NCBI GenBank assembly: GCA_047611865.1 | Contig: JBLFWS010000001.1 | Location: 1-64,000, forward strand | Length of the DNA: 64,000 nucleotides | Direction of reading: 5' to 3' | DNA from: Chlamydiales bacterium | GTDB taxonomy: Bacteria > Chlamydiota > Chlamydiia > Chlamydiales > JBDQID01 | Part shown: positions 1-64,000 of the stretch, one piece after another | How positions within the stretch are numbered: position 1 is the first letter of the stretch | Layout of the letters: the number at the start of each line of letters is the position of its first letter | Translations under genes and position numbers: made by a program | Notes under the pieces: generated by a model | What the model was told of the DNA's origin: nothing | What the model saw: only the letters and a program-made list of their open reading frames with translations | The model's database searches: none

Positions 1-110
1 ACGAACAATACATGAAAATACTTTTTAAAAACTTAGACTTGGATCTGAATGACAAAAAAGTCTCACGGGTATTTACACGCTTCGGTGGATATGGGTGCAT
101 CGCGGCCTAA
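1..110 (+). CDS. 3' end of a CDS truncated by the window edge, function unknown
   Basis: Open frame from base 3 (EQYMKILFKNLDLDLNDKKVSRVFTRFGGYGCIAA) ending TAA at 108-110, 39 bp before the next same-strand ORF. Confidence 0.5.
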   Translation, partial: EQYMKILFKNLDLDLNDKKVSRVFTRFGGYGCIAA

Positions 111-149
111 AACTGTCTGGACTATTGCTACATAAGACCTAAGGATTTC

Positions 150-821
150 ATGAAAAACTGTCGGAAAAAATACTGGAAGAACATAATCTTTGATACTTTT
201 GTATTTATATGCGCCTTTTCAGGAATTTACCTGCTGGTTCATTTGCTTTTAAACAAATTCGGCGACTACCCGATTATAGGGGAATTCCAAAAAATCGCAG
301 AAGGCTCAATTTCTATAATTCTAACAAAAATTCTAACAAATATTTATTATTTTAAGAAAGGCCCAAAAGTTCATTTCTGCAAAGATGTCGAACAAATAAA
401 TAAATTCCTAGGGGAATTTCTCTTAAACGGCTCTAACGCCAAGGTTATTAGTAAAGACGCATCCTGGATGAATAAAGAGTTCCTCAAAGAGCTAAATAAT
501 AAAAATGTCGACATAGAATTATTCACCCACGAGGCAATAGATCCCAAAATAGAAGTCATCATGGCGAAGTCTGGTATAACAAACCACGTCACAAATTTTC
601 CCACTGCTAAATCAAGGTTCACATTACTAAATTCAGGTAAAGGGGTGGGTCAAGCATTAGCAATCTCCAGAAAACTCATTCCTGAACACGAAATTACTGT
701 TTATACTAGCGAAACAGGAGCTCAATTCCTTGCAATGGCCGAAGATATCATAAGCCTTTTGAAAACTGTAAGCCTTTTAAAAGATGAAATAGCTCTTTTA
801 AAAGCTAAATCTGGAGAATAG
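150..821 (+). CDS. hypothetical membrane protein (N-terminal hydrophobic segments plus soluble domain)
   Basis: 223-aa ORF with hydrophobic N-terminal stretches (IIFDTFVFICAFSGIYLLVHLLL; ISIILTKILTNIYYF); 4 bp before the next gene. Confidence 0.6.
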   Translation: MKNCRKKYWKNIIFDTFVFICAFSGIYLLVHLLLNKFGDYPIIGEFQKIAEGSISIILTKILTNIYYFKKGPKVHFCKDVEQINKFLGEFLLNGSNAKVISKDASWMNKEFLKELNNKNVDIELFTHEAIDPKIEVIMAKSGITNHVTNFPTAKSRFTLLNSGKGVGQALAISRKLIPEHEITVYTSETGAQFLAMAEDIISLLKTVSLLKDEIALLKAKSGE

Positions 822-825
822 CCTC

Positions 826-1533
826 ATGCTTAAGAAGTGGGACAAAGCAGCTAAAATTAGAAGAGAACAAATAGAAAAAAAATTAGACCTAACCCTCAGT
901 GAAGTCTTTTGTCCATTTTACACAGATATAATAAGTAAAGAATCCCCTACTTCTGTAATTGAAATCGGCTCTGGAACAGGGCACCTTGCGCTACACCTAT
1001 CTAAGAAAGTAAAAAAATACATAGGTATTGAGCCATCTAAAGGAATGTTCGATGTTGCGCAAAAAGTTCTCAAAGAAAGTAACGTAGAACTAATCAATGA
1101 CCTTGCTGAGAACATCTCCCCTTTGGAAACATATGACCTGTTGCTATCTCATATGTGCTTACAAACCATAGAAAACATAGATGAGATTCTCCACTCAATC
1201 TCACTCCTAATGGATGAAAAATCCGTTTTTGTTTTTTCGATACCTCACCCCTGCTTTTGGAACAATTACAGCAAATGGGGAGCAGATGATTATGAATATA
1301 TGAATAAAACCTATGGCACAGTTCATCTGAAAATAACAAAAGACCCTGAAAACCAGTTTGAAATTCCCTATGCACATAGACCTCTCCAGCACTATTTTCA
1401 TAGCCTAAATAAAAATAACTTATGCGTTTCGAACCTTACTGAAATCTTCCCCGAGGAGAATATTCAAGCCTTGTACGGCAAGCCCTGGAAAGAACCTAGG
1501 TACATCGCATTTTTCGTTGTAAGGGCTACATAG
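826..1533 (+). CDS. class I SAM-dependent methyltransferase
   Basis: VIEIGSGTG motif I, GIEPS motif II, YDLLLSHMCLQ, FVFSIPHP; GGAG RBS upstream. Confidence 0.85.
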   Translation: MLKKWDKAAKIRREQIEKKLDLTLSEVFCPFYTDIISKESPTSVIEIGSGTGHLALHLSKKVKKYIGIEPSKGMFDVAQKVLKESNVELINDLAENISPLETYDLLLSHMCLQTIENIDEILHSISLLMDEKSVFVFSIPHPCFWNNYSKWGADDYEYMNKTYGTVHLKITKDPENQFEIPYAHRPLQHYFHSLNKNNLCVSNLTEIFPEENIQALYGKPWKEPRYIAFFVVRAT

Positions 1534-1770
1534 CCCGTAAGAAGGCTAACGACACATCTTTTTAATTATTAACAGAAAAAGAGCCCCCCCTCTAATATTA
1601 ATTATTCTAATATCGCGTGTGGTGTGATGCTTTTTTATCATTTATTAACTTGAGTTACCGTAAGAAGTTGTGAACTATTCCCCCATGAGTCCCCCCAAGA
1701 AAGAGTTTTAGTGAGTGGGGGAGTAAGAAAAGACCACCTTACCTAATTAAAGATAAAGTGGTTAAGTCTG

Positions 1771-1843
1771 TGCCAAAAACAGGGATCGAACCTGCGGCCT
1801 GCGCGTTACGAATGCGCTGCTCTACCAACTGAGCTATTTTGGC
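1771..1843 (-). tRNA. tRNA-Thr(CGT)
   Basis: Reverse complement GCCAAAATAGCTCAGTTGGTAGAGCAGCGCATTCGTAACGCGCAGGCCGCAGGTTCGATCCCTGTTTTTGGCA folds as a cloverleaf; anticodon loop TT-CGT-AA; T-loop GTTCGAT; CCA not encoded. Confidence 0.95.
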
Positions 1844-1890
1844 AGAAGAGAATATCGAGATCTTATCTAATTTTATAATATTTAGCCAGC

Positions 1891-1919
1891 TTGATCTCTA
1901 GTCCGGATTTTGATAAAAT
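1891..1919 (+). promoter_or_regulatory. putative sigma66/70 promoter for tyrP
   Basis: TTGATC-17 bp-TAAAAT with a TG extended -10, ~50 bp upstream of the start codon. Confidence 0.45.
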
Positions 1920-1970
1920 AGTCAAAACCTAAATTAGTCAATAATAATGACTTGAGAGTATTTATCCATT

Positions 1971-3182
1971 ATGGCCGAAACAAATAATACAGGTAGTACA
2001 ACAAGTGGAGTCCTTCTTATTGCAGGGACTAGTATAGGCGCTGGAATGCTTGGAATCCCCTTGCTGAGTGGTCTGGCAGGTTTTGTACCTTGCATGTTAG
2101 CTAATTTCTTGTGTTGGCTATTCATGTTAAGCACAGGTCTTTTAATCCTTGAGGCTACTCTATGGATGGAAGACGGGGCAAATATCATTTCCATGACAGA
2201 GCGATTTCTAGGACCATGGGGGAAGAAAATTGGAGGCTGCTTATACCTTTTTCTTTATTACTGCCTCCTTACCGCCTATTTCGCTGGTGGTGCCCCAATA
2301 TTTGTCCAAGTTCTAAACCACTCTTTCAAGCTCTCTTTAGGGGTTCATGAAGGCTACTGCCTTTTTGCCGTAAGCTTTGGGGTAATATTATTTATGGGTG
2401 CACGACTTGTGGACCGCATGAATTTTATTTTAATCATAGGGATGGTTATTTCATTTTTCTCTCTTCTATCCCTAGGTAGCGCTGAAGTTAAATATGATTT
2501 ACTTGCCAGAGCAGACTGGCCCTTGACCCTTTTGTCGTTTCCCATTCTCTTTAGTGCCTATGGTTATCACAATGTAATTCCTTCACTCTGCACCTATTTA
2601 AAACGCAATACTGAAAACCTCCGAAAAGCCATCATCATCGGTTCCTCAATCCCATTTTTAGTATATTCCATCTGGCAATGGCTCATTATTGGATCCGTCC
2701 CAAAAGAGATTCTTACACAAATGATGTCGCAAGGGGTCCCCGCCACTGAAGCATTAAAAGTCGTGGGGAATTCAGAATGGCTTGTAAGTTTTGCAGAAGC
2801 CTTTTCTTTCTTTGCTTTAGTAACCTCTTTACTCGGCGTATCGCTAGCCATGCTCGATTTTCTTAGCGACGGATTCAAAGCCAGAAAGACAGACTCTACC
2901 AGAGCAGTGTTATGCATATTAGTTTTTCTTCCCCCTCTTTTTTTCGCTTGGCACAACCCCAATTTATTCATTTTCGCTCTCGAAATAGCTGGTGGATTCG
3001 GCGAGGCGATACTAAATGGCTTGTTGCCTGTTATGATGGTTTGGGTGGGAAGGTATCACATGAACTTAGATTCAGAAGTTCGTCTTCCGGGTGGACGATA
3101 TTCCCTCGTTCTAATTACAGTACTGACCTTATTTATTATTGCCTTAGAAACAACACTTATCATTATGGGAAAACCCCATTAA
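1971..3182 (+). CDS. tyrP: aromatic amino acid (Tyr/Trp) permease, HAAAP family
   Basis: LLIAGTSIGAGMLGIP N-terminal motif, ILFSAYGYHNVIPSL, FALVTSLLGV; ~11 TM segments. Confidence 0.85.
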   Translation: MAETNNTGSTTSGVLLIAGTSIGAGMLGIPLLSGLAGFVPCMLANFLCWLFMLSTGLLILEATLWMEDGANIISMTERFLGPWGKKIGGCLYLFLYYCLLTAYFAGGAPIFVQVLNHSFKLSLGVHEGYCLFAVSFGVILFMGARLVDRMNFILIIGMVISFFSLLSLGSAEVKYDLLARADWPLTLLSFPILFSAYGYHNVIPSLCTYLKRNTENLRKAIIIGSSIPFLVYSIWQWLIIGSVPKEILTQMMSQGVPATEALKVVGNSEWLVSFAEAFSFFALVTSLLGVSLAMLDFLSDGFKARKTDSTRAVLCILVFLPPLFFAWHNPNLFIFALEIAGGFGEAILNGLLPVMMVWVGRYHMNLDSEVRLPGGRYSLVLITVLTLFIIALETTLIIMGKPH

Positions 3183-3186
3183 ACGT

Positions 3187-4395
3187 CTAGCGAAGGGCTG
3201 GCTGGTCGGACTCATCATATCCCACCGGAGGGATAATAAAGACCATAGATAGAGCATCTAGATCGCTTGCAGTAGACCTTGCTTCTAAGTCATAAGAATA
3301 TCCTCCCTCTTTAAGAAGGTCTATCTTTGTTACCTCCGCCACCCGAAGGCCTTCGGGGAAGACTCCGTCCATTCCTGTCGTAACAAGAAGATCGTTAACT
3401 TTCAGGATAGGCATTTCTACCCCTACCTCATCGTTAAGCGGAATCCCCGTACGCAGATCACGAGCGGGCCCTCTTTCATCAGTAAAGTCATAATTAAAGC
3501 CTACCCCTCTCAAGAATTTTCCATTGGATCGATATGAAGGCTTTGTGGCACCTCTAAGAATCCCTTTAGCTAAGAACCATTCTTCCTGATATTTGTAGAG
3601 ATGTTCTTTTAAGTGATTCAGGCTTGCCACCAAACCATCATTATAGTCTTCTGAAAAAAAAAGATCGTCTCGCATTGTCAGGGCTTCTATCAAAGCTATA
3701 ACATGCTCACTAAGTAAAGCATTTTGCTTATATCCCCTCACTGCGCGCACAGAAGGCATCAAACCGGGATCAGTGATTAATCTGACTCGACTTTGATGCC
3801 TACCCACGTAATCCACTACCCCTACTACAGAAGTCCCAAGGAGAACAGGGCTATTTTTTGCCACAACAATCCGGTCGAAATTTTGATTATCGACATTACC
3901 AACGTTTACCCACAAAGAACTGTCCCAATAAGATGGATCTCGATGTATCACCCGTGCAGGTATTGCCTGGACTTGAAGTTTTAATAATTGCCGAAGCTCA
4001 GCGTAATGCTTGTAGAAAGACCTTTGAACATCATCAACCCCAGTTACCATGTTTTTCAATTCGTCGAGTTTCTGATCGACAAAACGCTCATGATCTGTAA
4101 GGTCTCGCAGCCTGCGTAACTCATTACTGAGTTGTTCATTTTCTAAGTTGAGACGCTGAATTTCTTCTGGGATTGTAAGCGTCTGCTTTCCAATACGGAA
4201 TTTCATACTGTTGGATGACCACAGGCGGATTACCCAAGACTTCCCGTTTCCGATGCGCTCCCACGTAGAACTTAAGGATGCAATAACACCGCCACGAATA
4301 TTTTCTGTAGCACCCTTTGGGATACTCATGACAGCCAATACTGCGGCTATGATTAGAAAATATGCTTTGTATGAAGTCTTTCTAAAGGGCCTCAA
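3187..4395 (-). CDS. mreC: rod shape-determining protein MreC (chlamydial type)
   Basis: N-terminal TM, coiled coil (LENEQL..ELRRL), PARVIHRDP, GVVGVV..VG...SRVRLITD, LLVTTGMDGVFPEGL. Confidence 0.85.
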   Translation of the reverse strand: MRPFRKTSYKAYFLIIAAVLAVMSIPKGATENIRGGVIASLSSTWERIGNGKSWVIRLWSSNSMKFRIGKQTLTIPEEIQRLNLENEQLSNELRRLRDLTDHERFVDQKLDELKNMVTGVDDVQRSFYKHYAELRQLLKLQVQAIPARVIHRDPSYWDSSLWVNVGNVDNQNFDRIVVAKNSPVLLGTSVVGVVDYVGRHQSRVRLITDPGLMPSVRAVRGYKQNALLSEHVIALIEALTMRDDLFFSEDYNDGLVASLNHLKEHLYKYQEEWFLAKGILRGATKPSYRSNGKFLRGVGFNYDFTDERGPARDLRTGIPLNDEVGVEMPILKVNDLLVTTGMDGVFPEGLRVAEVTKIDLLKEGGYSYDLEARSTASDLDALSMVFIIPPVGYDESDQPALR

Positions 4396-4418
4396 TATTT
4401 AGGCTCCCTACTAAGGGG

Positions 4419-5642
4419 TTATATAACCGATACCACAGCATCAACAACATATTCCAGGTTCGATGAAGATAGTCCTGCGACATTTATGCGTCCGCTTCCA
4501 GGCATATAGATACCGTATTCGGCTATCAAGCGATCTACGTGGTCTTTTTCTAATCCGGAGAAAGAAAACATCCCTTTTTGCTTATGCATAAAACTAAAAT
4601 CGTATTGCTGGGTTTTTGCAAGTAGTCCTGAAGCAAAAGATTTCCGCATTTCAGAAATTCTCTCACGCATATTCTGAAGTTCCCTTTGCCACTCTTGAGT
4701 TAGGCTGTCAGAATTTAATATCGTCTTTACCAGCTTTGCTCCATATGAGGGAGGGCTGGAATAATTCGCGCGTACGATCGTTTTAACTCTACTTTGGACT
4801 TTCTCTGCGAGCATTCTTTCGCCAGTAAGAACAAAAAACGCACCAACCCGTTCTCCGTAAAGTCCGAAATTCTTTGAACAAGAGTAGGAAATAAGCATTT
4901 CGTGCCCGTCTCTAGCGAATTGCCGTATTACCTCTGCATCTTCTAGCAAACCATTTCCAAAGCCCTGGTACGCAAAATCAAAAAATGGAACAAGCCCACC
5001 TTCTTTGATTAAAGAAGAAATTTCTTTCCACTCTTCTATTTTGGGATCCATTCCCGTAGGGTTATGGCAACATGCATGTAAAAGGATTGTGCTCCCTTCT
5101 GGCATTTTTTTAATGGCTGCACACATCCCTGAAAAGTCGAGTGCGTGAGTTTTTCTATCATAGTAAGGGTAGAATTCGACTTGCTGTCCTGACCGAGTAA
5201 ACAAAGGCTTATGATTGGCCCACGAAGGGTCTGAGAGATAAAGAGAGTTTCCAATTTCTTGAGTTAGAAAATCCGCTCCAATACGAAGGGCCCCAGTCCC
5301 GCCCACAGTCTGTGCTGAATAGAGTCTTCCGGATGCAAGCACTTCAGAATCATCACCAAAGATTAGCTCGGAAATCAAGCGCAAGAACTCTTTGTCCCCA
5401 TCAATTGGAAGATATTCGTGATTATGGTCTGAGGAGGCAATAATATTTTCTGCTTTCTTTATCGTTGATAAAACCATGGGTTGCAAATCAGAAGTTTTAT
5501 AAGCTCCAACTCCCAAGTTTACTTTGCTAGAGCGAACATCTTTTGCAAAGGAAGTATTCAAGCTGAGGATTGGATCATCTGCAGCCATTGTAATTTTATC
5601 AAAAAATCCCATTGTCCTATCCCTGTGTGGCGTCAAAGCCAT
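4419..5642 (-). CDS. aspC: aspartate/aromatic amino acid aminotransferase
   Basis: KVNLGVGAY, QTVGGTGALR, HACCHNPTG, DFAYQGF, SCSKNFGLYGERVG (PLP lysine), GRINVAG. Confidence 0.95.
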   Translation of the reverse strand: MALTPHRDRTMGFFDKITMAADDPILSLNTSFAKDVRSSKVNLGVGAYKTSDLQPMVLSTIKKAENIIASSDHNHEYLPIDGDKEFLRLISELIFGDDSEVLASGRLYSAQTVGGTGALRIGADFLTQEIGNSLYLSDPSWANHKPLFTRSGQQVEFYPYYDRKTHALDFSGMCAAIKKMPEGSTILLHACCHNPTGMDPKIEEWKEISSLIKEGGLVPFFDFAYQGFGNGLLEDAEVIRQFARDGHEMLISYSCSKNFGLYGERVGAFFVLTGERMLAEKVQSRVKTIVRANYSSPPSYGAKLVKTILNSDSLTQEWQRELQNMRERISEMRKSFASGLLAKTQQYDFSFMHKQKGMFSFSGLEKDHVDRLIAEYGIYMPGSGRINVAGLSSSNLEYVVDAVVSVI

Positions 5643-5696
5643 TATATTACTGAATTAAACTTTTTTGTCTATCTATCAAAAAAGAGGGAAATAAGC

Positions 5697-5743
5697 AAAA
5701 AAAAGGACTCGGAAGGAAAAGTATAATTCCCTTTCGAGTCTTT
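5697..5743 (-). terminator. intrinsic terminator (minus strand)
   Basis: On the minus strand: GACTCGAAAGGGAA...TTCCTTCCGAGTC stem followed by a T8 run. Confidence 0.6.
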
Positions 5744-5954
5744 GCAATTTGATCAACACACCATGCTAGCTCCTCATAGGAAGCTAGCATGGAAAACGAT
5801 GAGCTAAGACTTAGCCTTTTCCACCGTTATACTTAAGCGTCATAACGGGGCTTCAGGGTTTCCCCCTAGACTCGGGCTCCGAGTCTTTTTATATTTTCAT
5901 TCTTTATGACTTGTCTACCTGCGCATATTCCCCACAGAAGATAGAATCATAGAA

Positions 5955-6599
5955 TTAGAATGAGTACCTTAGACCTAGAGTTACACCGTGTGTTTCCACA
6001 TCTTGTTCGGTTTTATTTCCACCTTCAAGATTAAATGTAGGCTTCTCTGTAGCAAACCAGCGATATTGTAAATCTAAATCAACTTGTTCCCAAACAGGAT
6101 AGGAGGCCCCTAGTATCAATTGGTAACTGAATACTGAGTCAGTGTCATTACCTTTGTTTGTGCCTGCAGTTTGGTTATCAAGATCGAGAGTTGACCAACC
6201 AATTCCACCACCACCGTATGCAGTAACGTCATACCATGTTCCGACATCATAAAGAGCGTTCACCATGAGAGAATTACCACTTAGGTTTCCGTCTCCGGCC
6301 ATCACTGTTCCAGCATTATCTTTAACATTGTCCACATTGAATTTGCGGTGTGTAAGCTCACCTTCCACTCTCCACATATCGTTGAGTCTTTTTCCTAGAG
6401 ATAGAGTGTAAGCATAACCTGCTTCATACTCATATTCTTCATCTGTGCCTGTACCGACTAAAATGCTAGAGTGTGATTCACTTACACTACTCCATCCAGC
6501 ACTAACGCCTGCATACCAGCCTTCACCAGCTTGTGAAACACCGCTTACAAGTGTAAATGCGGCTAACATTAGCCCAAAAATCATTGATCTTTTCATCAA
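5955..6599 (-). CDS. outer-membrane beta-barrel protein (OmpA-TM/OmpW-like, 8-stranded)
   Basis: Signal peptide ending SQA, WYAGVSAG, RVEGE, LMVNALYD, YGGGGIG, C-terminal LGLRYSF (Bam signal). Confidence 0.85.
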   Translation of the reverse strand: MMKRSMIFGLMLAAFTLVSGVSQAGEGWYAGVSAGWSSVSESHSSILVGTGTDEEYEYEAGYAYTLSLGKRLNDMWRVEGELTHRKFNVDNVKDNAGTVMAGDGNLSGNSLMVNALYDVGTWYDVTAYGGGGIGWSTLDLDNQTAGTNKGNDTDSVFSYQLILGASYPVWEQVDLDLQYRWFATEKPTFNLEGGNKTEQDVETHGVTLGLRYSF

Positions 6600-6728
6600 A
6601 CTACCTCCATTAAAGGCAAGTTACGTTATAAGGCATAATCTATATTTTTTAGTTGAATAAAAGCAAGTCCGAAAAGAACTTTTTTTTAAATTTTTGTTTA
6701 TATACTGGAAATTGTCAGTTCAAACTTC

Positions 6729-6757
6729 TTGAAGCAAAATAAGAAATTCGGTAAATT
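6729..6757 (+). promoter_or_regulatory. putative promoter of tRNA-Ala
   Basis: TTGAAG-17 bp-TAAATT, 14 bp upstream of the tRNA. Confidence 0.4.
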
Positions 6758-6771
6758 AGAATTCCTTTTAC

Positions 6772-6844
6772 GGGGCGTTAGCTCAATTGGTAGAGCGCTA
6801 CAATGGCATTGTAGAGGTCATCGGTTCGATTCCGTTACGCTCCA
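6772..6844 (+). tRNA. tRNA-Ala(GGC)
   Basis: GGGGCGTTAGCTCAATTGGTAGAGCGCTACAATGGCATTGTAGAGGTCATCGGTTCGATTCCGTTACGCTCCA; anticodon GGC; G3:U70 alanine identity pair. Confidence 0.95.
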
Positions 6845-9109
6845 CTCTTTTTTCTTTTCAATTAGATCTTCATCTTGAGTTAAGTAGTAAGTTTTTTTGT
6901 AGAAATCCTGCATTTTCTTTTGCAATCCTATACCCGGCTCAAAAACTTGCTTACATTTTGGCAGACTATTTAGAAAATGTTTCCCATAGGCTTTAGTTAT
7001 CAATCGGGAATCCAAACAAATTATACATCCTCTGTCTCTTCTATTACGAATAAGTCTTCCAAATCCCTGTTTAAATTTTACTATAGCCGCAGGAACAGCA
7101 TAATCCATGAAAGCGTTGCCTCCGTTATGAATTATTGCTTCTGTACGAGCTTGCACGATAGGCTCTGTAGGAACTTGAAAAGGTAGCTTAACCATGATCA
7201 CACAACGTAGAGTGTCTCCAACAACATCCACTCCTTCCCAAAATGAATCAGTACCAAACAATACTGAAAAATCTGAATTTCTAAACTTCTCCAACAAAAT
7301 TTGTCTATGATCATCTCCTTGTTTAAAAACAGGATACCGGGCTTTTTTAAGCCGATCCTCTAATAAACGATGACATTCTCGAAGCATGCTGAAAGAAGTG
7401 AACAATATAAAGGCATTACCTCTACTTGTTTGAAGAGTTTTCCATATATGTTCTACAGCTTCATGAATGAAATTGCTGTCTGATGGTTGTGGGAGATCTG
7501 TAGGAACCCCTACAACTACTTGCTTCATATAATCGAAAGGGGAGTCATGGACGCTTTCTTTAATTTTCCGATCTCCCAACAACTCTTCTGTTAATCCAAG
7601 TCGTTGACGGATAAAGCGAAAATGTTGATTTGTAGCCAAAGTGGCACTACAAAGAACTACTGAGTCGAATTTACTGAAAAGCCATTCTGAAAGAACTTTG
7701 GACATATCCAGCTGAGCACCAACCAGGGTAAGGTGTTCAACACCCCGTTTTGTCATATAATCGGCCCATCGGACTATCTCGGCTCGCTCTTTTCCAAAAG
7801 CGAACTCATTCAAGGATGTAGCCATTTTATCCAAACGCAAAGCAAGGGCTGTGATATCAATAAAGCTATCTTTCGTCTTATCTATGAGATTTGTATCATT
7901 TAGTAGACGGAACTTATTCTCTAAAGAGACCAAATCCTGGGCATAGCGCTGTAATGAGGCTACTAAATCTTTTAAGAAGGGTGCAACCTCTTCTATCCAA
8001 TACTTTTCAGAAAAGTGCTTCTCCCTAAACCGCAATTTATAACCACGAGAGGAGGCATCTTCGTCTCCCTCACTTTTAGGAGCAAACCTCTTAAGGTATT
8101 CAACTATTTTCTGAAAGCTCCCATTAATTTTTTGATATAGCTGACGACGCTCTCCCGCGAGGTCTATGTCAATACGATTTAAAAGGTTTTGGATCTCTTG
8201 CCCAAATTCACCAGGGTAAACTTTATATATTTTTTCCTTCAGCAAAAAGAGCTTCCCTACGCTTCCCCCTTGTTTTTCAGAAGAAAGTTTAGTCAAAAGC
8301 TGCATCAACTCAATTCGAGAAACTCTGAAGGCAAAATGTTCTGTAGCAGCATCTTCTATATTATGAGCTTCATCCAGTATCAAGTGGTCATAGGGAGGCA
8401 ATATGGCTGGTTTTGAATAATCGTTATTTTCAGCTCGGGTGGCTATGTCTGCAAAAAGAAGGTGATGGTTTACCACAAGAAGTTGAGCATTCGCTGCCCT
8501 CTTACGAGCCCTAAAGAAAAAACAATCCTCATAATGTGGGCATTTACTCCCATTGCAAGCGTCCCCATCAGCCTGTACCTTTTCCCAAACATTATAGGAA
8601 GGAACCATTGGAAGACCCGACTTTGATCCGTCCCTTGTATTTCGTGCCCAGCCATCAATTATCTGAACCTGTTCCTGCTCTTCTTTTGACAAAAACCAAA
8701 ATTCTTCAGAAATATCCTCTAATTTACGAAGGCATACATAATTCCCCATTCCCTTTACCAACACCGCTTTAAAATCTACATCCAATACGCGTTTGATGAG
8801 AGGAATATCTTTGTGAATGAGTTGTTCTTGCAGATTAATCGTATTGGTAGAAATGACGGTGCAGCGACGGTTTTTTAGAGACCAGATCACAGCAGGTACG
8901 AGGTATGCCAAGCTTTTTCCCGTTCCAGTTCCAGCTTCAATTAGGCTAATACTTCCTTCATTGTAAGTATCAACAACATCGCGCAGCATTTTTTCCTGCT
9001 GCTCTCTGATTTCAAAGCCTTTAAGAGAGTTGCTAAGACGTCCATCAGGACAAAAATAGCTAACGATCTGCTCTGCATCAAGAGTTTTAAGTGAACCTCT
9101 AGATCCCAT
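6818..9109 (-). CDS. dinG: DinG/YoaA-family ATP-dependent helicase with FeS cluster
   Basis: EAGTGTGKS Walker A, ISTNTINLQEQL, KGMGNYVC, C..C..C FeS ligands, DEAH, SATL, SFWEGVD, KQGFGRLIR. Start moved to ATG 9109 because the ORF-track extension runs through the rpoD terminator. Confidence 0.9.
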   Translation of the reverse strand: MGSRGSLKTLDAEQIVSYFCPDGRLSNSLKGFEIREQQEKMLRDVVDTYNEGSISLIEAGTGTGKSLAYLVPAVIWSLKNRRCTVISTNTINLQEQLIHKDIPLIKRVLDVDFKAVLVKGMGNYVCLRKLEDISEEFWFLSKEEQEQVQIIDGWARNTRDGSKSGLPMVPSYNVWEKVQADGDACNGSKCPHYEDCFFFRARKRAANAQLLVVNHHLLFADIATRAENNDYSKPAILPPYDHLILDEAHNIEDAATEHFAFRVSRIELMQLLTKLSSEKQGGSVGKLFLLKEKIYKVYPGEFGQEIQNLLNRIDIDLAGERRQLYQKINGSFQKIVEYLKRFAPKSEGDEDASSRGYKLRFREKHFSEKYWIEEVAPFLKDLVASLQRYAQDLVSLENKFRLLNDTNLIDKTKDSFIDITALALRLDKMATSLNEFAFGKERAEIVRWADYMTKRGVEHLTLVGAQLDMSKVLSEWLFSKFDSVVLCSATLATNQHFRFIRQRLGLTEELLGDRKIKESVHDSPFDYMKQVVVGVPTDLPQPSDSNFIHEAVEHIWKTLQTSRGNAFILFTSFSMLRECHRLLEDRLKKARYPVFKQGDDHRQILLEKFRNSDFSVLFGTDSFWEGVDVVGDTLRCVIMVKLPFQVPTEPIVQARTEAIIHNGGNAFMDYAVPAAIVKFKQGFGRLIRNRRDRGCIICLDSRLITKAYGKHFLNSLPKCKQVFEPGIGLQKKMQDFYKKTYYLTQDEDLIEKKKEWSVTESNR

Positions 9110-9255
9110 AAAAAAAATGAACCTGCATAATGAATTTTCGACTCCCAAGACTTTCAAGCAAATGAGTAAGAAAATCCGAGAGAATAACGATGTATGGGGA
9201 GACTGTTGTAATGCAAAACTACTTTCTTTGCATGCAACTTTCATACGATAAAAGA

Positions 9256-9291
9256 AATAAAAAGATGGGGTGTTTTTGAAAAACACCCCAT
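9256..9291 (-). terminator. rpoD intrinsic terminator
   Basis: Perfect 12-bp stem ATGGGGTGTTTT-TGA-AAAACACCCCAT just after the rpoD stop, followed on the minus strand by CTTTTTATTTCTTTT. Confidence 0.8.
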
Positions 9292-9296
9292 ATCAT

Positions 9297-10961
9297 TTAT
9301 TCGACTTCTAAAAGGTCCAAGAAAGCTTTCAATTGCTTGGAGCGGGTAGGGTGTCGCATCTTACGAAGAGCTTTCGCTTCGATTTGACGAATCCGCTCAC
9401 GTGTAACATTAAATTCCATTCCCACTTCTTCCAGAGTCTTAGGCTTTCCATCCAGCAATCCAAACCGCTGTATAAGAACAGTACGTTCTCGATCTGACAA
9501 AGTCGTAAGTACTTCGTTCATTTTGTCTTTAAGAATAGTATAGCCCGTAGCTTCTGCAGGAGATTCTACTGAGGTATCTTCGAGGAAATCACCGAACTGA
9601 CTCTCTCCACCATCACCAACTTCAGCCTGTAAGGAAATTGGATGCTGAGCGATCTTATAAATTTCTCTAACACGCTCAGCTGTAAGTCCCAGTTCATTAG
9701 CAAGTTCTTCTGGTGTAGGTTCCCGTCCTGTTTCCATCATAAGTTTCTTCGCGGCGCGTAAGACTCTATTAATAGTTTCAATCATGTGAACAGGAATACG
9801 GATGGTACGAGCCTGATCTGCTATAGCGCGTGTTACAGCTTGGCGAATCCACCACGTAGCATATGTAGAAAATTTGTAGCCTCGGCGATACTCAAATTTC
9901 TCAACAGCCTTCATCAAACCCATATTCCCTTCTTGGATTAGATCTAGGAAAGATAGACCTCGATTCGTATATTTTTTCGCGATAGAGATAACGAGACGCA
10001 GGTTAGATTCCACCATTTCTCTTTTAGCCTCTTGGCTCTTATCCATCCAACGATGTAACATTCGAACATCTTTTTTGAACTCATCAAGAGTTCTTCCTGC
10101 TGCTACTTCGCGCTTACTGAGTTTTCGGTTAGCCGCGTCCATTTTTGCTGCTGCAAATTTATTGCGTTCAGCTCGAGGTCTAAGTTCTATGACTTCTTTT
10201 TCCAACTCAAGGAATCTGTCATAGCCACGTAGAATGACCTCGCCGAAATCTTCGATAATATTAGCTCGGCAATGAAAGCGCCTTAGATAAGATTGAGTTC
10301 GAATTCGACACTTTTCTATATCTTCATTAATTTTGACACGGTCAATTTTTTTTAGTTTCGGATACTGTAGATCCTCAAGATGCTTTTGCAGATTTCCGTC
10401 TTCTTCAATAAGAAGGCTACAGAGTCGAGGAAGGACTCTTTGGTATTCAGTTTTATCTGTAACTTCTTTTTCTGAGATAACTTTATCGAAGCGGTCTTTT
10501 CCTGCTATAAGGAAATTGGCAATAGATATAGCTTCTTTTGTCGAATAGCGAAAACGCATAATAATTCTTTCTATTTGCCACTGAGCTTTCTCAATACGCT
10601 TCGAAATTTCAACTTCTTCCTCACGTGTCAAGAGGGGGACAGACCCCATCTCTTTGAGGTACATACGGACGGGATCATCAGGAGTCCCTTCCGAACGCTT
10701 AGGTAATCCTTCTAATTCTTTGGCTTCTTTTTTACGTTCCTTTTGCCGGTCTACTTCAGACTGGTTTAGTACTTGAATATCCATTCCGCTGAGGAAGATC
10801 AACACTTGATCGATCTGTTCGGGAGAATCAAAATTCATCGGAAGGATTTCGTTGATTTCCTCGTAAGTGATATAACCTTGCTCTTTAGAAATCGCTACCA
10901 ACTCTTCTACTTTCTGTTGATGTTGCTGACTAAATGCGCTACTAAAACCAGAATTGCTCAT
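9297..10961 (-). CDS. rpoD: primary RNA polymerase sigma factor (sigma66/RpoD)
   Basis: Region 1.1 ([12 protein letters not shown]), [54 protein letters not shown]. Confidence 0.97.
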
Positions 10962-11366
10962 GCTCTACCAAGGTAATTAATGTGAAGGGATCAAAAAAAG
11001 GTTTTTCAAAATTCTTTCTCTAGGACGCACGCAAAGAAATTTTTTTATCTCTCTATTATCTAAGATGGAGTACCCCAAGGTTTCTAGCTTCGCCACTTTG
11101 CTGCCCCTATGGAGGGTCAAATAGCAATAGCTGTGCCGGAGAAAATTTTGCAATAAAATGCTGCAATATCTCGATGTTTTTGTCAAGAGTAAGACGATAA
11201 GTAAGTTATAGATAATAGAATAACATAGCCTCACTCTTCCAAGTCCCACTAAACGTTACTTTGTAAAAGAGATGGAATTTTATCTCAAGATTTTAGTAAT
11301 ATTTTTTTGTTTAGTCTTCAAAAGCTAACTATATATCAATAACTATTTCAATCCTCTCCATTCCTT

Positions 11367-12254
11367 ATGCAAATTACCTCCTTAGACAAGAAAGGCAAGC
11401 TCATATTTGCTTCTCGAGCCATTAGACACCACGATTATATTTGTATCGAATGTGGAAAAATCGTTCGCTTACGTGGGGGAATACATCGCCAAAAGCACTT
11501 CTTTCACCTTTCTCCCAGCAAGCATTGCCGGCAAAATGGTAAAGGAATGACTCATTTGAGGATTCAAGAATATCTCTTTTCTCTATTTGGCCCTGAAAAT
11601 TGCGGAATGGAAGCTCGCTTTAGCAATATCAATCGAATCGCAGATCTAGTTTGGTGGAAGGAAAAGCTTGTCTTTGAAATTCAGTACTCTCCCATTAGCG
11701 CTTCTGAAGTTGAAGAAAGAAATAAAGATTACGCCAGTGAAGGATTCCAGGTGATTTGGATTTTACATGATAAGAACTTTAACCAGTGTCGCCTCAGTGC
11801 TGCAGAGATCTTTTTACGAAACGCTCCATATTACTTTAGCAATATCGACATCAATGGCCGAGGTTATATCTATGATCAATTTGATATTTTCCATAATGGC
11901 CTAAGGCTTTTTCAGTCTGAAGCCATCAATATTACTCCAACTACTCCTAAAAAGATTAACTACGACACTAAACAATATCCCCTACCGATATTTATTAAAA
12001 ACCGTCTTACCCATTGGCCCATTCATTTTTCTGAAGACATCCTCTCAAAATTTCTCTCCGCACAGGAAAAGCCTCACCATGTTAAAATATTAACATATAT
12101 TGACCAGTCGGAAAAACAGTTCAAAGAAAAACATCTGCCCATTCCGGAAAAAATTACCCCTTTTTATCTATTTAGTCTTCTTTATGGAAAAATCCTCAAA
12201 AGACCATTCATCATTCTTTTCCGATTTCTCCTGGAAAGAGCTTGCCGGTCCTAG
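11367..12254 (+). CDS. CoiA-like competence protein (Zn finger plus PD-(D/E)xK nuclease-like)
   Basis: CIECGK..RLRGG..RQKHFFH...C; RIADLVW...LVFEIQYS; Y..EGFQVIWI. Confidence 0.75.
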   Translation: MQITSLDKKGKLIFASRAIRHHDYICIECGKIVRLRGGIHRQKHFFHLSPSKHCRQNGKGMTHLRIQEYLFSLFGPENCGMEARFSNINRIADLVWWKEKLVFEIQYSPISASEVEERNKDYASEGFQVIWILHDKNFNQCRLSAAEIFLRNAPYYFSNIDINGRGYIYDQFDIFHNGLRLFQSEAINITPTTPKKINYDTKQYPLPIFIKNRLTHWPIHFSEDILSKFLSAQEKPHHVKILTYIDQSEKQFKEKHLPIPEKITPFYLFSLLYGKILKRPFIILFRFLLERACRS

Positions 12255-12299
12255 AGCGTTTTTTCTACCCTCAGAATGAAATAAAAATGATCAAGATCT

Positions 12300-14153
12300 T
12301 CAAGCTTCTGCATATTCCTGAAGACACTCAGAATCTAAAACTTCTTGAAGAAATCGACTATACCATGAATTTGTTCGATTACCGTGAGAATCTATATCAT
12401 CCTCATTTTCATGATAATTCTTTGATCCAGGTACAAACTGAATTTCATCACCCAGAGCACATAGCTGTCTGTAAACGCTGTATACCCTCTCTTTAGATTC
12501 AATACTAAAACCCGTTTCATCTACTTCGACTACAGCCAGTTTTTTTTCCAGAAAAAGATCTTCGTTCTCCGTCAAGCTTCGAATTTGTTTTTGTAATTTC
12601 CCCAGTCGAGCGAGTTCTGTAAAATTCTCTGAAATAATTGGAAGCATCGTTTTTTCTCCAATGCCAATCAGTCCATATTGAAAACCCACCTTCATAGCTA
12701 ATCGAGGAAGAACAAATGTGACAGAAGGATCGCAACAATATTCCAAGTCTTCCAATTTAAAAAACTTCTTGGTCAGACATATATATGCCGCCTGCCGCAT
12801 TAACACAATAAACTCATAATGACTACCAGAAGCCCCACTTTCGTAAACTTTTGTATAGGTTAATACATCAGCCCAACTGCCAGCCAAAGCTCTTTCAAAG
12901 AGTATCCAATTCCTATCAAAATCCTCTATTGTCAACGCTATATCATCGTTCTTCTCATCAGAAGAGACTGACCCTCTCAATATTCCTCTTTCTTGCTGAC
13001 TTAATTGATCACGCAAACACTCCAAGCTTGAGCACAAACTTTCCGCGGACCGCCACCGCTTTCCAATATTTGAAGAATTGGCTACTTTTTCATTGATCCC
13101 CTGAGTAATCGCAAGGGCTTTACGCCAGACAATCTCCGGATATTTTTTTTCTAAAACTTCTACTGCTTCATTTATTTCGCCCAAATTTCTTAAGATCCCG
13201 GCCAGATCACTTACGCTTTCAAATTCTACTAACCCATTTTCTTTAGCCAACAAACCCAAAGAGTTAAGAAATCCTATCCGCGCTCTTTTGTCCAAATCCC
13301 CCTTGTGAAACAAAGGAGTAAGCTCTTCAACCCTATGATTTTGTATACATCTCTGAAGATAAAGCTCCTCATATTCTCTCAACCTACTGTCAAACTCCTG
13401 AATCCTCAAGCTCATCTCATTTTTGATAAAGAGAAGCTGCTCTCCTCCATTAACAATATTTTCTTGTTTTTGGATCAGGATGTAACGTAAGTCCTCGAAG
13501 CTCGCTGTAAGCTGACTAGCTTTTTCGTCTACAGGATTGTTAATAAAAGATTGATCGGAAAAATTGGCTACATGGAGAATCCTGTTTAAAGAGGTTGCTT
13601 CTGCCAATAAGCTCTCTGAATATCCTCGCTCTTGAAACAACTTCACTGCTTCCGAATTCCCCAATTTTTTCAAATCTCGAATCTCCATTTGCTCTCTCAA
13701 AACAATCTTCTCTTCTAAAATCAGTTTTTCTAAAGCCAATAGAAATTCCAGCCTCTCACTTTGTTTCGATAAACTCGCTAGAAATAACGGCGCAAATCGC
13801 TGCTCCCTCCGTTTCCGAAAATAATTCCGAAGCAAGCTGCTACAACACCACGCTCCCGAAGGTGAAGATCTAACAACACTCCCGGTAAAAATATCTCTAT
13901 TAGAGATGGGAAGAATTGAAGCACTCGAATGATATCCCGACGCAGGCTTCCTACGCTTACAACAAAAAACCCTAGAGAAGCATTGACTACACTTCATATA
14001 AACCGACTCGTCTAAGGGAACTCTTGAGCTAGCCTCTTCTGCTAAAAGGGGAGGGGTAGTTTCGTCAACACTGGATTCTTCGTATAACAATTGCGCAAAC
14101 CCAGTATTTTGGCTCATTCCTCTTAGACCTACGGTAGAATTAGCAAATGACAT
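12300..14153 (-). CDS. hypothetical helical protein with an internal duplication; candidate secreted effector
   Basis: 617-aa ORF with GAGGG RBS, Ser/Thr-rich N-terminus, Cys clusters and two similar ~165-aa helical units. Confidence 0.65.
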   Translation of the reverse strand: MSFANSTVGLRGMSQNTGFAQLLYEESSVDETTPPLLAEEASSRVPLDESVYMKCSQCFSRVFCCKRRKPASGYHSSASILPISNRDIFTGSVVRSSPSGAWCCSSLLRNYFRKRREQRFAPLFLASLSKQSERLEFLLALEKLILEEKIVLREQMEIRDLKKLGNSEAVKLFQERGYSESLLAEATSLNRILHVANFSDQSFINNPVDEKASQLTASFEDLRYILIQKQENIVNGGEQLLFIKNEMSLRIQEFDSRLREYEELYLQRCIQNHRVEELTPLFHKGDLDKRARIGFLNSLGLLAKENGLVEFESVSDLAGILRNLGEINEAVEVLEKKYPEIVWRKALAITQGINEKVANSSNIGKRWRSAESLCSSLECLRDQLSQQERGILRGSVSSDEKNDDIALTIEDFDRNWILFERALAGSWADVLTYTKVYESGASGSHYEFIVLMRQAAYICLTKKFFKLEDLEYCCDPSVTFVLPRLAMKVGFQYGLIGIGEKTMLPIISENFTELARLGKLQKQIRSLTENEDLFLEKKLAVVEVDETGFSIESKERVYSVYRQLCALGDEIQFVPGSKNYHENEDDIDSHGNRTNSWYSRFLQEVLDSECLQEYAEA

Positions 14154-14353
14154 CCCTCAAACTCCAAATGTAATGAAAAATAACCCAAAAATATGTTCCA
14201 TAATAGTTATATTTGTCAATATAGCGGCGATTCAACTAAGCTTTTTAAACTAGGGTACAACCTTATTATCCGCATCAATCCACTATTACTTTTTTGCGTA
14301 CACCTACTAATATATTTCATTTATTAAATAGCTGTCGCTTTTGGCTACTTATT

Positions 14354-14563
14354 GGCGTTGTTGCATAAAACATGCGTCTACAAGAGGCTTATGATTAACA
14401 TTTTACCACCGAGATCACAGAGGGCACAGAGAAAATAAAAAATCACAGATCAGTTGATAGCATATTCTGAGAGACTTTATATATTTTTCTATCTCTCTGT
14501 GTTCTCGGTGCTTTCGGTGGTTAAATAAATGATCGTAAACGTATTAAGTTATGCAACAACGCC
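14354..14563. mobile_element. MITE copy 1 (210 bp), IS5-family IS903-group-like TIRs
   Basis: TIRs GGCGTTGTTGCATAA / TTATGCAACAACGCC; flanks CTACTTATT and CTACCTATT (9-bp TSD, 1 mismatch); near-identical inverted copy at 38175-38384. Confidence 0.9.
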
Positions 14564-14575
14564 CTACCTATTTCG

Positions 14576-14722
14576 AAATAAGTTCAAAAATTGGGATTCT
14601 AACAAAGAGATTTTTTGCTCGATACAGAGTAACAATTAAAACCGACTTGGACAAGTTTACGGAATTGAGCGCAAATTCAGGCGAAAAAAGATCAATTCAA
14701 AAACTAATTTTTGAATTTGTTT
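14576..14722. repeat. degenerate palindromic element abutting MITE copy 1
   Basis: AAATAAGTTCAAAAATTGG (14576-14594) matches the reverse complement of CTAATTTTTGAATTTGTTT (14704-14722) at 16/19; weaker inner complementarity. Confidence 0.5.
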
Positions 14723-14914
14723 AGGTATACTATGATAACTTAGTGATTTATACAGACTTATGAAATTGGTCGAGTATCCACCAAGTTTTGAAGTGGTCTC
14801 CCTCAATATACCGAGGGAGACACTACTAAAAACCCTCTGGACACCTTAATCCTTTTGTAAAACCCTACACACTCAAAGCACAGCTTTACATCAAGATCGG
14901 CCCTCCACGGGGTT

Positions 14915-16291
14915 TTAATGAATTATCTCTTTTGCATAGTCTTTTAAAGCCGTCTTCACAATATCTGACATTTCAACTTTGCAGGGGCAGACGAAGGTTG
15001 GTAAAGCAAAATCTTCACTATCCACCTCAAGTATCCCCAATTCTTCTGCCAAGTCGAAATCGTTTGCTAAAATAGCTTTCACAAGGTGCATAGTTGAAAT
15101 TTGCAAAGGCATCACCTTGTCATAGATTCTACCATCTATAAAAGCTCTTTCTTCACCATGCTGATTTGTAGTGAAATCATACTCTTTACTATTGCTATTC
15201 AGGAAACCAGATAGATAGGTCCTCGAAGCAGAGAACTTTCCTAATCCCAAACGGAAAAAATGAAGAAATTCTCTTTGATTATTTTCCAAAATCGAACAAA
15301 AAGTATTGTGCTGATAGCCCAAGGAACCTTCAACCTCTACTTTATCTCCCGTCAAAAGGTTTCCCGATACGTGGCGAAGAATCCCCTGGGTATTCCGAGA
15401 TTCAATCAGTTTTTCCACAGGGTACCCCGCCCGTGCTCTATAGTATCCACGCATTTCAGGGAGTATCCCTGTCCCAGCAACACTAATTACCCGATCTATA
15501 TGCACCCTTCCTGTTGTCAGAAGAACACCTATACAAACAACATCATAAGCTGTCACAGTCCAAACGACTTCATTGTTTTTTTCAATCGGGTCAATATGAT
15601 GAATATGTACGGAATGATTTGCTACAGGATGAGGACCTTCTGCTGTATGTTTCTCAACATTTGCAGCATTAGTAAAGGCTTCACAGCTTGTCCCCTTTCG
15701 ATAAACCAGGTGAACTGCCCCAGTCGTAAGCTTCGAAAGAGCAAGCAAGCCCGCTTGAAATTCTTTTTCATAACCTTTAATCTGCAGTTCAGCAGAAGGA
15801 GCAAAGGGTGCAGACTCTAATGCTTTAACAAAGATTCTGCTGGGGGTATGATGAGGATTTGCAAGGATGCTACATGGACGCATACGAATATTTGCAAATA
15901 TGCCTCCTTGCAATAATTTTGCGATAATACCCTCTCTGTCTGCAGTCTGGATATTTATGCCACCGAGTTCTTCATATTCTTCTTTCTTTTCAAGTTCTAT
16001 TACAACTTCCAGAACACGTCGCTTTAAACCTCGCCTTGTTTCTTTAATCAACCCACTCCCTGGCGAAACAAACATTCTTTCAGGCACTGCCTTATCTTGC
16101 GCAATGGGTTGCCCTATGCGAACAGTGTCTCCTCGCTTAGCTAGCATCCGAAATTTCGTATCATCAAAAGAGCTCAGGTTTAAAGAAACCCAAGGGGGTT
16201 TATCCAGAGGACATACTTCACCACTTGGCTTGCCCTTTATAGGAATATCAAGTCCATTTTTTATTTTTATGTGTGCCATAGCTCCCCTCAA
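14915..16291 (-). CDS. nqrA: Na(+)-translocating NADH:quinone reductase subunit A
   Basis: IKIKNGLDIPIKGKP, FVSPGSG, GPHP, C-terminal LGILEVDSEDFALPTFVCPCK; probable start is MAHIKI. Confidence 0.95.
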   Translation of the reverse strand: MRGAMAHIKIKNGLDIPIKGKPSGEVCPLDKPPWVSLNLSSFDDTKFRMLAKRGDTVRIGQPIAQDKAVPERMFVSPGSGLIKETRRGLKRRVLEVVIELEKKEEYEELGGINIQTADREGIIAKLLQGGIFANIRMRPCSILANPHHTPSRIFVKALESAPFAPSAELQIKGYEKEFQAGLLALSKLTTGAVHLVYRKGTSCEAFTNAANVEKHTAEGPHPVANHSVHIHHIDPIEKNNEVVWTVTAYDVVCIGVLLTTGRVHIDRVISVAGTGILPEMRGYYRARAGYPVEKLIESRNTQGILRHVSGNLLTGDKVEVEGSLGYQHNTFCSILENNQREFLHFFRLGLGKFSASRTYLSGFLNSNSKEYDFTTNQHGEERAFIDGRIYDKVMPLQISTMHLVKAILANDFDLAEELGILEVDSEDFALPTFVCPCKVEMSDIVKTALKDYAKEIIH

Positions 16292-16388
16292 AAATTAAAC
16301 ACCTAGCCAAGGTTCGTTTTCAAAAATTCGATAAAACTTTCCGACTTACGTTAATAAATAAAAGAGTTTTTAAGCAAGCCCCCAATCC

Positions 16389-17570
16389 CTAGCTTACAGC
16401 TTGAGTTACCGCTTTGATCCGATCAATAATTACGGGTAATTCTTCAATAAGTTGTTTTGCCCTACAATCCCAAGTATACTCACGCATAACTTTTTCACGA
16501 CCCTGCTCTACAAAATGTCTTCTTCGCTCATCATTTCCTACGAATTCATTAACTGTCCCATTAATCTTGTCACTATCCCAGTGTTGATATATCAACACTC
16601 CTTCCGCTTCCTGAAATTGACTACTGTTAAAAAGAGTGTCATCGGTAACCACTGCCGCTCCTGCAGCCAGACCGTAAAAAAGCCTCTCGTGTGAACCGTA
16701 TTTAAAAAAAGGAACACTGCTAAGTAATACTTTACTCTCTCTCATAATTTCCATAGTCTTTTCAAAAGGAACAGAATCATGGATTGTCACGTTCTTCTGA
16801 CCCTCAAGATAGTACTCCCAACCTCTTGCCCCTATGGTTCTTCCAAAGACATGGACCGGGGCATCTTTTATAGACTTTATCATATCAGCACGCCCCTTAC
16901 CCTTAATGTAGCGTTCTACTTCTCGGCAAAGCTGGGTTACTTCTACCTCATCGGGAGTAATTTTAGCGCTTTCTAGTTCTTTTAGAAGGGTCAGAAAATA
17001 AGGGCTTCTATCATCGGAAAAAACCTTGTCTACGGTTGTACGAATCACCTCAATCACTTGAGGAGAATATGCCTCCTCCCACTTGGAATTTATCTCCTCA
17101 TAATCAATACAAGTCCCCAACATCGTGACATCATATTTTTTCTCACTTTCTTCCCCTCGCTGAAAATCTGCTTCTACACCATGTGGAAAGAAAAAGGCGT
17201 TCTCAAAGCCTCCGGACTTTAGGAATTCACTGAAAAACATTTCTACACAAGTGATAATAGAGTAAGGGCTCTGCAAAAGGTAGAGGGTCTCCAAAGAAGC
17301 ATCCACCAAGAGATTAACATGGGGTGTTTTTAGATGATCGCAGAACAGACGTCCATCATGAAGTGGTAAAATCGGGTTAAATGTACATGTGCAATCAGGC
17401 TTTTCTTTTTTTACAATTTCCATTACTGAAAATACATCTTGCTCTTCGAAATCAAAGATTTCACATTGTACTCCGTTATTTACCATAGCCTTACACAACT
17501 GATTAGTAAAATGCTGTGTCGCCCCATACTGTCCATCAGGCATAAAAAAAATCATCTTTTTCAACGTCAT
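16389..17570 (-). CDS. CgeB/YkvP-like glycosyltransferase (Glyco_trans_1_2)
   Basis: FFPHGVE, KYDVTMLGT, GSHERLFYGLAAGAAVVT, GREKVMREYTWDCRA. Confidence 0.8.
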   Translation of the reverse strand: MTLKKMIFFMPDGQYGATQHFTNQLCKAMVNNGVQCEIFDFEEQDVFSVMEIVKKEKPDCTCTFNPILPLHDGRLFCDHLKTPHVNLLVDASLETLYLLQSPYSIITCVEMFFSEFLKSGGFENAFFFPHGVEADFQRGEESEKKYDVTMLGTCIDYEEINSKWEEAYSPQVIEVIRTTVDKVFSDDRSPYFLTLLKELESAKITPDEVEVTQLCREVERYIKGKGRADMIKSIKDAPVHVFGRTIGARGWEYYLEGQKNVTIHDSVPFEKTMEIMRESKVLLSSVPFFKYGSHERLFYGLAAGAAVVTDDTLFNSSQFQEAEGVLIYQHWDSDKINGTVNEFVGNDERRRHFVEQGREKVMREYTWDCRAKQLIEELPVIIDRIKAVTQAVS

Positions 17571-17665
17571 TAGCTATTCCCCATTTTTAACTCTAATCTG
17601 AAATTTCACCCGTAGTTTTAGTACACGACCCAAACCATTTTTCCCCAATTATTACTATTATTGAT

Positions 17666-17928
17666 GGCGTTGTTGCATAAATAAACACTGAGCCACTGAG
17701 ATCCGTGAGAAAAAATGAGAAAATTGAGGAACATTTTATACGATTAGCCGTCGGAGTCCATGCTTCAACAATTTTACGTTAAAATTTATCAACAAGCCTC
17801 TACCTCCACCTACATGACAAATTTAGGAAAGCCACAAAGCGAAAAAATAGCTGCATGATCATCTCACTATCTCATACCCTTCTCACTAATCTCAGTGGCT
17901 CCGTGGTGATGAATTGCGCAACAAAGCC
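17666..17928. mobile_element. MITE copy 2 (263 bp), same TIR family with a different interior
   Basis: GGCGTTGTTGCATAA ... TTGCGCAACAAAGCC; perfect 9-bp TSD ATTATTGAT at 17657-17665 and 17929-17937. Confidence 0.9.
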
Positions 17929-18099
17929 ATTATTGATATAGGTTTCAAAAATCAACTTTTACAGGAAATGGCTTTTTTTTGTGACAACTCTATTTCACAA
18001 TCACGAAGAATTCTGTACTAAAGCCCTTGCAGGGAAATTTAAGCACAAGTTAAAAACTAAAAATTAACTATATTTACCCCCTAACAATTTTTATACTCA

Positions 18100-19113
18100 A
18101 TGCAAGCTACTTCACCTTTTCTACTGAAATCAATCCACCGTATTGAATCCTTTGTCGCAAATGACGCCATTATAAAAGCAGACCTCCTTTCCCTTCCCAT
18201 TCGCCGAGCAGTAAACTGCATTAACAGAGCTAAAACAGAAGGAAGTGAAGAAGACCGAGAGCTTCTAACAAGCCGAGAAATTTATGAGTTATTTCTTCAA
18301 TTTAATGAAAAAAGCCAGCTCTCCGGTCGTCAAATAAATACCATCCCCTCCCCAAGCCAGCCTGGTATCACCCAATGGCTTTGGCAAAAAAAGGAAAGCC
18401 TCTATCAATTACTTTCAACCGCCTATAACGAAGTTTATAGCCTTTCTCTACTCTCAATAAGGTATCCCAGAGCATTATTCAACTCTGGCCCAGCTCTCCC
18501 CATGGGTGAAAATAAAAGAAAACAAGCAATTCTCCTTGTACATGGCTACCTACACAACAAGTCAGGATGGTCATTCATAAAATCTGAGCTGCAAAAATCA
18601 GGATTTGGCCCCATTTATACTATTAACCTCACACCCTTACATGGCTCCATTGAAAATTTTTCTGAGCAACTTGCTGAAAAGGTCCTAAGCATTCAGGAAG
18701 AAATCGAAAATAAATCCCTAGTCCTTATTGGACACTCGATGGGAGGCCTAGTCTGTGCCTACTATGCGGAAAACATCGCCAGAGAAAAGCAAGTCTCCCA
18801 CATAATCACCATTGGCTCACCTCTCAGAGGTACCAAATTAGCTGCTTTAGGGATTGGCCACTGCACAAAACAGATGAGATATGGTTCAAAATTCACACAA
18901 AAACTGAATAGACAAATTATAAACAATGAATCCATCAAATATTTTCATATAGCCAGTAAAACCGATAAAATTATTTATCCTTATCTTTCTTCACTTACCA
19001 ACAGGCATCTTGACAGACAGCTATTGCTCAATGGTCATGGACACACCTCCCTAATAACCTGTGCCCCAGAGGTCCCAGAAAACATCATTGGATGGCTCAG
19101 CTCGGACAATTGA
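18100..19113 (+). CDS. alpha/beta hydrolase (lipase/esterase) with N-terminal extension
   Basis: LLVHGY oxyanion motif, GHSMGG nucleophile elbow, ITIGSPLRGT, DKII, GHTSL. Confidence 0.85.
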   Translation: MQATSPFLLKSIHRIESFVANDAIIKADLLSLPIRRAVNCINRAKTEGSEEDRELLTSREIYELFLQFNEKSQLSGRQINTIPSPSQPGITQWLWQKKESLYQLLSTAYNEVYSLSLLSIRYPRALFNSGPALPMGENKRKQAILLVHGYLHNKSGWSFIKSELQKSGFGPIYTINLTPLHGSIENFSEQLAEKVLSIQEEIENKSLVLIGHSMGGLVCAYYAENIAREKQVSHIITIGSPLRGTKLAALGIGHCTKQMRYGSKFTQKLNRQIINNESIKYFHIASKTDKIIYPYLSSLTNRHLDRQLLLNGHGHTSLITCAPEVPENIIGWLSSDN

Positions 19114-19380
19114 GCCTTGCGATACTTGCCAATTTTATTTTAAAAATATCCGAGCCTTTATTTCCCTTGAAACATAAACTTGAAATTCAATTTAAAAAAA
19201 GCTTATGGCTAGAGTTTTCACAGTAGTCTTTTAATTGTACTTTAATAATGAAGCTGATATTCTTTCTAGCCAGTACTGGAGGAGAGAGTGGTCAAAAACC
19301 TTTAGCATTATGCCTTAAAAGTTTTTGGCCCTGAATTCTGAAAATTATGTGGAAAAAACGTCAAAAGATTAAGGTATCAG

Positions 19381-21549
19381 ATGGGCTATTTGCAAGAGTT
19401 TAAGACAAGGATTACCAATGTTGACTCCACTGGAGTACTTCAACTCTGGGAAGAATATTGCGCCGGTGATCAGGTAGATGCCGTTGAACTATGTGAAATT
19501 CTCCGATCCATTAAGGACACACCTCTTGCCAGAAATTTCGGCCAGCACGCAGAGGCTGCTATTAGACTATGGGAATTGGAAGAAGATGATGTTCTTTCCC
19601 ATAGCATTATTCGCTCCATACTTGATGTGCAGAACACCAATACCGAAGAATTCGCCCAAATCGCTTATGACGTCATCAAAGAAAAGTATAGTCATCACGA
19701 TTTCTTCAACGAAAAAATCCGACTCATCGGGCTACGTAGCAAAGAAGAATTTCAGGGTGCCATAACCAATTACGAACTCCTTACCCACCTAGCTAAAGGA
19801 AAACATGTTTTCCATAATGCTGGATGGGGCACTGGTGAGATCATCGAAATCTCTCTCGTCCGCGAAGAACTTGTACTAGAGTTTGAACTAGTACTTGGCC
19901 GCCGAGACATCACTTTTGCCAACGCTTTTAAAAACCTCATTCCTCTTCCTGACGACCACTTTCTCTCTCGTAGGTTTGGAGATGCTGATAATCTGGAACG
20001 CGAATCCAGAGATAACCCTGTATCCATCATTCGAATGTTACTACGCGACCTAGGACCTAAATCTGCCGCTGAAATTAAAGATGAGCTTTTCGAGCTTGTT
20101 ATCCCAGCAGAAGATTGGACCAAATGGTGGCAATCGGCTAGAGCACGCATCAAAAAAGACACAATGATTGCTACGCCAAGTAATATAAAAAAACCTTTCC
20201 ATCTACGTGAAGAAGAGCTTTCCCACGAGGAACGTTTCCAGAAGACCCTTCAAGACAAGAGTTCTCCAAGTGAAGTCATTCAGACTATGTATCAATTTAC
20301 TCGTGATTTCCCCGAAACCCTTAAGAATGCCGAGTTTAAGCTCTCTTTGAAGGAAAAGCTCCTTTCCCTTCTTTCTGATCACAGCCTCAGCACTTCTCTC
20401 CTCTTCCAAATACATATATTTCTTGAAAACAACTTCACTATCTCTCTGGAAGAGAAGTCCGAAAGTCTTCCCGAATTTGTTCAAAAGCTGGAAAACCTCG
20501 AAGCTGTTATTGATGGCATAGAAATTATCGCTTTCAAAAAACGCGCACTCGTAGCTATCCGCGAGTACCGAGAAGATTGGTCAGAAATCTTTCTTTCTAC
20601 CCTTCTTAACATTCAACAGAGCGTCTTACGTGACTACCTTCTCAAGGAACTTCATCAGGGAGATACCAAGATCCGAGTTCATGAAAAGCTCACGCACTTA
20701 GTAGAATCTCCTACTTTGTACCCAGAAGCTTACGTATGGTATTTCCAAAAAGTTATTGCTGGCAAAGATGATTCCCTCCCTTACTTTAAAAAGGATGGTC
20801 AGTGCCGACTTTTCGAATCATTCCTCATCCTTTACCACTATCTTGAACAAGCCCCCGAAACTCGTGACCTCGTTAAGAAGATGTACGCAACCTTGTCAGG
20901 AGATCGATACGCCTGTGTAAGGAACATCCTTCAAGACAGCAATATTGAGTATGTTCAAGAAATCCTTCTTCTGGTTACAAAGTGCCAAACTCTTAGTTCT
21001 CACGATATCAAAATCCTACATTCTCTTGCCGAGGTAGTACACCCATCCCTTTCTACCAAAAAGCGAGAAGAAAAGGCTGATCTCGATGCAAACGTTATTT
21101 GGACTACTCCTGAAGGCTACGACAAAATCAAAAGCCGCATCCATCACATCGGAACAATCGAAACAGTCGAAAACGCGAAGGAAATTGAAGCTGCCCGTGC
21201 TCTTGGTGACCTAAGAGAAAATTCTGAATACAAATTCGCTCTTGAAAAACGATCCCGCTTACAAGGTGAGCTGAAGCTTCTTTCTGACCAGGTTAATAAG
21301 GCAAGGATTCTTACCAAAGAAGATATTCAAGCCCAAAAAGCCGGTGTCGGAACGATCGTAGATATCGAAACTCCACAAGGTGATGCTAAATCTTACACCA
21401 TTCTTGGCCCTTGGGATGCCGATCCTGAAAAAGGAGTGTTATCCTTCCAATCTAAGTTAGCTCAGACTATGTCGGGTGTTGAAGTTGGGGAATCTTTCTC
21501 TTTCCAGGGAGAAGAATACTTTGTCAAGAGCCTTAAGAGCTACTTGTAA
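19381..21549 (+). CDS. greA: transcription elongation factor GreA, long chlamydial form
   Basis: C-terminal Gre domain (ARALGDLRENSEYKFA, YTILGPWDADP, SFQSKLA) after a ~570-aa N-terminal extension. Confidence 0.93.
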   Translation: MGYLQEFKTRITNVDSTGVLQLWEEYCAGDQVDAVELCEILRSIKDTPLARNFGQHAEAAIRLWELEEDDVLSHSIIRSILDVQNTNTEEFAQIAYDVIKEKYSHHDFFNEKIRLIGLRSKEEFQGAITNYELLTHLAKGKHVFHNAGWGTGEIIEISLVREELVLEFELVLGRRDITFANAFKNLIPLPDDHFLSRRFGDADNLERESRDNPVSIIRMLLRDLGPKSAAEIKDELFELVIPAEDWTKWWQSARARIKKDTMIATPSNIKKPFHLREEELSHEERFQKTLQDKSSPSEVIQTMYQFTRDFPETLKNAEFKLSLKEKLLSLLSDHSLSTSLLFQIHIFLENNFTISLEEKSESLPEFVQKLENLEAVIDGIEIIAFKKRALVAIREYREDWSEIFLSTLLNIQQSVLRDYLLKELHQGDTKIRVHEKLTHLVESPTLYPEAYVWYFQKVIAGKDDSLPYFKKDGQCRLFESFLILYHYLEQAPETRDLVKKMYATLSGDRYACVRNILQDSNIEYVQEILLLVTKCQTLSSHDIKILHSLAEVVHPSLSTKKREEKADLDANVIWTTPEGYDKIKSRIHHIGTIETVENAKEIEAARALGDLRENSEYKFALEKRSRLQGELKLLSDQVNKARILTKEDIQAQKAGVGTIVDIETPQGDAKSYTILGPWDADPEKGVLSFQSKLAQTMSGVEVGESFSFQGEEYFVKSLKSYL

Positions 21550-21597
21550 CATTGATTAACCCGATTAAAGAACGCTGTAAATGAGGTAAGGATTTCT

Positions 21598-22197
21598 ATG
21601 GAACTTGTACTAGCCACAAGCAACCTCCACAAGGTTCGCGAGTTCCGTGAAATGCTCGATCCAATTAAAAACTTGGATATCCTTTCCCTCATTGATTTCC
21701 CTGATTACGAGCCTCCTGAGGAAACAGGCAAGACCTTTGAAGACAATGCTCTCATAAAGGCTATGCATGCTTGTCAGGAGTTTAATAAATGCGTTATCGC
21801 TGATGACTCCGGACTTGTCGTCCCATCTCTTGGGAATGAACCCGGAGTTTATTCCGCACGCTATGCCGGGGAAAACTGCTCTGATTCAGACAACCGCAAT
21901 AAACTATTAAAAGCTCTTGATGGAAAAGAAGGTGCCGAAAGAATGGCATACTTCGAATGCTGTATTGTCATGGTCCAGCCGGACAAACAAGCAAAGAGTG
22001 TCAGTGCGATCTGCGAAGGCTCTATTATTTCTAAAGAGCAAGGGGGGAATGGTTTTGGCTATGATCCCCTTTTCCTAAAGGACGGATATACCAAAACTTT
22101 TGCTGAACTTACAGAAGCAACTAAAAACCGAATCTCTCATCGTAGAAAGGCGTTTGACAAGTTCTTATTACTTCTTGAGCCTCTCTTAAAAAATTGA
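21598..22197 (+). CDS. rdgB: dITP/XTP pyrophosphatase (HAM1)
   Basis: LATSNLHKVRE, ETGKTFEDNA, ADDSGL, PGVYSARYAG, GFGYDPLF, KNRISHR. Confidence 0.95.
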   Translation: MELVLATSNLHKVREFREMLDPIKNLDILSLIDFPDYEPPEETGKTFEDNALIKAMHACQEFNKCVIADDSGLVVPSLGNEPGVYSARYAGENCSDSDNRNKLLKALDGKEGAERMAYFECCIVMVQPDKQAKSVSAICEGSIISKEQGGNGFGYDPLFLKDGYTKTFAELTEATKNRISHRRKAFDKFLLLLEPLLKN

Positions 22198-22210
22198 TCC
22201 ACATAGGTTC

Positions 22211-22813
22211 ATGCATTACTTTATTGATGGTTACAACCTTCTTTTACGCTTTTCAACAGATGACCATTCCTTTCAAAGTGATCGTGAACAATTCATTTCT
22301 GATCTTAATGAAACAGCTAAGTTTCTCAACCTAGATATAACTATCGTCTTTGATGCAGCTTACACGACAAACGATCTTAGCCGCTCACACTTTGATAGTG
22401 TAGAATTGATTTTTACCGGAGAGAGTGAAACTGCCGATGATTATATCCTCGACGCCCTCCAGCTCCTGGACAACCCTCGTAAGGAACTTGTTGTTACTTC
22501 AGACAAAGGCCTTGCCAGAAGATGTCGAAGCTTAGGAGCCCATACCCAAAGTGTTCATGACTTTATCAACTGGATCAGTAATCGAAATCAGAAAAAGTCT
22601 TCCAAAAAACAAAACCAAAGCAAACAAAAACATCTTCCTCCTTCTTCTCAGAAAATAAACAAAACTCAAAAGCCCTTAAACGACGAGCCCCTCCTAAGGT
22701 CTGTAGAGTTTCTCCCTCCTGTGAAGGATGGCGCAGCCTACACAGAGCGCTTTCAATACTACCTTGAAATTTTCGAAAAGAGATTCCGAGACAATACACA
22801 GGAAGACAAATAG
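22211..22813 (+). CDS. YacP/Rae1-like NYN-domain ribonuclease
   Basis: YFIDGYNL, IVFDA, ETADDYI, VVTSD. Confidence 0.85.
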   Translation: MHYFIDGYNLLLRFSTDDHSFQSDREQFISDLNETAKFLNLDITIVFDAAYTTNDLSRSHFDSVELIFTGESETADDYILDALQLLDNPRKELVVTSDKGLARRCRSLGAHTQSVHDFINWISNRNQKKSSKKQNQSKQKHLPPSSQKINKTQKPLNDEPLLRSVEFLPPVKDGAAYTERFQYYLEIFEKRFRDNTQEDK

Positions 22814-22819
22814 GCAGCT

Positions 22820-25249
22820 CTAATCTTCACTCTGCAGCGAAGAGCGGAACTTCCTAATAAATTCAGTACAGAGTCTTTCATATGAAAAACGCTCTTGAAC
22901 AAGCTTTTTGAGGTTACGTCCTATTTCTTCCCTCAGCTCTGGTCTTTCCAGGTAAAACTGACATTTCTCTAAAAGCTCGCTTGGGGAAGAAAAATAGTCA
23001 AAGTGCTCCCCTGGAATAAATTCTTTTGCCATTTTACACCAAGCCAGTTCTTCCGGGACATGGAATACCAGAAAAAATGCCTCACACATTCCTCCCTCCA
23101 ATATCCGTGGGTGATGTTCTGACCAAGGGTTTATTGATAAATTAATTTTGTTTTTAAGAAAACGCGACTGGTATTCTTCTCGGGTTTCTGCATGCCCCAA
23201 GCAGTGTTGTTTCAAATGGGAGAAACCCTCCCAGTTCTTCCCGGTAACACCCAGTGTATACTTCTCATGATGGAGCAGGTCTATATAATAATAACTAAGC
23301 TGAGTGTGGTAAAAGGAGAGTAGAGATTCCTGTTGCACCCTTTTTTTTCCCCAAGAAAGAACTTCCTCAACAGCTATTGCCCCTTGTCCCCTGACAGTAT
23401 AAAAAATCTTGTTTTCAAAAAAATCTGCTACAGGCTTTTCTTTCTCTTCGTCAAACCCTGGAAAATCCCTAAGATGCTTGTCTTTATCCATGGTTTTAAC
23501 AAAACCAATATCTATTGATTTCTCTTCCGCTATACCTTTCAAGTCAATTACAGCATTCGTGGTTGGGATATGGTCACAGAGTAATTGCGAGGGCTTTGCT
23601 CCAGCATTGCAATATTGCTGTATAAACTCCTCGACCCAGAAGAAAATAATATCATGTCTGTTTATAGGTGTTCTTGTAAGAAGCTCAACACACTCAAAAT
23701 GAGGAGTAAGATCCTGTATGGAATAAATAGTTGGAAGATCTTTTCCAAAGTCAATTTCACCATCATATTTTAATGTATTTGGACTTCTAATAAACAAATC
23801 TGGCTTATAACGGTCTACGTCTATAATGGAGGCATACTCCAAATCAATTGAACCACCATGGCAAGGATCATGCACAAACACTTCACATCCCAGACTCTTG
23901 AAACTCTCAGCACAGCCATCTGTGTAGCGCTTTACAGCAACAGAATCACAAGCTCTCTCAAGATATACTCGTGGTAATTCTCCTTGAGCGATACTCTTCA
24001 AACGATTTTGAAATACATCACCCTTGTAATATTCTTTTATCGACTCCCTACCTTTCGAAAATATTTGTAGGTAGTCAATCACTCCCTGAAAAACGACTGC
24101 TGATACCTCTCTTGCTAAGGCACTCTTTTTATCACTCGTCACCACAGTCTTACACAAGTTTAGAGGAGACCTTGGATTTTCAAATTCTTTCTCCAAAAGA
24201 CTCTTCCATTCATCCACATACCAAATCTTTATAAGGCCTTCTTTGATCGCCTCTTGACACTCACTAATAGCAAGAAAATCCCTCACCAGATCGGGAAAAG
24301 AAAATATTATCAATATGCTATTTTTTTGAACTCTTTGCCTTTGAAAAAACTGAACAAGATATTCTTTTCCAGGAACAATATCAACAAACACCATAATGGG
24401 TAGATGGCTTTCATCAAGCGCCCCATCGTATAAATATTTCTCTCGACTCTCTGAGTCAGAACTCAGCAATGCATTCTGGCCACATTTACTTAGATAACTT
24501 ATGTTTTTCAAGCCTCCCCTTAAGTTCTCATAGTAATTTACCGCTGTCTTAATTCTGCTGTACTTCACAACATTGGGAAGCTTTTTCTCTGGATTTTTCT
24601 TCAAGGCACAATTAGACAAACTCTCTACAAAAGTAGGCGTATGAACTTCTGACCCCATAAATTCTAATATATCCGGAAGCCGTGCTGGGATATCTTCATA
24701 CTCAACCTGGAAATATTTATGGGCGTGAAGTTGTAATTTAGTGAAAAACTGATCGTTCTTATACAAAGCCCCCAGTACGTCTGTACATTGTCTGGAAGAC
24801 AACTTAATTTCTTCACTTCTTGAATTATCCCGACTATCTCGAATTTTTTGAAGAATCGGAGGAAGTTTTCTCTTCTCATCCCTTTCTATTACATGCCCTT
24901 GATTCTGGATAATGGACTTCAGAATATCCCGATAGTTCCTGTGCACATGGATAAGAAGAATGCTCGGATCGATAATATTTTTTAAATTCGAGTAATCTTC
25001 ATCAGAATAGACCTGAGGATCTAACAACATTTTCGACCCAACGATTGAACCTTTCGAATACGTCCCTTTTAAATATTCCGAAAGAGCAAAAGTGCCCTTA
25101 TCCATTTTTACGCGGAAACACTCCTCATCGCTTCTTGACATCCATCTAAGCTCTTCATCACACACAATACCTTCGCTACCTGCAAGAATTGATTGCAGCC
25201 ATGTAGCTCCACAACGAACATTTCCTACTACAAGAAATTTAGTAATCAC
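22820..25249 (-). CDS. sulfotransferase-glycosyltransferase fusion, paralog 4
   Basis: N-terminal GNVRCGATWL (5'-PSB-like loop), IHVHRNYRDILKS (3'-PB-like), YEDI; C-terminal KINLSINP..HPRILEGG, GEHFDYF..PSELLEK..YL..PELREEIG; GTG start overlaps the upstream stop. Confidence 0.75.
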   Translation of the reverse strand: MITKFLVVGNVRCGATWLQSILAGSEGIVCDEELRWMSRSDEECFRVKMDKGTFALSEYLKGTYSKGSIVGSKMLLDPQVYSDEDYSNLKNIIDPSILLIHVHRNYRDILKSIIQNQGHVIERDEKRKLPPILQKIRDSRDNSRSEEIKLSSRQCTDVLGALYKNDQFFTKLQLHAHKYFQVEYEDIPARLPDILEFMGSEVHTPTFVESLSNCALKKNPEKKLPNVVKYSRIKTAVNYYENLRGGLKNISYLSKCGQNALLSSDSESREKYLYDGALDESHLPIMVFVDIVPGKEYLVQFFQRQRVQKNSILIIFSFPDLVRDFLAISECQEAIKEGLIKIWYVDEWKSLLEKEFENPRSPLNLCKTVVTSDKKSALAREVSAVVFQGVIDYLQIFSKGRESIKEYYKGDVFQNRLKSIAQGELPRVYLERACDSVAVKRYTDGCAESFKSLGCEVFVHDPCHGGSIDLEYASIIDVDRYKPDLFIRSPNTLKYDGEIDFGKDLPTIYSIQDLTPHFECVELLTRTPINRHDIIFFWVEEFIQQYCNAGAKPSQLLCDHIPTTNAVIDLKGIAEEKSIDIGFVKTMDKDKHLRDFPGFDEEKEKPVADFFENKIFYTVRGQGAIAVEEVLSWGKKRVQQESLLSFYHTQLSYYYIDLLHHEKYTLGVTGKNWEGFSHLKQHCLGHAETREEYQSRFLKNKINLSINPWSEHHPRILEGGMCEAFFLVFHVPEELAWCKMAKEFIPGEHFDYFSSPSELLEKCQFYLERPELREEIGRNLKKLVQERFSYERLCTEFIRKFRSSLQSED

Positions 25250-27684
25250 GACTCATTTCCTTTTTCTATCGATGATCTAAAACGTATCAAAAACTCCGAA
25301 CATAGCTTTGTATAGGAAAAATGTTCTTGAACCAATTTTCTAAGATTTTGGCCTATCTGTTTACGTAATTTTTCATTATCCAAATAATAACAACATTTTT
25401 CTTTTAACTCCTCCGGCGTAGAGAAATAATCGAAATGTGTTCCTGGAATCATTTCATCAGGCATTCTACAAGAGGTGAGCTCTTCCGGAACTTTGAATAC
25501 AAGAAAGAATGCACCACAAACCCCTCCTTCAAAAACCCTTGGATGAAACCGATCCCAAGGGTTTATAGACAAATTAATCTTATTGCTTAAGAAACGCATT
25601 TGATAGTCTTCCCTACTTTCTGCGTGCCCCAAACAATATCTTTTTAACCCTGGGATGAGGTCCCAATTGGCCCCTGACAAACCTAATTCAAAGCCTTCTT
25701 TCCTAAGAAACTCAATATATTTCAAACTAAATTTGCTATGATAATAAGAAAGAAGAGTCTCTTCCTGAATTCTGTCCAGTCCCCATGCTGCTACCCGCAT
25801 GGGGTCAATGGCCCCTTCAGTTTCAACTGTGTCCAAAATTTTCTCTTCTAAACGATCAGCTTGTTTTCTCTCCTCATCTGTTTCCGCCTCAAAAAGATCT
25901 CTTACATGCCTATATGGGAATAGGGTTTTAACATATGCCACTTCAACATTTTCATTAGCTTTAAAAAGTTCAACGTCAAACTTTGCCTCCTCTGCCGGAA
26001 TAAAACCCTTAAGCAGTTGTGACTCTTTTGCACCTGCATCAATGTATATCTTATGAAAGTCTGGGAGCAGGAAAAACAAGATGTCGTGCTTAGAAAGAGG
26101 TGATTTCTCTAAATACCTGGCGCAATCGAGATGTGGTCCTCGATCTTGAAGAGAATATAGAGAGGGCACTCCTTGATAAAATACCATGTCTTGATATCCC
26201 TTAACAATATTCGGGCTACGAACTATCAAGTCTGGCTTAAAGCTCGCCACCTCTATTTCAGAAGAGAACACTAAATCGATTGCCCCTCCGGAACAAGGCT
26301 TATGAACAAATACCTCATGACCGAGCTTCCTAAAAGACTCTGCACAATTATCTGTAAAACGTTTTACAGCTATTGATGTACAGGCCCTCTCAAAATACAA
26401 TCTGAGTTTCTCTCCTTTCTGAATATTTTTCAGCCGCTTTTGAAAAGCCGTACTTTGATAATACTCTTCGATAATTTTTCGCGCTGCTGAATGACGTTTT
26501 ACAAAATTTTCCCGTCCCTGAAGCAAAGCCGCACGAATATAACTCTCTAAAGGATGATTTCTCTGCACTACGATATTATTGCAGCATGGGAGGGGAGAAC
26601 GGAGGTTTTCCAACTCTTGAATAAATTTCTTATCCCATTCTGATATATGCCAAAGCTTAATATTCCCCTGAGAGATAAGCTTTTTGTAACTACTATGGAG
26701 TAATATCTCCTTCACAACTGATATATTAGAGAATATTATGACAATACTTACCGGGTCCTTCCCGAGGACATCTTCTTTAAAAAATTTCTCTAAAAACTCA
26801 TGACTCGGAAGAATATCGACAAAAACACTTACGGGGAAGTGGTTGTTTCCTAAAGGTTGTTGGTAAACTTTAACTTCTGAGTTGAAAATTTCTGTATCCC
26901 CTAGAGAACTCCTTGCCTCCTCGCTAATATAATTTATATTCAAAAGAAAGGTTCGAAGGCCTTCGTATGCCCTTAGAAAATTCTGTGTCTTTGAATACTT
27001 CAATACACTCGGTTCTTTCATTTTAGGTAGTTTTTTCAGCTCACTAGCTGCAATTAGCTTCGGCGCCTGCGTTGCATAGGTTTCGACCCCTATAAATTTA
27101 AGTATATTTGGCAATTGCTCCTGAATCTCTTCATATTCTATAGCTAAATACTTACTCCTGTCCTTTTGAATCAAAGAAATCCTGTTGTCATTCTGATACA
27201 ATGCTGCAGTGATCGCTTCACACTCTTTTACAGAAAACTTTTGCTCCCTCTTAGGAGAGTCCTTTTGCAATTCTAAAATCCCCTGCAAAACATTGGAGGG
27301 TTGAGCAGGAAGATGCTTGGAAATCCTGTATCCCTGATTCTGTATTATAGATTTCAGTATATCTTTGTAATTCCTCTGTATATGTACAATACGTGTATCT
27401 GAATCCACTGACCCCAAGAATTTTGACAAATCTTCATCGTCATACCTTTGGGGATCAAGAAGAAGTTTGGAGCCTACAATCTCTGCGAATGCTTCCTTTG
27501 TGCCTAGGTATTCAGAAACGTCAAAAGACCCCTGTTCTATATGTACTCGATGTTTTGAAGAGGAAGCACTAGATCGCCATCTCAATTCTTCACCGCAAGA
27601 AATTTGATCACTTTTGGAAAGCAGGCTTTGTAACCAAGTAGCTCCACAGCGAACGTTGCCCACTATCAGAAATTTAACTTTCAC
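25246..27684 (-). CDS. sulfotransferase-glycosyltransferase fusion, paralog 3
   Basis: Same motifs (GNVRCGATWL, HIQRNYKDILKS, KINLSINPWDRFHPRVFEGG); GTG start. Confidence 0.75.
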   Translation of the reverse strand: MKVKFLIVGNVRCGATWLQSLLSKSDQISCGEELRWRSSASSSKHRVHIEQGSFDVSEYLGTKEAFAEIVGSKLLLDPQRYDDEDLSKFLGSVDSDTRIVHIQRNYKDILKSIIQNQGYRISKHLPAQPSNVLQGILELQKDSPKREQKFSVKECEAITAALYQNDNRISLIQKDRSKYLAIEYEEIQEQLPNILKFIGVETYATQAPKLIAASELKKLPKMKEPSVLKYSKTQNFLRAYEGLRTFLLNINYISEEARSSLGDTEIFNSEVKVYQQPLGNNHFPVSVFVDILPSHEFLEKFFKEDVLGKDPVSIVIIFSNISVVKEILLHSSYKKLISQGNIKLWHISEWDKKFIQELENLRSPLPCCNNIVVQRNHPLESYIRAALLQGRENFVKRHSAARKIIEEYYQSTAFQKRLKNIQKGEKLRLYFERACTSIAVKRFTDNCAESFRKLGHEVFVHKPCSGGAIDLVFSSEIEVASFKPDLIVRSPNIVKGYQDMVFYQGVPSLYSLQDRGPHLDCARYLEKSPLSKHDILFFLLPDFHKIYIDAGAKESQLLKGFIPAEEAKFDVELFKANENVEVAYVKTLFPYRHVRDLFEAETDEERKQADRLEEKILDTVETEGAIDPMRVAAWGLDRIQEETLLSYYHSKFSLKYIEFLRKEGFELGLSGANWDLIPGLKRYCLGHAESREDYQMRFLSNKINLSINPWDRFHPRVFEGGVCGAFFLVFKVPEELTSCRMPDEMIPGTHFDYFSTPEELKEKCCYYLDNEKLRKQIGQNLRKLVQEHFSYTKLCSEFLIRFRSSIEKGNES

Positions 27685-30118
27685 AATAGCTTCCTTTCTC
27701 GATCAATGTTTTAAAACGATTCAAAAACTCAGAGCATAATCTTTTATAAGAAAACCTCTTTTTAACTAATTCTCTTAAATTGTTTCCTATTTTACTCCTC
27801 AGATCCGGCCTTGCTAAGTAATATCTGCTTTTTTCCAGCAATTCTTCTGAAGAAGAAAAGTAGTCAAAATGCTCTCCTGAAACAAGTTCTTCGGCCATCC
27901 TTGAATCCACAACTTCATCAGCAACCTTATAGACCAAAAAGAATGCGCCACAACTCCCCCCCTCTAAAATACGTAAATGGTGTTCGCTCCATGGGTTAAT
28001 AGAAAGGTTAATTTTATTACGAAGAAACCTTTGGTGATATTCTTCTCTATTCTCTGAATGCCCTAAACTATATTTCTTAAGACTGGGAATCTTGTCCCAA
28101 TTCTTTCCTGTTAAACCCAAGCTATACTTTTCTCTGTTGAGTAATTTTATAAAGTATGCACTAAGTTGCCTGTGATAATAAGAAAGCAGCTTCTCTTGCT
28201 CCTCCCGATCTCTCCCCCATGACATAACTTCTGAGCGAAGTGTTCCTTTGGCTGAACGCACTCGCTGTAAAATCAATTCCTCAAGCTCTTTCACCTCTGA
28301 TATATCTTTTTCATCCTTGCACACAATAATTTCAGTAAGCGATAAACTTGCACCCATTGTTTTTACATAACCGATATCAAACATCTCATCTTCACTAGGC
28401 ACGGAAATTTCTTTTTTCGGCATCCTTGTAGGCAAATAGTCACAAATCATCTGTAATTCGGGTACTCCTGAAACTAAATACGCTTCTTTAAAACCTGGTA
28501 AGAGAAAATAAAGCAGGTCATGCTTATTCAAAGGCTCTTGTGCCAAATTGTGAGCTGCGTCGAAATGAGGACCTACATCCTGAATTGAGTAAAGAGTGGG
28601 TACCTGACTAGAAGAGTTTATTGCCCGAAAACCTTTCGTAAAGTTAGGACTTCTGACAAATAAGTCTGGCTTCTCTCGGGACAACTCCAATTCCGTAGCA
28701 TACATATAATCCACCATTCCATAAGAGCAGGGCTCATGCACATAAACCTCGCAGCCCATCTCTTTAAAACACCCTGCACAATAGTCTGTAAAACGCTTAA
28801 CTGAAACTGAGACACAAGTTCTCTCAAGATATATCTTCGGTTTTGTTCCCTTTTGTATTGCATCCAGTCTACTTTGAAATTCCGCACTCTGATAGTAAGC
28901 TTCAATACCCCTTCTGGATTCTTCTAATTCATTTAAGTAAGCTACTCGCGTCTGATAGATAGTTGTCCGCACTTTATCGGCAAACGGATGTCCTCCCTGC
29001 GCAATTACTGTATTACAACTGTGTAGGGGAGAACGTAAATTAGATATCTCTCCTTCAAGATTTTCTTCCCATTCCAAAGAATACCAAAGCTTAAGCGTCC
29101 CCTTTTCGATAAAGCGACAGAACCTGTCATCTAAAAGAATCCCTTTAACGACAGCCATAAAAGAAAAAATCACCAGAATATTTAAAGGATACTTCTCTTT
29201 TTCCTGTTGTTCAATAAAACCTTCAAGATACTTTATTGATGGAGAAGTATCCACAAAGACGATTATAGGACCGTGACTCTCTAAGAGAGGAGCATCATAT
29301 ACCGGCACTTCTGTCTTGTCATTATGAGTTCGCAAAAGCCCCGCACAAGCTACTTCGCTAAGATAATTCATATTCTTCAACAATAGACGCATTTCTTCAT
29401 AAGACTGAAGAAGTTTACGCGTTTTGCTATATCGCAAAATATTTGGAACTTCCTTAGAGGGGAGCTTATTCAATCCACACTTCATCTGAAGGAAATAGAA
29501 TGGAGGGGGCGAATATCCCAAGCCAATAAACTTAACTATGTCAGCAAACTTCTTGGAAATTTCACTATAATCTACTTGAAAATAGCGTTGTTTATCTTTT
29601 TGTAATCCAGATAAAAATCGATCATTTGCAAATAAAGCTGATATAATTTCCTCGCACTCCCTCGAAGAAAGTTTTTTCTCCAAGTTCTTATGAATTGCCA
29701 AGGTCTCTGCAATACCCTTTAAGACATTGCTAATTTCTTCACCAGGTCTTGCACTAACGGAATAACCCTGATTTTGTATTATCGATTTTAAGATCTCTTC
29801 ATAAGGGCGCTGTATGTGAATTATATTCATACCTGATTCCATAGCTTCCGAGAAAAGCTTCAATTCTCCATCGAAATATTTTCGAGGATCCATTAATAGC
29901 TTCGACCCAACGATTTCAGCTTCACCTGTCTCCTTTTCAAGATATTTAGAAAGATTGAACTCCCCGTCATCTATGCATATCTGATAGCTCAAGGAAGCCA
30001 CAGAAGATGCCCACCTAAGCTCATCATCGCACCGAACTTCCCTCAAAGTATTAAGCATCGCCTGTAGCCAAGTTGCTCCACAACGAATATTGCCTACTAT
30101 AAGAAACTTTTTACTCAC
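27674..30118 (-). CDS. sulfotransferase-glycosyltransferase fusion, paralog 2
   Basis: Same motifs (GNIRCGATWL, HIQRPYEEILKS, KINLSINPWSEHHLRILEGG); GTG start. Confidence 0.75.
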   Translation of the reverse strand: MSKKFLIVGNIRCGATWLQAMLNTLREVRCDDELRWASSVASLSYQICIDDGEFNLSKYLEKETGEAEIVGSKLLMDPRKYFDGELKLFSEAMESGMNIIHIQRPYEEILKSIIQNQGYSVSARPGEEISNVLKGIAETLAIHKNLEKKLSSRECEEIISALFANDRFLSGLQKDKQRYFQVDYSEISKKFADIVKFIGLGYSPPPFYFLQMKCGLNKLPSKEVPNILRYSKTRKLLQSYEEMRLLLKNMNYLSEVACAGLLRTHNDKTEVPVYDAPLLESHGPIIVFVDTSPSIKYLEGFIEQQEKEKYPLNILVIFSFMAVVKGILLDDRFCRFIEKGTLKLWYSLEWEENLEGEISNLRSPLHSCNTVIAQGGHPFADKVRTTIYQTRVAYLNELEESRRGIEAYYQSAEFQSRLDAIQKGTKPKIYLERTCVSVSVKRFTDYCAGCFKEMGCEVYVHEPCSYGMVDYMYATELELSREKPDLFVRSPNFTKGFRAINSSSQVPTLYSIQDVGPHFDAAHNLAQEPLNKHDLLYFLLPGFKEAYLVSGVPELQMICDYLPTRMPKKEISVPSEDEMFDIGYVKTMGASLSLTEIIVCKDEKDISEVKELEELILQRVRSAKGTLRSEVMSWGRDREEQEKLLSYYHRQLSAYFIKLLNREKYSLGLTGKNWDKIPSLKKYSLGHSENREEYHQRFLRNKINLSINPWSEHHLRILEGGSCGAFFLVYKVADEVVDSRMAEELVSGEHFDYFSSSEELLEKSRYYLARPDLRSKIGNNLRELVKKRFSYKRLCSEFLNRFKTLIEKGSYCES

Positions 30119-32549
30119 ACAACTCTCCCAAGTCTATTGATGATCTAAAACGGGCAAGAAATTCCGAACAAAGCCTCTTATAAGAAAACCTTTCTTGAAC
30201 TACAGCTCTTAGGTTATTTCCTATCTTTTCCCTTAAGTCGGGTCTGGAAAGATAGTATTTGCACTTATCCACAAGTTCTTCAGGAGAAGCAAAAAAATCA
30301 AAATGCTTTCCAGGCTTCAAGTCTTTTGAAATATTGCACCAGGATATCTTTTCAGGAACTCTGTAAACCAAGAAAAATGCTCCACAGATCCCCCCCTCCA
30401 ATATTCGAGGGTGGTGTTGGGCAAAGGGGTTTATCGATAAATTAATCTTGTTGTTCAAGAAACGCAATTGATAGCTTTCCCTACTCTCAACATGCCCCAA
30501 AGTAAACTTTTTGAGAGCAGGGAATTGCTCCCAATTTCTCCCAGTAAGTCCTAATTCAAAACCCTCTGTCTGTAAATGCTCCATATACATCAAGCTCATA
30601 CATGAGTGGTAATAGGAGTGAAGAGATTCTTTTTGCTTTCTCGTTTTCCCCCATGACATCACTTCCAATAAGTCTATAGCTCCCTTTTGACGAACCATTA
30701 AGGCAATTTTTTTCTCCAACTGCTCAGCCAACAGCTTGTCTTCTTCAGTTCTACAGTCGAAGATTTCTTTAAGGCACAGTCTTTCTGGCATCGTTTTGAC
30801 GTATCCGACATCAATCCGAGCTTCAGCCGCATACTCATCCAAGTCGAACGACGACATTTCTGTTGGGATATAGTCACAAATCAGTTGAGAGCTTAAAGCT
30901 CCCGCACTCAGATAAACTTCTTTAAATCTTGGCAAAATAAAAAAAAGTAAGTCTTTTTTTCTTAGAGGGAAGTGTCTCAAAAATTGTGTGCAATCCAAAT
31001 GAGGCTGTGTATCTTGCATAGAATATAAAATTGGGACCTCTGTAGAATTAAGGCCAATATTTTCATAACCCTCTATTATATTTGGACTCCTAACAACAAG
31101 GTCTGGAAGGAATGCTTCCATTTCCAACTCCATAGCATATGTATAATCTATACATCCGCCTTTACACGGATCATGGATAAATACTTCACAGCCTATCTCC
31201 CGAAAGCTCTTTGCACAATGATTCGAAAAGCGCTTTATCGCTATAGAAGAACAGGCTCTTTCAATATAAATTCTTGGAGAAGCTCCTTTCTTTATTTGAT
31301 TCAAACGCTCTTTAAATTCTCTACTCAAATAATAACGATTGAAAAATCCTCTAGACTTTTCCACCCTCAAAATATAGCTGCTACATGCCCTACTCAAAAG
31401 CTTCTGAATTCTTTTTGCAACGGGGTGCCCCTCAATAGAAATTATACTTTCACAATGCTGAAAAGGTGAGCGTATATTTACAAGTTCTTTTCCCAACTGC
31501 TCTTCCCAATCCATGATATGCCAAATCTTAAGAGATCCCTCTTTTAGAAGATGAACATATCTACTGTCAAAGAGGATCTCCCTCACAACTTCTACAGCAG
31601 AAAATATTATCAAAAGTGTTCTGGGATCTTTTCCAATAGTCCTTTGAAAAAAAAATTCCTCCAAAAAGTCTGACCCAGGAGTAAGATCCACAAAAACCGT
31701 TATAGGATAACAGCTTTTATCTACAGCTTGATTATAAACCAGTGCTGATCTCTCTAATAGCTCGCTTTGGAAAATCTTTTGACAAACTGTCTCACTAAGG
31801 TAGCTAGTGTTTTTAAGTAAAATCCTCAAACTCTCATATAGTTTTAGAACTGATTGTACTTTGCTATACTTTAATACATTTGGAATCCTTTTCTCAGGAA
31901 GCTTTCTGAAATCCGAATTCATTTTGATAGTAGTCACAGCCACATTGGAAACATGCAAACCCAGAAAACTCACCAAGTCATAAAGTCTTTCAGATATCTC
32001 TTCATATTCAACCTGGATGTAACACTCATCTCTCTCCTGGAAGCGATGGAAAAAACGATCATTCGCATACAATGCTTTCACGACCTCCCCACATTTCCCA
32101 GCAGGCATTACAACTTCACCCTGCGTCTGCTGCATTTGGGCATCTCTGATCCCCCGACTGAAGCAAGAAGCTCCTTCTGATAACGTGATTGAATAACCCT
32201 GATTTTGAATGATTGACCTGAGTATCTCTTTATAGGGTCTTTGGATGTGTATTATACGTACATCTTCTTCTACAGATTTATATATCTCTGCAAAATCATC
32301 CTCTTCATAAGCTTGAGGATCCAAAAGGAGCTTAGCACCCACTACATCTGCGTCTATTCGAGACTTTTCAAAATAACGATATAAACTAGAATCCCCATTC
32401 TTTATATTTTCACGATAAGCAAATTTAGGAGAATCCGAAAGCCATCGAAGTTCTAATGCACATTCAACACCGGGAACTCTCCCCAGTATTTCCTGTAACC
32501 AAGTTGCTCCACAACGCACATTCGAAACTATGAGAAACTTTGTATCCAA
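30111..32549 (-). CDS. sulfotransferase-glycosyltransferase fusion, paralog 1
   Basis: Same motifs (SNVRCGATWL, HIQRPYKEILRS, KINLSINPFAQHHPRILEGG); TTG start with AGGAG RBS. Confidence 0.75.
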   Translation of the reverse strand: MDTKFLIVSNVRCGATWLQEILGRVPGVECALELRWLSDSPKFAYRENIKNGDSSLYRYFEKSRIDADVVGAKLLLDPQAYEEDDFAEIYKSVEEDVRIIHIQRPYKEILRSIIQNQGYSITLSEGASCFSRGIRDAQMQQTQGEVVMPAGKCGEVVKALYANDRFFHRFQERDECYIQVEYEEISERLYDLVSFLGLHVSNVAVTTIKMNSDFRKLPEKRIPNVLKYSKVQSVLKLYESLRILLKNTSYLSETVCQKIFQSELLERSALVYNQAVDKSCYPITVFVDLTPGSDFLEEFFFQRTIGKDPRTLLIIFSAVEVVREILFDSRYVHLLKEGSLKIWHIMDWEEQLGKELVNIRSPFQHCESIISIEGHPVAKRIQKLLSRACSSYILRVEKSRGFFNRYYLSREFKERLNQIKKGASPRIYIERACSSIAIKRFSNHCAKSFREIGCEVFIHDPCKGGCIDYTYAMELEMEAFLPDLVVRSPNIIEGYENIGLNSTEVPILYSMQDTQPHLDCTQFLRHFPLRKKDLLFFILPRFKEVYLSAGALSSQLICDYIPTEMSSFDLDEYAAEARIDVGYVKTMPERLCLKEIFDCRTEEDKLLAEQLEKKIALMVRQKGAIDLLEVMSWGKTRKQKESLHSYYHSCMSLMYMEHLQTEGFELGLTGRNWEQFPALKKFTLGHVESRESYQLRFLNNKINLSINPFAQHHPRILEGGICGAFFLVYRVPEKISWCNISKDLKPGKHFDFFASPEELVDKCKYYLSRPDLREKIGNNLRAVVQERFSYKRLCSEFLARFRSSIDLGELCE

Positions 32550-32650
32550 TTGCGATATCTCCTATATCGTAGACTATCGCTCGGATGATGACAGATCCCC
32601 TTCTACAGGGTCAATTTATTTTTTCAAGAAACCTGGAGATAGAATTTAAA

Positions 32651-33715
32651 TTAACACATTTTGAGCATACATCTACCTGTAACTTCACCGGCTTTCATTT
32701 GACGAATAGCAAGATTGATATCGTTGAAATCAAAATGGTGAGTAATTAAGCCATCCAGTTGTAATTTCCCGGCATTAACAAGATTTATATAACGAGGTAT
32801 GTCTTTTTCTGGTTTTGCCTCTCCACCATGTGATCCAGAGAGTATTTTCCCAAAATGTACTGGAAGTGTGTAAAGAGAAGCTTTCTGACCATGCTTTGGT
32901 ACTCCCACAAGAATTGTACGACCTTGAGGTTTTGTCAACTCATATGCCATTTCAATCAAGTCCACATTACCTGTATTTTCTACTATAACATCCGCCCCAT
33001 CAGAACCGAGGATATTCATTATTTCCTTTTTGACATCGGTATTTTTGGCGTTCAATGTGTGTGTAGCTCCAAAACTTCTAGCTAATTCAAGTTTCTTATC
33101 ATACAGATCCACCGCAATAATTGGATGAGCTGAAACCATAGAGGCCCCTTGAATAACATTAAGACCGACACCTCCAGCCCCTAATGCAACAATGGATTCT
33201 CCGATTTTAACTTGCGCATCATTCGTAATAACTCCCAAGCCTGTTAACACTGCACAACCCAACAGAGCTGCATGTTGAGAGTCAAAATCCTTAGGTATAG
33301 AAGTAAGTCGATTTTCAGATATTACAGCGTACTCATTAAAAGAAGTGATGGCACCAGCATTTAAACATCTCCCCTTCCATTTATACTTAGGCATCTGCGC
33401 ATCAATCCCACTGCCTTTCTTCCAGTGTAAGACTACATGATCTCCCTTCATAACGGTTTGAACTCCAGGACCAATTTCAAGTACCTCTCCAGAACCTTCG
33501 TGCCCAAGAAGGTGAGGTAAGTATTTATCTTCTCCTTTTGCTCCGTCTATTTCCCCAATCTGCGATCCACAAATACTGCTATAAAGAACTTTGACCAATA
33601 CTTGCCCATAAGTTAATGTCGAAGGTAACTGAATAGTATCAACTACAAGATCCTGATGTAATTCTGCCAAAATAGCAGCTTTCATCTCTTTGATGATAAT
33701 TTGCTTATTTGACAT
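32651..33715 (-). CDS. zinc-dependent alcohol dehydrogenase (MDR family)
   Basis: SICGSQ, GHEGSG, LLGCAVLTG, GAGGVG; lacks the four-Cys structural Zn loop. Confidence 0.9.
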   Translation of the reverse strand: MSNKQIIIKEMKAAILAELHQDLVVDTIQLPSTLTYGQVLVKVLYSSICGSQIGEIDGAKGEDKYLPHLLGHEGSGEVLEIGPGVQTVMKGDHVVLHWKKGSGIDAQMPKYKWKGRCLNAGAITSFNEYAVISENRLTSIPKDFDSQHAALLGCAVLTGLGVITNDAQVKIGESIVALGAGGVGLNVIQGASMVSAHPIIAVDLYDKKLELARSFGATHTLNAKNTDVKKEIMNILGSDGADVIVENTGNVDLIEMAYELTKPQGRTILVGVPKHGQKASLYTLPVHFGKILSGSHGGEAKPEKDIPRYINLVNAGKLQLDGLITHHFDFNDINLAIRQMKAGEVTGRCMLKMC

Positions 33716-34775
33716 AACTGTCCTTACCTAGAATATTCAGATCGCTCTGAATGGCGTTAAAAAGAAGCCGGGACTTTGCTAACTGCTCCCTTTTCCGAAC
33801 CTTATCAGCCACTTTCCCTTGTGCAAAACGACGGCGGGATTCTCCTTCTGGGAGAAAATCATTTAGTACAATAGTGCACCACTTAAGCCTGTAAACAGGA
33901 AGTAAAAGCCTGGCTCTTTGAAGAAGCTTTTCTTTTGTATCAGGAAAGCAGTCTGCTATTGCAGTAGAGAACTTTTTATAATACTTTTCCGACACTGGAA
34001 CACTTACTTGACAGAAAAAATCACAAATCGTCTTTGCTGGGTCATCCCATCCCGCATATTCAAAATCAAAAAACTTTATCTCGTCATCTGCGGTTAAAAG
34101 AGCATTATGAAATCCAAAGTCCGAAGGCGAAAGGCACCATTCTGAAGTCTCCAATTTCCGGTCTAAGTCTATTTCACAAACCCCCGCAGCTTTTTGTACC
34201 CTTTGCTTAATGACCTCCCATAAATTAGGAATCTCCTTTCGCAAGTGAATAGATACCTCTGATTTCGAGTCACGCTCGTCCACACTTTGTAACCTTTCCA
34301 CACGCTTATCTACACAATGAAAATGCTCATTCATAGTAAAACATGCCTCTGCTGCCCTAGAGAGATGTTGCCCATTTTGAAAAACTCCACCAAAGTTGAG
34401 ATCTTTAAAAAACTTTATGGCTTCATCAATTGCATAATCATTTACTTGTTCTTCCTTAAAAGGACGACCATCCACAAACTCGTATATACAAATATCTCGC
34501 TTAGTATCTTGATCGATCGGTCGAGGAATACTCCGTATTCCTCGATCCCAAGCAAATTGAGCAAAAGAAAACTCTGAGAATTGCCGGTTTCGAGAATCAC
34601 TCGCATGTTTATAGAAGCGTTTGATAATTACATTATCTTCCTTACCCTCTACTTTAAACAGCTTGTTATTTTTCCCTCCATCGATACCAATCAATCGATA
34701 TTCATCCGATTGTGACCAACCTGCTCTCACAAGAAGGTCATCTACATCTTTCTGAAATGAGTTATGCTTTTTCAT
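33705..34775 (-). CDS. aminoglycoside phosphotransferase/choline kinase-like protein
   Basis: GGKNNKLF, IIKRF, SPSDFGFHNAL, FFDFEYAGWDDP; ATG at 34775 overlaps the upstream stop (ATGA). Confidence 0.8.
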   Translation of the reverse strand: MKKHNSFQKDVDDLLVRAGWSQSDEYRLIGIDGGKNNKLFKVEGKEDNVIIKRFYKHASDSRNRQFSEFSFAQFAWDRGIRSIPRPIDQDTKRDICIYEFVDGRPFKEEQVNDYAIDEAIKFFKDLNFGGVFQNGQHLSRAAEACFTMNEHFHCVDKRVERLQSVDERDSKSEVSIHLRKEIPNLWEVIKQRVQKAAGVCEIDLDRKLETSEWCLSPSDFGFHNALLTADDEIKFFDFEYAGWDDPAKTICDFFCQVSVPVSEKYYKKFSTAIADCFPDTKEKLLQRARLLLPVYRLKWCTIVLNDFLPEGESRRRFAQGKVADKVRKREQLAKSRLLFNAIQSDLNILGKDSYVK

Positions 34776-35389
34776 GTTTTTAATAGCCGAAAGAGGCTCT
34801 CCTGAATGTCTTGCCACGACGATAGTCGCTGGAACCTTTCGTCAGTAACCCTGGGATCTCCTGGGACAAAATTAATACGTTCCACGCCCTCTGGAAAACT
34901 CGGGTCACCTAAAAACTCGGGAAGATCGTCTATAAAATGAGTGCATTGTAAAGTCTTAATACGCTCTATTTTTTTTTCTTTCGTAAGTTCAAAATATACT
35001 TTATTTTGGGTAAGGCCAATACCTTTTGGATCATAAAATCCTTGTACTCCTAACCATTCTTCCGCTGCCTGATGAAGGTCATATTGTTTACCTAGATAAG
35101 GACGCTGGGTCCTGTGACTGACAATATATACCTCTATATCTCTGTTGTGGCATTCTCGGAAAAAATTTACAACCCCAGGAAAAGGCTTAGCTTCAACCAT
35201 CCTTTTACCATAAATATATCCTTGCATCTCTGTCCAAGTATCTTCTTTATTTCTTTCTCTTAAGAAATCTCGGACCTCTGATTTACAAGCTGGAAATGAT
35301 GGTGGAATTAGGTTTTGCTCCAATGCCACTGTGTGAAAAAGTTGATCGTAGCAGACAATCGTATTGTCGAAGTCGACACCAATTAACAT
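34772..35389 (-). CDS. HAD-superfamily phosphatase
   Basis: IGVDFDNTI motif I, IVSHRT motif II, HFIDD motif IV. Confidence 0.85.
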   Translation of the reverse strand: MLIGVDFDNTIVCYDQLFHTVALEQNLIPPSFPACKSEVRDFLRERNKEDTWTEMQGYIYGKRMVEAKPFPGVVNFFRECHNRDIEVYIVSHRTQRPYLGKQYDLHQAAEEWLGVQGFYDPKGIGLTQNKVYFELTKEKKIERIKTLQCTHFIDDLPEFLGDPSFPEGVERINFVPGDPRVTDERFQRLSSWQDIQESLFRLLKT

Positions 35390-36333
35390 GGTATGTGTTT
35401 CCTTGCGTTATCAATCTGATACAGGTTAAGTATTTTCTGTAAAATATCTTCAACAGAAAGAGAAAAGTACTTCCTGGCATAATTTTGTCCTCCCGCATGG
35501 TGACAAAATTCATCCCTTGTTCCCAGCCGGAGTAACCTCGCTTTTCTTACTGGTTGATCTACAAGCCATTCCGCTACTGCAGAACCAAAGCCTCCGATGA
35601 GACTATGTTCTTCTAGAGTCACAACCAGAGGGTATTGTTCAAAAACTTCCGTTAGAATCTCAATGTCAAGCGGCTTTACAGTGTGGCAACTTAAGACCCT
35701 CGTAGAAATCCCTCCCGCAGCCAGCCTATCTCCTACTTCGGCTGCTAAAGGTAAAATATTTCCTGTTGCTAGAAGACAGACGTCATCCCCCTCACGAATA
35801 CTTATCGCCTTTCCTAAAGTAAACTCTACATTCTGCTTATGAATAAGAGGCTCCCCTTTTTTCCCCAAGCGAATGTACACCGGCCCCTTTAACTTCAAAG
35901 CTTCTCTAAGAGAATGACGAACCTCTATTGCATCCCCAGGACAAATCACTGTCATATTTGGCAAAGCCCGCATTAGAGCAATATCTTCACAGGAATGATG
36001 TGTGGCTCCAAGCCCTGCATAAGACAATCCAGCTCCAACTCCAACAATGACTGCTGGCAAGTTATGATAACACAGATCTACACGAATCTGCTCAAGACAG
36101 CGAGTCGTAGCAAATGGCGTTATCGTATAGGTTATGGGGTGTAAGCCAGAAAGAGCCATTCCTGCAGCGACACCTGTCATATTAGCTTCCGCAACTCCAC
36201 AGTTGTAGAAGCGATTGGGGAATTTTTTTTTGTAGTCATCAAAAAGTCTGTTACCAATATCTCCAGACAATAAAACGACCTTATCATTTTCTGAAGCAAT
36301 TGCAGTAAGCTCTGAGGCAAATGAATTTCTCAT
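35383..36333 (-). CDS. transketolase-like, C-terminal (pyrimidine-binding) subunit
   Basis: RFYNCGVAEANM, EQIRVD, GATHHS.ED, PVYIRL, TLEEH..IGGFGS. Confidence 0.9.
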   Translation of the reverse strand: MRNSFASELTAIASENDKVVLLSGDIGNRLFDDYKKKFPNRFYNCGVAEANMTGVAAGMALSGLHPITYTITPFATTRCLEQIRVDLCYHNLPAVIVGVGAGLSYAGLGATHHSCEDIALMRALPNMTVICPGDAIEVRHSLREALKLKGPVYIRLGKKGEPLIHKQNVEFTLGKAISIREGDDVCLLATGNILPLAAEVGDRLAAGGISTRVLSCHTVKPLDIEILTEVFEQYPLVVTLEEHSLIGGFGSAVAEWLVDQPVRKARLLRLGTRDEFCHHAGGQNYARKYFSLSVEDILQKILNLYQIDNARKHIPC

Positions 36334-36335
36334 AT

Positions 36336-37178
36336 TTACACCAATCCCAGCTCTTTACGAGCAGCAATAATTTCATCCTCATTCGGAATACGATAGTGCC
36401 AATTATTATCGTCCTCCATAAAAGATACCCCTTTGCCTTTGATCGTGTGAGCTATTATAGCTGTCGGCTTCCCTTTCTCTATCGCATGAGGGTTTACAGC
36501 CTTAAGGATCTCTTCTATGCTATGCCCATCAACTTCCCTGGTACTCCAGCCAAATGCTTCCCATTTGTCCTTTAGAGGGTCCAATGCTAAAGTAGCATTA
36601 CTACGACCCGTTGCTTGCCATTTATTGTAGTCGACGATTGCAGTAATATTATCAAGATTATGTGCAGGAGCCATCATTGCAGCCTCCCAACTAGAGCCTT
36701 CGTTGCACTCACCATCGCTCATCACAACAAATACTTTAGTTTTTCTATTAAGAATTTTTGCAGCCATCGCTTTGCCGACACCAATAGACAATCCATGACC
36801 TAAGGAACCTGTTGCGGCCTCTATTCCTGGAACACAATAAGGCCCAGGATGCTCTGCAAGGGAACTTCCTGGTTTATTATACGTTGCGAGTATTTCTTCT
36901 GAAAAAAAGCCCCTTTCGCAAAGTGTCACGTATAATGCCAACGCTGCATGACCTTTGCTAAGGATGAGTCTGTCACGTTCAGGGGAATTTGGCTTCTTGG
37001 GGTCAATCTGAAGAACCCTCCAATACAAAGCTACAAGGATATCAATACATGATAACGAAGAACCCAGGTGGGGTGTTTTTGCCAAATGAGACATCTCAAT
37101 CGTCTTATACCTTACCTGTCTACAGATCTGATCAAGTTCCTTAATTCTTTCCTCTTTCATTGGTACCAAGCCCCACAT
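36336..37178 (-). CDS. transketolase-like, N-terminal (TPP-binding) subunit
   Basis: HLGSSLS, DRLILSKGHA, TGSLGHG, SDGECNEG..WEA, HTIKGKG. Confidence 0.9.
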   Translation of the reverse strand: MWGLVPMKEERIKELDQICRQVRYKTIEMSHLAKTPHLGSSLSCIDILVALYWRVLQIDPKKPNSPERDRLILSKGHAALALYVTLCERGFFSEEILATYNKPGSSLAEHPGPYCVPGIEAATGSLGHGLSIGVGKAMAAKILNRKTKVFVVMSDGECNEGSSWEAAMMAPAHNLDNITAIVDYNKWQATGRSNATLALDPLKDKWEAFGWSTREVDGHSIEEILKAVNPHAIEKGKPTAIIAHTIKGKGVSFMEDDNNWHYRIPNEDEIIAARKELGLV

Positions 37179-37193
37179 TTTCCCACATAGAAG

Positions 37194-37360
37194 TAGGTCG
37201 TGTATTAAAATTACGAAACACTGCTTTTGGAGCCTTTATCCACACTTTTGAATCGCACCCAACTCACCTACTTGTCTAAGTATGGAGAGTTGTGAGCGAT
37301 CCAAAATTATAAAAAAATGCCCTCAAAATCAGACATTCCCTAATTTTAATACACGACCTA
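37194..37360. mobile_element. 167-bp palindromic MITE-like element with TA ends
   Basis: Perfect 20-bp inverted ends TAGGTCGTGTATTAAAATTA / TAATTTTAATACACGACCTA; inner arms TTTTGAATCGCACCCAACTC / GAGTTGTGAGCGATCCAAAA. Confidence 0.8.
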
Positions 37361-37427
37361 GACCTTACATGCTATTGTCTAAATAGTTTTTTTTCAAGTC
37401 GGGGCTCTAGTTTTAAAATATCTAGAA

Positions 37428-38084
37428 TCACTCTGCGATAAACCATCCGTAGTCTCCGGTATAACCCACTACTCCAAAAAGCTTTTCCCAATCATCAACA
37501 TGTAATGCTGTTTCGGCTGTTAGCACCCACTTTCTCAGGTTTTCTTTCTCTTGATCATTTCTCCAAGCATCAACTGTAATATAACTTTTTCCACGTGAAA
37601 CGCGTTGAATTTCCTTCAAAGCATCCTTCAAAGGCTCAAGGTGCAGGTTATGAATTGTGGTCAAAGAAAGTACTAAATCAAAGCTATTATCCGCATACGG
37701 TAGTTTTTCTGCGCTGCACACTTCTAAGTGAGGCTTGACAGTTTCCATTGAACAATCAATGGCATATCGACTTACATCTATTCCTCTTACCGTACTTTTA
37801 GGCATACATTGTTTGAAGTCATGAAGAAGAAATCCTTTTGCACAACCGATATCGAGTATAGCCGCATCCTCGCTCAAGCCGTAATGCTCCTTCATCCGTT
37901 CAACCACCTGCACCCATCTGCCGTCGTAATGATAGCCTCCATAGCCATACAGACGGTCCCCATCAAAGAATTCTTTTCCGTATTGTTTTGCAACTTTGAT
38001 GACCTCATCCGTTTTTTCTCTTGCTCTTTTGTCATAGTCACGTTTTACAGCTGCTTGTTTATCAGCAAAATTTAATTCAGCCAT
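37428..38084 (-). CDS. class I SAM-dependent methyltransferase
   Basis: FFDGDRLYGYGGY, ILDIGCAKGFL, GIDVS, LPYADNSFDLV; start placed at ATG 38084 after GAGGAG. Confidence 0.85.
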   Translation of the reverse strand: MAELNFADKQAAVKRDYDKRAREKTDEVIKVAKQYGKEFFDGDRLYGYGGYHYDGRWVQVVERMKEHYGLSEDAAILDIGCAKGFLLHDFKQCMPKSTVRGIDVSRYAIDCSMETVKPHLEVCSAEKLPYADNSFDLVLSLTTIHNLHLEPLKDALKEIQRVSRGKSYITVDAWRNDQEKENLRKWVLTAETALHVDDWEKLFGVVGYTGDYGWFIAE

Positions 38085-38174
38085 CATCTCCTCATAATTT
38101 AATTTAGTATAGTCAACTATAAAAGCAGGTAAGATCGAACAAAGCTTCGATTTCTCCACTGAAAGACCAGAATC

Positions 38175-38384
38175 GGCGTTGTTGCATAACTTAATACGTT
38201 TACAATCATTTATTTAACCACCGAGAGCACAGAGAGATAGAAAAATGCATAAAGTCTCTCAGAATATGCTATCAACTCATCTGTGATTTTTTATTCTCTC
38301 TGTGCCCTCTGTGCCCTCTGTGGTATCGGTGGTAAAATGTTAATCATAAGCCTCTTGTATACGAATGTTTTATGCAACAACACC
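38175..38384. mobile_element. MITE copy 3 (210 bp), inverted near-copy of 14354-14563
   Basis: GGCGTTGTTGCATAA ... TTATGCAACAACACC; flanks ACCAGAATC / ACTAGAATC (9-bp TSD, 1 mismatch). Confidence 0.9.
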
Positions 38385-38391
38385 ACTAGAA

Positions 38392-39309
38392 TCAATAAAC
38401 TTTTTTATCTAATAGCGAAGAGCAGAATTCTATTAGCATGCGCTCAATGCCTGGAGTCGATTTTTCCCCTAGGGCTCCAAGCATTTTTATGTTGCACAAG
38501 TTCAGCTTCTTTTCCCTTGGAATAGGCTGGCTATCAATACTCCCCTTTTTAACAAGTGAGCTATCATAGCCAAAAATTTCCGCTACTTTCAAAGCAAATT
38601 GATACTTCGTGAGAATCTCGGATCCTACAACGTGATAGATTCCACCTGCATTCTTTTCTATAAGAGCCAAAACAATCCTTACGAGTTCTTTTACGTATAG
38701 AGGAGCAAATACAACATCGGCAAATGCCGAATATTCCCTTCCCTGCTGTAAACTCTCAGCAATATTTTCAGCAAAACTCTTTTTCTGACTAAACAGATAT
38801 TTACCAAATGTATTAAAGCGTACAATCAAAGCGTCAGGGAGCATTCCGCTACAGCATTGCTCCCCTTTTAATTTTGTTCTTCCATACTGATTCAATGGAA
38901 AAGGCTCTTCTTTTTCAAGATAGTCTCCTCTTTTCCCATCAAATACGGCATCTGTTGAAAGATAGACCATTTTAGCCTGACACTCTTTTGCCAAATCTAC
39001 TAAATTACGAGTTCCCTGAACATTCACTTTGTATGAAAGCTCTGGTTTGCTTTCACAAAAAGCAATGTTCGCAATCGCAGCACAGTGAATAATTAGTTTT
39101 GGCTCAAGAGTACTTAAGCTAAGTATCGCCTCTCGATCTGTAATATCAACTTGCTTTACAATACAGTTTTGAAAACGACAAGGATGTGAATTATATAGTC
39201 CATAAAGACCCGTTCTTCCTTGATTTTCCAAGGCATGAACAAGATGAGCGCCAACCAATCCACTTGCACCCGTTACAATAATATTTCCCTGAAAACTATC
39301 TCTTTCCAC
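38392..39309 (-). CDS. RmlD-like NDP-4-keto-sugar reductase
   Basis: VTGASGLVG, IIHCAA, YLSTDAVFDG, PLNQYGRTK..GE. Confidence 0.85.
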   Translation of the reverse strand: MERDSFQGNIIVTGASGLVGAHLVHALENQGRTGLYGLYNSHPCRFQNCIVKQVDITDREAILSLSTLEPKLIIHCAAIANIAFCESKPELSYKVNVQGTRNLVDLAKECQAKMVYLSTDAVFDGKRGDYLEKEEPFPLNQYGRTKLKGEQCCSGMLPDALIVRFNTFGKYLFSQKKSFAENIAESLQQGREYSAFADVVFAPLYVKELVRIVLALIEKNAGGIYHVVGSEILTKYQFALKVAEIFGYDSSLVKKGSIDSQPIPREKKLNLCNIKMLGALGEKSTPGIERMLIEFCSSLLDKKVY

Positions 39310-39964
39310 AAGCTAAAACCATTATGTAATGACACATTGGGTGAAAACCCGTGTGAACAACTTCATCATTCATTCCGAAGACAAATGCATTTTTAAAGTA
39401 TTTCAACAACAAGCTTTGCAACCGTTCTGCATCATATAGATTAATATGACCTCTTTTGCTCATTTCTGACGCATATTCCTGAGCTGTAATATTAGGCGTC
39501 CCTATCAGACAAAAACCGTCATCGTCGAGGTGGTCAACCATTGTTTGAACGAACATATCTTCTTCTTCTCTAGGAACATGTTCAATTACATCAAGGTTCA
39601 CTACAGCGTCGAATTTTCCTAAATTCATATCAAAAATATCACCATGGTGAAAGTTTAGATCGTATTTAGTTTTATTCTCGAGGTGCTCCTTCGCATAAGC
39701 AATTTGCTTCTCATCAAAATCAACACCTACAATTGAGTGTCCTTCTTCGGCTAGAATCAGAGCTCCTATTCCTTCTCCACATCCCATCTCCAATACTCTC
39801 GCCTTTTTTTTCGACTGAAGCATTTTAGATACAAATTTATAACGAGAAAAAACAAAGACCAAATGCCGAGGAGTTTCTAAAGCTTGATAGGCAAAACATG
39901 GTCCCAGCTCTAATTTTGGATCTCCAATATAGTCCACAACACTATCCCAATGCTTGTCACTCAT
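39296..39964 (-). CDS. class I SAM-dependent methyltransferase
   Basis: RYKF, VLEMGCGEG, GVDFD, DVIEHV, IGTPN. Confidence 0.85.
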   Translation of the reverse strand: MSDKHWDSVVDYIGDPKLELGPCFAYQALETPRHLVFVFSRYKFVSKMLQSKKKARVLEMGCGEGIGALILAEEGHSIVGVDFDEKQIAYAKEHLENKTKYDLNFHHGDIFDMNLGKFDAVVNLDVIEHVPREEEDMFVQTMVDHLDDDGFCLIGTPNITAQEYASEMSKRGHINLYDAERLQSLLLKYFKNAFVFGMNDEVVHTGFHPMCHYIMVLACGKR

Positions 39965-39976
39965 AATTTGTCTCCT

Positions 39977-40975
39977 CTAAGGCTTATGAATATATTCTAA
40001 GGGCTGCCTTTGAATTGATTTCCAATTTTTTTCAACCCAGCCAACCATCTCACCAACACCTTCCTCAATTCCAATCTTGGGCTTCCATCCAAGCTCCTGC
40101 CGAGCTTTAGAAGAATCAATCACATAAGCAGCATCTTGCCCTAGTCTTTCTTTTACAATACGCGTAGACGAGTTGAAATCATATCTCATTGCGGAACAAA
40201 TGTGTTTAACAAGCTCATTCACTTTAATTCCTTGATCGGGAGATAAGTGGTAGATTTCTCCTACTCTTCCATTCTCCATTATGGCTAATTCTCCAATAGA
40301 AACATCACGAATATGAATATAAGACTTTATAGCCTCTCCTCCTCCATGCAGCTCTATTTTCCGATCCGATTTCAAATATATCGCTGATCGTGGAATAATC
40401 TTAAATAGTTGTTGACGAACACCATAAACATTCGTAGCTCTCACAAAAGTCACAGGGAAATCAAAGTTTTTATAGTATGTTAAAAGAGAAAGGTCACCTC
40501 CAGCCTTTGATGCTGCATAGGGAGTACTAGGATTTAATGGTGCCTCTTCCTTAACGTTACCTGAGCAAGCCCCGTAGACTTCTGGTGAAGATATATGTAC
40601 ATACTTCTTTAAGTAGCTTTTACCTTTAAGCATATGAGTAAGCTTCGTTACAGCTACAACATTTGTTTGATACCAATGCTCTGGGTGCTCCCAACTTGGG
40701 GCAACCTCACTCTGCGCTGCAAAATTTACTATATATTCAGGTTCAAACTCATCCAAAAGACTAGATAATTTATCTATCTCATGATTTAAATCTATCTGAT
40801 GATACCGAAAGTCTTCGGAAGAACTAAGGCTTTCTGCCAGAAAAAGCTTATTTTTCATTGCAGATCGACTAACACCCAATACATTAAATCTTTCTTCCTT
40901 CAACAAAAGGTCTATAAAATCGATAGCAGAAAAACTATTACTTCCAATTACACAAACTCTATTTTTCCCTGTCAT
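39977..40975 (-). CDS. NDP-sugar 4,6-dehydratase-like extended SDR
   Basis: GSNSFSA (atypical Gly motif), NFAAQSEV..SW, SSPEVYG, PSTPYAASK, NVYG. Confidence 0.8.
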   Translation of the reverse strand: MTGKNRVCVIGSNSFSAIDFIDLLLKEERFNVLGVSRSAMKNKLFLAESLSSSEDFRYHQIDLNHEIDKLSSLLDEFEPEYIVNFAAQSEVAPSWEHPEHWYQTNVVAVTKLTHMLKGKSYLKKYVHISSPEVYGACSGNVKEEAPLNPSTPYAASKAGGDLSLLTYYKNFDFPVTFVRATNVYGVRQQLFKIIPRSAIYLKSDRKIELHGGGEAIKSYIHIRDVSIGELAIMENGRVGEIYHLSPDQGIKVNELVKHICSAMRYDFNSSTRIVKERLGQDAAYVIDSSKARQELGWKPKIGIEEGVGEMVGWVEKNWKSIQRQPLEYIHKP

Positions 40976-41011
40976 ATCACGACCTTAATAATTTCAAAGT
41001 TACAAAAACCT

Positions 41012-42007
41012 TTAAAGATTTAATTCCTGCATTGTTTTTATATTATAGTATTTTTTGTCCTCAAAAGCCTTCGGAACCCTTCCTTGATTGAATGCCTTAA
41101 GGAGTGATTCTATAGCATCACCGATACTGTATCTTGGACAAAACCCCAATTCTTCTTTAATTTTTGCGGATGAAATATGATAAGAACGCAAATCGTCAGT
41201 AGGGGTCGTCTCCGTAAGCACATCATCACCTACACGACTTTGAACCATTTCTGCAATTTCTTTTATCGAATGGTTTTCATACCCCGCATTATAAACCTTG
41301 CCGTCAATCAAACTTGAAGGAAGCTCAAGAGTCCTAACATAGAGGTCCGACATATCTTCAACATGAATGTTAGGACGAAGTTGCTCGCCACCAAAAACCT
41401 TAATTTTCCGCTTATTTACAGCATGATTTGTCAAAATATTCACTGTAAGATCCAGCCTCAACCTCGGAGCATACCCACACACTGTTGCTGGCCTAATGAT
41501 TAGTGTCGAGAACCCCGTTGTCTTTTTCTCCAATAAGACATCTTCACACATAGCCTTATACTTCGAATAATCCGTCAAAGGTTGCAAAGAGAGTTCTTCG
41601 GTAACATTGAGTTCTGATTTGATGCCATACACACTCGAAGAAGAAGCGTAAATAAAACGCGAGACACCGCTTTCTTTTGATATATCCACTAATGGACCAA
41701 AAGCGTCATAATTGATAGCACGTCCCAATTCTGGATTCAATTCAAAGCTTGGGTCGTTGGAAATACAGGCTAGATGGATTACCGCCTCACAACCCGGAAG
41801 TATATTCTGAAGCAAACCTTGATCTCGAATATCCCCATTTATTAATTCAAGTCTTTCATGACCCTTTACCTGATCAAGGGCTTCCACTCCAAAGAAAAAG
41901 AGATCTAAAACTTTGACTCGATACCCTTTATCCAAAAGTTTCGGAATCAATGCAGAACCTACATATCCCGCACCTCCCGTAACCAAAACTGATTTAATTG
42001 TATCCAT
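41012..42007 (-). CDS. NAD-dependent epimerase/dehydratase
   Basis: VTGGAGYVG, HLACISND, ASSSSVYG, YSKYK, RPATVCG. Confidence 0.9.
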   Translation of the reverse strand: MDTIKSVLVTGGAGYVGSALIPKLLDKGYRVKVLDLFFFGVEALDQVKGHERLELINGDIRDQGLLQNILPGCEAVIHLACISNDPSFELNPELGRAINYDAFGPLVDISKESGVSRFIYASSSSVYGIKSELNVTEELSLQPLTDYSKYKAMCEDVLLEKKTTGFSTLIIRPATVCGYAPRLRLDLTVNILTNHAVNKRKIKVFGGEQLRPNIHVEDMSDLYVRTLELPSSLIDGKVYNAGYENHSIKEIAEMVQSRVGDDVLTETTPTDDLRSYHISSAKIKEELGFCPRYSIGDAIESLLKAFNQGRVPKAFEDKKYYNIKTMQELNL

Positions 42008-42036
42008 TTCACAGGCCCTTCAAGCTACGTTTACCT

Positions 42037-42633
42037 CTATTTCACGGCAAGACGATCTGTTAAATAATGACAAAAGACAGAATGCGACAATTCCACCATC
42101 CCATATGATGAAGATGGCATATAGAAATTTAACTCGCCGATCTGACGGAGGACATTATCAGGAGAAAATCCTGAAAAAGTAATTACTTTCATTCCTTTCT
42201 CATTGGCCATCTCAACTGCTTTTATTATATTTTCAGACTGGCCCGAGCTACTAACCGCTATAAGTAAGTCCCCTTTTGTCCCATGAAGAGATATTTGCCA
42301 GGCAAAAGCCACATCATAGCCTTCATCATTCGTCAAGGCTGTTAAAAGGCTTTGCTCTGTGCAAACCATGGCTGGAATTTCATCACATTTACATAGATCA
42401 TTACTCACGTGAGCTACGAGAGCTGAGCTTCCCCCGTTCCCAACCAAAATAACCTTTTTTCCTTTAGATTTTACATGTCGTAACATTACGACCGCTCTAT
42501 CACTTGCTTGGTCTATTGGAAGCTCAACATCCATATCATCAGTTGCAATGCATGATTCCAGAACATCTAACAAGTTCCTGCCATAGATCTTTACTTTTTT
42601 CTCTTTTTTCGTCGCCGCACTAACCATGTTCAC
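42037..42633 (-). CDS. SIS-domain phosphosugar isomerase (GmhA-like)
   Basis: GNGGSSA, LTALTNDEGY, AVSSSGQSENI, YGMVE..H. Confidence 0.85.
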   Translation of the reverse strand: MNMVSAATKKEKKVKIYGRNLLDVLESCIATDDMDVELPIDQASDRAVVMLRHVKSKGKKVILVGNGGSSALVAHVSNDLCKCDEIPAMVCTEQSLLTALTNDEGYDVAFAWQISLHGTKGDLLIAVSSSGQSENIIKAVEMANEKGMKVITFSGFSPDNVLRQIGELNFYMPSSSYGMVELSHSVFCHYLTDRLAVK

Positions 42634-42639
42634 CTACAA

Positions 42640-44196
42640 TTACTTTAGACAATGTTCAAGGGATCTCAGTAAAGCATCTCTATTAACTGAAGACTTATTT
42701 CCTACCGTTTGCACAGCTTGGAAACCCACAGCGTTTCCAATCAACCCCACAACTTGAAGGGGAATGTTTTGCTGCGAGCAAAGCGAGGCTACAGCCAATA
42801 CGGAATCACCCGCCCCTACTCTATCAACAGTTTTACCCATAAATGCAGGAACTTCAACAAAGCCTTCCTTCGGACCGTAGCAGATTACGCCCTCCACTCC
42901 TCTTGTCACGATGATTTTAGATCCCCCTAGCTTTTCTGAGACTTCTCTAATAATATCTTTTAATGGCCGCCTCTTACTTCGGACATCGATGCGTATTTCA
43001 TTTTCAGAAATACTCACGAAATCTGCTCGTGGATACTTGGAGATCGTATTAAATGCCTGATTCCCAGCATTAACCTGTGTATTTACCGCTAGGAACTTAG
43101 CTTTCTCAGCTAGAAGATTGACAGCTTCCGGACTCATCATCCCATGTCCATAGTCTGTTACAATAACAACATCGTAATCCGCAACTATCTCATCCAATTT
43201 GCTACACAAGGCACTAGAATCATCCGGACTTCCCTCATCATTATCCATCATGTAAACTTCAAAAAGTTTTTGAAGAGGGTAGCTTTCTAAAAACCGTCGT
43301 TTTACAATCGTTGTTTTACCTTTCGCCATTTTAAGAAAATGTGAAGTTACTTTTGGATCTAGTCTTTCACCGATAAAATCTTCATAGGACTTCTCTGATC
43401 CAAGGAAAGTCACGACATCTACATGTTGAGAAAAACCTGCAACGTGGTTTGCTACAGCAAGAACCCCTCCAATAAAAGTTTCTTTTCTTTCGTAGCAAGC
43501 TGCCAAAATGGGATCTTTTCCAGGCTTGCCCATTGTTCGACAAAAGTGATAATCATCAATAATCGCATCACCAACCAAAAGAACTTTCAAGGATTTCAAT
43601 TTCTCAATATAATTTTCTATGCCTTGGTAAGTATAACTTTTCGCAAATTCTTTAATAAATGCACTCATTTCAGAAGAGAAAATTGGCAGGTATTTGTTGA
43701 TCAAACTAGAAGAGGAAAAGGTAATTTCTTCGGTATAGAAAATTTCCCCACCAACAGATTCAACAGCCTCCTTCTCCAGAACAATTCCGCCTGTTTTATC
43801 TTGTGTAGCCTCTTTATAGTCCCTCCCCTTTGCATAAAAATCAGGCTGAAGCAACTTGATTGTTTCCACAGCATTTGGCCATTGATTAATAGAAACATAA
43901 TCAACAAATCCTAACGCTGCCATAGCTTCGGCACGAAGATTCTCTTCGAATGCTGGACGATTAGGCCCTTTATTGACGTAACAATCAGGAGTTAACGTAA
44001 CAACAAGAATATCTCCTGGCTGTTTTGCTTTTTTTAGATGCCGGATATGCCCCACATGCAATAGGTCAAAAACACCATGACAAAGAACGATCTTTTTCCC
44101 CTCTTTTTTAAGGGAAAAAAGAATATCCTTCAGCTCAGTAAGCTGCTTTATACCCCCTGCCGAATCCATGCTTTCATTTGACACCAAATTATCCAT
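42640..44196 (-). CDS. bifunctional nucleotidyltransferase plus PfkB kinase (HldE/RfaE-like, nucleotidyltransferase first)
   Basis: N-terminal HGVFDLLHVGH, KGRDY; C-terminal VGDAIID, DYGHG, VTRG, DRVGAGD. Confidence 0.85.
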   Translation of the reverse strand: MDNLVSNESMDSAGGIKQLTELKDILFSLKKEGKKIVLCHGVFDLLHVGHIRHLKKAKQPGDILVVTLTPDCYVNKGPNRPAFEENLRAEAMAALGFVDYVSINQWPNAVETIKLLQPDFYAKGRDYKEATQDKTGGIVLEKEAVESVGGEIFYTEEITFSSSSLINKYLPIFSSEMSAFIKEFAKSYTYQGIENYIEKLKSLKVLLVGDAIIDDYHFCRTMGKPGKDPILAACYERKETFIGGVLAVANHVAGFSQHVDVVTFLGSEKSYEDFIGERLDPKVTSHFLKMAKGKTTIVKRRFLESYPLQKLFEVYMMDNDEGSPDDSSALCSKLDEIVADYDVVIVTDYGHGMMSPEAVNLLAEKAKFLAVNTQVNAGNQAFNTISKYPRADFVSISENEIRIDVRSKRRPLKDIIREVSEKLGGSKIIVTRGVEGVICYGPKEGFVEVPAFMGKTVDRVGAGDSVLAVASLCSQQNIPLQVVGLIGNAVGFQAVQTVGNKSSVNRDALLRSLEHCLK

Positions 44197-44334
44197 ACCT
44201 TAAATCCTTGAATTCTCTGGCGATGGGTATAAGATAGTTCTCTTCTTGATTATGAATAAACCATTTTTTAATAATAGTCCGCAAGTTTTATTCTCAAGTT
44301 TTCTTTATTGTCCACCTTGCTAAGAGAATCATTT

Positions 44335-45330
44335 CTACTCAAGAAAAGCAAACCAATCTTTAGTCGCTGCAGATATTCCCTTTTCGTCCCAAACGGGAGC
44401 TGTTTTCCACTGCTCTATCCTTTCAAGCATTTCCTGTACTCCTATCTCAAAAGAAACTGAGGGATTCCAGGCTAATGTTTTTTGTATCTTTTTGATGTCC
44501 GCAAAAGTACTGTCAGGCTCCCCTGGGCGTTTAGGAATATGCACAACATCTCCCCCAAGAAGAGAAACAAGGTGGTTGATAGAATAAGTCCCTCCTGACC
44601 CTACATTTAAAGCTTCTCCAACGACATCAGATTCTGCTGCTCTAACAAAAGCCCTAACCACATCATCTACATAAGTAAAATCACGAGTTTGCTGACCGTC
44701 TCCAACAACAGTTAGTGGTTTATTTGCGAGCTTCTGAGCAAGAAATACCCCAAAGACAGCCCCGTAGGTCCCCGAGGTCCTCGAACGTGGTCCGAAAACA
44801 TTAAAAAGTCTCAGTGAAACAACTGGAAGTTTATATATCTTATGCCAATGAAAAGCATATTGCTCTCCTATATACTTAGTAAAAGCGTAAGGATACATAG
44901 GTTGAATCGCGGCTGTTTCTGAAGTTGGAAAAGATTCAGGAATTCCGTAACAAGAAGAGGAAGCCGTATAAACAAATCGCTTTACCTTTGCTTGCCTGGA
45001 AGCCTCCAAAACCGCCACTGTACCATCAACATTTGCCTTATGATAATCTAAAGGCATCTGAATCGAAGGTACGATGTCCGCCAAGGCCGCTAAGTGAAAA
45101 ACATAGTCTATACCAACGAAGTAATCTTTAATGCCCATTAAATCACTAACATCTACCTGATGAAACTGAAGGTTTTCTGATAACTGGGGAAGGTTTTCTC
45201 TCTTTCCTGTTGCAAGATTATCTAAAACAGTAACATTCGCTTCTTGTTTCAATAAACTTTCAACGAGATGACTCCCTATGAAACCCGCCCCACCAGTAAC
45301 CAATACTCTCTTTCCACGCAAATCTTTCAT
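44335..45330 (-). CDS. NAD-dependent NDP-sugar epimerase
   Basis: VTGGAGFIGSHL, FHLAA, ASSSCYG, YAFTK, RLFNVFGP, GDGQQTRDFTYV. Confidence 0.9.
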   Translation of the reverse strand: MKDLRGKRVLVTGGAGFIGSHLVESLLKQEANVTVLDNLATGKRENLPQLSENLQFHQVDVSDLMGIKDYFVGIDYVFHLAALADIVPSIQMPLDYHKANVDGTVAVLEASRQAKVKRFVYTASSSCYGIPESFPTSETAAIQPMYPYAFTKYIGEQYAFHWHKIYKLPVVSLRLFNVFGPRSRTSGTYGAVFGVFLAQKLANKPLTVVGDGQQTRDFTYVDDVVRAFVRAAESDVVGEALNVGSGGTYSINHLVSLLGGDVVHIPKRPGEPDSTFADIKKIQKTLAWNPSVSFEIGVQEMLERIEQWKTAPVWDEKGISAATKDWFAFLE

Positions 45331-45633
45331 GTCATCATTCCAGTAAAAGCCAAAGGCTTAAATTAAACTTTTTTGTATATTCCGTACAGCTCCTTTCTTG
45401 CTTCAGTCCCCGAATTCTTAGTTTAATTAGCGAAATTTACGGATATTAACCCATTACAAACCTAGTACATAAACAACTAATAATTAATAGCTTTACTTCA
45501 AACAGGCATTGTTTTATATATAGAATATTTACAACGTGCTATAGTCACTTCACTCCCGACTCCTATCACAATGCTGATAAGAAAAACTTAAAGTACTCAT
45601 TACCAATTAACTACTTAAAAAAAGTGTTTTTTT

Positions 45634-47388
45634 ATGGATAGAATCTTAGCAAAACGTTTCTGCTCTTTTACCTACCTAAATATCACCCAATTTCTAGGAG
45701 CCTTAAACGATACCTTCTTCAAATTTTTGATCGCTTTCTTTTTGATAAATCTCCAAGGGTCTGAGTACAGCGCCACGATTATGTCTTATACCGGCGCAGC
45801 AATCGTTCTCCCCTTCCTAATTTTCTCTGCTACAGCCGGAAAACTTGCTGATTGCTTCAGCAAAAGAAACATCATCGTTTACAGCAAAATTATGGAAGTT
45901 ATTGTCATGTCTCTAGGGACTCTTTCTTTTGCTATCAAGTCACCAGTAGGATGCTACACAACACTTTTCCTCATGGGACTTCAAAGCACGATTTTCAGCC
46001 CCTCTAAATATGGAATTGTCCCAGAACTTGTAAGCTCCGACAGAATTACCAAAGCCAATGGGATACTTACAGCCTTTTCTATTGTCGCTGTTATTTCTGG
46101 TGGTTTTCTTGCCTCTGCTATTACAGACCTATCTGGAAAACACTTTGTCCTTTCATCATGTCTCTGTACAAGCTTTGCAGTAATCGGCCTCCTCTCTAGC
46201 CTCTATATCGAAGCAACTCCTGCTGCCGGAGAAAGGAAAAAAGCCACTCCATTTTTTATCTACGAAATCTACCAAACTTTTGTAATTGCCAGACAACAAA
46301 ACCGCCTCTTCGTTGCGCTTCTTGGATGTTCCTTTTTTCTATTTGTCGGAGCTTTCATACAAATGAATATCATCACCTTTGGTATTGAATCTCTTGGTCT
46401 TAGCGAAGTGCAAGGCGGCTACCTCTTCTTACTCACAGCATTAGGAATAGGTACTGGCTCCATCCTTGCGGGAAAGCTTTCTGGAACTCATGTTGAACTA
46501 GGACTCGTCCCTATCGGGGGGCTTGGTATCGCTATCACCTTTTTGCTACTTCACAGCTACAGTGATAACTTAAACGCCGTTATTCCTTTACTCATATTAC
46601 TAGGTTTATTTGGTGGAATCTTCGAAGTCCCACTCGAATCCTATATACAAGCAGCAAGCCCAGAAAAATACCGGGGACAGATGATTGCTGCTGCAAACTC
46701 CCTTGGTTTCCTATGTGTCTTTGGTGCCTCTGGATTTATTTACGCAAACACGAATATTCTTGGGCTACAGGCCAGCCAAGCCTTCGCCTTTATGGGAATC
46801 ATTACACTCGTTTGCTCATTCGCCTTTATGATAGCTACCCTAGATTATTTTGTACGTTTCCTCGCCTTTGCTGTTACACGCCTTTGCTTTCGGGTAACGA
46901 TATCCAATGAAGATGAATCTACCGATAACTCTCCCTCTATTATCCTCTGCAACCGCCCGTCTTCATGGATAGACACCCTTCTATTGACAGCTATACAAAA
47001 ACCTCCCCTCAGGTTTCTAATTGAAAGCTCTAATTATGACAAAAAGGCTCTTACTTTTTTATGCCGCATTATGCGAATCATTCTTATTCCCGCCACACAC
47101 TCTCCTGAGCAAAAGCAGCGCATTTATACAGAAGCCACTACATCTCTTAGCGAGGGATACACCGTATGCCTGTTTACTAAGTCCAAGGACCTCCCCGCAG
47201 AAGAAAATAACCGATTTGTTGAAGAAATTCAGAATACCTTTACTAAAGCTGGACACACAATTATTCCTGTAAGAATCAATGAAAAGCCCGCTCAACCTCC
47301 AGCCGGAAAGATGACAAGTCTTTTAAAAGAATTCCCCTGGCACGTCACAATTGGTATTGGATCTGACGAAGAACCTAAGGAAAGTTAA
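45634..47388 (+). CDS. LplT/Aas-like MFS lysophospholipid transporter with a degenerate C-terminal PlsC domain
   Basis: TQFLGALNDTFFK, AGKLAD.FSKR, FSPSKYGIVPEL; ~12 TMs; C-terminal IILCNRPSSWID. Confidence 0.8.
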   Translation: MDRILAKRFCSFTYLNITQFLGALNDTFFKFLIAFFLINLQGSEYSATIMSYTGAAIVLPFLIFSATAGKLADCFSKRNIIVYSKIMEVIVMSLGTLSFAIKSPVGCYTTLFLMGLQSTIFSPSKYGIVPELVSSDRITKANGILTAFSIVAVISGGFLASAITDLSGKHFVLSSCLCTSFAVIGLLSSLYIEATPAAGERKKATPFFIYEIYQTFVIARQQNRLFVALLGCSFFLFVGAFIQMNIITFGIESLGLSEVQGGYLFLLTALGIGTGSILAGKLSGTHVELGLVPIGGLGIAITFLLLHSYSDNLNAVIPLLILLGLFGGIFEVPLESYIQAASPEKYRGQMIAAANSLGFLCVFGASGFIYANTNILGLQASQAFAFMGIITLVCSFAFMIATLDYFVRFLAFAVTRLCFRVTISNEDESTDNSPSIILCNRPSSWIDTLLLTAIQKPPLRFLIESSNYDKKALTFLCRIMRIILIPATHSPEQKQRIYTEATTSLSEGYTVCLFTKSKDLPAEENNRFVEEIQNTFTKAGHTIIPVRINEKPAQPPAGKMTSLLKEFPWHVTIGIGSDEEPKES

Positions 47389-47397
47389 AAACTTTCA

Positions 47398-49134
47398 TTA
47401 TGACATAAGCATGTCTGAATGGATTTTGTTGAAGCCATATTTTGATGCAATGGCTAGTGCTGTTTCTCCATTTTCTGTCATCTCATATGGATCGGCCCCT
47501 TTCTCAAGTAAGTAATGGACCATCTTCCTCTGACCATAGCCTGCAGCTGTATGAAGAAGAGACCAGCCTTTATCATCTCTAGTCGATAAAAGGTTTATCC
47601 CATGACCATCAAATAGCTTTATTAATTTCATTGACCCATTTTCTACTGCCGTAAAAATGGGAGATGATATTCCCATTCCAGTAAATGAAGAACGGGGATC
47701 AGCTCCTACTTTAAGGAGCTTTCCGATCATTTCATACTTATCTTCTCGAACAGCCCATTGAAGAGGTGTTAAGCCATTTTTCATGGGCATGTCCGGGTGG
47801 ACTCCGAAATCTTTTAAGCATTCAACAACTTCTTTTCTCTCAAAATTTGCGGCCCCAAACAACAAACCCATTTCGTCTTCTAATGGGCCACCTTTTTCAA
47901 ACAGAAATTTCACAATATCTATGTGGCCCTTTTGCACCGCTACTTCTATCGGTAAAATCATTGTTTCACTGCTACTGTTTATCTTCAAAGGTTCAGCTTC
48001 TTTTTCAAATAAAAGCTGGAGCATCTCTAGGTCCCCTTTATAAGCCGCGCTAAAAATTGGATTTGCCAAGCTAAGCTTACTCGAATTGAGATTCAGAATT
48101 CTTTCTAAAATCTGTCGCTTCTCATCTTTATTTTCCGCTGGACCCTCACTTTTACAAAACTCTTTAAAGCTCAGTGTTAAAAAAGGCTCATTTTTCTTAT
48201 TCAGATTTTTTACGATGTCTTTAGTAAGCAGATCAACACTTAGAGCTTTCTCAGGTTTCTTTGAATTGTTAGGATCATAAAAATAATATGACTCTCCATC
48301 AGAATAAACTCCACAAGCGTGACTGGTCGTCTTTGAGCTCTGTGTTATTTCAATATATTTTTCTTCTCCTGAATCAAGCCTTTCCTCAAAAAATGCCGAT
48401 AGACTCGCATACTCTCCTGATTCATTGGGAGAAAATGGTGCGACAAAATTAAATGATTCATTGCAGCCTTTAATTTCTTCTCTGTCTGAAATAAGCTTTA
48501 GCTTATCAAAGTCCTGAGTCACTCCATTGCTGTCAGGAAACGACTGTAAAAAAATCATCTGGCCTACTAAGTTTTCAATTTCATTTCTCCGATCTTGAGA
48601 AACTTCTGAAATTTCACCATTTGCAATCAACTCAAGATCCTTATAAAAATCCTCAACTCCATTTGTAAGCATATGATAAGCCCACAAACTAGATAGGCCG
48701 TAGCAATGTCCCTGTTCTATATCTGAATAAAGTTTGATTCCTCCCTGTGAATCAAAATGTTTTTTCACGTTATCTAAGAGATTGTCCTGTGAAAAATCAG
48801 TAGGAAGCTCAGTTCTCTCCCATCGCCCGAACCCGTTGTTCACCGAAAAGTCCAATACTTTTATAACAAGATCTTGCTTCTTATGTGCTTCAATTTCTCC
48901 AAAGATCTCATTAATCCTCATTGTAGTCGGATCACTCATAGAGTTCTCAAGCTTCGCCTCAATTGACTCAGCATCGTGACCGGGGCAGTTAACAAAGATA
49001 AAATCTGAAACATCTGCCAGAAAATTCTGAAGCTTTTCACCCTCTGCACTTCCTAGATCCTTGGATTTATCCATAAAATTCAGCCAGTTAGAAACATCCA
49101 TATGGTAAGTAGTTTGAGCTTGTACGCCTGCCAT
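47398..49134 (-). CDS. YopT/C58-like cysteine protease domain plus C-terminal ankyrin repeats
   Basis: GHCYGLSSLW, SHACGV, YFYDPN; ankyrin motifs GLTPLQWAV, GWSLLHTAAGYG, GETALAIA; start at ATG 49134 after AGGAG. Confidence 0.75.
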   Translation of the reverse strand: MAGVQAQTTYHMDVSNWLNFMDKSKDLGSAEGEKLQNFLADVSDFIFVNCPGHDAESIEAKLENSMSDPTTMRINEIFGEIEAHKKQDLVIKVLDFSVNNGFGRWERTELPTDFSQDNLLDNVKKHFDSQGGIKLYSDIEQGHCYGLSSLWAYHMLTNGVEDFYKDLELIANGEISEVSQDRRNEIENLVGQMIFLQSFPDSNGVTQDFDKLKLISDREEIKGCNESFNFVAPFSPNESGEYASLSAFFEERLDSGEEKYIEITQSSKTTSHACGVYSDGESYYFYDPNNSKKPEKALSVDLLTKDIVKNLNKKNEPFLTLSFKEFCKSEGPAENKDEKRQILERILNLNSSKLSLANPIFSAAYKGDLEMLQLLFEKEAEPLKINSSSETMILPIEVAVQKGHIDIVKFLFEKGGPLEDEMGLLFGAANFERKEVVECLKDFGVHPDMPMKNGLTPLQWAVREDKYEMIGKLLKVGADPRSSFTGMGISSPIFTAVENGSMKLIKLFDGHGINLLSTRDDKGWSLLHTAAGYGQRKMVHYLLEKGADPYEMTENGETALAIASKYGFNKIHSDMLMS

Positions 49135-49331
49135 CCCTATTCTCCTTAATAACAATATAACTACAATATTAACATCGCCGAATTAACTATACGTAAAGGC
49201 TTTGTTTAGTTTTGTACAATTTAGACGTAAAACCTTTACAGATTGTTATTAATTACTTAACAAAGTATTCATATTCACCCTGTATAATGTAACTATTATA
49301 GTTAAACCTATATCAAGGGAAATGGAAAGCC

Positions 49332-49979
49332 ATGATCAATAGCCTTTCAAACTCATTACAAGAATATGAAATCGTTGGCTCAATTCAGGATCGGCGCAAC
49401 GAAGAATTCCCAAAACATTCCGAGTCTTATGGCAATATCATTAATAACTTCCTCAAAGACATGAAACAGCTCGAGAACAAAACTGGCGTTGTTATAGGTG
49501 TCGGCAACAAACAAGCCCAATGGGCAGATAAGGGCTGGGAAACCCTGGATATTGACAGCACATATAACCCTACTTTCGTTATGAGCGCTGACAACATGGT
49601 AGAAATTAAAGATGAAACAAAAGACGTTCTTTTAGCCGAACACCTTCGAATTAGTCGTTTTGTTGATGGCAAGCAACTGCCTGGAGCAAACCCTCAACAG
49701 TTTATCGAAGAAGCTCACCGAATCTTAAAGACAGGCGGCCAACTAATTATTAAAACAGTAGACCATAACGACGGGTTTACTTACGACCCAAACAGTCAGT
49801 CAACTTGGTACACAACTGCCATCCCCAAAAAGAAACTATTCACCGAATGGCTCCAAAAGGACGATAAATTTGATGTCGTAATCTTAAAAGGACAATTTCG
49901 CCAAACCAATGCTATTGTAGGGGAGGGATCAAATATTCCCGCTCAGAGAAAGATCTTTTATATTGCTGAAAAAAAATAG
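49332..49979 (+). CDS. divergent class I methyltransferase-fold protein
   Basis: VVIGVG, TLDID, DVLLAEH, FIEEAHRILKTGGQLII. Confidence 0.6.
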   Translation: MINSLSNSLQEYEIVGSIQDRRNEEFPKHSESYGNIINNFLKDMKQLENKTGVVIGVGNKQAQWADKGWETLDIDSTYNPTFVMSADNMVEIKDETKDVLLAEHLRISRFVDGKQLPGANPQQFIEEAHRILKTGGQLIIKTVDHNDGFTYDPNSQSTWYTTAIPKKKLFTEWLQKDDKFDVVILKGQFRQTNAIVGEGSNIPAQRKIFYIAEKK

Positions 49980-49984
49980 CGTTC

Positions 49985-50281
49985 TTATTCGTTCCCCGTG
50001 GAATCCTCTTGCTGATTTACACCGGAAGAGTCTCTTTCTTCAACAACATGCTCATAAAGCTTTGTATTGGCAGCCCTTTCCAGCTCCTGCCAATAGCCAC
50101 GATCCATCCAACCATGGCTGCCATTCCAATAGCTACAAAACCAAAGTATCCCCCAGATGGGAAGAACTACATAAGTGATCTTCAAAAAAGTCGGGATTCC
50201 GACATCATCAAACTCGTCAACCTCATCCTTGCCAAAATGCACAACATGATGTTGCTCCTCGTGTTGATACTCTTCAAACAT
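49985..50281 (-). CDS. CcoP/FixP N-terminal-like membrane anchor with no heme motif
   Basis: HFGKDEVDEFDDVGIPTFLKITYVVLPIWG resembles FixP_N (H.FDGIEEYDNPLP.W); last gene of the cbb3 operon. Confidence 0.6.
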   Translation of the reverse strand: MFEEYQHEEQHHVVHFGKDEVDEFDDVGIPTFLKITYVVLPIWGILWFCSYWNGSHGWMDRGYWQELERAANTKLYEHVVEERDSSGVNQQEDSTGNE

Positions 50282-50492
50282 CGCCCTTCTCCTTTTCACT
50301 TATACTTTCTTCATCCTTCATCATTTGATACTTTGGCTCCTCGTCCATATCCAAACGCCCCTTCCGCCACAAGTAAACGAAAACCAGTAAAGCACTACCC
50401 ACAAAGGCTATTACCATAGAATAGTGCATTACCTCACCACAAACACCACCCCCATCAAGAGGAGTCGAATTAGCAAGCATTTTAAAAGTCAT
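50274..50492 (-). CDS. CcoS/FixS-like small membrane protein
   Basis: TM followed by YLWRKGRLDMDEEPKYQM; exact start uncertain. Confidence 0.6.
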   Translation of the reverse strand: MTFKMLANSTPLDGGGVCGEVMHYSMVIAFVGSALLVFVYLWRKGRLDMDEEPKYQMMKDEESISEKEKGDV

Positions 50493-50505
50493 TTGCACGA
50501 TACGT

Positions 50506-51789
50506 CTATGCCCCCCGGCTCCTGCCTTCAATAATGTCAATCGTACGAACAGGGTCCTTTCCGAGCCACCATGCCTGAGTCGGAGGGGTAATTCTTGTGC
50601 CCTTCGTCATCAAATACTGAAACATCGCCTCAAACTGATAGTTTGGCACCCCAAACGGACTTTTTGAAGTACCCCGAGGGTCTTCATCAAAAAAGTGATG
50701 GAAGGCCGGCATAATAGATCCAGGGCTTTCCGTTTTGGGAGACCAAAAATGTGATTTATGCCAGTCCCGGCTTTGCCGCTTTACCCCAACGCGAGATAAA
50801 TCAGGCCCAATCCGTCTAGTTCCTGGAAAGCTTATATTTTGGTAGATATATTCATTCGGTGAGGATGGAGGAGCAGGAAATGAATCAGAACCATTATGAA
50901 TCGTATCCTGAATTAGTGTACGCGTTTGGTCAGTATGACAATACCAGCATCCTTCCGCAGCAAAGATCCCTTCACCCATCTGAATTAATTCTTTTCGAGA
51001 CAAGAAGCTCAACTTTTCACCTTTCAATTCCTCAAGTCCGTTAATTGAATTTCCATATTTGTCATATTTCCAGCCCTCTTGATTGCCCATCCGAAAATGA
51101 CTAATATGATACTCCTGAGGATTGCTAACGTACAAGACACCTAAGTCTTTGTGATAGTCCTGGCGAACACCCGCATCAATAATTTTGTAGTTCTCATCGA
51201 CCCAGTTTTCTGTAATCCCATCACTGTCATAGATCGCAAACGCTTCTTTCATTCCCGGGTCGTAGAGCTCAAGAATATGAAAAAAAGGCTTACGCTCTCC
51301 TTTGTCTTTCCAGCTAGGATGATGCTGCTCCCAATCAATTTGCAGCTCCTGCTGCAATTTTTCTGCCTCAGTAACTGGGTTATAACTTAGATCTTTCCCA
51401 TTATCCTGAGGATCTCTAAGTAATAGCAAACGAGAACTTAACTTAATTTCTTTCTCTCCCAATTTGGTAATAAAGCGTCTCAATTCTCTTGGGGCCACTA
51501 TTCGAGTAGTTTCTGTCTCTGAAAAATTCAGCAAATCATTATCTTCACGAAGGTGGTATACAGCCTGAATATCCCCACTACCAGTTTGCGCGGTACTAAT
51601 GTAGACGTTCGGGTCTGAGATTTCATACATCTGCTTTTGGTAGACACTGGAAGGCTTTGTCCAGTTTGGATCTACATACCTCGGAGCAATCACTGTCACT
51701 GCTACTGCTGAAGAAAAAAGGAGAACAACTCCAATTACTGTAAGCACGGCAGAGCTCTCTACCTTTCCCATAAATCCATTAGTACTCAT
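50506..51789 (-). CDS. ccoO: cbb3-type cytochrome c oxidase subunit II (CcoO-like) with large insertion
   Basis: N-terminal TM; G..IF.AEGCWYCHTDQTR, GTRRIGPDLSRVG, WH..HF..P....PGSIMP. Confidence 0.85.
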   Translation of the reverse strand: MSTNGFMGKVESSAVLTVIGVVLLFSSAVAVTVIAPRYVDPNWTKPSSVYQKQMYEISDPNVYISTAQTGSGDIQAVYHLREDNDLLNFSETETTRIVAPRELRRFITKLGEKEIKLSSRLLLLRDPQDNGKDLSYNPVTEAEKLQQELQIDWEQHHPSWKDKGERKPFFHILELYDPGMKEAFAIYDSDGITENWVDENYKIIDAGVRQDYHKDLGVLYVSNPQEYHISHFRMGNQEGWKYDKYGNSINGLEELKGEKLSFLSRKELIQMGEGIFAAEGCWYCHTDQTRTLIQDTIHNGSDSFPAPPSSPNEYIYQNISFPGTRRIGPDLSRVGVKRQSRDWHKSHFWSPKTESPGSIMPAFHHFFDEDPRGTSKSPFGVPNYQFEAMFQYLMTKGTRITPPTQAWWLGKDPVRTIDIIEGRSRGA

Positions 51790-53219
51790 GCTTCTCCGCC
51801 AAGATCTGATTTTTTCATATCCTTTTTCGGATCAAGGATAATGGTATTAAACATATTGACTGCAAACAAAATATTACCCAATAAGATAAGAACCCCTGCT
51901 AAGCCTCTCAAAACCCACCAAACTCTGGACATCTCAATAGTTTGCAGAAATGACAACTGACTGATGTTGTTGTGGAATTCAGCGTAGCTACTCCCATTTG
52001 CCCAAGAAGCCCATTGCATTCCCTGCAAGTAACCTCCAATCCACAAAGCACTAAACATCAACAAAGATCCAGCAAGATTTAGAGTAAAGTGCCAATTAGA
52101 AAGTCTTTCAGACCAAATGGGCTTTTTTGTCATCACATGAACAGAGTGATAAACCCCAGCAATAGCAAAGTATGTAAAAGCTCCGTAGAGGGCCATATGT
52201 GCGTGTCCAATAATCCAATCTGTCTTTGACGTTATTTCATTGACGTTACGCAATGATTGTAAGGGTCCCTGTATACATGTTAGGAGATAAAAGAGCGTTC
52301 CCATCATCAAAAAACGGATCGGAGCACTTTGAGTGTACAAACCCCAATGTCCCTTAAGGGTCATGAAAAAGTTTGCAATTACTGTCCAAACTGGAATAAA
52401 TAACCATATAGAGAAAATAATAGCCACTGTTTGGAGCCACTGTGAAATAGGCCCATGAATAATATGGTGGGCACCTACCCATGCGTAAGTCAACGCTATT
52501 GTCCAAAATCCAATCATAGAAAGTCTGTGACTATATATGGGAACCTTAGCAATTCGTGGGAGAAAGTAATATGCCGCAGCAACACCCATGGGTGTAAATA
52601 TTAAGCCCACAAGGTTGTGTACATAGAAAAATGAAGCATTCACTTTTGATATACCCCCTGGAAGAAATTCCAGGCCAAAATTCCCTATTACAAAAGTAAA
52701 AGTCGTCCAGACCAAGGATCCCATCGTATACCAGAGCGATACATACATCTTCTTAAACTTTCTGTCTGCGATGGTCATGAAAATATTCACGGAAAAAGTA
52801 AGCCAAGCTACGGTAAATATAGCTTTTACCGGTATCCACCCACCAAGCATCATAGGAAGCTCTGCATATTCCCAACCATAGTTTGTCCCAAAGGGAAATG
52901 AGTACACTCCCACTACCAAAGAAAACCACCAAAGAGCACAGGTATAGTTCGCAAGTTTTGTGCTCCATAAGGGTGTTCCACAAAGCCTGGGAACGAAAAA
53001 ATATATTAGTCCAGCGTCTACTGATAGAAGCCACAGTAACGTCACATGACCTACATGTACCGGCCTAAGCCGACCAAAGTGAACATACTCACCTCTGAAA
53101 TAATCAGGAAAAACAAAGCCATTAAAAGAAATGAATACACCCATACTCAAGCCTATCACCAAAAAGATGATGGCAGGATAAATCATTTGCTTTGCAGCCC
53201 TGTCATTAAATTCAATCAT
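51786..53219 (-). CDS. ccoN: cbb3-type (family C) heme-copper oxidase subunit I
   Basis: FGRLRPVH, EYAELP, YVHNLVG, YAWVGAHH (helix VII Tyr plus CuB His pair), DWIIGHAH. Confidence 0.9.
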   Translation of the reverse strand: MIEFNDRAAKQMIYPAIIFLVIGLSMGVFISFNGFVFPDYFRGEYVHFGRLRPVHVGHVTLLWLLSVDAGLIYFFVPRLCGTPLWSTKLANYTCALWWFSLVVGVYSFPFGTNYGWEYAELPMMLGGWIPVKAIFTVAWLTFSVNIFMTIADRKFKKMYVSLWYTMGSLVWTTFTFVIGNFGLEFLPGGISKVNASFFYVHNLVGLIFTPMGVAAAYYFLPRIAKVPIYSHRLSMIGFWTIALTYAWVGAHHIIHGPISQWLQTVAIIFSIWLFIPVWTVIANFFMTLKGHWGLYTQSAPIRFLMMGTLFYLLTCIQGPLQSLRNVNEITSKTDWIIGHAHMALYGAFTYFAIAGVYHSVHVMTKKPIWSERLSNWHFTLNLAGSLLMFSALWIGGYLQGMQWASWANGSSYAEFHNNISQLSFLQTIEMSRVWWVLRGLAGVLILLGNILFAVNMFNTIILDPKKDMKKSDLGGEA

Positions 53220-53229
53220 TTGGAACCCC

Positions 53230-56200
53230 TCAAGATCTATCGCTCACAAAAGTCGCAATCTTTTCTTTGTAGTTTTCATATATCTCCGCTTGCTTTGAAC
53301 GAGACTGAGCTGCTAAACGCATCTGTGAAAGCAGTACAGCTTTCATGCCCTTCATTGCTTCAAGCCGCTCTCCAACCTTAGCCAATTCATCACTTCGCTC
53401 AAGAGAGGGTAACTTCCCTCTTAATCTATCCACTTTCCTCTGATTCACATCCACCTGATGATCGAGATCGCGAACAATTTCCTGAGCCTTATTCTGCATA
53501 AAGCGCTCTCGATAAGGATCTTTTTCCATTAGCAAGTCGCCGTTGAGCCTCGTATACCGACCTTTGTTTAAAGCAATGATTTCAAATAATTTCGTGATGA
53601 TTTTTTCATCTGCCTTTTTTGCTATAAATCGCAAGCCAATTTCCGAGTAAAACTTTTGTTCATCGTCGAATTCATCCTTTAAATTCAAGAGAATAGCATC
53701 TACTTCTTTTCGCTTCTTCAAATGATCCATAACTACCAGCTCTTTAGAATAGGACCGAGCAGCTTCTTCTAAAGTAATTGTTCCCTCTTGGGATTTTTCA
53801 TAATTGTCTTGTCTTGCCCGAAGGGCCCGCTTGTATTCCCCCTGCAAAACATTCAGTTTTTTACCTTCAATGTTTCGGGTGTCAGAAATAGCTCTTCCTG
53901 TAGTTTCAAACGCATTAAAAAGAACACTCACCATGTCTTCCCGGTGTTTCTTTTCAACACTCAGACTTCGAATAAACATCACCAACTGAATTCTCTGCAG
54001 TGTATTTGTCTTGTCACCCCACGGGGTCATGGCTGTGCCAGGAACCCCGTATTTAATGGAACGGAGAAGGCGCAAATCATCCCTTGTTTTCAACCAGGGA
54101 AGATTTGTTAGCATGCGGGGCTTGGCCTCCTCCATCGTAGCCGAACGAGGTCCATCTCCAGCTGCTTCCTTTCCATGACAGTGACTACAGTTAGCAAGAA
54201 ACAAGCTCCCACCTTCAGAAATATTTTTCTCTGTATAATACTTCTGCTTTATGAAGAACTCCTTTTCTTCAACTCCCTCAACGGCATCCTTCACATCGAA
54301 AACCTCATCTACTTCCGGGGCTTTCCCTATTTTTTTTTCTTCTGACTTAAAAAACTTTGTGGCTAATAAAAAATTAGGAATAAAGCCTGAGCTCAGTACT
54401 TCACTCATAGAATCATCAACTTTATCTTCTGTCTCACCCTGTAAAACATCTTTTTCTTCATACAGCTCTTTCAAGACATCTTCAGGTGTGTATTTCCATT
54501 TTTCAACATCATTCTCGGACTTAATGACGTGCGCTCCAGGTAAAGACTGAAACAACCAGTCTACAATACGTTCTATTTCTGATTCTTTTAAAAGGGCCGA
54601 GCTATCTCCCAGCTCTGCCGCTGCTGCGGTTTCCCCCCATGGTGGCATGGGGGTGCCCTGAACACCGTGGGTAATTGAATTCACAGCTCTTTCCCGAGTT
54701 AAATTTCTCAAGAAAGTAGCATCTCGAAGATTCTTAGGAATAGGATATATCCATTGAGATACCGTCCCCTTACCGTGAAAATGCTCGCCATGACACTGCA
54801 TACAGTGCCACTCATAAGCCATCGCGGGGTCGAAGCCTCGCTCGTCCCAAATTTCCCGTAAGCTATCTCTATTCTGCTTGCCAAGCACCCGAAGCATATT
54901 TGTCAAAGCATAAAACTTACTTTCATCCAGCGGCATTACAGGCATTATTGATCTTGCTGTATAAGCTGATGGGTTTCGGAAGTGACCTATAAGCCATTCG
55001 TTATCACGATATACACCAGACCAATGCAATCGTGGGGCAATATCTCTACCTAGACCATATTCTTGAATGTACATCATGAACACGCGCTGAACGAGATCTT
55101 TGTAATGTTCATGCTCTTCTAATATTCGGCTTCTTTCAGTAGAGCTTTCCGCTTTTGCGATTAACTGCTCATAATGGTGATTCTTTGCTCTCATTGCATA
55201 TTTGAAAGGGCTATAAAATGAGCTCAAAATCTTTGGAGTCTTTTCCTCAATCTTTTCCAGTATTGAAGACTCACGAACATTTTGAACAATCCGCTTATCA
55301 ATCTCCTGACCCTTTTGGTCAATCATATCGACAATTCGCGAACCAATAAGATCTTCTGGAAACAGCCGGTAGAACCACTGTCGTTCTTTAAATACTTCCT
55401 TAAAAGAAGCCTCTTCTTTCTCTACTCGATAACCAACATTAGACTCAAAACCTTTCAGCCTATGACATGAAGCACAACCCTCATTAGTGTATATGTCCAT
55501 AGCCACTTCCACATCATTCCACTCTGAAACGGGTAGAGGTTTTTCCCAAGCGCGCTTCTTTCCCCCAGCCCACTCCTTGAGAGAAACTTGTGTCAACACT
55601 TCAGAAGTTGTCTTGTCTTCCTTTCTTTGTGCCATCAGAAAGGCTAATAAATCTTCCACTTCCTCATGATCGAGCTTAAAGTTTGGCATTGTTGAAGTTT
55701 TCAAATTCGATTGAGGCCAAACAATTGCCTCTTTGACATACCAAGGATACATCTGTCCAATTTCTGAAAGATCCGGACCCACCTGCCCCCTGGATAAGCC
55801 GCCAATTTTGTGGCAAGCATAACAGGCTGTACTCATGTAAAGCTGCTGTCCTCGAAAGTAACTACCCATTGCATCTTCTGCATCCGACCTTAGGCCATGT
55901 ACTAACTCTTGATCCAATATCGCTGTTTCCAGGGGCGCCTTCACCCTATCCATAAGCTGAATAACCTCACCAGCTTCTTCCATCGCAGCCATTTTAGCAA
56001 AAATACTTCCTGAAATACCCTTTCCATTTGAAACATGTCGAGAGAGAAAACCCAAAAGGGTCTCAGTAGGACTTGAAGCCAACGCTCTGGCTTCTGCCTC
56101 CAACTTTCTCAAATAGATTTCTGAACCCAGAATTTTGGAAATTTCACCATTTATCGCATTTAATACCGCTTCGTCGTCTACATATTTGTCGGTTTTTTGT

Positions 56201-57333
56201 AGGTAGTCCTGAACTCCTGACAAAAGGCTTATTCGAAAAGCAAGAGCTCGCTGCTCCCCTTCACCAAGAGAAATGTCTTGCAATTCCTCACTCATCATCT
56301 CAAGAGTTCTACGGGAGCCTATGTTTTCCAATGAATCTTTTATCTCCAACAAGGCAAATAGCGCCTTTTGGTCGTTAGCAACCCCTTGCCCTATAGCTTC
56401 AGCTTGTTTTTCCTTACGTGTTGTCACAGCTTCAACTGTTGTATACGCCTGTTGAAGCTCTTCTCCACCTGATTGGTGACACTGCGCACACTTTGCCTGC
56501 ATCAATCCGGAAACATAGAGGGGTGTTGTTTGAAAAAGCAGGTGATGTCCCGGCCTGCCATTAAACACTCTGGCCATTGCAGGATCGTTTTCTTCATCAT
56601 TCTCAGTGAAAACTATTTTATGCCCCTCTGAAGACTCTTCATAGGTTCCATCATAAACCGGCCCATGGGCCCTTCCGGATGTAATAGATCGCCCATTACC
56701 ATTGTGACAAACAACACAACCAATTTCATCAGAGGAATGATACTCAAAAGGACGCTCTTCTCTACCAATCAGTGGGTGCATAGCAAGAGCTTTGGTCATA
56801 TCCAGGGAATGCCCATGCTCTTCAATAGATTTCAAATGACTCAGACGTTCAGCCTCATCCAGGCGCCGCTGAATTTCTTCTTCTTCACCATTTTCTCTAA
56901 GCTGTTCTATAAGCTTTTTATCCGTGAGTGACGCTACCTTAGTATCAAGAAGCTTCCATACGTACTCTTCATTTTCGATTTGTACAGGACGGCCATTCTC
57001 TCCGATAATCATGTTGCCATTTATATCATAAGCTATTTTTGTAGGAGAAAAATGACTCAACTTTAAAGCTACATGACATGTGGTACAGCGATCTATAGTT
57101 TCCGGACCTTTGTCTTCCTTGGGGATAACAATCTGTTTAATTCCCAATTTAAAATCAGGGGCCCGTTCACCCGTATGAGTTGAGCGAAATTCCTCAAGAT
57201 CTACATAAGTATTTTGATAGATCTTATATTCGGGAAACATCTCATAGTAGACGAAAACCCCAAATAATAATGCCGATACCACTGATAGAGAAATCAGTAT
57301 TATTTGGTAAATGTCAGCCCGATCAAAACGCAT
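53230..57333 (-). CDS. membrane-anchored multiheme cytochrome c (7 CxxCH)
   Basis: N-terminal TM; CTTCH, CVVCH, CAQCH, CYACH, CASCH, CMQCH, CSHCH. Confidence 0.9.
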   Translation of the reverse strand: MRFDRADIYQIILISLSVVSALLFGVFVYYEMFPEYKIYQNTYVDLEEFRSTHTGERAPDFKLGIKQIVIPKEDKGPETIDRCTTCHVALKLSHFSPTKIAYDINGNMIIGENGRPVQIENEEYVWKLLDTKVASLTDKKLIEQLRENGEEEEIQRRLDEAERLSHLKSIEEHGHSLDMTKALAMHPLIGREERPFEYHSSDEIGCVVCHNGNGRSITSGRAHGPVYDGTYEESSEGHKIVFTENDEENDPAMARVFNGRPGHHLLFQTTPLYVSGLMQAKCAQCHQSGGEELQQAYTTVEAVTTRKEKQAEAIGQGVANDQKALFALLEIKDSLENIGSRRTLEMMSEELQDISLGEGEQRALAFRISLLSGVQDYLQKTDKYVDDEAVLNAINGEISKILGSEIYLRKLEAEARALASSPTETLLGFLSRHVSNGKGISGSIFAKMAAMEEAGEVIQLMDRVKAPLETAILDQELVHGLRSDAEDAMGSYFRGQQLYMSTACYACHKIGGLSRGQVGPDLSEIGQMYPWYVKEAIVWPQSNLKTSTMPNFKLDHEEVEDLLAFLMAQRKEDKTTSEVLTQVSLKEWAGGKKRAWEKPLPVSEWNDVEVAMDIYTNEGCASCHRLKGFESNVGYRVEKEEASFKEVFKERQWFYRLFPEDLIGSRIVDMIDQKGQEIDKRIVQNVRESSILEKIEEKTPKILSSFYSPFKYAMRAKNHHYEQLIAKAESSTERSRILEEHEHYKDLVQRVFMMYIQEYGLGRDIAPRLHWSGVYRDNEWLIGHFRNPSAYTARSIMPVMPLDESKFYALTNMLRVLGKQNRDSLREIWDERGFDPAMAYEWHCMQCHGEHFHGKGTVSQWIYPIPKNLRDATFLRNLTRERAVNSITHGVQGTPMPPWGETAAAAELGDSSALLKESEIERIVDWLFQSLPGAHVIKSENDVEKWKYTPEDVLKELYEEKDVLQGETEDKVDDSMSEVLSSGFIPNFLLATKFFKSEEKKIGKAPEVDEVFDVKDAVEGVEEKEFFIKQKYYTEKNISEGGSLFLANCSHCHGKEAAGDGPRSATMEEAKPRMLTNLPWLKTRDDLRLLRSIKYGVPGTAMTPWGDKTNTLQRIQLVMFIRSLSVEKKHREDMVSVLFNAFETTGRAISDTRNIEGKKLNVLQGEYKRALRARQDNYEKSQEGTITLEEAARSYSKELVVMDHLKKRKEVDAILLNLKDEFDDEQKFYSEIGLRFIAKKADEKIITKLFEIIALNKGRYTRLNGDLLMEKDPYRERFMQNKAQEIVRDLDHQVDVNQRKVDRLRGKLPSLERSDELAKVGERLEAMKGMKAVLLSQMRLAAQSRSKQAEIYENYKEKIATFVSDRS

Positions 57334-57348
57334 TATCGTCTCCCACCA

Positions 57349-58674
57349 TTAGTGTCTTGCAAAGTTCTCCGTCCATGGCCAAATCCATCCCCAGTTTGCC
57401 CCTCTGAAGTACGTTCCAATTATTACCAGGATTCCCTGTGTCGTCATAAAAAACGTGTACAAAAATATCGCCATATATCGGCTGCGGTGATACCACACGC
57501 CTGATCCATAGGGATTTCTATCAAGATAAGGGACTACCATAAGCCCCACAACAATTAACCCTGGTATTCCTACACCACCCCAGAAAGCACTATAAGCAAC
57601 CATCTCTTGAAGACCCAGAAAATACCACGGAGCCTTTGAGGGATTGGGGGGTTTTGTTGCGTTCGCCGCCTCTTCCAATGGTGCATCTATAAATGATAAA
57701 ATCATGATCAAAACTACGGTAAACATAAATGCAATTAACTCGGCACGAAGAAGGTGCGGCCAAGTAAATATGTAGTTATATGGTCCCCTATCAACAGTGG
57801 GACACGTCCCTCTAACAAGCTCCATTAAGCCGTAGGTTCTGCGAACCCCCGGCGCAAAAGTCTCCTTAGTATCCGATCTTTGTACAACACGATAGGGTTC
57901 TGGTGAAACTTTGTCCGGAGGACGCGCCAAGCCACCATCTTTTCTAATACGCCAGAAGTGTACTCCTATTAAAATCCCCGCGGCAAGGGGGAGCACCATC
58001 ACGTGAAGTACGTAAAATCGTATGAGTGCATCTTGTCCAACGCTGGTGGACGCAATAAGCATAATACGGTTAATGTTGTGTTCCATTCCGGGTATTCCCG
58101 GAGCATAGCCAGCAATTTCAGATCCTACAGTTACCGCCCAAAATGCCAGCTGATCCCAAGGAAGAAGGTATCCAGTAAAAGACAGCAGGAGGGTAAGCAC
58201 CATTAGAATCACGCCAATTACCCAGTTAAATCTTCTTTCTCCTTTATAGGAACCCATATAGAAGACACGCGACATATGGAGAAAGACGAACAACACCATC
58301 ATGTGTGCACCCCAGCGGTGCAAATTACGAAACATCTGAGCGAAAGGCGTCACATCCTGCCAGTCTTTCATAATGTCGTAAGCCCTGTCTTCTGCAGGCA
58401 CATAATAAAACATAAGCACCACACCAGTGATCACCAGTGTAATAAACAGGCTCATCGTAATGGAGCCGAGACCCAAAGTCTTGAAAAAATCCGTTGTGCT
58501 TTTGTGACATTTCACCGGGTGAATATGAAGGAAGAAGTTCTTAAAAACAATTTCTGATCGGTCAACATCATTGTTGGGATAACCATGACGAAAGATGGAA
58601 CGTACCACTAGTTTAGGAAGGTTCTCTAGGTACTCCAACCAGGTCTCTCTCTTTTCCCCTTTAAAAACTGCCAT
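57349..58674 (-). CDS. cytochrome b (fused b6 plus subunit IV) of a Rieske/cyt b complex
   Basis: RNLHRWGAH, FLHMSRVF, NWVIG, TGYLLPWDQ, RFYVLH, GVHF; Qo motif KAPWYF. Confidence 0.92.
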   Translation of the reverse strand: MAVFKGEKRETWLEYLENLPKLVVRSIFRHGYPNNDVDRSEIVFKNFFLHIHPVKCHKSTTDFFKTLGLGSITMSLFITLVITGVVLMFYYVPAEDRAYDIMKDWQDVTPFAQMFRNLHRWGAHMMVLFVFLHMSRVFYMGSYKGERRFNWVIGVILMVLTLLLSFTGYLLPWDQLAFWAVTVGSEIAGYAPGIPGMEHNINRIMLIASTSVGQDALIRFYVLHVMVLPLAAGILIGVHFWRIRKDGGLARPPDKVSPEPYRVVQRSDTKETFAPGVRRTYGLMELVRGTCPTVDRGPYNYIFTWPHLLRAELIAFMFTVVLIMILSFIDAPLEEAANATKPPNPSKAPWYFLGLQEMVAYSAFWGGVGIPGLIVVGLMVVPYLDRNPYGSGVWYHRSRYMAIFLYTFFMTTQGILVIIGTYFRGANWGWIWPWTENFARH

Positions 58675-58712
58675 GTGCTTACGCTCTCCTCAAAACATCT
58701 TCATTGTGCTGT

Positions 58713-59228
58713 CTAAACATACCATGCAACCTGTGGATCGTGTATTAGTTTTGTTTTATCTGCCAGAAGTTCTCCTGACGCTCCTTTTGAAACATTAAAA
58801 TATACCAATGGGCTAGGAGCAGGCCCTCCCGTATTAAAGCCATTCCGATCATATGTTGATCCGTGACATGGACATTGATATCCTGTTTCTACAGCGTTAA
58901 CAGTGCAGCCCAAGTGAGTACAAACTGCCGTTTGAACACGTACTTTTCCAGAAACCACCTCAACAAAACACTTGAACTTCTCCAGAAAAACCTTTCCCTC
59001 TGTTGCCAGAACATCCTCTGGCCTTCCAATTGAAAAAACGCTAGGCGGAATTTTCAGAGCGTTAGGGTAAAGAAAACCCATAAGCGCAACACTCACAGCT
59101 CCTCCAACACCCATACACACACCCGTTCCCATCAAGGCAAGAAAAGTCCTTCTTGTAATTTTTGGGTCATTGCTCTTAGGATCCACGTTTAATGAATTTC
59201 GAAACCTAGGCATAACACCCTCCTTCAT
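58713..59228 (-). CDS. Rieske [2Fe-2S] protein
   Basis: Tat motif TRRTFL, CTHLGC, CPCHGS, GPAP.PL. Confidence 0.93.
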   Translation of the reverse strand: MKEGVMPRFRNSLNVDPKSNDPKITRRTFLALMGTGVCMGVGGAVSVALMGFLYPNALKIPPSVFSIGRPEDVLATEGKVFLEKFKCFVEVVSGKVRVQTAVCTHLGCTVNAVETGYQCPCHGSTYDRNGFNTGGPAPSPLVYFNVSKGASGELLADKTKLIHDPQVAWYV

Positions 59229-59368
59229 TCTCCATTTTGTTCCTCATCACGAAACATCTGGTATTTAACATCTTCCAAATCATCGAACTGCCCTTTTTTC
59301 CAAAAATAGACAAAGACTCCAGTCGCCGCTAACCCACCAATTAATGTCGCTGCAAGATATACTACCAC
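59225..59368 (-). CDS. ccoS: CcoS/FixS-like 47-aa membrane protein (absent from the ORF track)
   Basis: GTG start 7 nt after AAGGGG; (M)VVYLAATLIGGLAATGVFVYFWKKGQFDDLEDVKYQMFRDEEQNGE; GQFDDL motif; stop overlaps the Rieske ORF ATG. Confidence 0.8.
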   Translation of the reverse strand: MVVYLAATLIGGLAATGVFVYFWKKGQFDDLEDVKYQMFRDEEQNGE

Positions 59369-59385
59369 TCCATCGCCCCTTCATA

Positions 59386-61218
59386 CTATCCAATCCACCG
59401 AAAAGAGTAATTCATCGTATCCATTGTAACAGCTTGAGTAGGACATTTTTCGGCACACAACCCACAACGTATACAAAGGTCTTCATCTTTCAACATTGCA
59501 GACCCTGCTGTATTAAGTTCTTCAGCTGTCATTTCAGAAGAATCGAATCCATAGTTATTGTCCACAGCTTTACGCATATTGCCCTCTCCCCAATCCAAGT
59601 TCAATTTCGATAAAGGTATCAACGTAAGACAATTTGTAGGGCAAACATCTACACAACCATTACATTTTATACAAAGAGATCCATCAAATACTGGACTTAC
59701 ATGACACTGTAAACAACGACTTGCTTGCTGATGCGCCTCTTCTGCAGTATAAGGATTTTCAACAATATTTAGATTTTTCCGCCTCTCCTCTGCCGGCTGA
59801 AGAGAAGGAAGAGACCATTTTGTACTCAGGTATTCTTTATCTCGCATAGGTGGAATTGTTCTGAACTCTCCAACGAACTCCTGGTAAGGCTTTGTTCCTC
59901 TCAAATCACTGTCAATAGCCCTTGCAGATTCTTGCCCATGACGTATTGCTGTAATGAACAACGCAGGCCCATATCCGGCATCCCCCCCACAATAAATCCC
60001 ATTTACAGATGTTCTACCAGTTCCTCTTTCTACTTTTATAATTCCCCTTTCAAGGGTAAGGTCAGCTTTCTTGTCCCACCCGTCAAAAAGACTCGTATCC
60101 ATTCCCTGGCCGATAGCTAAAGCTATGGTATCACAAGGCACAACATACTCTGTTCCTTCAACAAACTCGGGTGAAAAACCCCCTTTATGATTAAAAAGTC
60201 GAGAGATCTTCTGTACACGCAGCCCAATAATCTTCCCGTCGCTGTCACGTTCCACCGCCTTTGGACCTAGCCTGTTGAGGACCTCAATTCCCTCTTCAAG
60301 CGCATCTTCAATCTCAAATTCATCAGCTGTTTGTTCATCTCGAGATTCCAGGCAAACCAGAGTAACCTTATCAGCTCCATTGCGTATAGAAGACCGCGCC
60401 ACATCGTAAGATACGTTACCCCCACCAACAACGACTATATGATTACCTATTCTCCATTTCCCCCCGCCCGTAATCACCTTAAGATACTCTACGCCTCTGA
60501 TTATGTCTGCCTGGTCTGTTCCGGGAATGGGTAACTCTCGGGACTTCCATAAACCATTGCCGATAAAAATCGCGTCATACTTTTCCTGCATTTCAGTAAT
60601 CGTTATATCTCGGCCAACTTTCGTATTATAGTGGATATTAGCGCCCAAGTATTCTATCGCATAGCATTCGTTGATGATTACATCATTTTTCAGTCTGTAA
60701 TTGGGGACACCATAGGTTAACATCCCCCCTGGCATACTCATCATTTCATAAATATCGACAGAATATCCCAAGCGAAGAAGGTCGTGTGCTGCCGTTAACG
60801 AGGCCACTCCCGCCCCTATGCAACCCACCTTCATTCCATTCGGTTTTGGGTTGGTCGTTCCACGTGAGTAGCTAAATTCCAGAGCTTTAATGTGAGCTTC
60901 CTTATCCACCCCGAACCACTCATCGAGAAAACGTTTTTGTGCACGAATGGTAAGAGTTTTATCTACTCGATCTCTCCGACAGGCTGTTTCACAGGGAGCC
61001 CCGCATATCCATCCACAGATAGACGCGAAAGGATTAGGCCCTCGAGCAATTTTATAACCCTCCAAAAGGTTACCTGCTTGTAACGCAAGCATATACCCTC
61101 GAGCATCTGTATTAACAGGACATCCGTCGCGACAGTCGATTTGTTTCAGATAATAATCTAGATCTGGAATAACAACGTCATAACTATCTTTATAGATATC
61201 AACCAGCTCTTTTGACAC
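59386..61218 (-). CDS. GltD/NfnB/DsrL-like FAD-FeS NAD(P)H oxidoreductase with C-terminal 2x[4Fe-4S] ferredoxin domain
   Basis: CRDGCP..NPFASICGWICGAPCETACRR; GAGVAS; GGGNVSYD; GGDA; CIKCNGCVDVCP; CIRCGLCAEKCP. Confidence 0.88.
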   Translation of the reverse strand: MSKELVDIYKDSYDVVIPDLDYYLKQIDCRDGCPVNTDARGYMLALQAGNLLEGYKIARGPNPFASICGWICGAPCETACRRDRVDKTLTIRAQKRFLDEWFGVDKEAHIKALEFSYSRGTTNPKPNGMKVGCIGAGVASLTAAHDLLRLGYSVDIYEMMSMPGGMLTYGVPNYRLKNDVIINECYAIEYLGANIHYNTKVGRDITITEMQEKYDAIFIGNGLWKSRELPIPGTDQADIIRGVEYLKVITGGGKWRIGNHIVVVGGGNVSYDVARSSIRNGADKVTLVCLESRDEQTADEFEIEDALEEGIEVLNRLGPKAVERDSDGKIIGLRVQKISRLFNHKGGFSPEFVEGTEYVVPCDTIALAIGQGMDTSLFDGWDKKADLTLERGIIKVERGTGRTSVNGIYCGGDAGYGPALFITAIRHGQESARAIDSDLRGTKPYQEFVGEFRTIPPMRDKEYLSTKWSLPSLQPAEERRKNLNIVENPYTAEEAHQQASRCLQCHVSPVFDGSLCIKCNGCVDVCPTNCLTLIPLSKLNLDWGEGNMRKAVDNNYGFDSSEMTAEELNTAGSAMLKDEDLCIRCGLCAEKCPTQAVTMDTMNYSFRWIG

Positions 61219-61436
61219 AGTAATCCCCTTGACATCATTTTCTTTTCAAAACCCTATCAAATATTTCTGTTTTTTAAAATCGTTTTCCAAAATATTGTTT
61301 TTAAAGCGCCTATCAAACCCCGCCTCTTCGCGACGATCTCGAAAGACAAGCCCTTCCCCTCCTGCCTCGACAGAAACAATTGATAAACATATACTCAAGA
61401 TTGAGTTTTTGATTCAATATCATAAGGAATTGTTTT

Positions 61437-63014
61437 ATGCATCTTGTCATAGTCAACACCAGTTCCAAGGGTGGAAAAGAGTTACAAACCGCTCTACTGC
61501 AGGAATCTTACAAAGATGGGAACGATCTAAAAACACGCACCATTGCCAAGCTCATGGAGTGTACGGAAGATGAGATCCATGCTGTACAGATGGCATTCCA
61601 ACACAAAGACAAAATGCTTAAACTGAACCTTCCTAAACTACCGTCAAATACACACAGCCCTCAAGTTCTTAAACAAAACACTCCCATTGGGGCCGCATGG
61701 GTTGCAAAATCCGTCGCAGAATACTTAGGTATCGCTGATGCCCTTGGCACAACAAAGCCTGGTAAATTAGCCCTGCTCCAAATTTTGTCTCATGTTGTTG
61801 AACCCACCCTATACCCCCTTTCCAGGTTTGCTGAACAAACTCATTATTTAATTAACTCTCTTGACCTCCCCATCGACATTGATGCAAAAGACCTTCACAG
61901 AGACCTGACATGGTTATCGAAAAACAAGTCCAAAATAGAAAAGAGAATATTCAAGTTTCGCACCAAGGGGGTTTCTGACCGCCTTTTCTTTTACAATATC
62001 TCCAGCCCATACCTCTCCACCCGCCTGAACCCTCTTGAAATTTTTGAACGAAACCTAGATCAAAGTCACTTCCCGGGGCTGGGTCTTCTATGTGATCAAG
62101 AAGGCTACCCCGTATCCATTTGCCTACCTAATCCAGAGAAAAACCAAACAGTGCTTGATAATGCTCTAAAATTAGCCAAAGACTACTCCGTAGATTCTGT
62201 TACAGTTGTACGTCATAACTCCAGCTCTATGGAAAAAGATAACATCCCTCAGGTTGCAAACTATCTTTCACATGTCACCTCTCCCGAAGACATAGCGTTC
62301 CTCAAAGCACACATACTCCTGGATAAAGTTGAAGACCTTAGTCTCACAAAAAGAAACGACCACAAACACTTTCTTATCAAAAGGGACCCAAAGCGCTCGA
62401 AAATTCTTAAAGAAATGCGCGAAGACCAGCTCAAGCATGCTGAACTACTCATCAATAAAGCTAACGAAAAGCTTAAAGAACAACCCACATCTTCAACAAC
62501 AATTTTACAAAGCCTCCAGAGGGCCATCGAAAACATTGGAGGCTCTGAATGGCTTAAGGTACAAGAGTCTGATGTGGGGTTTATCCATGAAGTCAACCAG
62601 GAAAAGCTCAATGAATTTTCCACCTTAGACGGCTGTCAGATTTTGGAATCCAACCTCCCTTTTAGCGGCACTTCACCAGAAATCCTTTTGGATCGCTTTA
62701 AAAACCAAAAACTTATCGAAGAAGCCTTTCGTAACCACAGCCCTGGTTTCCACGACCTCGAGCTTGCCGATAGCCTCTTAGAAAGCACCCTTCGAGGACA
62801 CTCCTTGTTGCTAATGCTCGCCTTTCTCATTAACCGCACCCTCGGAAAGGCCTGGTCTCCCTTGGGCGTTACTCCCGAGGAGGGATTAAGGGAGCTTTCT
62901 GGTATCTGTTCAATGAATATCGGAAACAAAACCTACATAACAGAGCCCAACAAAGCCACCCAGCAACTTCTTGAAGCCTTAAACCTTAAACTACCCACTC
63001 AGACAGACTTATGA
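61437..63014 (+). CDS. IS1634-family transposase-derived protein with substituted DDE residues
   Basis: LLQESYKDG..KTRTIAKL, GLLCDQEGYPV, LDGC.ILESNL, IEEAFR, LRGH.LLLMLAFL, QQLLEALNLKLP; frame intact. Confidence 0.7.
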   Translation: MHLVIVNTSSKGGKELQTALLQESYKDGNDLKTRTIAKLMECTEDEIHAVQMAFQHKDKMLKLNLPKLPSNTHSPQVLKQNTPIGAAWVAKSVAEYLGIADALGTTKPGKLALLQILSHVVEPTLYPLSRFAEQTHYLINSLDLPIDIDAKDLHRDLTWLSKNKSKIEKRIFKFRTKGVSDRLFFYNISSPYLSTRLNPLEIFERNLDQSHFPGLGLLCDQEGYPVSICLPNPEKNQTVLDNALKLAKDYSVDSVTVVRHNSSSMEKDNIPQVANYLSHVTSPEDIAFLKAHILLDKVEDLSLTKRNDHKHFLIKRDPKRSKILKEMREDQLKHAELLINKANEKLKEQPTSSTTILQSLQRAIENIGGSEWLKVQESDVGFIHEVNQEKLNEFSTLDGCQILESNLPFSGTSPEILLDRFKNQKLIEEAFRNHSPGFHDLELADSLLESTLRGHSLLLMLAFLINRTLGKAWSPLGVTPEEGLRELSGICSMNIGNKTYITEPNKATQQLLEALNLKLPTQTDL

Positions 63015-63712
63015 AATTTACCTCCCCTTTGCTTTCTGCCACAATCATCAAGCGTTATAAGCGTTTTTTAGTAGATGTTGAGCTCGAAGATGGTCGCATC
63101 ATTACCGCTCATTGCCCCAATACTGGAAGTATGAAAACATGTATCCTCCCTGGATGGAAGGCTCTTCTCAGCTACCACAGCAACCCCAAAAGAAAGCTAT
63201 CCCACACCTTGGAGCTAATCCATAATTCAGAGTGTTGGATCTGCGTTAATACCCATCAAGCTAACAAGATTGTTCACGAGGCTATACTCAACGGTGATAT
63301 CCCCGAGCTCTCTCATTATAAAACTATTCGCCCAGAGGTCAAATACTCCCAAAACAGCCGTATCGACTTCCTTTTAGAAAGCCCCAATAAAAAGCCCTGC
63401 TTCGTTGAAGTGAAAGCTGTGACCCTTCTCGGTGAAAACGAAACCATCCTATTTCCCGACTCCGTAACCACTCGAGGCCAAAAACACATCGCCGACCTTG
63501 ATCAAGAACACTCGAAAGGAAACCGGGCCGTACTGCTCTTCCTGATTCAAAGAGGCGACGGCTCCCACTTTGCCCCCGCTTCCGAAATTGACCCTGAATA
63601 TACCAGGCTTCTGAAAAACGCTTATTCCTCTGGATTAGAGGTTCTGGCCTACCAAACAAATATAACCCCTGAAGGCATCTGCATTCTGAAAAAAATTCCC
63701 TTTAATATTTAA
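63011..63712 (+). CDS. sfsA: sugar fermentation stimulation protein SfsA (PD-(D/E)xK nuclease fold)
   Basis: IKRYKRFLVD, AHCPNTGSM, EVKY..NSRIDFLL, FVEVKAVTL, FPDSVTTRGQKH. Confidence 0.95.
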   Translation: MKFTSPLLSATIIKRYKRFLVDVELEDGRIITAHCPNTGSMKTCILPGWKALLSYHSNPKRKLSHTLELIHNSECWICVNTHQANKIVHEAILNGDIPELSHYKTIRPEVKYSQNSRIDFLLESPNKKPCFVEVKAVTLLGENETILFPDSVTTRGQKHIADLDQEHSKGNRAVLLFLIQRGDGSHFAPASEIDPEYTRLLKNAYSSGLEVLAYQTNITPEGICILKKIPFNI

Positions 63713-63731
63713 TCCTTAGGCAGTACTCATC

Positions 63732-64000
63732 ATGACTCTCGAAGATCAAAACCACAGCCGCCCCTTTGTTAACCTCATAAACGAGTTCGGGATGCTTTCT
63801 CGCCTCCCCCGCTCAGGGTTCTCTTTTCTCGGAACCGGGAAACAGTCTGTTGCCGAGCATAGTTTTGGCGTAATCTCAATTGCTTTTGTTCTGGCTCACT
63901 GTTGTGAAGAGACTGTTGACGAATTGCGACTGCTCCAACTCTGTCTTTTACACGATCTTCCCGAATCCCGAATTGGTGACCATAACTATGTCCAGAAAGA
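63732..64000 (+). CDS. HD-domain hydrolase (YfbR/HDDC2-like), truncated by the window end
   Basis: MTLEDQ...GMLSRLPRSGF..LGTGKQSVAEHS...CLLHDLPESRIGD. Confidence 0.85.
   Translation, partial: MTLEDQNHSRPFVNLINEFGMLSRLPRSGFSFLGTGKQSVAEHSFGVISIAFVLAHCCEETVDELRLLQLCLLHDLPESRIGDHNYVQK

Follow-up and report, generated by a model that had tools for sequence, protein, structure and literature searches.

Four long open reading frames lie one after another on the minus strand of the DNA analysed here, a stretch of 64,000 nucleotides referred to below as the window. Paralog 1 (30111..32549, 812 aa, starting with TTG) is followed by paralog 2 (27674..30118, 814 aa), paralog 3 (25246..27684, 812 aa), and paralog 4 (22820..25249, 809 aa), the last three all starting with GTG, and the successive junctions overlap by 8, 11, and 4 bp. 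No more than six open codons precede any of the four starts, and a Shine–Dalgarno-like GGAG/AAGGA sequence is found 7–10 nt 5′ of each of them; the four genes are tightly coupled in translation. At the 3′ end of the array, 6 bp separate the stop codon of paralog 4 from the end of a convergent NYN_YacP gene. A preliminary description of this DNA had reported four collinear frames of these lengths with non-ATG starts and short overlaps; the coordinates match the ORF list exactly, and the start codons and overlaps are borne out by it.

All four proteins share the same arrangement of a sulfotransferase domain, a middle domain, and a GT-B glycosyltransferase domain, and the sequence motifs first picked out in them prove to be invariant in every copy. 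The N-terminal motif N-x-R-C-G-A-T-W-L occupies residues 10–18, the motif H-x-x-R-x-Y-x-x-I-L-x-S-I-I-Q-N-Q-G occupies residues 101–118, and K-I-N-L-S-I-N-P ... E-G-G ... H-F-D is present toward the C-terminal end. In pairwise protein comparisons, the paralogs are 44–46% identical to the first copy, with per-domain identities of 41% in the sulfotransferase domain, 38% in the middle domain, and 45% and 56% in the N- and C-terminal parts of the glycosyltransferase, respectively; at this level of protein divergence, synonymous sites are saturated. At the DNA level, the array repeats with a period of 2431–2435 nt and even the best stretches are only 60–79% alike, so that recent duplication, as well as homogenisation of the copies by gene conversion, is ruled out. 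None of the paralogs contains a true hydrophobic segment, the sole peak corresponding to a buried strand at residues 311–330. Paralog 3 was chosen as the modelled copy (AlphaFold2, full-length pLDDT 80.9), and the domain boundaries given below refer to it.

Upstream of the array, on the same strand, Pfam matches delineate a heptose-type sugar-nucleotide operon of 13 genes (32651..45330), in accordance with the earlier placement of the array downstream of such an operon. Its products include an epimerase, a cytidylyltransferase–PfkB fusion, a SIS isomerase, another epimerase, a GDP-mannose-dehydratase-like protein, and two methyltransferases, as well as an RmlD-like reductase, a split transketolase, a 205-aa protein, a kinase, and a Zn-dehydrogenase. 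The 101-nt gap that separates the operon from the array carries one promoter-like and no terminator-like site, in a scan that performed at chance level (29 promoter-like sites versus 27.8 expected, 4 terminator-like sites versus 8.2 expected). The best other genomic tblastn matches of the operon SIS and HldE-like genes are only 34% and 27% identical over partial lengths, and since the genome thus has no second close copy of either, any use of heptose would draw on this operon, which is likely to be the donor supply for the enzymes of the array. In a member of another chlamydial family (genome G028), a homolog of the array proteins adjoins orthologs of six operon genes, 47–66% identical, namely the HldE-like, SIS, epimerase, dehydratase-like, methyltransferase, and Zn-dehydrogenase genes. 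Linkage of these proteins to an operon of the heptose type is therefore seen in two chlamydial families. No APS kinase was found in G028, and its homolog has a degenerate sulfotransferase domain.

Another glycosyltransferase, a separate PF13524 protein of 393 aa (62.3 bits), is encoded 5 kb downstream of the array (16389..17570, minus strand) and possibly belongs to the same pathway. No flippase, polymerase, ABC exporter, or initiating phosphoglycosyl transferase is found within the 64-kb window. The supply of PAPS, for which a search of the genome had been proposed at the outset, was located on contig C17, where a 568-aa PUA_2/ATP-sulfurylase/APS-kinase fusion is followed by an Inositol_P (CysQ-like) phosphatase gene; with such a fusion encoded in the genome, PAPS should be available. 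PAPS_reduct gives only a weak partial match in the genome (24.9 bits, 56 of 175 positions).

The sulfotransferase domain of paralog 3 (26890..27684, minus strand, residues 1–265) was delimited by alignment, model, and fold matches. Its 5′-PSB loop is formed by R12-C-G14-A-T16-W, followed by the conserved residues E33 and K73 and by the 3′-PB pair R104 and S112. In an alignment of 32 sequences, R12 is near-invariant, G14, T16, R104, and S112 are invariant, and E33 is invariant or nearly so; all six residues are kept in the nine family members that have a full domain. All 22 matches of the domain profile to PDB sequences at E ≤ 0.01 are sulfotransferases, to which the PSB loop, the 3′-PB motif, and a third conserved region align separately. 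The PSB loop is aligned with those of 4gox, SULT7A1, and Teg14, while R104 and S112 fall on the R-N-P-x-D-x-x-x-S stretch of the solved enzymes. The structural comparison gives the same result. With a model of the domain alone (pLDDT 88.5), the top Foldseek matches are all sulfotransferases, with E from 8.5e-6, and so are the best 20 VIA-align matches (Z 13.6–9.4), headed by 4gox (Z 13.6, rmsd 3.5, 191 residues aligned), with TPST1 at Z 13.0 and TPST2 at Z 12.9, whereas P-loop kinases appear in the list only from Z 9.0 down.

The Pfam profiles are less decisive. PF00685, with a cut-off of 22 bits, scores 20.6, 14.2, 30.3, and 20.4 bits in paralogs 1 to 4, respectively, and thus exceeds the cut-off in paralog 3 alone, and PF13469 stays below its cut-off in all four. 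Of 15 relatives of the domain that are short or stand alone, five likewise exceed the PF00685 cut-off, and 13 match a sulfotransferase family at E ≤ 0.01. One stand-alone relative, from Desulfovibrio sp. JC010, carries the name “sulfotransferase domain-containing protein”. The preliminary description had recognized a sulfotransferase with a PAPS-type 5′-PSB loop and a downstream Arg...Ser 3′-PB motif, which motifs, profile matches, and fold all support, but its placement of the domain as Stf0/Sulfotransfer_3-like is not supported. As judged from the alignments and the model, the N-terminal domain belongs to the PAPS-type sulfotransferases, with predicted cofactor-binding motifs that are intact.

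The middle domain (26413..26889, minus strand, residues 266–424 by the secondary structure of the model) consists in paralog 3 of a four-stranded α/β unit and a long helix. A region without an assigned function had indeed been noted here, but it spans about 160 residues rather than the approximately 200 given at first. The domain is seen only within this family, including shorter relatives that have no sulfotransferase domain. When residues 268–426 were compared with the ESM Atlas, nothing usable was retrieved (best feature score 0.76), and structure matches in the Atlas were limited to unrelated families with TM 0.37–0.53.

The remaining part of the chain (25249..26412, minus strand, residues 425–812) is a GT-B glycosyltransferase, delimited by Pfam, VIA-align, and Foldseek. 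PF13524 matches residues 658–793 of paralog 3; against a cut-off of 25 bits, the scores are 57.4, 56.6, 45.2, and 53.9 bits in paralogs 1 to 4, and the match covers about 130–140 of the 144 profile positions in each. Both Rossmann halves are present, and both Foldseek and VIA-align extend the GT-B fold over residues 425–810, with Z 18.6 for 7qsg_B (residues 426–806, rmsd 3.6, 275 aligned) and Z 17.6 for PimA (2gej, residues 427–807, 308 aligned). The initial assignment of this module as a CgeB/Glyco_trans_1_2 GT-B enzyme is thereby upheld in all four copies. In a search of PDB sequences, the profile of the four full-length proteins retrieved a single chance match, a designed Rossmann protein (E 0.6). 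An EX7E signature in the C-terminal domain marks the retaining GT-B enzymes of CAZy family GT4. In the present family, E719 is conserved (E or D in most members), whereas the residue eight positions before it varies, being Asp in paralog 3 and Ala in paralog 1, and the canonical first Glu of the motif is not conserved. For this reason, the proteins are not filed as GT4, and the GT4 enzymes are only their nearest solved folds. The family has invariant residues of its own, including C435, H461, C464, D470, K586, H750, and K763; by position only, donor binding may involve K586, R691, H714, R716, and E719.

The family is very rare, being present in three of 300 chlamydial genomes sampled. Full-length members other than the four paralogs are P0006 (a 77%-identical protein), P0007, P0009, P0010, and P0014, and the sequence clusters of family members are named “hypothetical protein” throughout. 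The family search of genome contigs returned a single relative locus, and metagenome contigs searched with the family alignment and with P0010 yielded no relative. Among 23 aligned members, the sulfotransferase domain is intact in nine and degenerate or truncated in 14, indicating that the domain is able to outlast its catalytic function and possibly plays a structural part as well. Full-text literature searches retrieved no paper on sulfated glycans in chlamydiae and none on fused sulfotransferase–glycosyltransferase enzymes.

The host is an uncultured flagellated marine chlamydia, and to our knowledge motility in this lineage is known only from genomes. Its genome contains 12 Flagellin_N matches, including four tandem flagellins of 608–639 aa, and 10 MptE-like (Maf-type) matches. 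On contig C85, a PF13524 transferase, a Sulfotransfer_3 protein (85.7 bits), a heptosyltransferase-like Glyco_transf_9 gene, an MptE-like gene, and a flagellin follow one another in this order; the 393-aa glycosyltransferase of the window is distantly related to the transferase of this island (tblastn E 3e-21, 23% identity). Among 40 order-level relatives, the family occurs in three of the seven flagellin-bearing genomes and in none of the 33 that lack flagellin (one-sided exact test, p about 0.004, from three related genomes that are few and phylogenetically non-independent). The array itself does not stand beside flagellar genes, the nearest being fliE/flgC/flgB approximately 41 kb away on the same contig (positions 73849–75162), and this contig has no flagellin or Maf-like match. 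A weak Flagellin_N match next to the paralog on contig C10 (21.1 bits, below the cut-off) was not borne out; two small ORFs at that site have no Pfam match at E ≤ 0.05. The abundance of flagellins and Maf-like genes and the presence of a flagellin island with its own sulfotransferase make a flagellar glycan the leading acceptor candidate.

Taken together, these observations argue, with somewhat better than even confidence, that the array encodes four soluble cytoplasmic enzymes, each combining a PAPS-dependent sulfotransferase and a GT-B glycosyltransferase, both predicted to be active, by way of a family-specific middle domain. In each paralog, the GT-B domain would take one sugar from a nucleotide-sugar and add it to a glycan under construction, the sugar being most simply the modified, possibly methylated heptose made by the operon; the attached sulfotransferase domain would next use PAPS to sulfate one of the hydroxyls of this glycan. 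The four diverged paralogs could then serve four different linkages, positions, or acceptors. That each paralog adds and sulfates a sugar had been proposed in the preliminary description and is a reasonable reading, whereas the mimicry of host sulfated glycans that it also raised draws no support from the present data. As for the acceptor, an O-glycan of the flagellar filament proteins is the leading candidate, put forward tentatively; Maf-type enzymes would initiate such a glycan, and its extension would take place in the cytoplasm, ahead of export. A sulfated sugar coat is thus a probable product of the host, with the flagellum as its possible site. We can speculate further, and with more doubt, that this motile marine chlamydia carries a sulfated methylated heptose oligosaccharide on the flagellar filament or on the surface of its extracellular stage, built in the cytoplasm by the four bifunctional enzymes.

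In a rival reading, the chemistry would be unchanged but flagellin would not be the acceptor. The product might instead be a lipooligosaccharide core that contains heptose and is sulfated, an exopolysaccharide, or a glycan carried by another protein that the extracellular stage displays or secretes, and this somewhat unlikely reading draws on several of the features described above. Heptose pathways classically feed the LPS core, and the SIS and HldE-like genes of the operon have no second close copy in the genome; some 41 kb separate the array from the closest flagellar genes; a YjbH exopolysaccharide-type gene is present on contig C21; and enzymes with lipid acceptors, such as the GT4 protein PimA (Z 17.6), are among the best structural matches. 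On the other hand, the window lacks the flippase, polymerase, ABC exporter, and initiating phosphoglycosyl transferase listed above, the paralog proteins are soluble, and the family is confined, among the 40 relatives, to flagellated chlamydiae.

Two further explanations concern the sulfotransferase domain. It could be a non-catalytic docking, oligomerisation, or regulatory module of the glycosyltransferase, comparable to the TPR domain of FlmG, an enzyme whose non-catalytic N-terminal domain is required for substrate binding (PMC7591256). The 14 of 23 members that keep a decayed sulfotransferase along with the rest of the protein imply that the scaffold is useful without PAPS chemistry. Such a role is nevertheless improbable for the proteins of the array, because every residue assigned to PAPS binding or proposed for catalysis is conserved in the four paralogs and in five other members at 29–46% identity, and PAPS is supplied by the genome, in which a PAP-phosphatase-like gene adjoins the synthase. 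Still less probable, to the point of being hardly credible, is a sulfate acceptor of another kind than a sugar, such as a protein tyrosine (the acceptor of TPST and RaxST) or a small molecule, with the transferase domain acting separately. TPST1 and TPST2 do trail the best match by less than one Z unit, but this ranking does not discriminate, as the olefin-synthase sulfotransferase, NDST1, and 3-OST all fall within 2.5 Z units, and the fusion to a glycosyltransferase, encoded behind a sugar operon, points to a carbohydrate acceptor.

Sulfated glycans are rare in bacteria, and the four genes offer a concrete, testable candidate route to one, with both activities on one polypeptide, an adjoining sugar operon, and a PAPS supply in the same genome. 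If sulfation of a glycan by these bifunctional enzymes is correct, they would make up a new family of enzymes, each a single chain that couples glycosyl transfer to sulfation, and the product would be the first known sulfated glycoconjugate in Chlamydiota. Should the acceptor be the flagellum, sulfation would extend the chemistry known for flagellin glycosylation in bacteria, and bacteria would have their first demonstrated sulfated flagellar glycan. The family is also a case of enzyme-domain decay, in which most members retain a vestigial sulfotransferase, and these members form a natural series for asking what role the domain has besides catalysis.

Comparison of the sulfotransferase domain with solved enzymes, including the domain of the Synechococcus olefin synthase (4gox), human TPST1 and TPST2 (5wri, 3ap3), NDST1 (1nst), StaL, and Stf0, reveals the same fold (Z 13.6 to 9.5) and three motifs that can be aligned one by one: the (R/K)-x-G-(S/T)-T PSB loop, the Arg...Ser 3′-phosphate motif with its 8-residue spacing, and the Y-x-x-(L/I) region ahead of the C-terminal helices. 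The sequence identity is, however, only 14–16%, the Pfam scores are around or below the cut-off, and the loop of the paralogs has a Cys after the Arg. In the paralogs, the domain is N-terminal to a fused glycosyltransferase, an arrangement found in none of the solved sulfotransferases.

The GT-B domain, in turn, shares the two-domain fold over residues 425–810 with the GT4-type retaining enzymes 7qsg (a methylmannose polysaccharide mannosyltransferase), PimA (2gej), BshA (3mbo), and PglA (8dqd), with Z 18.6–15.5 and 275–308 residues aligned, but it is only 9–16% identical to them, does not conserve the first Glu of EX7E, and has an invariant set of its own. The nearest studied enzymes in kind are two cytoplasmic protein O-glycosyltransferases, CgeB and FlmG (PMC13577073, PMC7591256), a resemblance that counts in favour of the flagellar reading. 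CgeB of Bacillus subtilis, the namesake of PF13524, is described there as a soluble putative UDP-sugar transferase that acts on Thr112 of CgeA, with an activity reported as weak (PMC13577073). It is likened to the paralogs through PF13524, which their C-terminal Rossmann halves match nearly over the full length in all four, and through its description, but it has only 317 aa, with neither a sulfotransferase nor a middle domain. FlmG of Caulobacter crescentus, which consists of a TPR domain and a GT-B flagellin O-glycosyltransferase and is soluble and cytoplasmic (PMC7591256), resembles the paralogs in placing a GT-B catalytic domain behind an accessory N-terminal domain, whereas the paralogs have no TPR repeats and their N-terminal domain is an enzyme. 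The genome is rich in Maf-like and flagellin genes, a point in common with Maf-type flagellin glycosylation, while the array, in contrast to islands of the Maf or FlmG type, is set apart from the flagellin genes.

Four genes in the window encode fusions of an apparently active sulfotransferase with a GT-B transferase and belong to an uncharacterised, very rare family. They form a collinear array on the reverse strand, composed of paralog 1 (30111–32549, 812 aa, TTG start), paralog 2 (27674–30118, 814 aa, GTG start), paralog 3 (25246–27684, 812 aa, GTG start), and paralog 4 (22820–25249, 809 aa, GTG start), with adjacent copies overlapping by 8, 11, and 4 bp. The array reported in the preliminary description is real, its coordinates, lengths, TTG/GTG starts, and overlaps all matching the ORF list. 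A Shine-Dalgarno-like GGAG or AAGGA is located 7–10 nt upstream of each start, with at most six open codons preceding it. The non-ATG starts are supported by residues K4, F5, and L6, which are identical in the four copies and make up the opening strand of the N-terminal fold. For paralog 3, both the database gene call and its ESM Atlas record begin at codon 8 (GTG; 27664–27684, reverse strand), giving 805 aa, and such a start would delete the conserved first β-strand of the sulfotransferase fold. Protein identity to copy 1 is 44–46%, and the mean pairwise identity per domain, from the N to the C terminus, is 41%, 38%, 45%, and 56%. The DNA repeat has a period of 2431–2435 nt, and the duplications are old, since the copies are just 60–79% alike even in the best stretches. 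In a quick maximum-likelihood tree, rooted at the midpoint, copies 1–4 and a metagenomic ortholog of copy 3 (77% identical) form a single clade (SH-aLRT 97), the sister of which comprises two other full-length metagenomic members.

In the N-terminal domain, Sulfotransfer_1 exceeds the Pfam cut-off in one copy (30.3 bits vs. 22) and scores 14–21 bits in the other three, with Sulfotransfer_3 below the cut-off in all four. The exhaustive profile search found stand-alone relatives of this domain of ~260 aa (E 1e-43 to 1e-20), one of them named in its source a "sulfotransferase domain-containing protein"; 13 of the 15 scanned match a sulfotransferase family at E ≤ 0.01, and five pass the PF00685 cut-off. 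In an alignment of 32 sequences, F5, G14, T16, E33, G71, R104, S112, and Y184 are invariant, and R12, W17, L18, K73, and K218 nearly so. The conserved R-C-G-A-T-W corresponds to the 5'-phosphosulfate loop of sulfotransferases, the conserved Arg and Ser, spaced by eight residues, to their 3'-phosphate pair, and the conserved Glu occupies the place of the catalytic base in several sulfotransferases, which makes it a candidate for that role. At E ≤ 10, the profile of this alignment matches 49 different PDB sequences, of which the 22 reaching E ≤ 0.01 are all sulfotransferases; each of the three motifs aligns singly with SULT7A1, Teg14, and the olefin-synthase sulfotransferase domain. With the domain model (pLDDT 88.5, pTM 0.87), the top Foldseek matches are all sulfotransferases (E from 8.5e-6). 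VIA-align, run independently against 48,161 chains, likewise gives sulfotransferases in all of its best 20 rows, led by 4gox (Z 13.6, rmsd 3.5, 191 aligned) and including TPST1 (Z 13.0), NDST1 (Z 11.8), and Stf0 (Z 9.5); P-loop kinases enter the ranking only from Z 9.0. A fold other than that of sulfotransferases, which the preliminary description had named as a refuting outcome, was thus not obtained.

PF13524 (Glyco_trans_1_2, CgeB family) exceeds the cut-off in all four copies. In the full-length model of paralog 3 (pLDDT 80.9, pTM 0.73), residues 425–810 match whole GT-B enzymes in both Foldseek and VIA-align, the best being the M. hassiacum mannosyltransferase (7qsg_B, Z 18.6, rmsd 3.6, 275 aligned), followed by PimA (Z 17.6) and by BshA, PglA, and others (Z 15–17). 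The transferase therefore extends beyond the 140-residue Pfam module to ~390 residues and includes both Rossmann halves. The earlier domain reading, an N-terminal domain of sulfotransferase fold joined to a C-terminal CgeB/Glyco_trans_1_2 GT-B transferase, was right. The first Glu of EX7E, the GT4 signature, is not conserved, and for this reason an assignment to GT4 was dropped. The acceptor-side Rossmann half of the transferase (25249–26412, reverse strand) contains four residues, C435, H461, C464, and D470, that do not vary among the 23 aligned family members and may represent a metal site or an acceptor-binding cluster. The middle unit, residues 266–424, is modelled as a four-stranded α/β unit with a long helix; it accompanies the transferase in shorter relatives without a sulfotransferase, and the ESM Atlas look-up returned no usable match for it. 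Since no hydrophobic segment is present besides the buried strand 311–330, the fusion enzymes are soluble and cytoplasmic.

A word-based search of 5.8 billion clusters yielded ten proteins among 8000 scored candidates, four of them the window's own. The exhaustive profile search gave 1234 proteins at E ≤ 0.001 and just 59 at E ≤ 1e-30, and among the 150 matches listed, agreement with the profile over its full length is seen in only four representatives, including one that stands for the window's own copies. At E ≤ 1e-20, three of the 40 other order-level relatives carry the family, as do three of the 300 genomes scored across the phylum, that under study included (one further genome was left unscored); a genome_contigs search returned a single locus, from a Chlamydiales MAG. 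Three further complete paralogs in the genome under study, of 571, 550, and 466 aa, lack the sulfotransferase domain, and a fragment lies at the end of a contig. Among 23 aligned long forms, the intact loop together with E33, R104, and S112 is confined to nine: copies 1–4, P0006, P0007, P0009, P0010 (with Ser-Ala replacing Ala-Thr in the loop), and P0014. The other 14 retain a G-N-x-x-x-G-like turn, the I-H-x-x-R-x-Y strand, and the L-Y-x-N-D helix; they have lost the loop's basic residue and its Thr, as well as 40–100 residues that include E33. We infer, as the simplest direction of change, an ancestral fusion in which the sulfotransferase was repeatedly disabled. Strict conservation in nine members across 29–46% identity argues that the domain works in the four copies, and its persistence in vestigial form in other members points to an additional non-catalytic role. 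In the nearest sampled relative, G001, a homolog matching profile positions 168–808 (contig C198, 225–2153, locus L008) contains seven in-frame stops (two TGA, three TAG, two TAA) and is likely a pseudogene.

A 13-gene operon (32651–45330, reverse strand), assigned by Pfam, ends 101 nt upstream of the array. It encodes two epimerases, an HldE-like cytidylyltransferase-PfkB fusion with reversed domain order, a GmhA-like SIS isomerase, a GDP-mannose-dehydratase-like enzyme, two methyltransferases, an RmlD-like reductase, a split transketolase, a 205-aa protein with a faint HAD match, a kinase, and a Zn-dehydrogenase. The link between the transferase family and the sugar pathway recurs in a second lineage: in G028, a genome of a different chlamydial family, a 738-aa homolog is flanked by orthologs of six operon genes (47–66% identity), with a transketolase and two DegT aminotransferases on its other flank. 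In another chlamydial genome, G040, a methyltransferase related to one in the operon overlaps the end of the family homolog. The transketolase-PF13524 pairing is repeated on contig C9 of the genome under study (2781–4236), where a second homolog of the transketolase N-terminal half, 32% identical to that of the operon, directly adjoins another PF13524 transferase (543-aa ORF). Divergent from the operon, 45634–47388 (forward strand) encodes a 584-aa MFS transporter-acyltransferase fusion resembling lysophospholipid transporter/acyltransferases. The 585-aa protein at 47398–49155 (reverse strand), whose C terminus bears ankyrin repeats and which scores 22.3 bits for Peptidase_C58 (YopT-like cysteine protease), just under the cut-off of 23, looks like a candidate secreted effector.

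Genes for PAPS synthesis, proposed earlier as worth looking for, are present: contig C17 carries a 568-aa PUA_2/ATP-sulfurylase/APS-kinase fusion, directly followed by a CysQ-like gene of the inositol-monophosphatase family. The sole match to the PAPS-reductase family scores a weak 24.9 bits and covers only 56 of 175 positions, so PAPS is likelier to donate sulfate than to be an intermediate of assimilation. On contig C58 (locus L002, 1–3398), an ORF of at least 658 aa, which continues past the locus edge, fuses APS_kinase to PPDK_N (pyruvate phosphate dikinase ATP-binding) and neighbours a 405-aa weakly Sulfotransfer_3-like protein; a second sulfate-activation module of unusual make-up may be encoded here. 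The linked heptose operon and the PAPS synthase would feed the four fusion enzymes, the product of which is most likely a sulfated glycan. The mimicry of host glycans suggested in the preliminary description finds no support in the present analysis.

The genome contains 12 Flagellin_N matches, 11 of them over the cut-off. On contig C21 (12472–21453 and surroundings, L033 and L034), four tandem flagellins of 608, 608, 608, and 639 aa adjoin fliW, a 316-aa flagellin-like gene, flgK, flgN, flgI, flgH, and flgA; that they equal the fusion enzymes in number may be chance. Beyond these genes come a 581-aa flagellin, a 275-aa Sulfotransfer_1-like gene 2.4 kb from it, and YjbH, GT2, polysaccharide deacetylase, and GT4 genes. 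Ten MptE-like (Maf-type) matches, in ORFs of 486–677 aa, are an unusually large set for a single genome and lie on C120 (three), C42, C67, C110, C227 (2.3 kb from a flagellin), C228, C85, and C78; PF01973 is the domain of the Maf flagellin glycosyltransferases. On C85 (1896–11658, locus L035), a PF13524 transferase (402 aa) is followed by a 173-aa ORF, a Sulfotransfer_3 gene (292 aa, 85.7 bits), Glyco_transf_9 of the heptosyltransferase family (314 aa), an MptE-like/Maf-type gene (503 aa), and a flagellin (266 aa), all within 7 kb, and then by a class-III aminotransferase and an inositol-monophosphatase-family gene, making this locus a candidate flagellin glyco-sulfation island. Judged by these gene sets, the organism very probably glycosylates its flagellins heavily, and sulfation and heptose plausibly belong to the flagellin chemistry independently of the array.

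The 64-kb window encodes no flippase, polymerase, exporter, or initiating transferase. Among the 40 relatives, flagellin occurs in seven genomes and the transferase family in three, all within those seven; the one-sided exact test (p about 0.004, by our own arithmetic) concerns few and related genomes, and the co-occurrence is a lead, not proof. The flagellum is the best candidate for the acceptor and carrier of the array's glycan, at a level short of probable; the position of the array speaks against it, since the closest flagellar gene is 41 kb away and the contig has no flagellins or Maf-like genes. Lipooligosaccharide, a polysaccharide, or another protein would be a somewhat less likely acceptor. 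A fliE gene and two rod genes occupy contig positions 73849–75162.

Full-text searches for a sulfotransferase with a glycosyltransferase in Chlamydiae returned nothing on such enzymes by title or abstract; those for flagellin glycosylation with sulfate and a sulfotransferase matched only giant-virus work, and those for a bacterial bifunctional protein with both domains found none. Where one glycosylation-island paper deals with sulfotransferases, it places them in the O-chain region, not in the flagellar island, and the main text of the first report of chlamydial flagellar genes (PMC5604735) does not contain glycosyl-, sulfotransferase, flagellin, sulfat-, or heptose. The four genes represent a variant on already known kinds of enzyme, the sulfotransferase and the GT-B transferase. 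The studied enzymes nearest in kind to the fusion family are CgeB, described as a soluble protein O-glycosyltransferase (PMC13577073), and FlmG, described as a soluble protein O-glycosyltransferase that requires an N-terminal accessory domain (PMC7591256).

What the first reader, a model, noticed from the sequence alone, without database searches (positions are those of the whole stretch)
49985..61218. Single operon wiring an NAD(P)H flavo-FeS enzyme to Rieske/cyt b, a 7-heme cytochrome and a cbb3 oxidase
Seen: nine tightly packed or overlapping minus-strand genes, in order: GltD/NfnB-like oxidoreductase with extra ferredoxin domain, ccoS-like, Rieske, cyt b, 1367-aa heptaheme cyt c, ccoN, ccoO, second ccoS-like, CcoP N-terminal fragment. 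Knowledge: Rieske/cyt b clusters with an NAD(P) oxidoreductase and multiheme cyt c are described in anammox bacteria, where coupling of quinol oxidation to NAD(P) reduction was proposed. cbb3 oxidases are high-affinity O2 reductases. Inference: a complex III-IV supercomplex with a cytoplasmic NAD(P)(H) module, allowing microoxic respiration or bifurcation-driven NAD(P)H production in a chlamydia.
Basis: partly seen in the sequence, partly recalled or inferred. Interest (0 to 1): 0.78.

Follow-up and report, generated by a model that had tools for sequence, protein, structure and literature searches.

The report
NAD-linked quinol-to-oxygen respiratory operon in chlamydiae
Nine tightly packed genes, shared by many environmental chlamydiae, encode a quinol-oxidising Rieske/cytochrome b complex, a seven-haem cytochrome, a cbb3-type oxidase and an iron-sulfur flavoprotein predicted to use NAD; they likely form an oxygen-breathing cousin of a puzzling anammox complex that would send one electron to oxygen and possibly the other to NAD.

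Summary
Observation confirmed. Nine minus-strand genes (61218 to 49985, gaps -35 to +38 nt) encode a flavin/4Fe-4S protein, CcoS, Rieske, fused b6-like cytochrome b, a seven-CxxCH cytochrome, CcoN, CcoO and two small membrane proteins. Cytochrome b, flavoprotein and ccoN co-occur in 83 of about 400 Chlamydiota genomes. The flavoprotein lies beside cytochrome b in 74 of 80 GTDB loci, so the refutation test was not met. This is a subfamily-G/group-A2 Rieske/cyt b complex, kin of Kuenenia Kuste4569-4574 and Kustd1480-1485; published trees already place Waddlia and Parachlamydia there. It keeps the histidine proposed to bind an extra haem (His50 = His43/His62). It differs in three ways. Its flavoprotein has CLE, not the NADP-binding YRR, so NAD(H) is likely. 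Its cytochrome b is fused and lacks the haem-cn cysteine. Its sink is a cbb3 oxidase whose CcoP role likely passed to the heptahaem plus a stub. Most likely mechanism: menaquinol bifurcation to O2 and NAD+, with NADH recycled by Na+-NQR or complex I (0.45). Rival: NADH feeding the complex (0.3). Binding and direction are untested. The scan has found this operon before in seven other genomes. New variant of a known kind.

The parts
59386..61218 (-). 610-aa GltD/NfnB/Bfu-like FAD-4Fe-4S flavoprotein with a C-terminal 2x[4Fe-4S] ferredoxin domain; NAD(H)-type CLE motif at 289-291; Lys95 where NfnB-like proteins have the fourth ligand position of the FAD-proximal cluster
   Evidence: no transmembrane segment
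59225..59368 (-). CcoS/FixS-like cbb3 maturation peptide, 47 aa; stays with ccoN when the Rieske/cyt b block is lost
   Evidence: Pfam FixS 27.1 bits, cut-off 23.1
58713..59228 (-). Rieske [2Fe-2S] protein with twin-arginine signal/anchor; Ser124 and Tyr126 predict a high potential
   Evidence: (best PDB hits 9rk3 and 9rk4, the Kuenenia Rieske proteins)
57349..58674 (-). 441-aa b6-like cytochrome b fused to subunit IV; haem ligands H119, H133, H224, H239; P-WY quinol-oxidation motif at 349-351; invariant His50; no haem-cn cysteine (Gly68)
53230..57333 (-). 1367-aa N-terminally anchored seven-haem cytochrome c: three N-terminal haems plus four class-I-like haem domains with conserved Met (549, 797, 896, 1102), the last two CcoP-like; about twice the size of the ~600-aa non-chlamydial orthologues because of insertions
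51786..53219 (-). CcoN, catalytic subunit of a C-type (cbb3) haem-copper oxidase; H55, H201, H251, H252, H339, H341 and cross-link Tyr245 all kept
   Evidence: (36 of 36 rows)
50506..51789 (-). CcoO monohaem subunit with a chlamydia-specific insertion of about 220 aa (about residues 44-262)
50274..50540 (-). second CcoS-like (or CcoQ-position) single-helix peptide; true start likely ATG at 50492 or 50480
   Evidence: similar to the first ccoS-like ORF; orthologues L019 and L025 hit FixS; conserved position
49985..50299 (-). haem-free membrane stub resembling the N-terminus of CcoP (FixP_N); true start likely ATG at 50281
   Evidence: orthologue L005 passes the FixP_N cut-off, L004 and L013 weak, window copy and 9 other orthologues no FixP_N hit; conserved position

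Best explanation
The operon encodes a Rieske/cytochrome b complex, a seven-haem cytochrome, a cbb3-type oxidase and a flavin/iron-sulfur protein predicted to use NAD(H), which likely work as one menaquinol-to-oxygen chain that would send one quinol electron to O2 and the other to NAD+. Shown in the sequence: an intact quinol-oxidation motif, four b-haem histidines, a Ser/Tyr Rieske, seven haem-c motifs, a complete CcoN site, four FeS-cluster ligand sets, CLE in place of YRR, and no haem-cn cysteine. Inferred steps: (1) menaquinol is oxidised at the P-side site; (2) the high-potential electron runs Rieske, heptahaem (standing in for cytochrome c1/f and for the haems of CcoP), CcoO, CcoN, O2; (3) the low-potential electron crosses by the two b haems and, with haem cn gone, leaves through a haem held by His50 of both cytochrome b monomers to the flavoprotein's ferredoxin clusters, FAD and NAD+; (4) NADH returns its electrons to menaquinone through Na+-NQR (or complex I), so the quinone-reducing half of the Q-cycle is outsourced to an ion pump. 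The overall architecture I hold at about 0.8; the direction towards NAD+ is the uncertain part and sets the confidence below.
For: Linkage: flavoprotein beside cytochrome b in 74 of 80 GTDB loci, the other 6 cut by contig or locus ends. It moves from the front of the operon to behind ccoO in 10 loci (9 acidobacterial, 1 titled Bacillota) yet stays in it. Of 10 chlamydial genomes with ccoN but no cytochrome b hit, 5 keep ccoS-ccoN-ccoO and the small genes while flavoprotein, Rieske, cytochrome b and heptahaem are gone together (G055 with remnants, G095, G216, G311, G373). G156 keeps only heptahaem plus oxidase, G109 only ccoN, G366 is decaying, and G335 and G395 are cut by contig ends. Residue equivalence to the anammox complexes in G535, whose numbering matches Hauser et al.: His50 = His43/His62, Arg244 = Arg247/Arg266, Lys245 = Lys267, flavoprotein Lys95 = the buried lysine, Lys591 = Arg550 (paper read whole). 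Energetics: the genome has menB and menD. A Ser/Tyr Rieske correlates with 300-350 mV and is unusual with menaquinone (PMC3509893, passages). The Kuenenia homologues measure +303 and +335 mV, which by the paper's symmetry argument allows b haems low enough to reduce NAD(P)+. Rieske Ser is kept in 74 of 74 rows. The haem-cn cysteine is absent and the second glycine of the CxGG motif is replaced, weakening a b6f-type quinone-reducing site. An ion-pumping NADH dehydrogenase is present in G000 (nqrA) and in 79 of 80 operon-bearing genomes tested (nqrF 72, NuoD-type 47). Support genes are present: two CcsB-like proteins and TatC.
Against: No experiment on any member of this fused clade was found. 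His50 is kept in 105 of 105 subfamily-G cytochromes b, including 19 of 20 hand-picked split-type loci with no flavoprotein beside them. Four of five such genomes tested have no full-length flavoprotein orthologue. So His50 is not a mark of the flavoprotein link. Kuste4570 Arg511 aligns to Gly521. Glu312 (72 of 81) and Arg244 (81 of 81) of the N-side pocket are kept, so quinone reduction there is not excluded. Haloarchaea pair a high-potential Rieske with menaquinone in aerobic respiration. The Rieske Tyr is Phe in 45 of 74 rows. A heterotrophic symbiont has little need to make NADH, and the electron must cross against the membrane potential (own knowledge). Nqr is near-universal in chlamydiae, and I ran no control on genomes without the operon, so 79 of 80 is weak. 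The CLE/no-Cys/fused pattern may be one inherited event.
Confidence: 0.45

Rival explanations
1. Same complex, opposite direction: the flavoprotein oxidises NADH and feeds electrons through the His50 haem and haem bN to menaquinone at the N side, like FNR on b6f or a built-in type-II NADH dehydrogenase. The unit is then a self-contained NADH-to-O2 chain for microoxic respiration or O2 scavenging.
For: An NAD(H)-type motif in heterotrophs (CLE or a related E-bearing motif in 70 of 70 fused-type loci with a flavoprotein), whereas NADP-type YRR is in the anammox autotrophs. The reaction is downhill. Glu312 and Arg244 are kept. The DsrL homologues run both ways in vitro (PMC7596348, passages). G000 has no complex I hit.
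Against: It wastes about 250 mV per electron, the objection raised by Hauser et al.. 79 of 80 operon-bearing genomes already have Nqr or a NuoD-type gene. It does not explain the high-potential Rieske with menaquinone. Haem cn is missing.
Confidence: 0.3
2. An ordinary Q-cycle complex III plus cbb3 oxidase. The flavoprotein is only co-transcribed and works apart, as an NAD(H):ferredoxin-type oxidoreductase or redox valve under low oxygen.
For: Many split subfamily-G complexes have no flavoprotein beside them (19 of 20 hand-picked loci). The flavoprotein has no membrane helix. G366 keeps it intact while cytochrome b is lost.
Against: Adjacency in 74 of 80 loci across many phyla, surviving rearrangement. 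Loss as a block with Rieske and cytochrome b. Co-migration of the Kuenenia subunits is reported in Hauser et al. citing de Almeida 2016. No flavoprotein-only chlamydial genome other than the decaying G366.
Confidence: 0.17
3. The terminal enzyme is not mainly an O2 reductase but an NO reductase-like sink, in line with the nitrite/NO coupling proposed for anammox.
For: The anammox relatives are proposed to couple to nitrite reduction. A paper title in a reference list reports NO reductase activity for a cbb3 oxidase.
Against: CcoN keeps the cross-link tyrosine and all six histidines in 36 of 36 rows and aligns over its length with P. stutzeri CcoN. Best models are ccoN and ccoO. No octahaem HAO-like gene lies in the operon.
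Confidence: 0.05

Closest known systems
Kuenenia stuttgartiensis Rieske/cyt b complexes Kuste4569-4574 and Kustd1480-1485 (Hauser et al., 10.1101/2025.06.25.661457, whole main text read)
   Same: Rieske + b6-like cytochrome b + subunit IV + multihaem cytochrome c + cytoplasmic FAD/FeS oxidoreductase; P-WY motif; His43/His62 = His50; Arg247/Arg266 = Arg244; buried lysine at the FAD-proximal cluster; cytochrome b 47-50% and flavoprotein 31-32% identical
   Different: Anammox: split cytochrome b with CMGG haem-cn motif, YRR (NADP-type) flavoprotein, 6- or 8-haem cytochrome, HAO-like octahaem or unknown sink. Here: fused cytochrome b without the cysteine, CLE (NAD-type), 7-haem cytochrome, cbb3 oxidase
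Cytochrome b subfamily G (Dibrova et al. 2017, PMC5600118; passages, section 6, supplement 3 part 2 and supplement searches) = group A2 (Baymann et al. 2012, PMC3509893; passages)
   Same: Waddlia wcw_1967, Parachlamydia PUV_26680, Estrella and Rubidus cytochromes b are listed there with GLGx and P-WY, next to Solibacter Acid_3505, DAMO_0768 and the Kuenenia proteins; co-occurrence with NAD(P)-binding FeS oxidoreductases is noted
   Different: The text I saw does not describe the cbb3 coupling, the CcoP stub or the NAD versus NADP switch; the operon drawings in Figs 2 and S1 are pictures I could not see and may show the gene string
cbb3 oxidase CcoNOQP (P. stutzeri 3mk7) and bc1-cbb3 supercomplexes (8smr, 6xkw, 9g83)
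   Same: CcoN site intact, CcoO monohaem, CcoS-like factor
   Different: No dihaem CcoP gene; a haem-free stub plus CcoP-like domains in the heptahaem; CcoO with a ~220-aa insertion; partner is a b6-like menaquinol complex, not bc1
DsrL / NfnB / BfuA flavoproteins (PMC7596348, passages; PDB 9bov, 8oh5, 9n5u, 4ylf)
   Same: N-terminal two-cluster domain, FAD, NAD(P) domain, linker CxxC, C-terminal 2x[4Fe-4S] as in DsrL; E 3e-82 to 1e-68
   Different: Partner is cytochrome b, not DsrAB or NfnA; lacks YRR like the NAD-using DsrL-1
Chlamydial respiratory chain reconstruction (Dharamshi et al. 2023, PMC9816063; passages)
   Same: Reports PetBD and cbb3 CcoO/N in chlamydial ancestors, PetBD lost in Chlamydiaceae; matches 0 of 29-30 in family f4 here, which I take to be Chlamydiaceae from its 1.0-1.3 Mb genomes
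   Different: Treats them as separate complexes; no mention of the shared operon, flavoprotein or heptahaem in the passages seen

Membership tests
Rieske/cytochrome b complex, subfamily G (group A2) | four b-haem histidines, b6-type spacing, Rieske gene adjacent | tested here: met
   H119, H133, H224, H239 in 81 of 81 rows; best PDB hits cytochrome b6
Rieske/cytochrome b complex, subfamily G (group A2) | P-WY quinol-oxidation motif and placement with subfamily-G sequences | tested here: met
   P349-W350-Y351 in 76 of 81 rows, 5 split rows lack that part; orthologue wcw_1967 listed in G; Waddlia locus L007 79% identical
Anammox NAD(P)-linked Rieske/cyt b complexes | FAD/FeS oxidoreductase gene in the operon, same cluster ligands and buried lysine | tested here: met
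Anammox NAD(P)-linked Rieske/cyt b complexes | dimer-interface histidine for the proposed extra b haem, with Arg/Lys near its propionates | tested here: met
   His50, Arg244, Lys245 align to His43/His62, Arg247/Arg266, Lys267; haem binding itself untested
Anammox NAD(P)-linked Rieske/cyt b complexes | split cytochrome b with CxGG haem-cn motif | tested here: not met
   fused; GLGS at 68-71 against CMGG
Anammox NAD(P)-linked Rieske/cyt b complexes | YRR NADP-binding motif in the flavoprotein | tested here: not met
   CLE in 13 of 13 chlamydial rows; YRR in all 5 anammox-type loci
Anammox NAD(P)-linked Rieske/cyt b complexes | flavoprotein is a physical subunit; NAD(P)+ reduction | not testable with these tools
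   needs complexome profiling and activity assays
cbb3-type (C-family) oxygen reductase | CcoN with six histidine ligands and helix-VII cross-link tyrosine | tested here: met
   36 of 36 rows; alignment to 3mk7; TIGR00780 score 264.7 is under its 583 equivalog cut-off
cbb3-type (C-family) oxygen reductase | monohaem CcoO | tested here: met
   FixO over cut-off; CxxCH at 281 and Met360 invariant in 20 of 20 rows
cbb3-type (C-family) oxygen reductase | dihaem CcoP subunit | tested here: not met
   no stand-alone dihaem CcoP found in G000: PF13442 hits are the heptahaem and two small ORFs; multihaem ORF scan found 3 ORFs; genome 95.5% complete
Complex III-IV supercomplex | stable physical association of the two complexes | not testable with these tools
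   inferred from one operon and a membrane-anchored haem wire only

The most novel reading that the evidence does not exclude
A widespread aerobic respiratory unit in which quinol-based bifurcation reduces NAD+ while the other electron goes to O2. A Rieske/cytochrome b dimer without haem cn passes its low-potential electron through a fifth, inter-monomer b haem to an NAD-specific flavoprotein, and Na+-NQR closes the loop. This is an 'extended Q-cycle' never measured in any organism, and here it sits in cultivable aerobes and microaerophiles instead of slow-growing anammox bacteria.
Probability: 0.35. Interest if true: 0.85.

Novelty: new variant of a known kind. Interest (0 to 1): 0.52.

Why it matters
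The role of the NAD(P) oxidoreductase on anammox Rieske/cyt b complexes has been open since about 2011-2013 and is still argued from models. This variant strips the problem down. It has no haem cn, an NAD-type flavoprotein and a defined O2 sink in one operon, and it is present in Waddlia (L007) and in Pontiella and acidobacterial genomes. That makes both the direction of electron flow and the proposed fifth b haem directly testable. It also shows that about a fifth of sampled chlamydial genomes carry a more elaborate microoxic respiratory chain than 'PetBD plus CcoNO' annotations imply, and that it is being lost in blocks in several lineages.

Tried and rejected
Complex prediction of the cytochrome b dimer (residues 25-436) with the flavoprotein ferredoxin domain (480-610), no haems: no answer, scores 0.18 and 0.07 against a mark of 0.32; no evidence either way. 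Search for RNA runs: no RNA holder listed. Promoter/terminator scan: uninformative. AlphaFold2 model of CcoO: the insertion is confident and beta-rich, but the haem domain is poorly modelled (pLDDT under 50 at 284-334), and Foldseek gave no PDB match at E<=0.001; VIA-align libraries were not tried. Cytochrome b tree (56 of 105 rows, hand-picked): chlamydial (7 rows), non-chlamydial cbb3-linked (11) and anammox-type (5) groups each form one side of a supported branch, but the backbone is open, so no donor or order of events is claimed. Rejected: NADP(H) specificity (no YRR); haem cn (no cysteine); His50 as proof of the flavoprotein link (kept where no flavoprotein is adjacent); a futalosine menaquinone route in G000 (PF02621 not found; men genes found instead); a quinone-free NADH-to-Rieske wire (would dissipate the membrane potential; own reasoning). 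Papers I wanted but could not open: Dibrova et al. 2013. Kartal 2013, ten Brink 2013, de Almeida 2016 and Versantvoort 2019 were seen only as citations; my recollection that the Methylomirabilis complexome showed an NADH dehydrogenase-bc1 unit is unverified.

Full report
Observation. Library scans name seven of them directly: FAD/4Fe-4S oxidoreductase with a C-terminal ferredoxin domain, FixS, Rieske, cytochrome b, multihaem cytochrome c with seven CxxCH, CcoN and CcoO. The last two have no relevant hit in the window copy. Among orthologues, 2 of 8 hit FixS and 3 of 12 hit FixP_N, one each over the cut-off. Each gene is single-copy in the 95.5%-complete genome G000. Upstream lie 218 nt and a divergent IS1634-like transposase; downstream a convergent ORF ends at 49979.

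Distribution. The top 13 (77-88% identity) are chlamydial, among them Waddlia chondrophila, and have the same gene order as far as their contigs reach, except L003, where ccoN lies on another contig. In these 80 loci the flavoprotein is upstream in 64 and behind ccoO in 10; the 6 without it are cut short. ccoN is present in 27. Kiritimatiellales/Pontiella loci share the chlamydial order; acidobacterial loci put the flavoprotein last. In an even sample of about 400 Chlamydiota genomes, cytochrome b matched 88 (86 orthologues after dropping two 37-38% hits), the flavoprotein 85 and ccoN 95. 84 have cytochrome b and flavoprotein and 83 all three; no genome shows another order on one contig. Family f4 (1.0-1.3 Mb genomes) had none.

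Losses are modular. Of the 10 genomes with ccoN but no cytochrome b hit, five keep ccoS-ccoN-ccoO and the small genes without flavoprotein, Rieske, cytochrome b or heptahaem; G055 still shows remnants. G156 keeps heptahaem plus oxidase, G109 only ccoN, G366 has flavoprotein and Rieske but no cytochrome b and a truncated heptahaem, and two are cut by contig ends. This ties the flavoprotein to the Rieske/cyt b block, the first ccoS to the oxidase, and the heptahaem to both.

Cytochrome b. It is b6-like and fused to subunit IV. The four haem histidines, His50, Arg244 and Lys245 are kept in 81 of 81 rows, and the P-WY motif in all 76 fused rows. The haem-cn cysteine position is Gly68 (Cys in 5 of 81 rows, all split proteins), and the second glycine of CxGG is Ser71. 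I fetched two anammox-type genomes. The G535 loci reproduce the residue numbers in Hauser et al. (Rieske S127/Y129 and S114/F116; cytochrome b H43/R247 and H62/R266/K267). Direct alignment gives His50 = His43/His62, the ligand of the extra b haem that their AlphaFold3 models predict between the monomers. Against over-reading this: His50 is kept in 105 of 105 rows, including 19 of 20 hand-picked split-type loci with no flavoprotein within about 6 kb, and four of five such genomes lack a full-length orthologue.

Flavoprotein. Its best solved relatives are Bfu/Nfn/GltD proteins. All cluster cysteines of the ferredoxin domain, Lys95 and Arg584 are kept in 68 of 68 rows with at least 90% coverage. 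Lys95 matches the buried lysine of the anammox proteins and Lys591 matches Arg550, but Arg511 of Kuste4570 aligns to Gly521. At the position of the NADP-binding YRR motif (PMC7596348, passages) the window protein has CLE. Across 105 rows, all 70 fused, cysteine-free cytochromes b with a flavoprotein have the E-bearing motif, while 8 of the 9 split, CxGG-type ones with a flavoprotein have YRR, the anammox loci among them. Kin are not independent, so this may be one event, but it means NAD(H), not NADP(H), is the likely cofactor here.

High-potential side. The Rieske protein's best PDB hits are the two Kuenenia proteins. It has the twin-arginine motif and Ser124 in 74 of 74 rows and Tyr126 in 29. 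The heptahaem is a ~600-aa protein elsewhere, expanded in chlamydiae by insertions; four haem domains keep a methionine and the last two are CcoP-like. CcoN keeps all six histidines and the cross-link tyrosine in 36 of 36 rows. CcoO has a chlamydia-only insertion of about 220 residues with no solved relative found. No dihaem CcoP was found in G000, so the stub likely supplies CcoP's membrane part and the heptahaem its haems (inference).

Genomic setting. G000 has menB and menD, Na+-NQR (nqrA lies in this window), cytochrome bd, two CcsB-like proteins and TatC. Complex I, the futalosine marker and a second haem-copper oxidase were not found. Of 80 of the 85 other operon-bearing genomes, 72 have nqrF, 47 a NuoD-type gene and 79 at least one; there was no control set.

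Mechanism. A Ser/Tyr Rieske (300-350 mV by correlation) with menaquinone is an unusual pair (PMC3509893). Hauser et al. measured +303 and +335 mV for the anammox homologues and argue that bP could lie near -475 mV and bN near -345 to -315 mV, enough for NAD(P)+. With O2 as sink, haem cn gone and an NAD-type flavoprotein, the reading I favour is bifurcation to O2 and NAD+, with NADH recycled by an ion-pumping dehydrogenase (0.45). The reverse, NADH feeding menaquinone through the same wire, is downhill and suits a heterotroph, but wastes energy and duplicates Nqr (0.3). An unattached flavoprotein (0.17) and an NO sink (0.05) are less likely. Everything beyond residues and gene order is inferred; no member of this fused clade was found to have been assayed.

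What is known. Baymann 2012 puts Waddlia and Parachlamydia in group A2 with Kuenenia 1 and 2 (passages). Dibrova 2017 lists them in subfamily G with GLGx and P-WY and notes that G-type cytochromes b co-occur with NAD(P)-binding FeS oxidoreductases (passages, section 6, supplement 3 part 2, supplement searches). Dharamshi 2023 reconstructs PetBD and CcoO/N in chlamydial ancestors as separate complexes (passages). The Pontiella paper mentions ccoNOP without any Rieske gene (passages). The Ignavibacterium and Nitrospina papers (passages) and a complexome review (passages) added nothing on this operon. Full-text searches (search listings) turned up no description of the joined flavoprotein-Rieske/b-heptahaem-cbb3 operon or of the NAD/NADP switch. 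Subscription papers and the operon pictures in Dibrova's figures were not visible and may show the gene string; the bioRxiv supplement of Hauser et al. was closed. Earlier notes of this scan report the same operon in seven other genomes; they are not independent support.

Verdict. Real, intact, conserved and widespread: a new variant of a known kind. The parts and the family are published. The O2-coupled, NAD-type, cn-free form is under-described and makes an open bioenergetic question testable. Interest 0.52.

Noticed in passing
window 50506-51789 (CcoO residues about 44-262): Chlamydia-specific insertion of about 220 aa in CcoO, present in all 16 chlamydial rows and none of 4 others; AlphaFold2 folds it confidently as a beta-rich domain with no PDB match at E<=0.001. 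Function unexplained.
   Followed up: partly
G000:C185:227-1033 and 1056-1370 (L117): A second seven-CxxCH cytochrome of the paired-CXXCH type (Pfam PF09699) beside a small ORF hitting PF13442, on a 39% GC contig; resembles DmsE/MtrA-type periplasmic wires (label recalled) and is unexpected in a chlamydia.
   Followed up: partly
G000:C30:22830-23180 (L118): Small monohaem class-I cytochrome c with a signal-like N-terminus; a candidate donor for cbb3.
   Followed up: no
L083-L092 (G055, G095, G109, G156, G216, G311, G366, G373): Stepwise loss of the operon in several chlamydial lineages; those keeping only ccoS-ccoN-ccoO and small genes raise the question of what reduces their oxidase.
   Followed up: partly
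window 61437-63014: IS1634-family transposase-like gene (96.6 bits, cut-off 100) divergent from the operon, 218 nt upstream, followed by sfsA.
   Followed up: no
window 22820-32549: Four tandem ~810-aa paralogues with a C-terminal glycosyltransferase-like domain, one with a sulfotransferase hit, beside a nucleotide-sugar/heptose cluster at 32651-45330.
   Followed up: no
window 47398-49155: 585-aa protein with C-terminal ankyrin repeats and a near-cut-off peptidase C58 hit; looks like a secreted host-interaction protein.
   Followed up: no
window 14915-16291: nqrA of the Na+-translocating NADH:quinone reductase lies in the same window.
   Followed up: yes
window 57349-58674, residue 56; window 51786-53219, residue 197: Cys56 is found in all 14 chlamydial cytochromes b and no other row of 81; CcoN has Phe where P. 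stutzeri has the conserved Trp203 (Phe in 12 of 36 rows). Meaning unknown.
   Followed up: no
L110 (G684:C4:266000-279000): A split subfamily-G Rieske/cyt b cluster follows a molybdopterin oxidoreductase, FeS subunit and nitrate-reductase-delta chaperone instead of the flavoprotein.
   Followed up: no
G199:C155: A second, distant copy of cytochrome b (46%) and flavoprotein (42%) in one chlamydial genome; second system or binning contamination.
   Followed up: no
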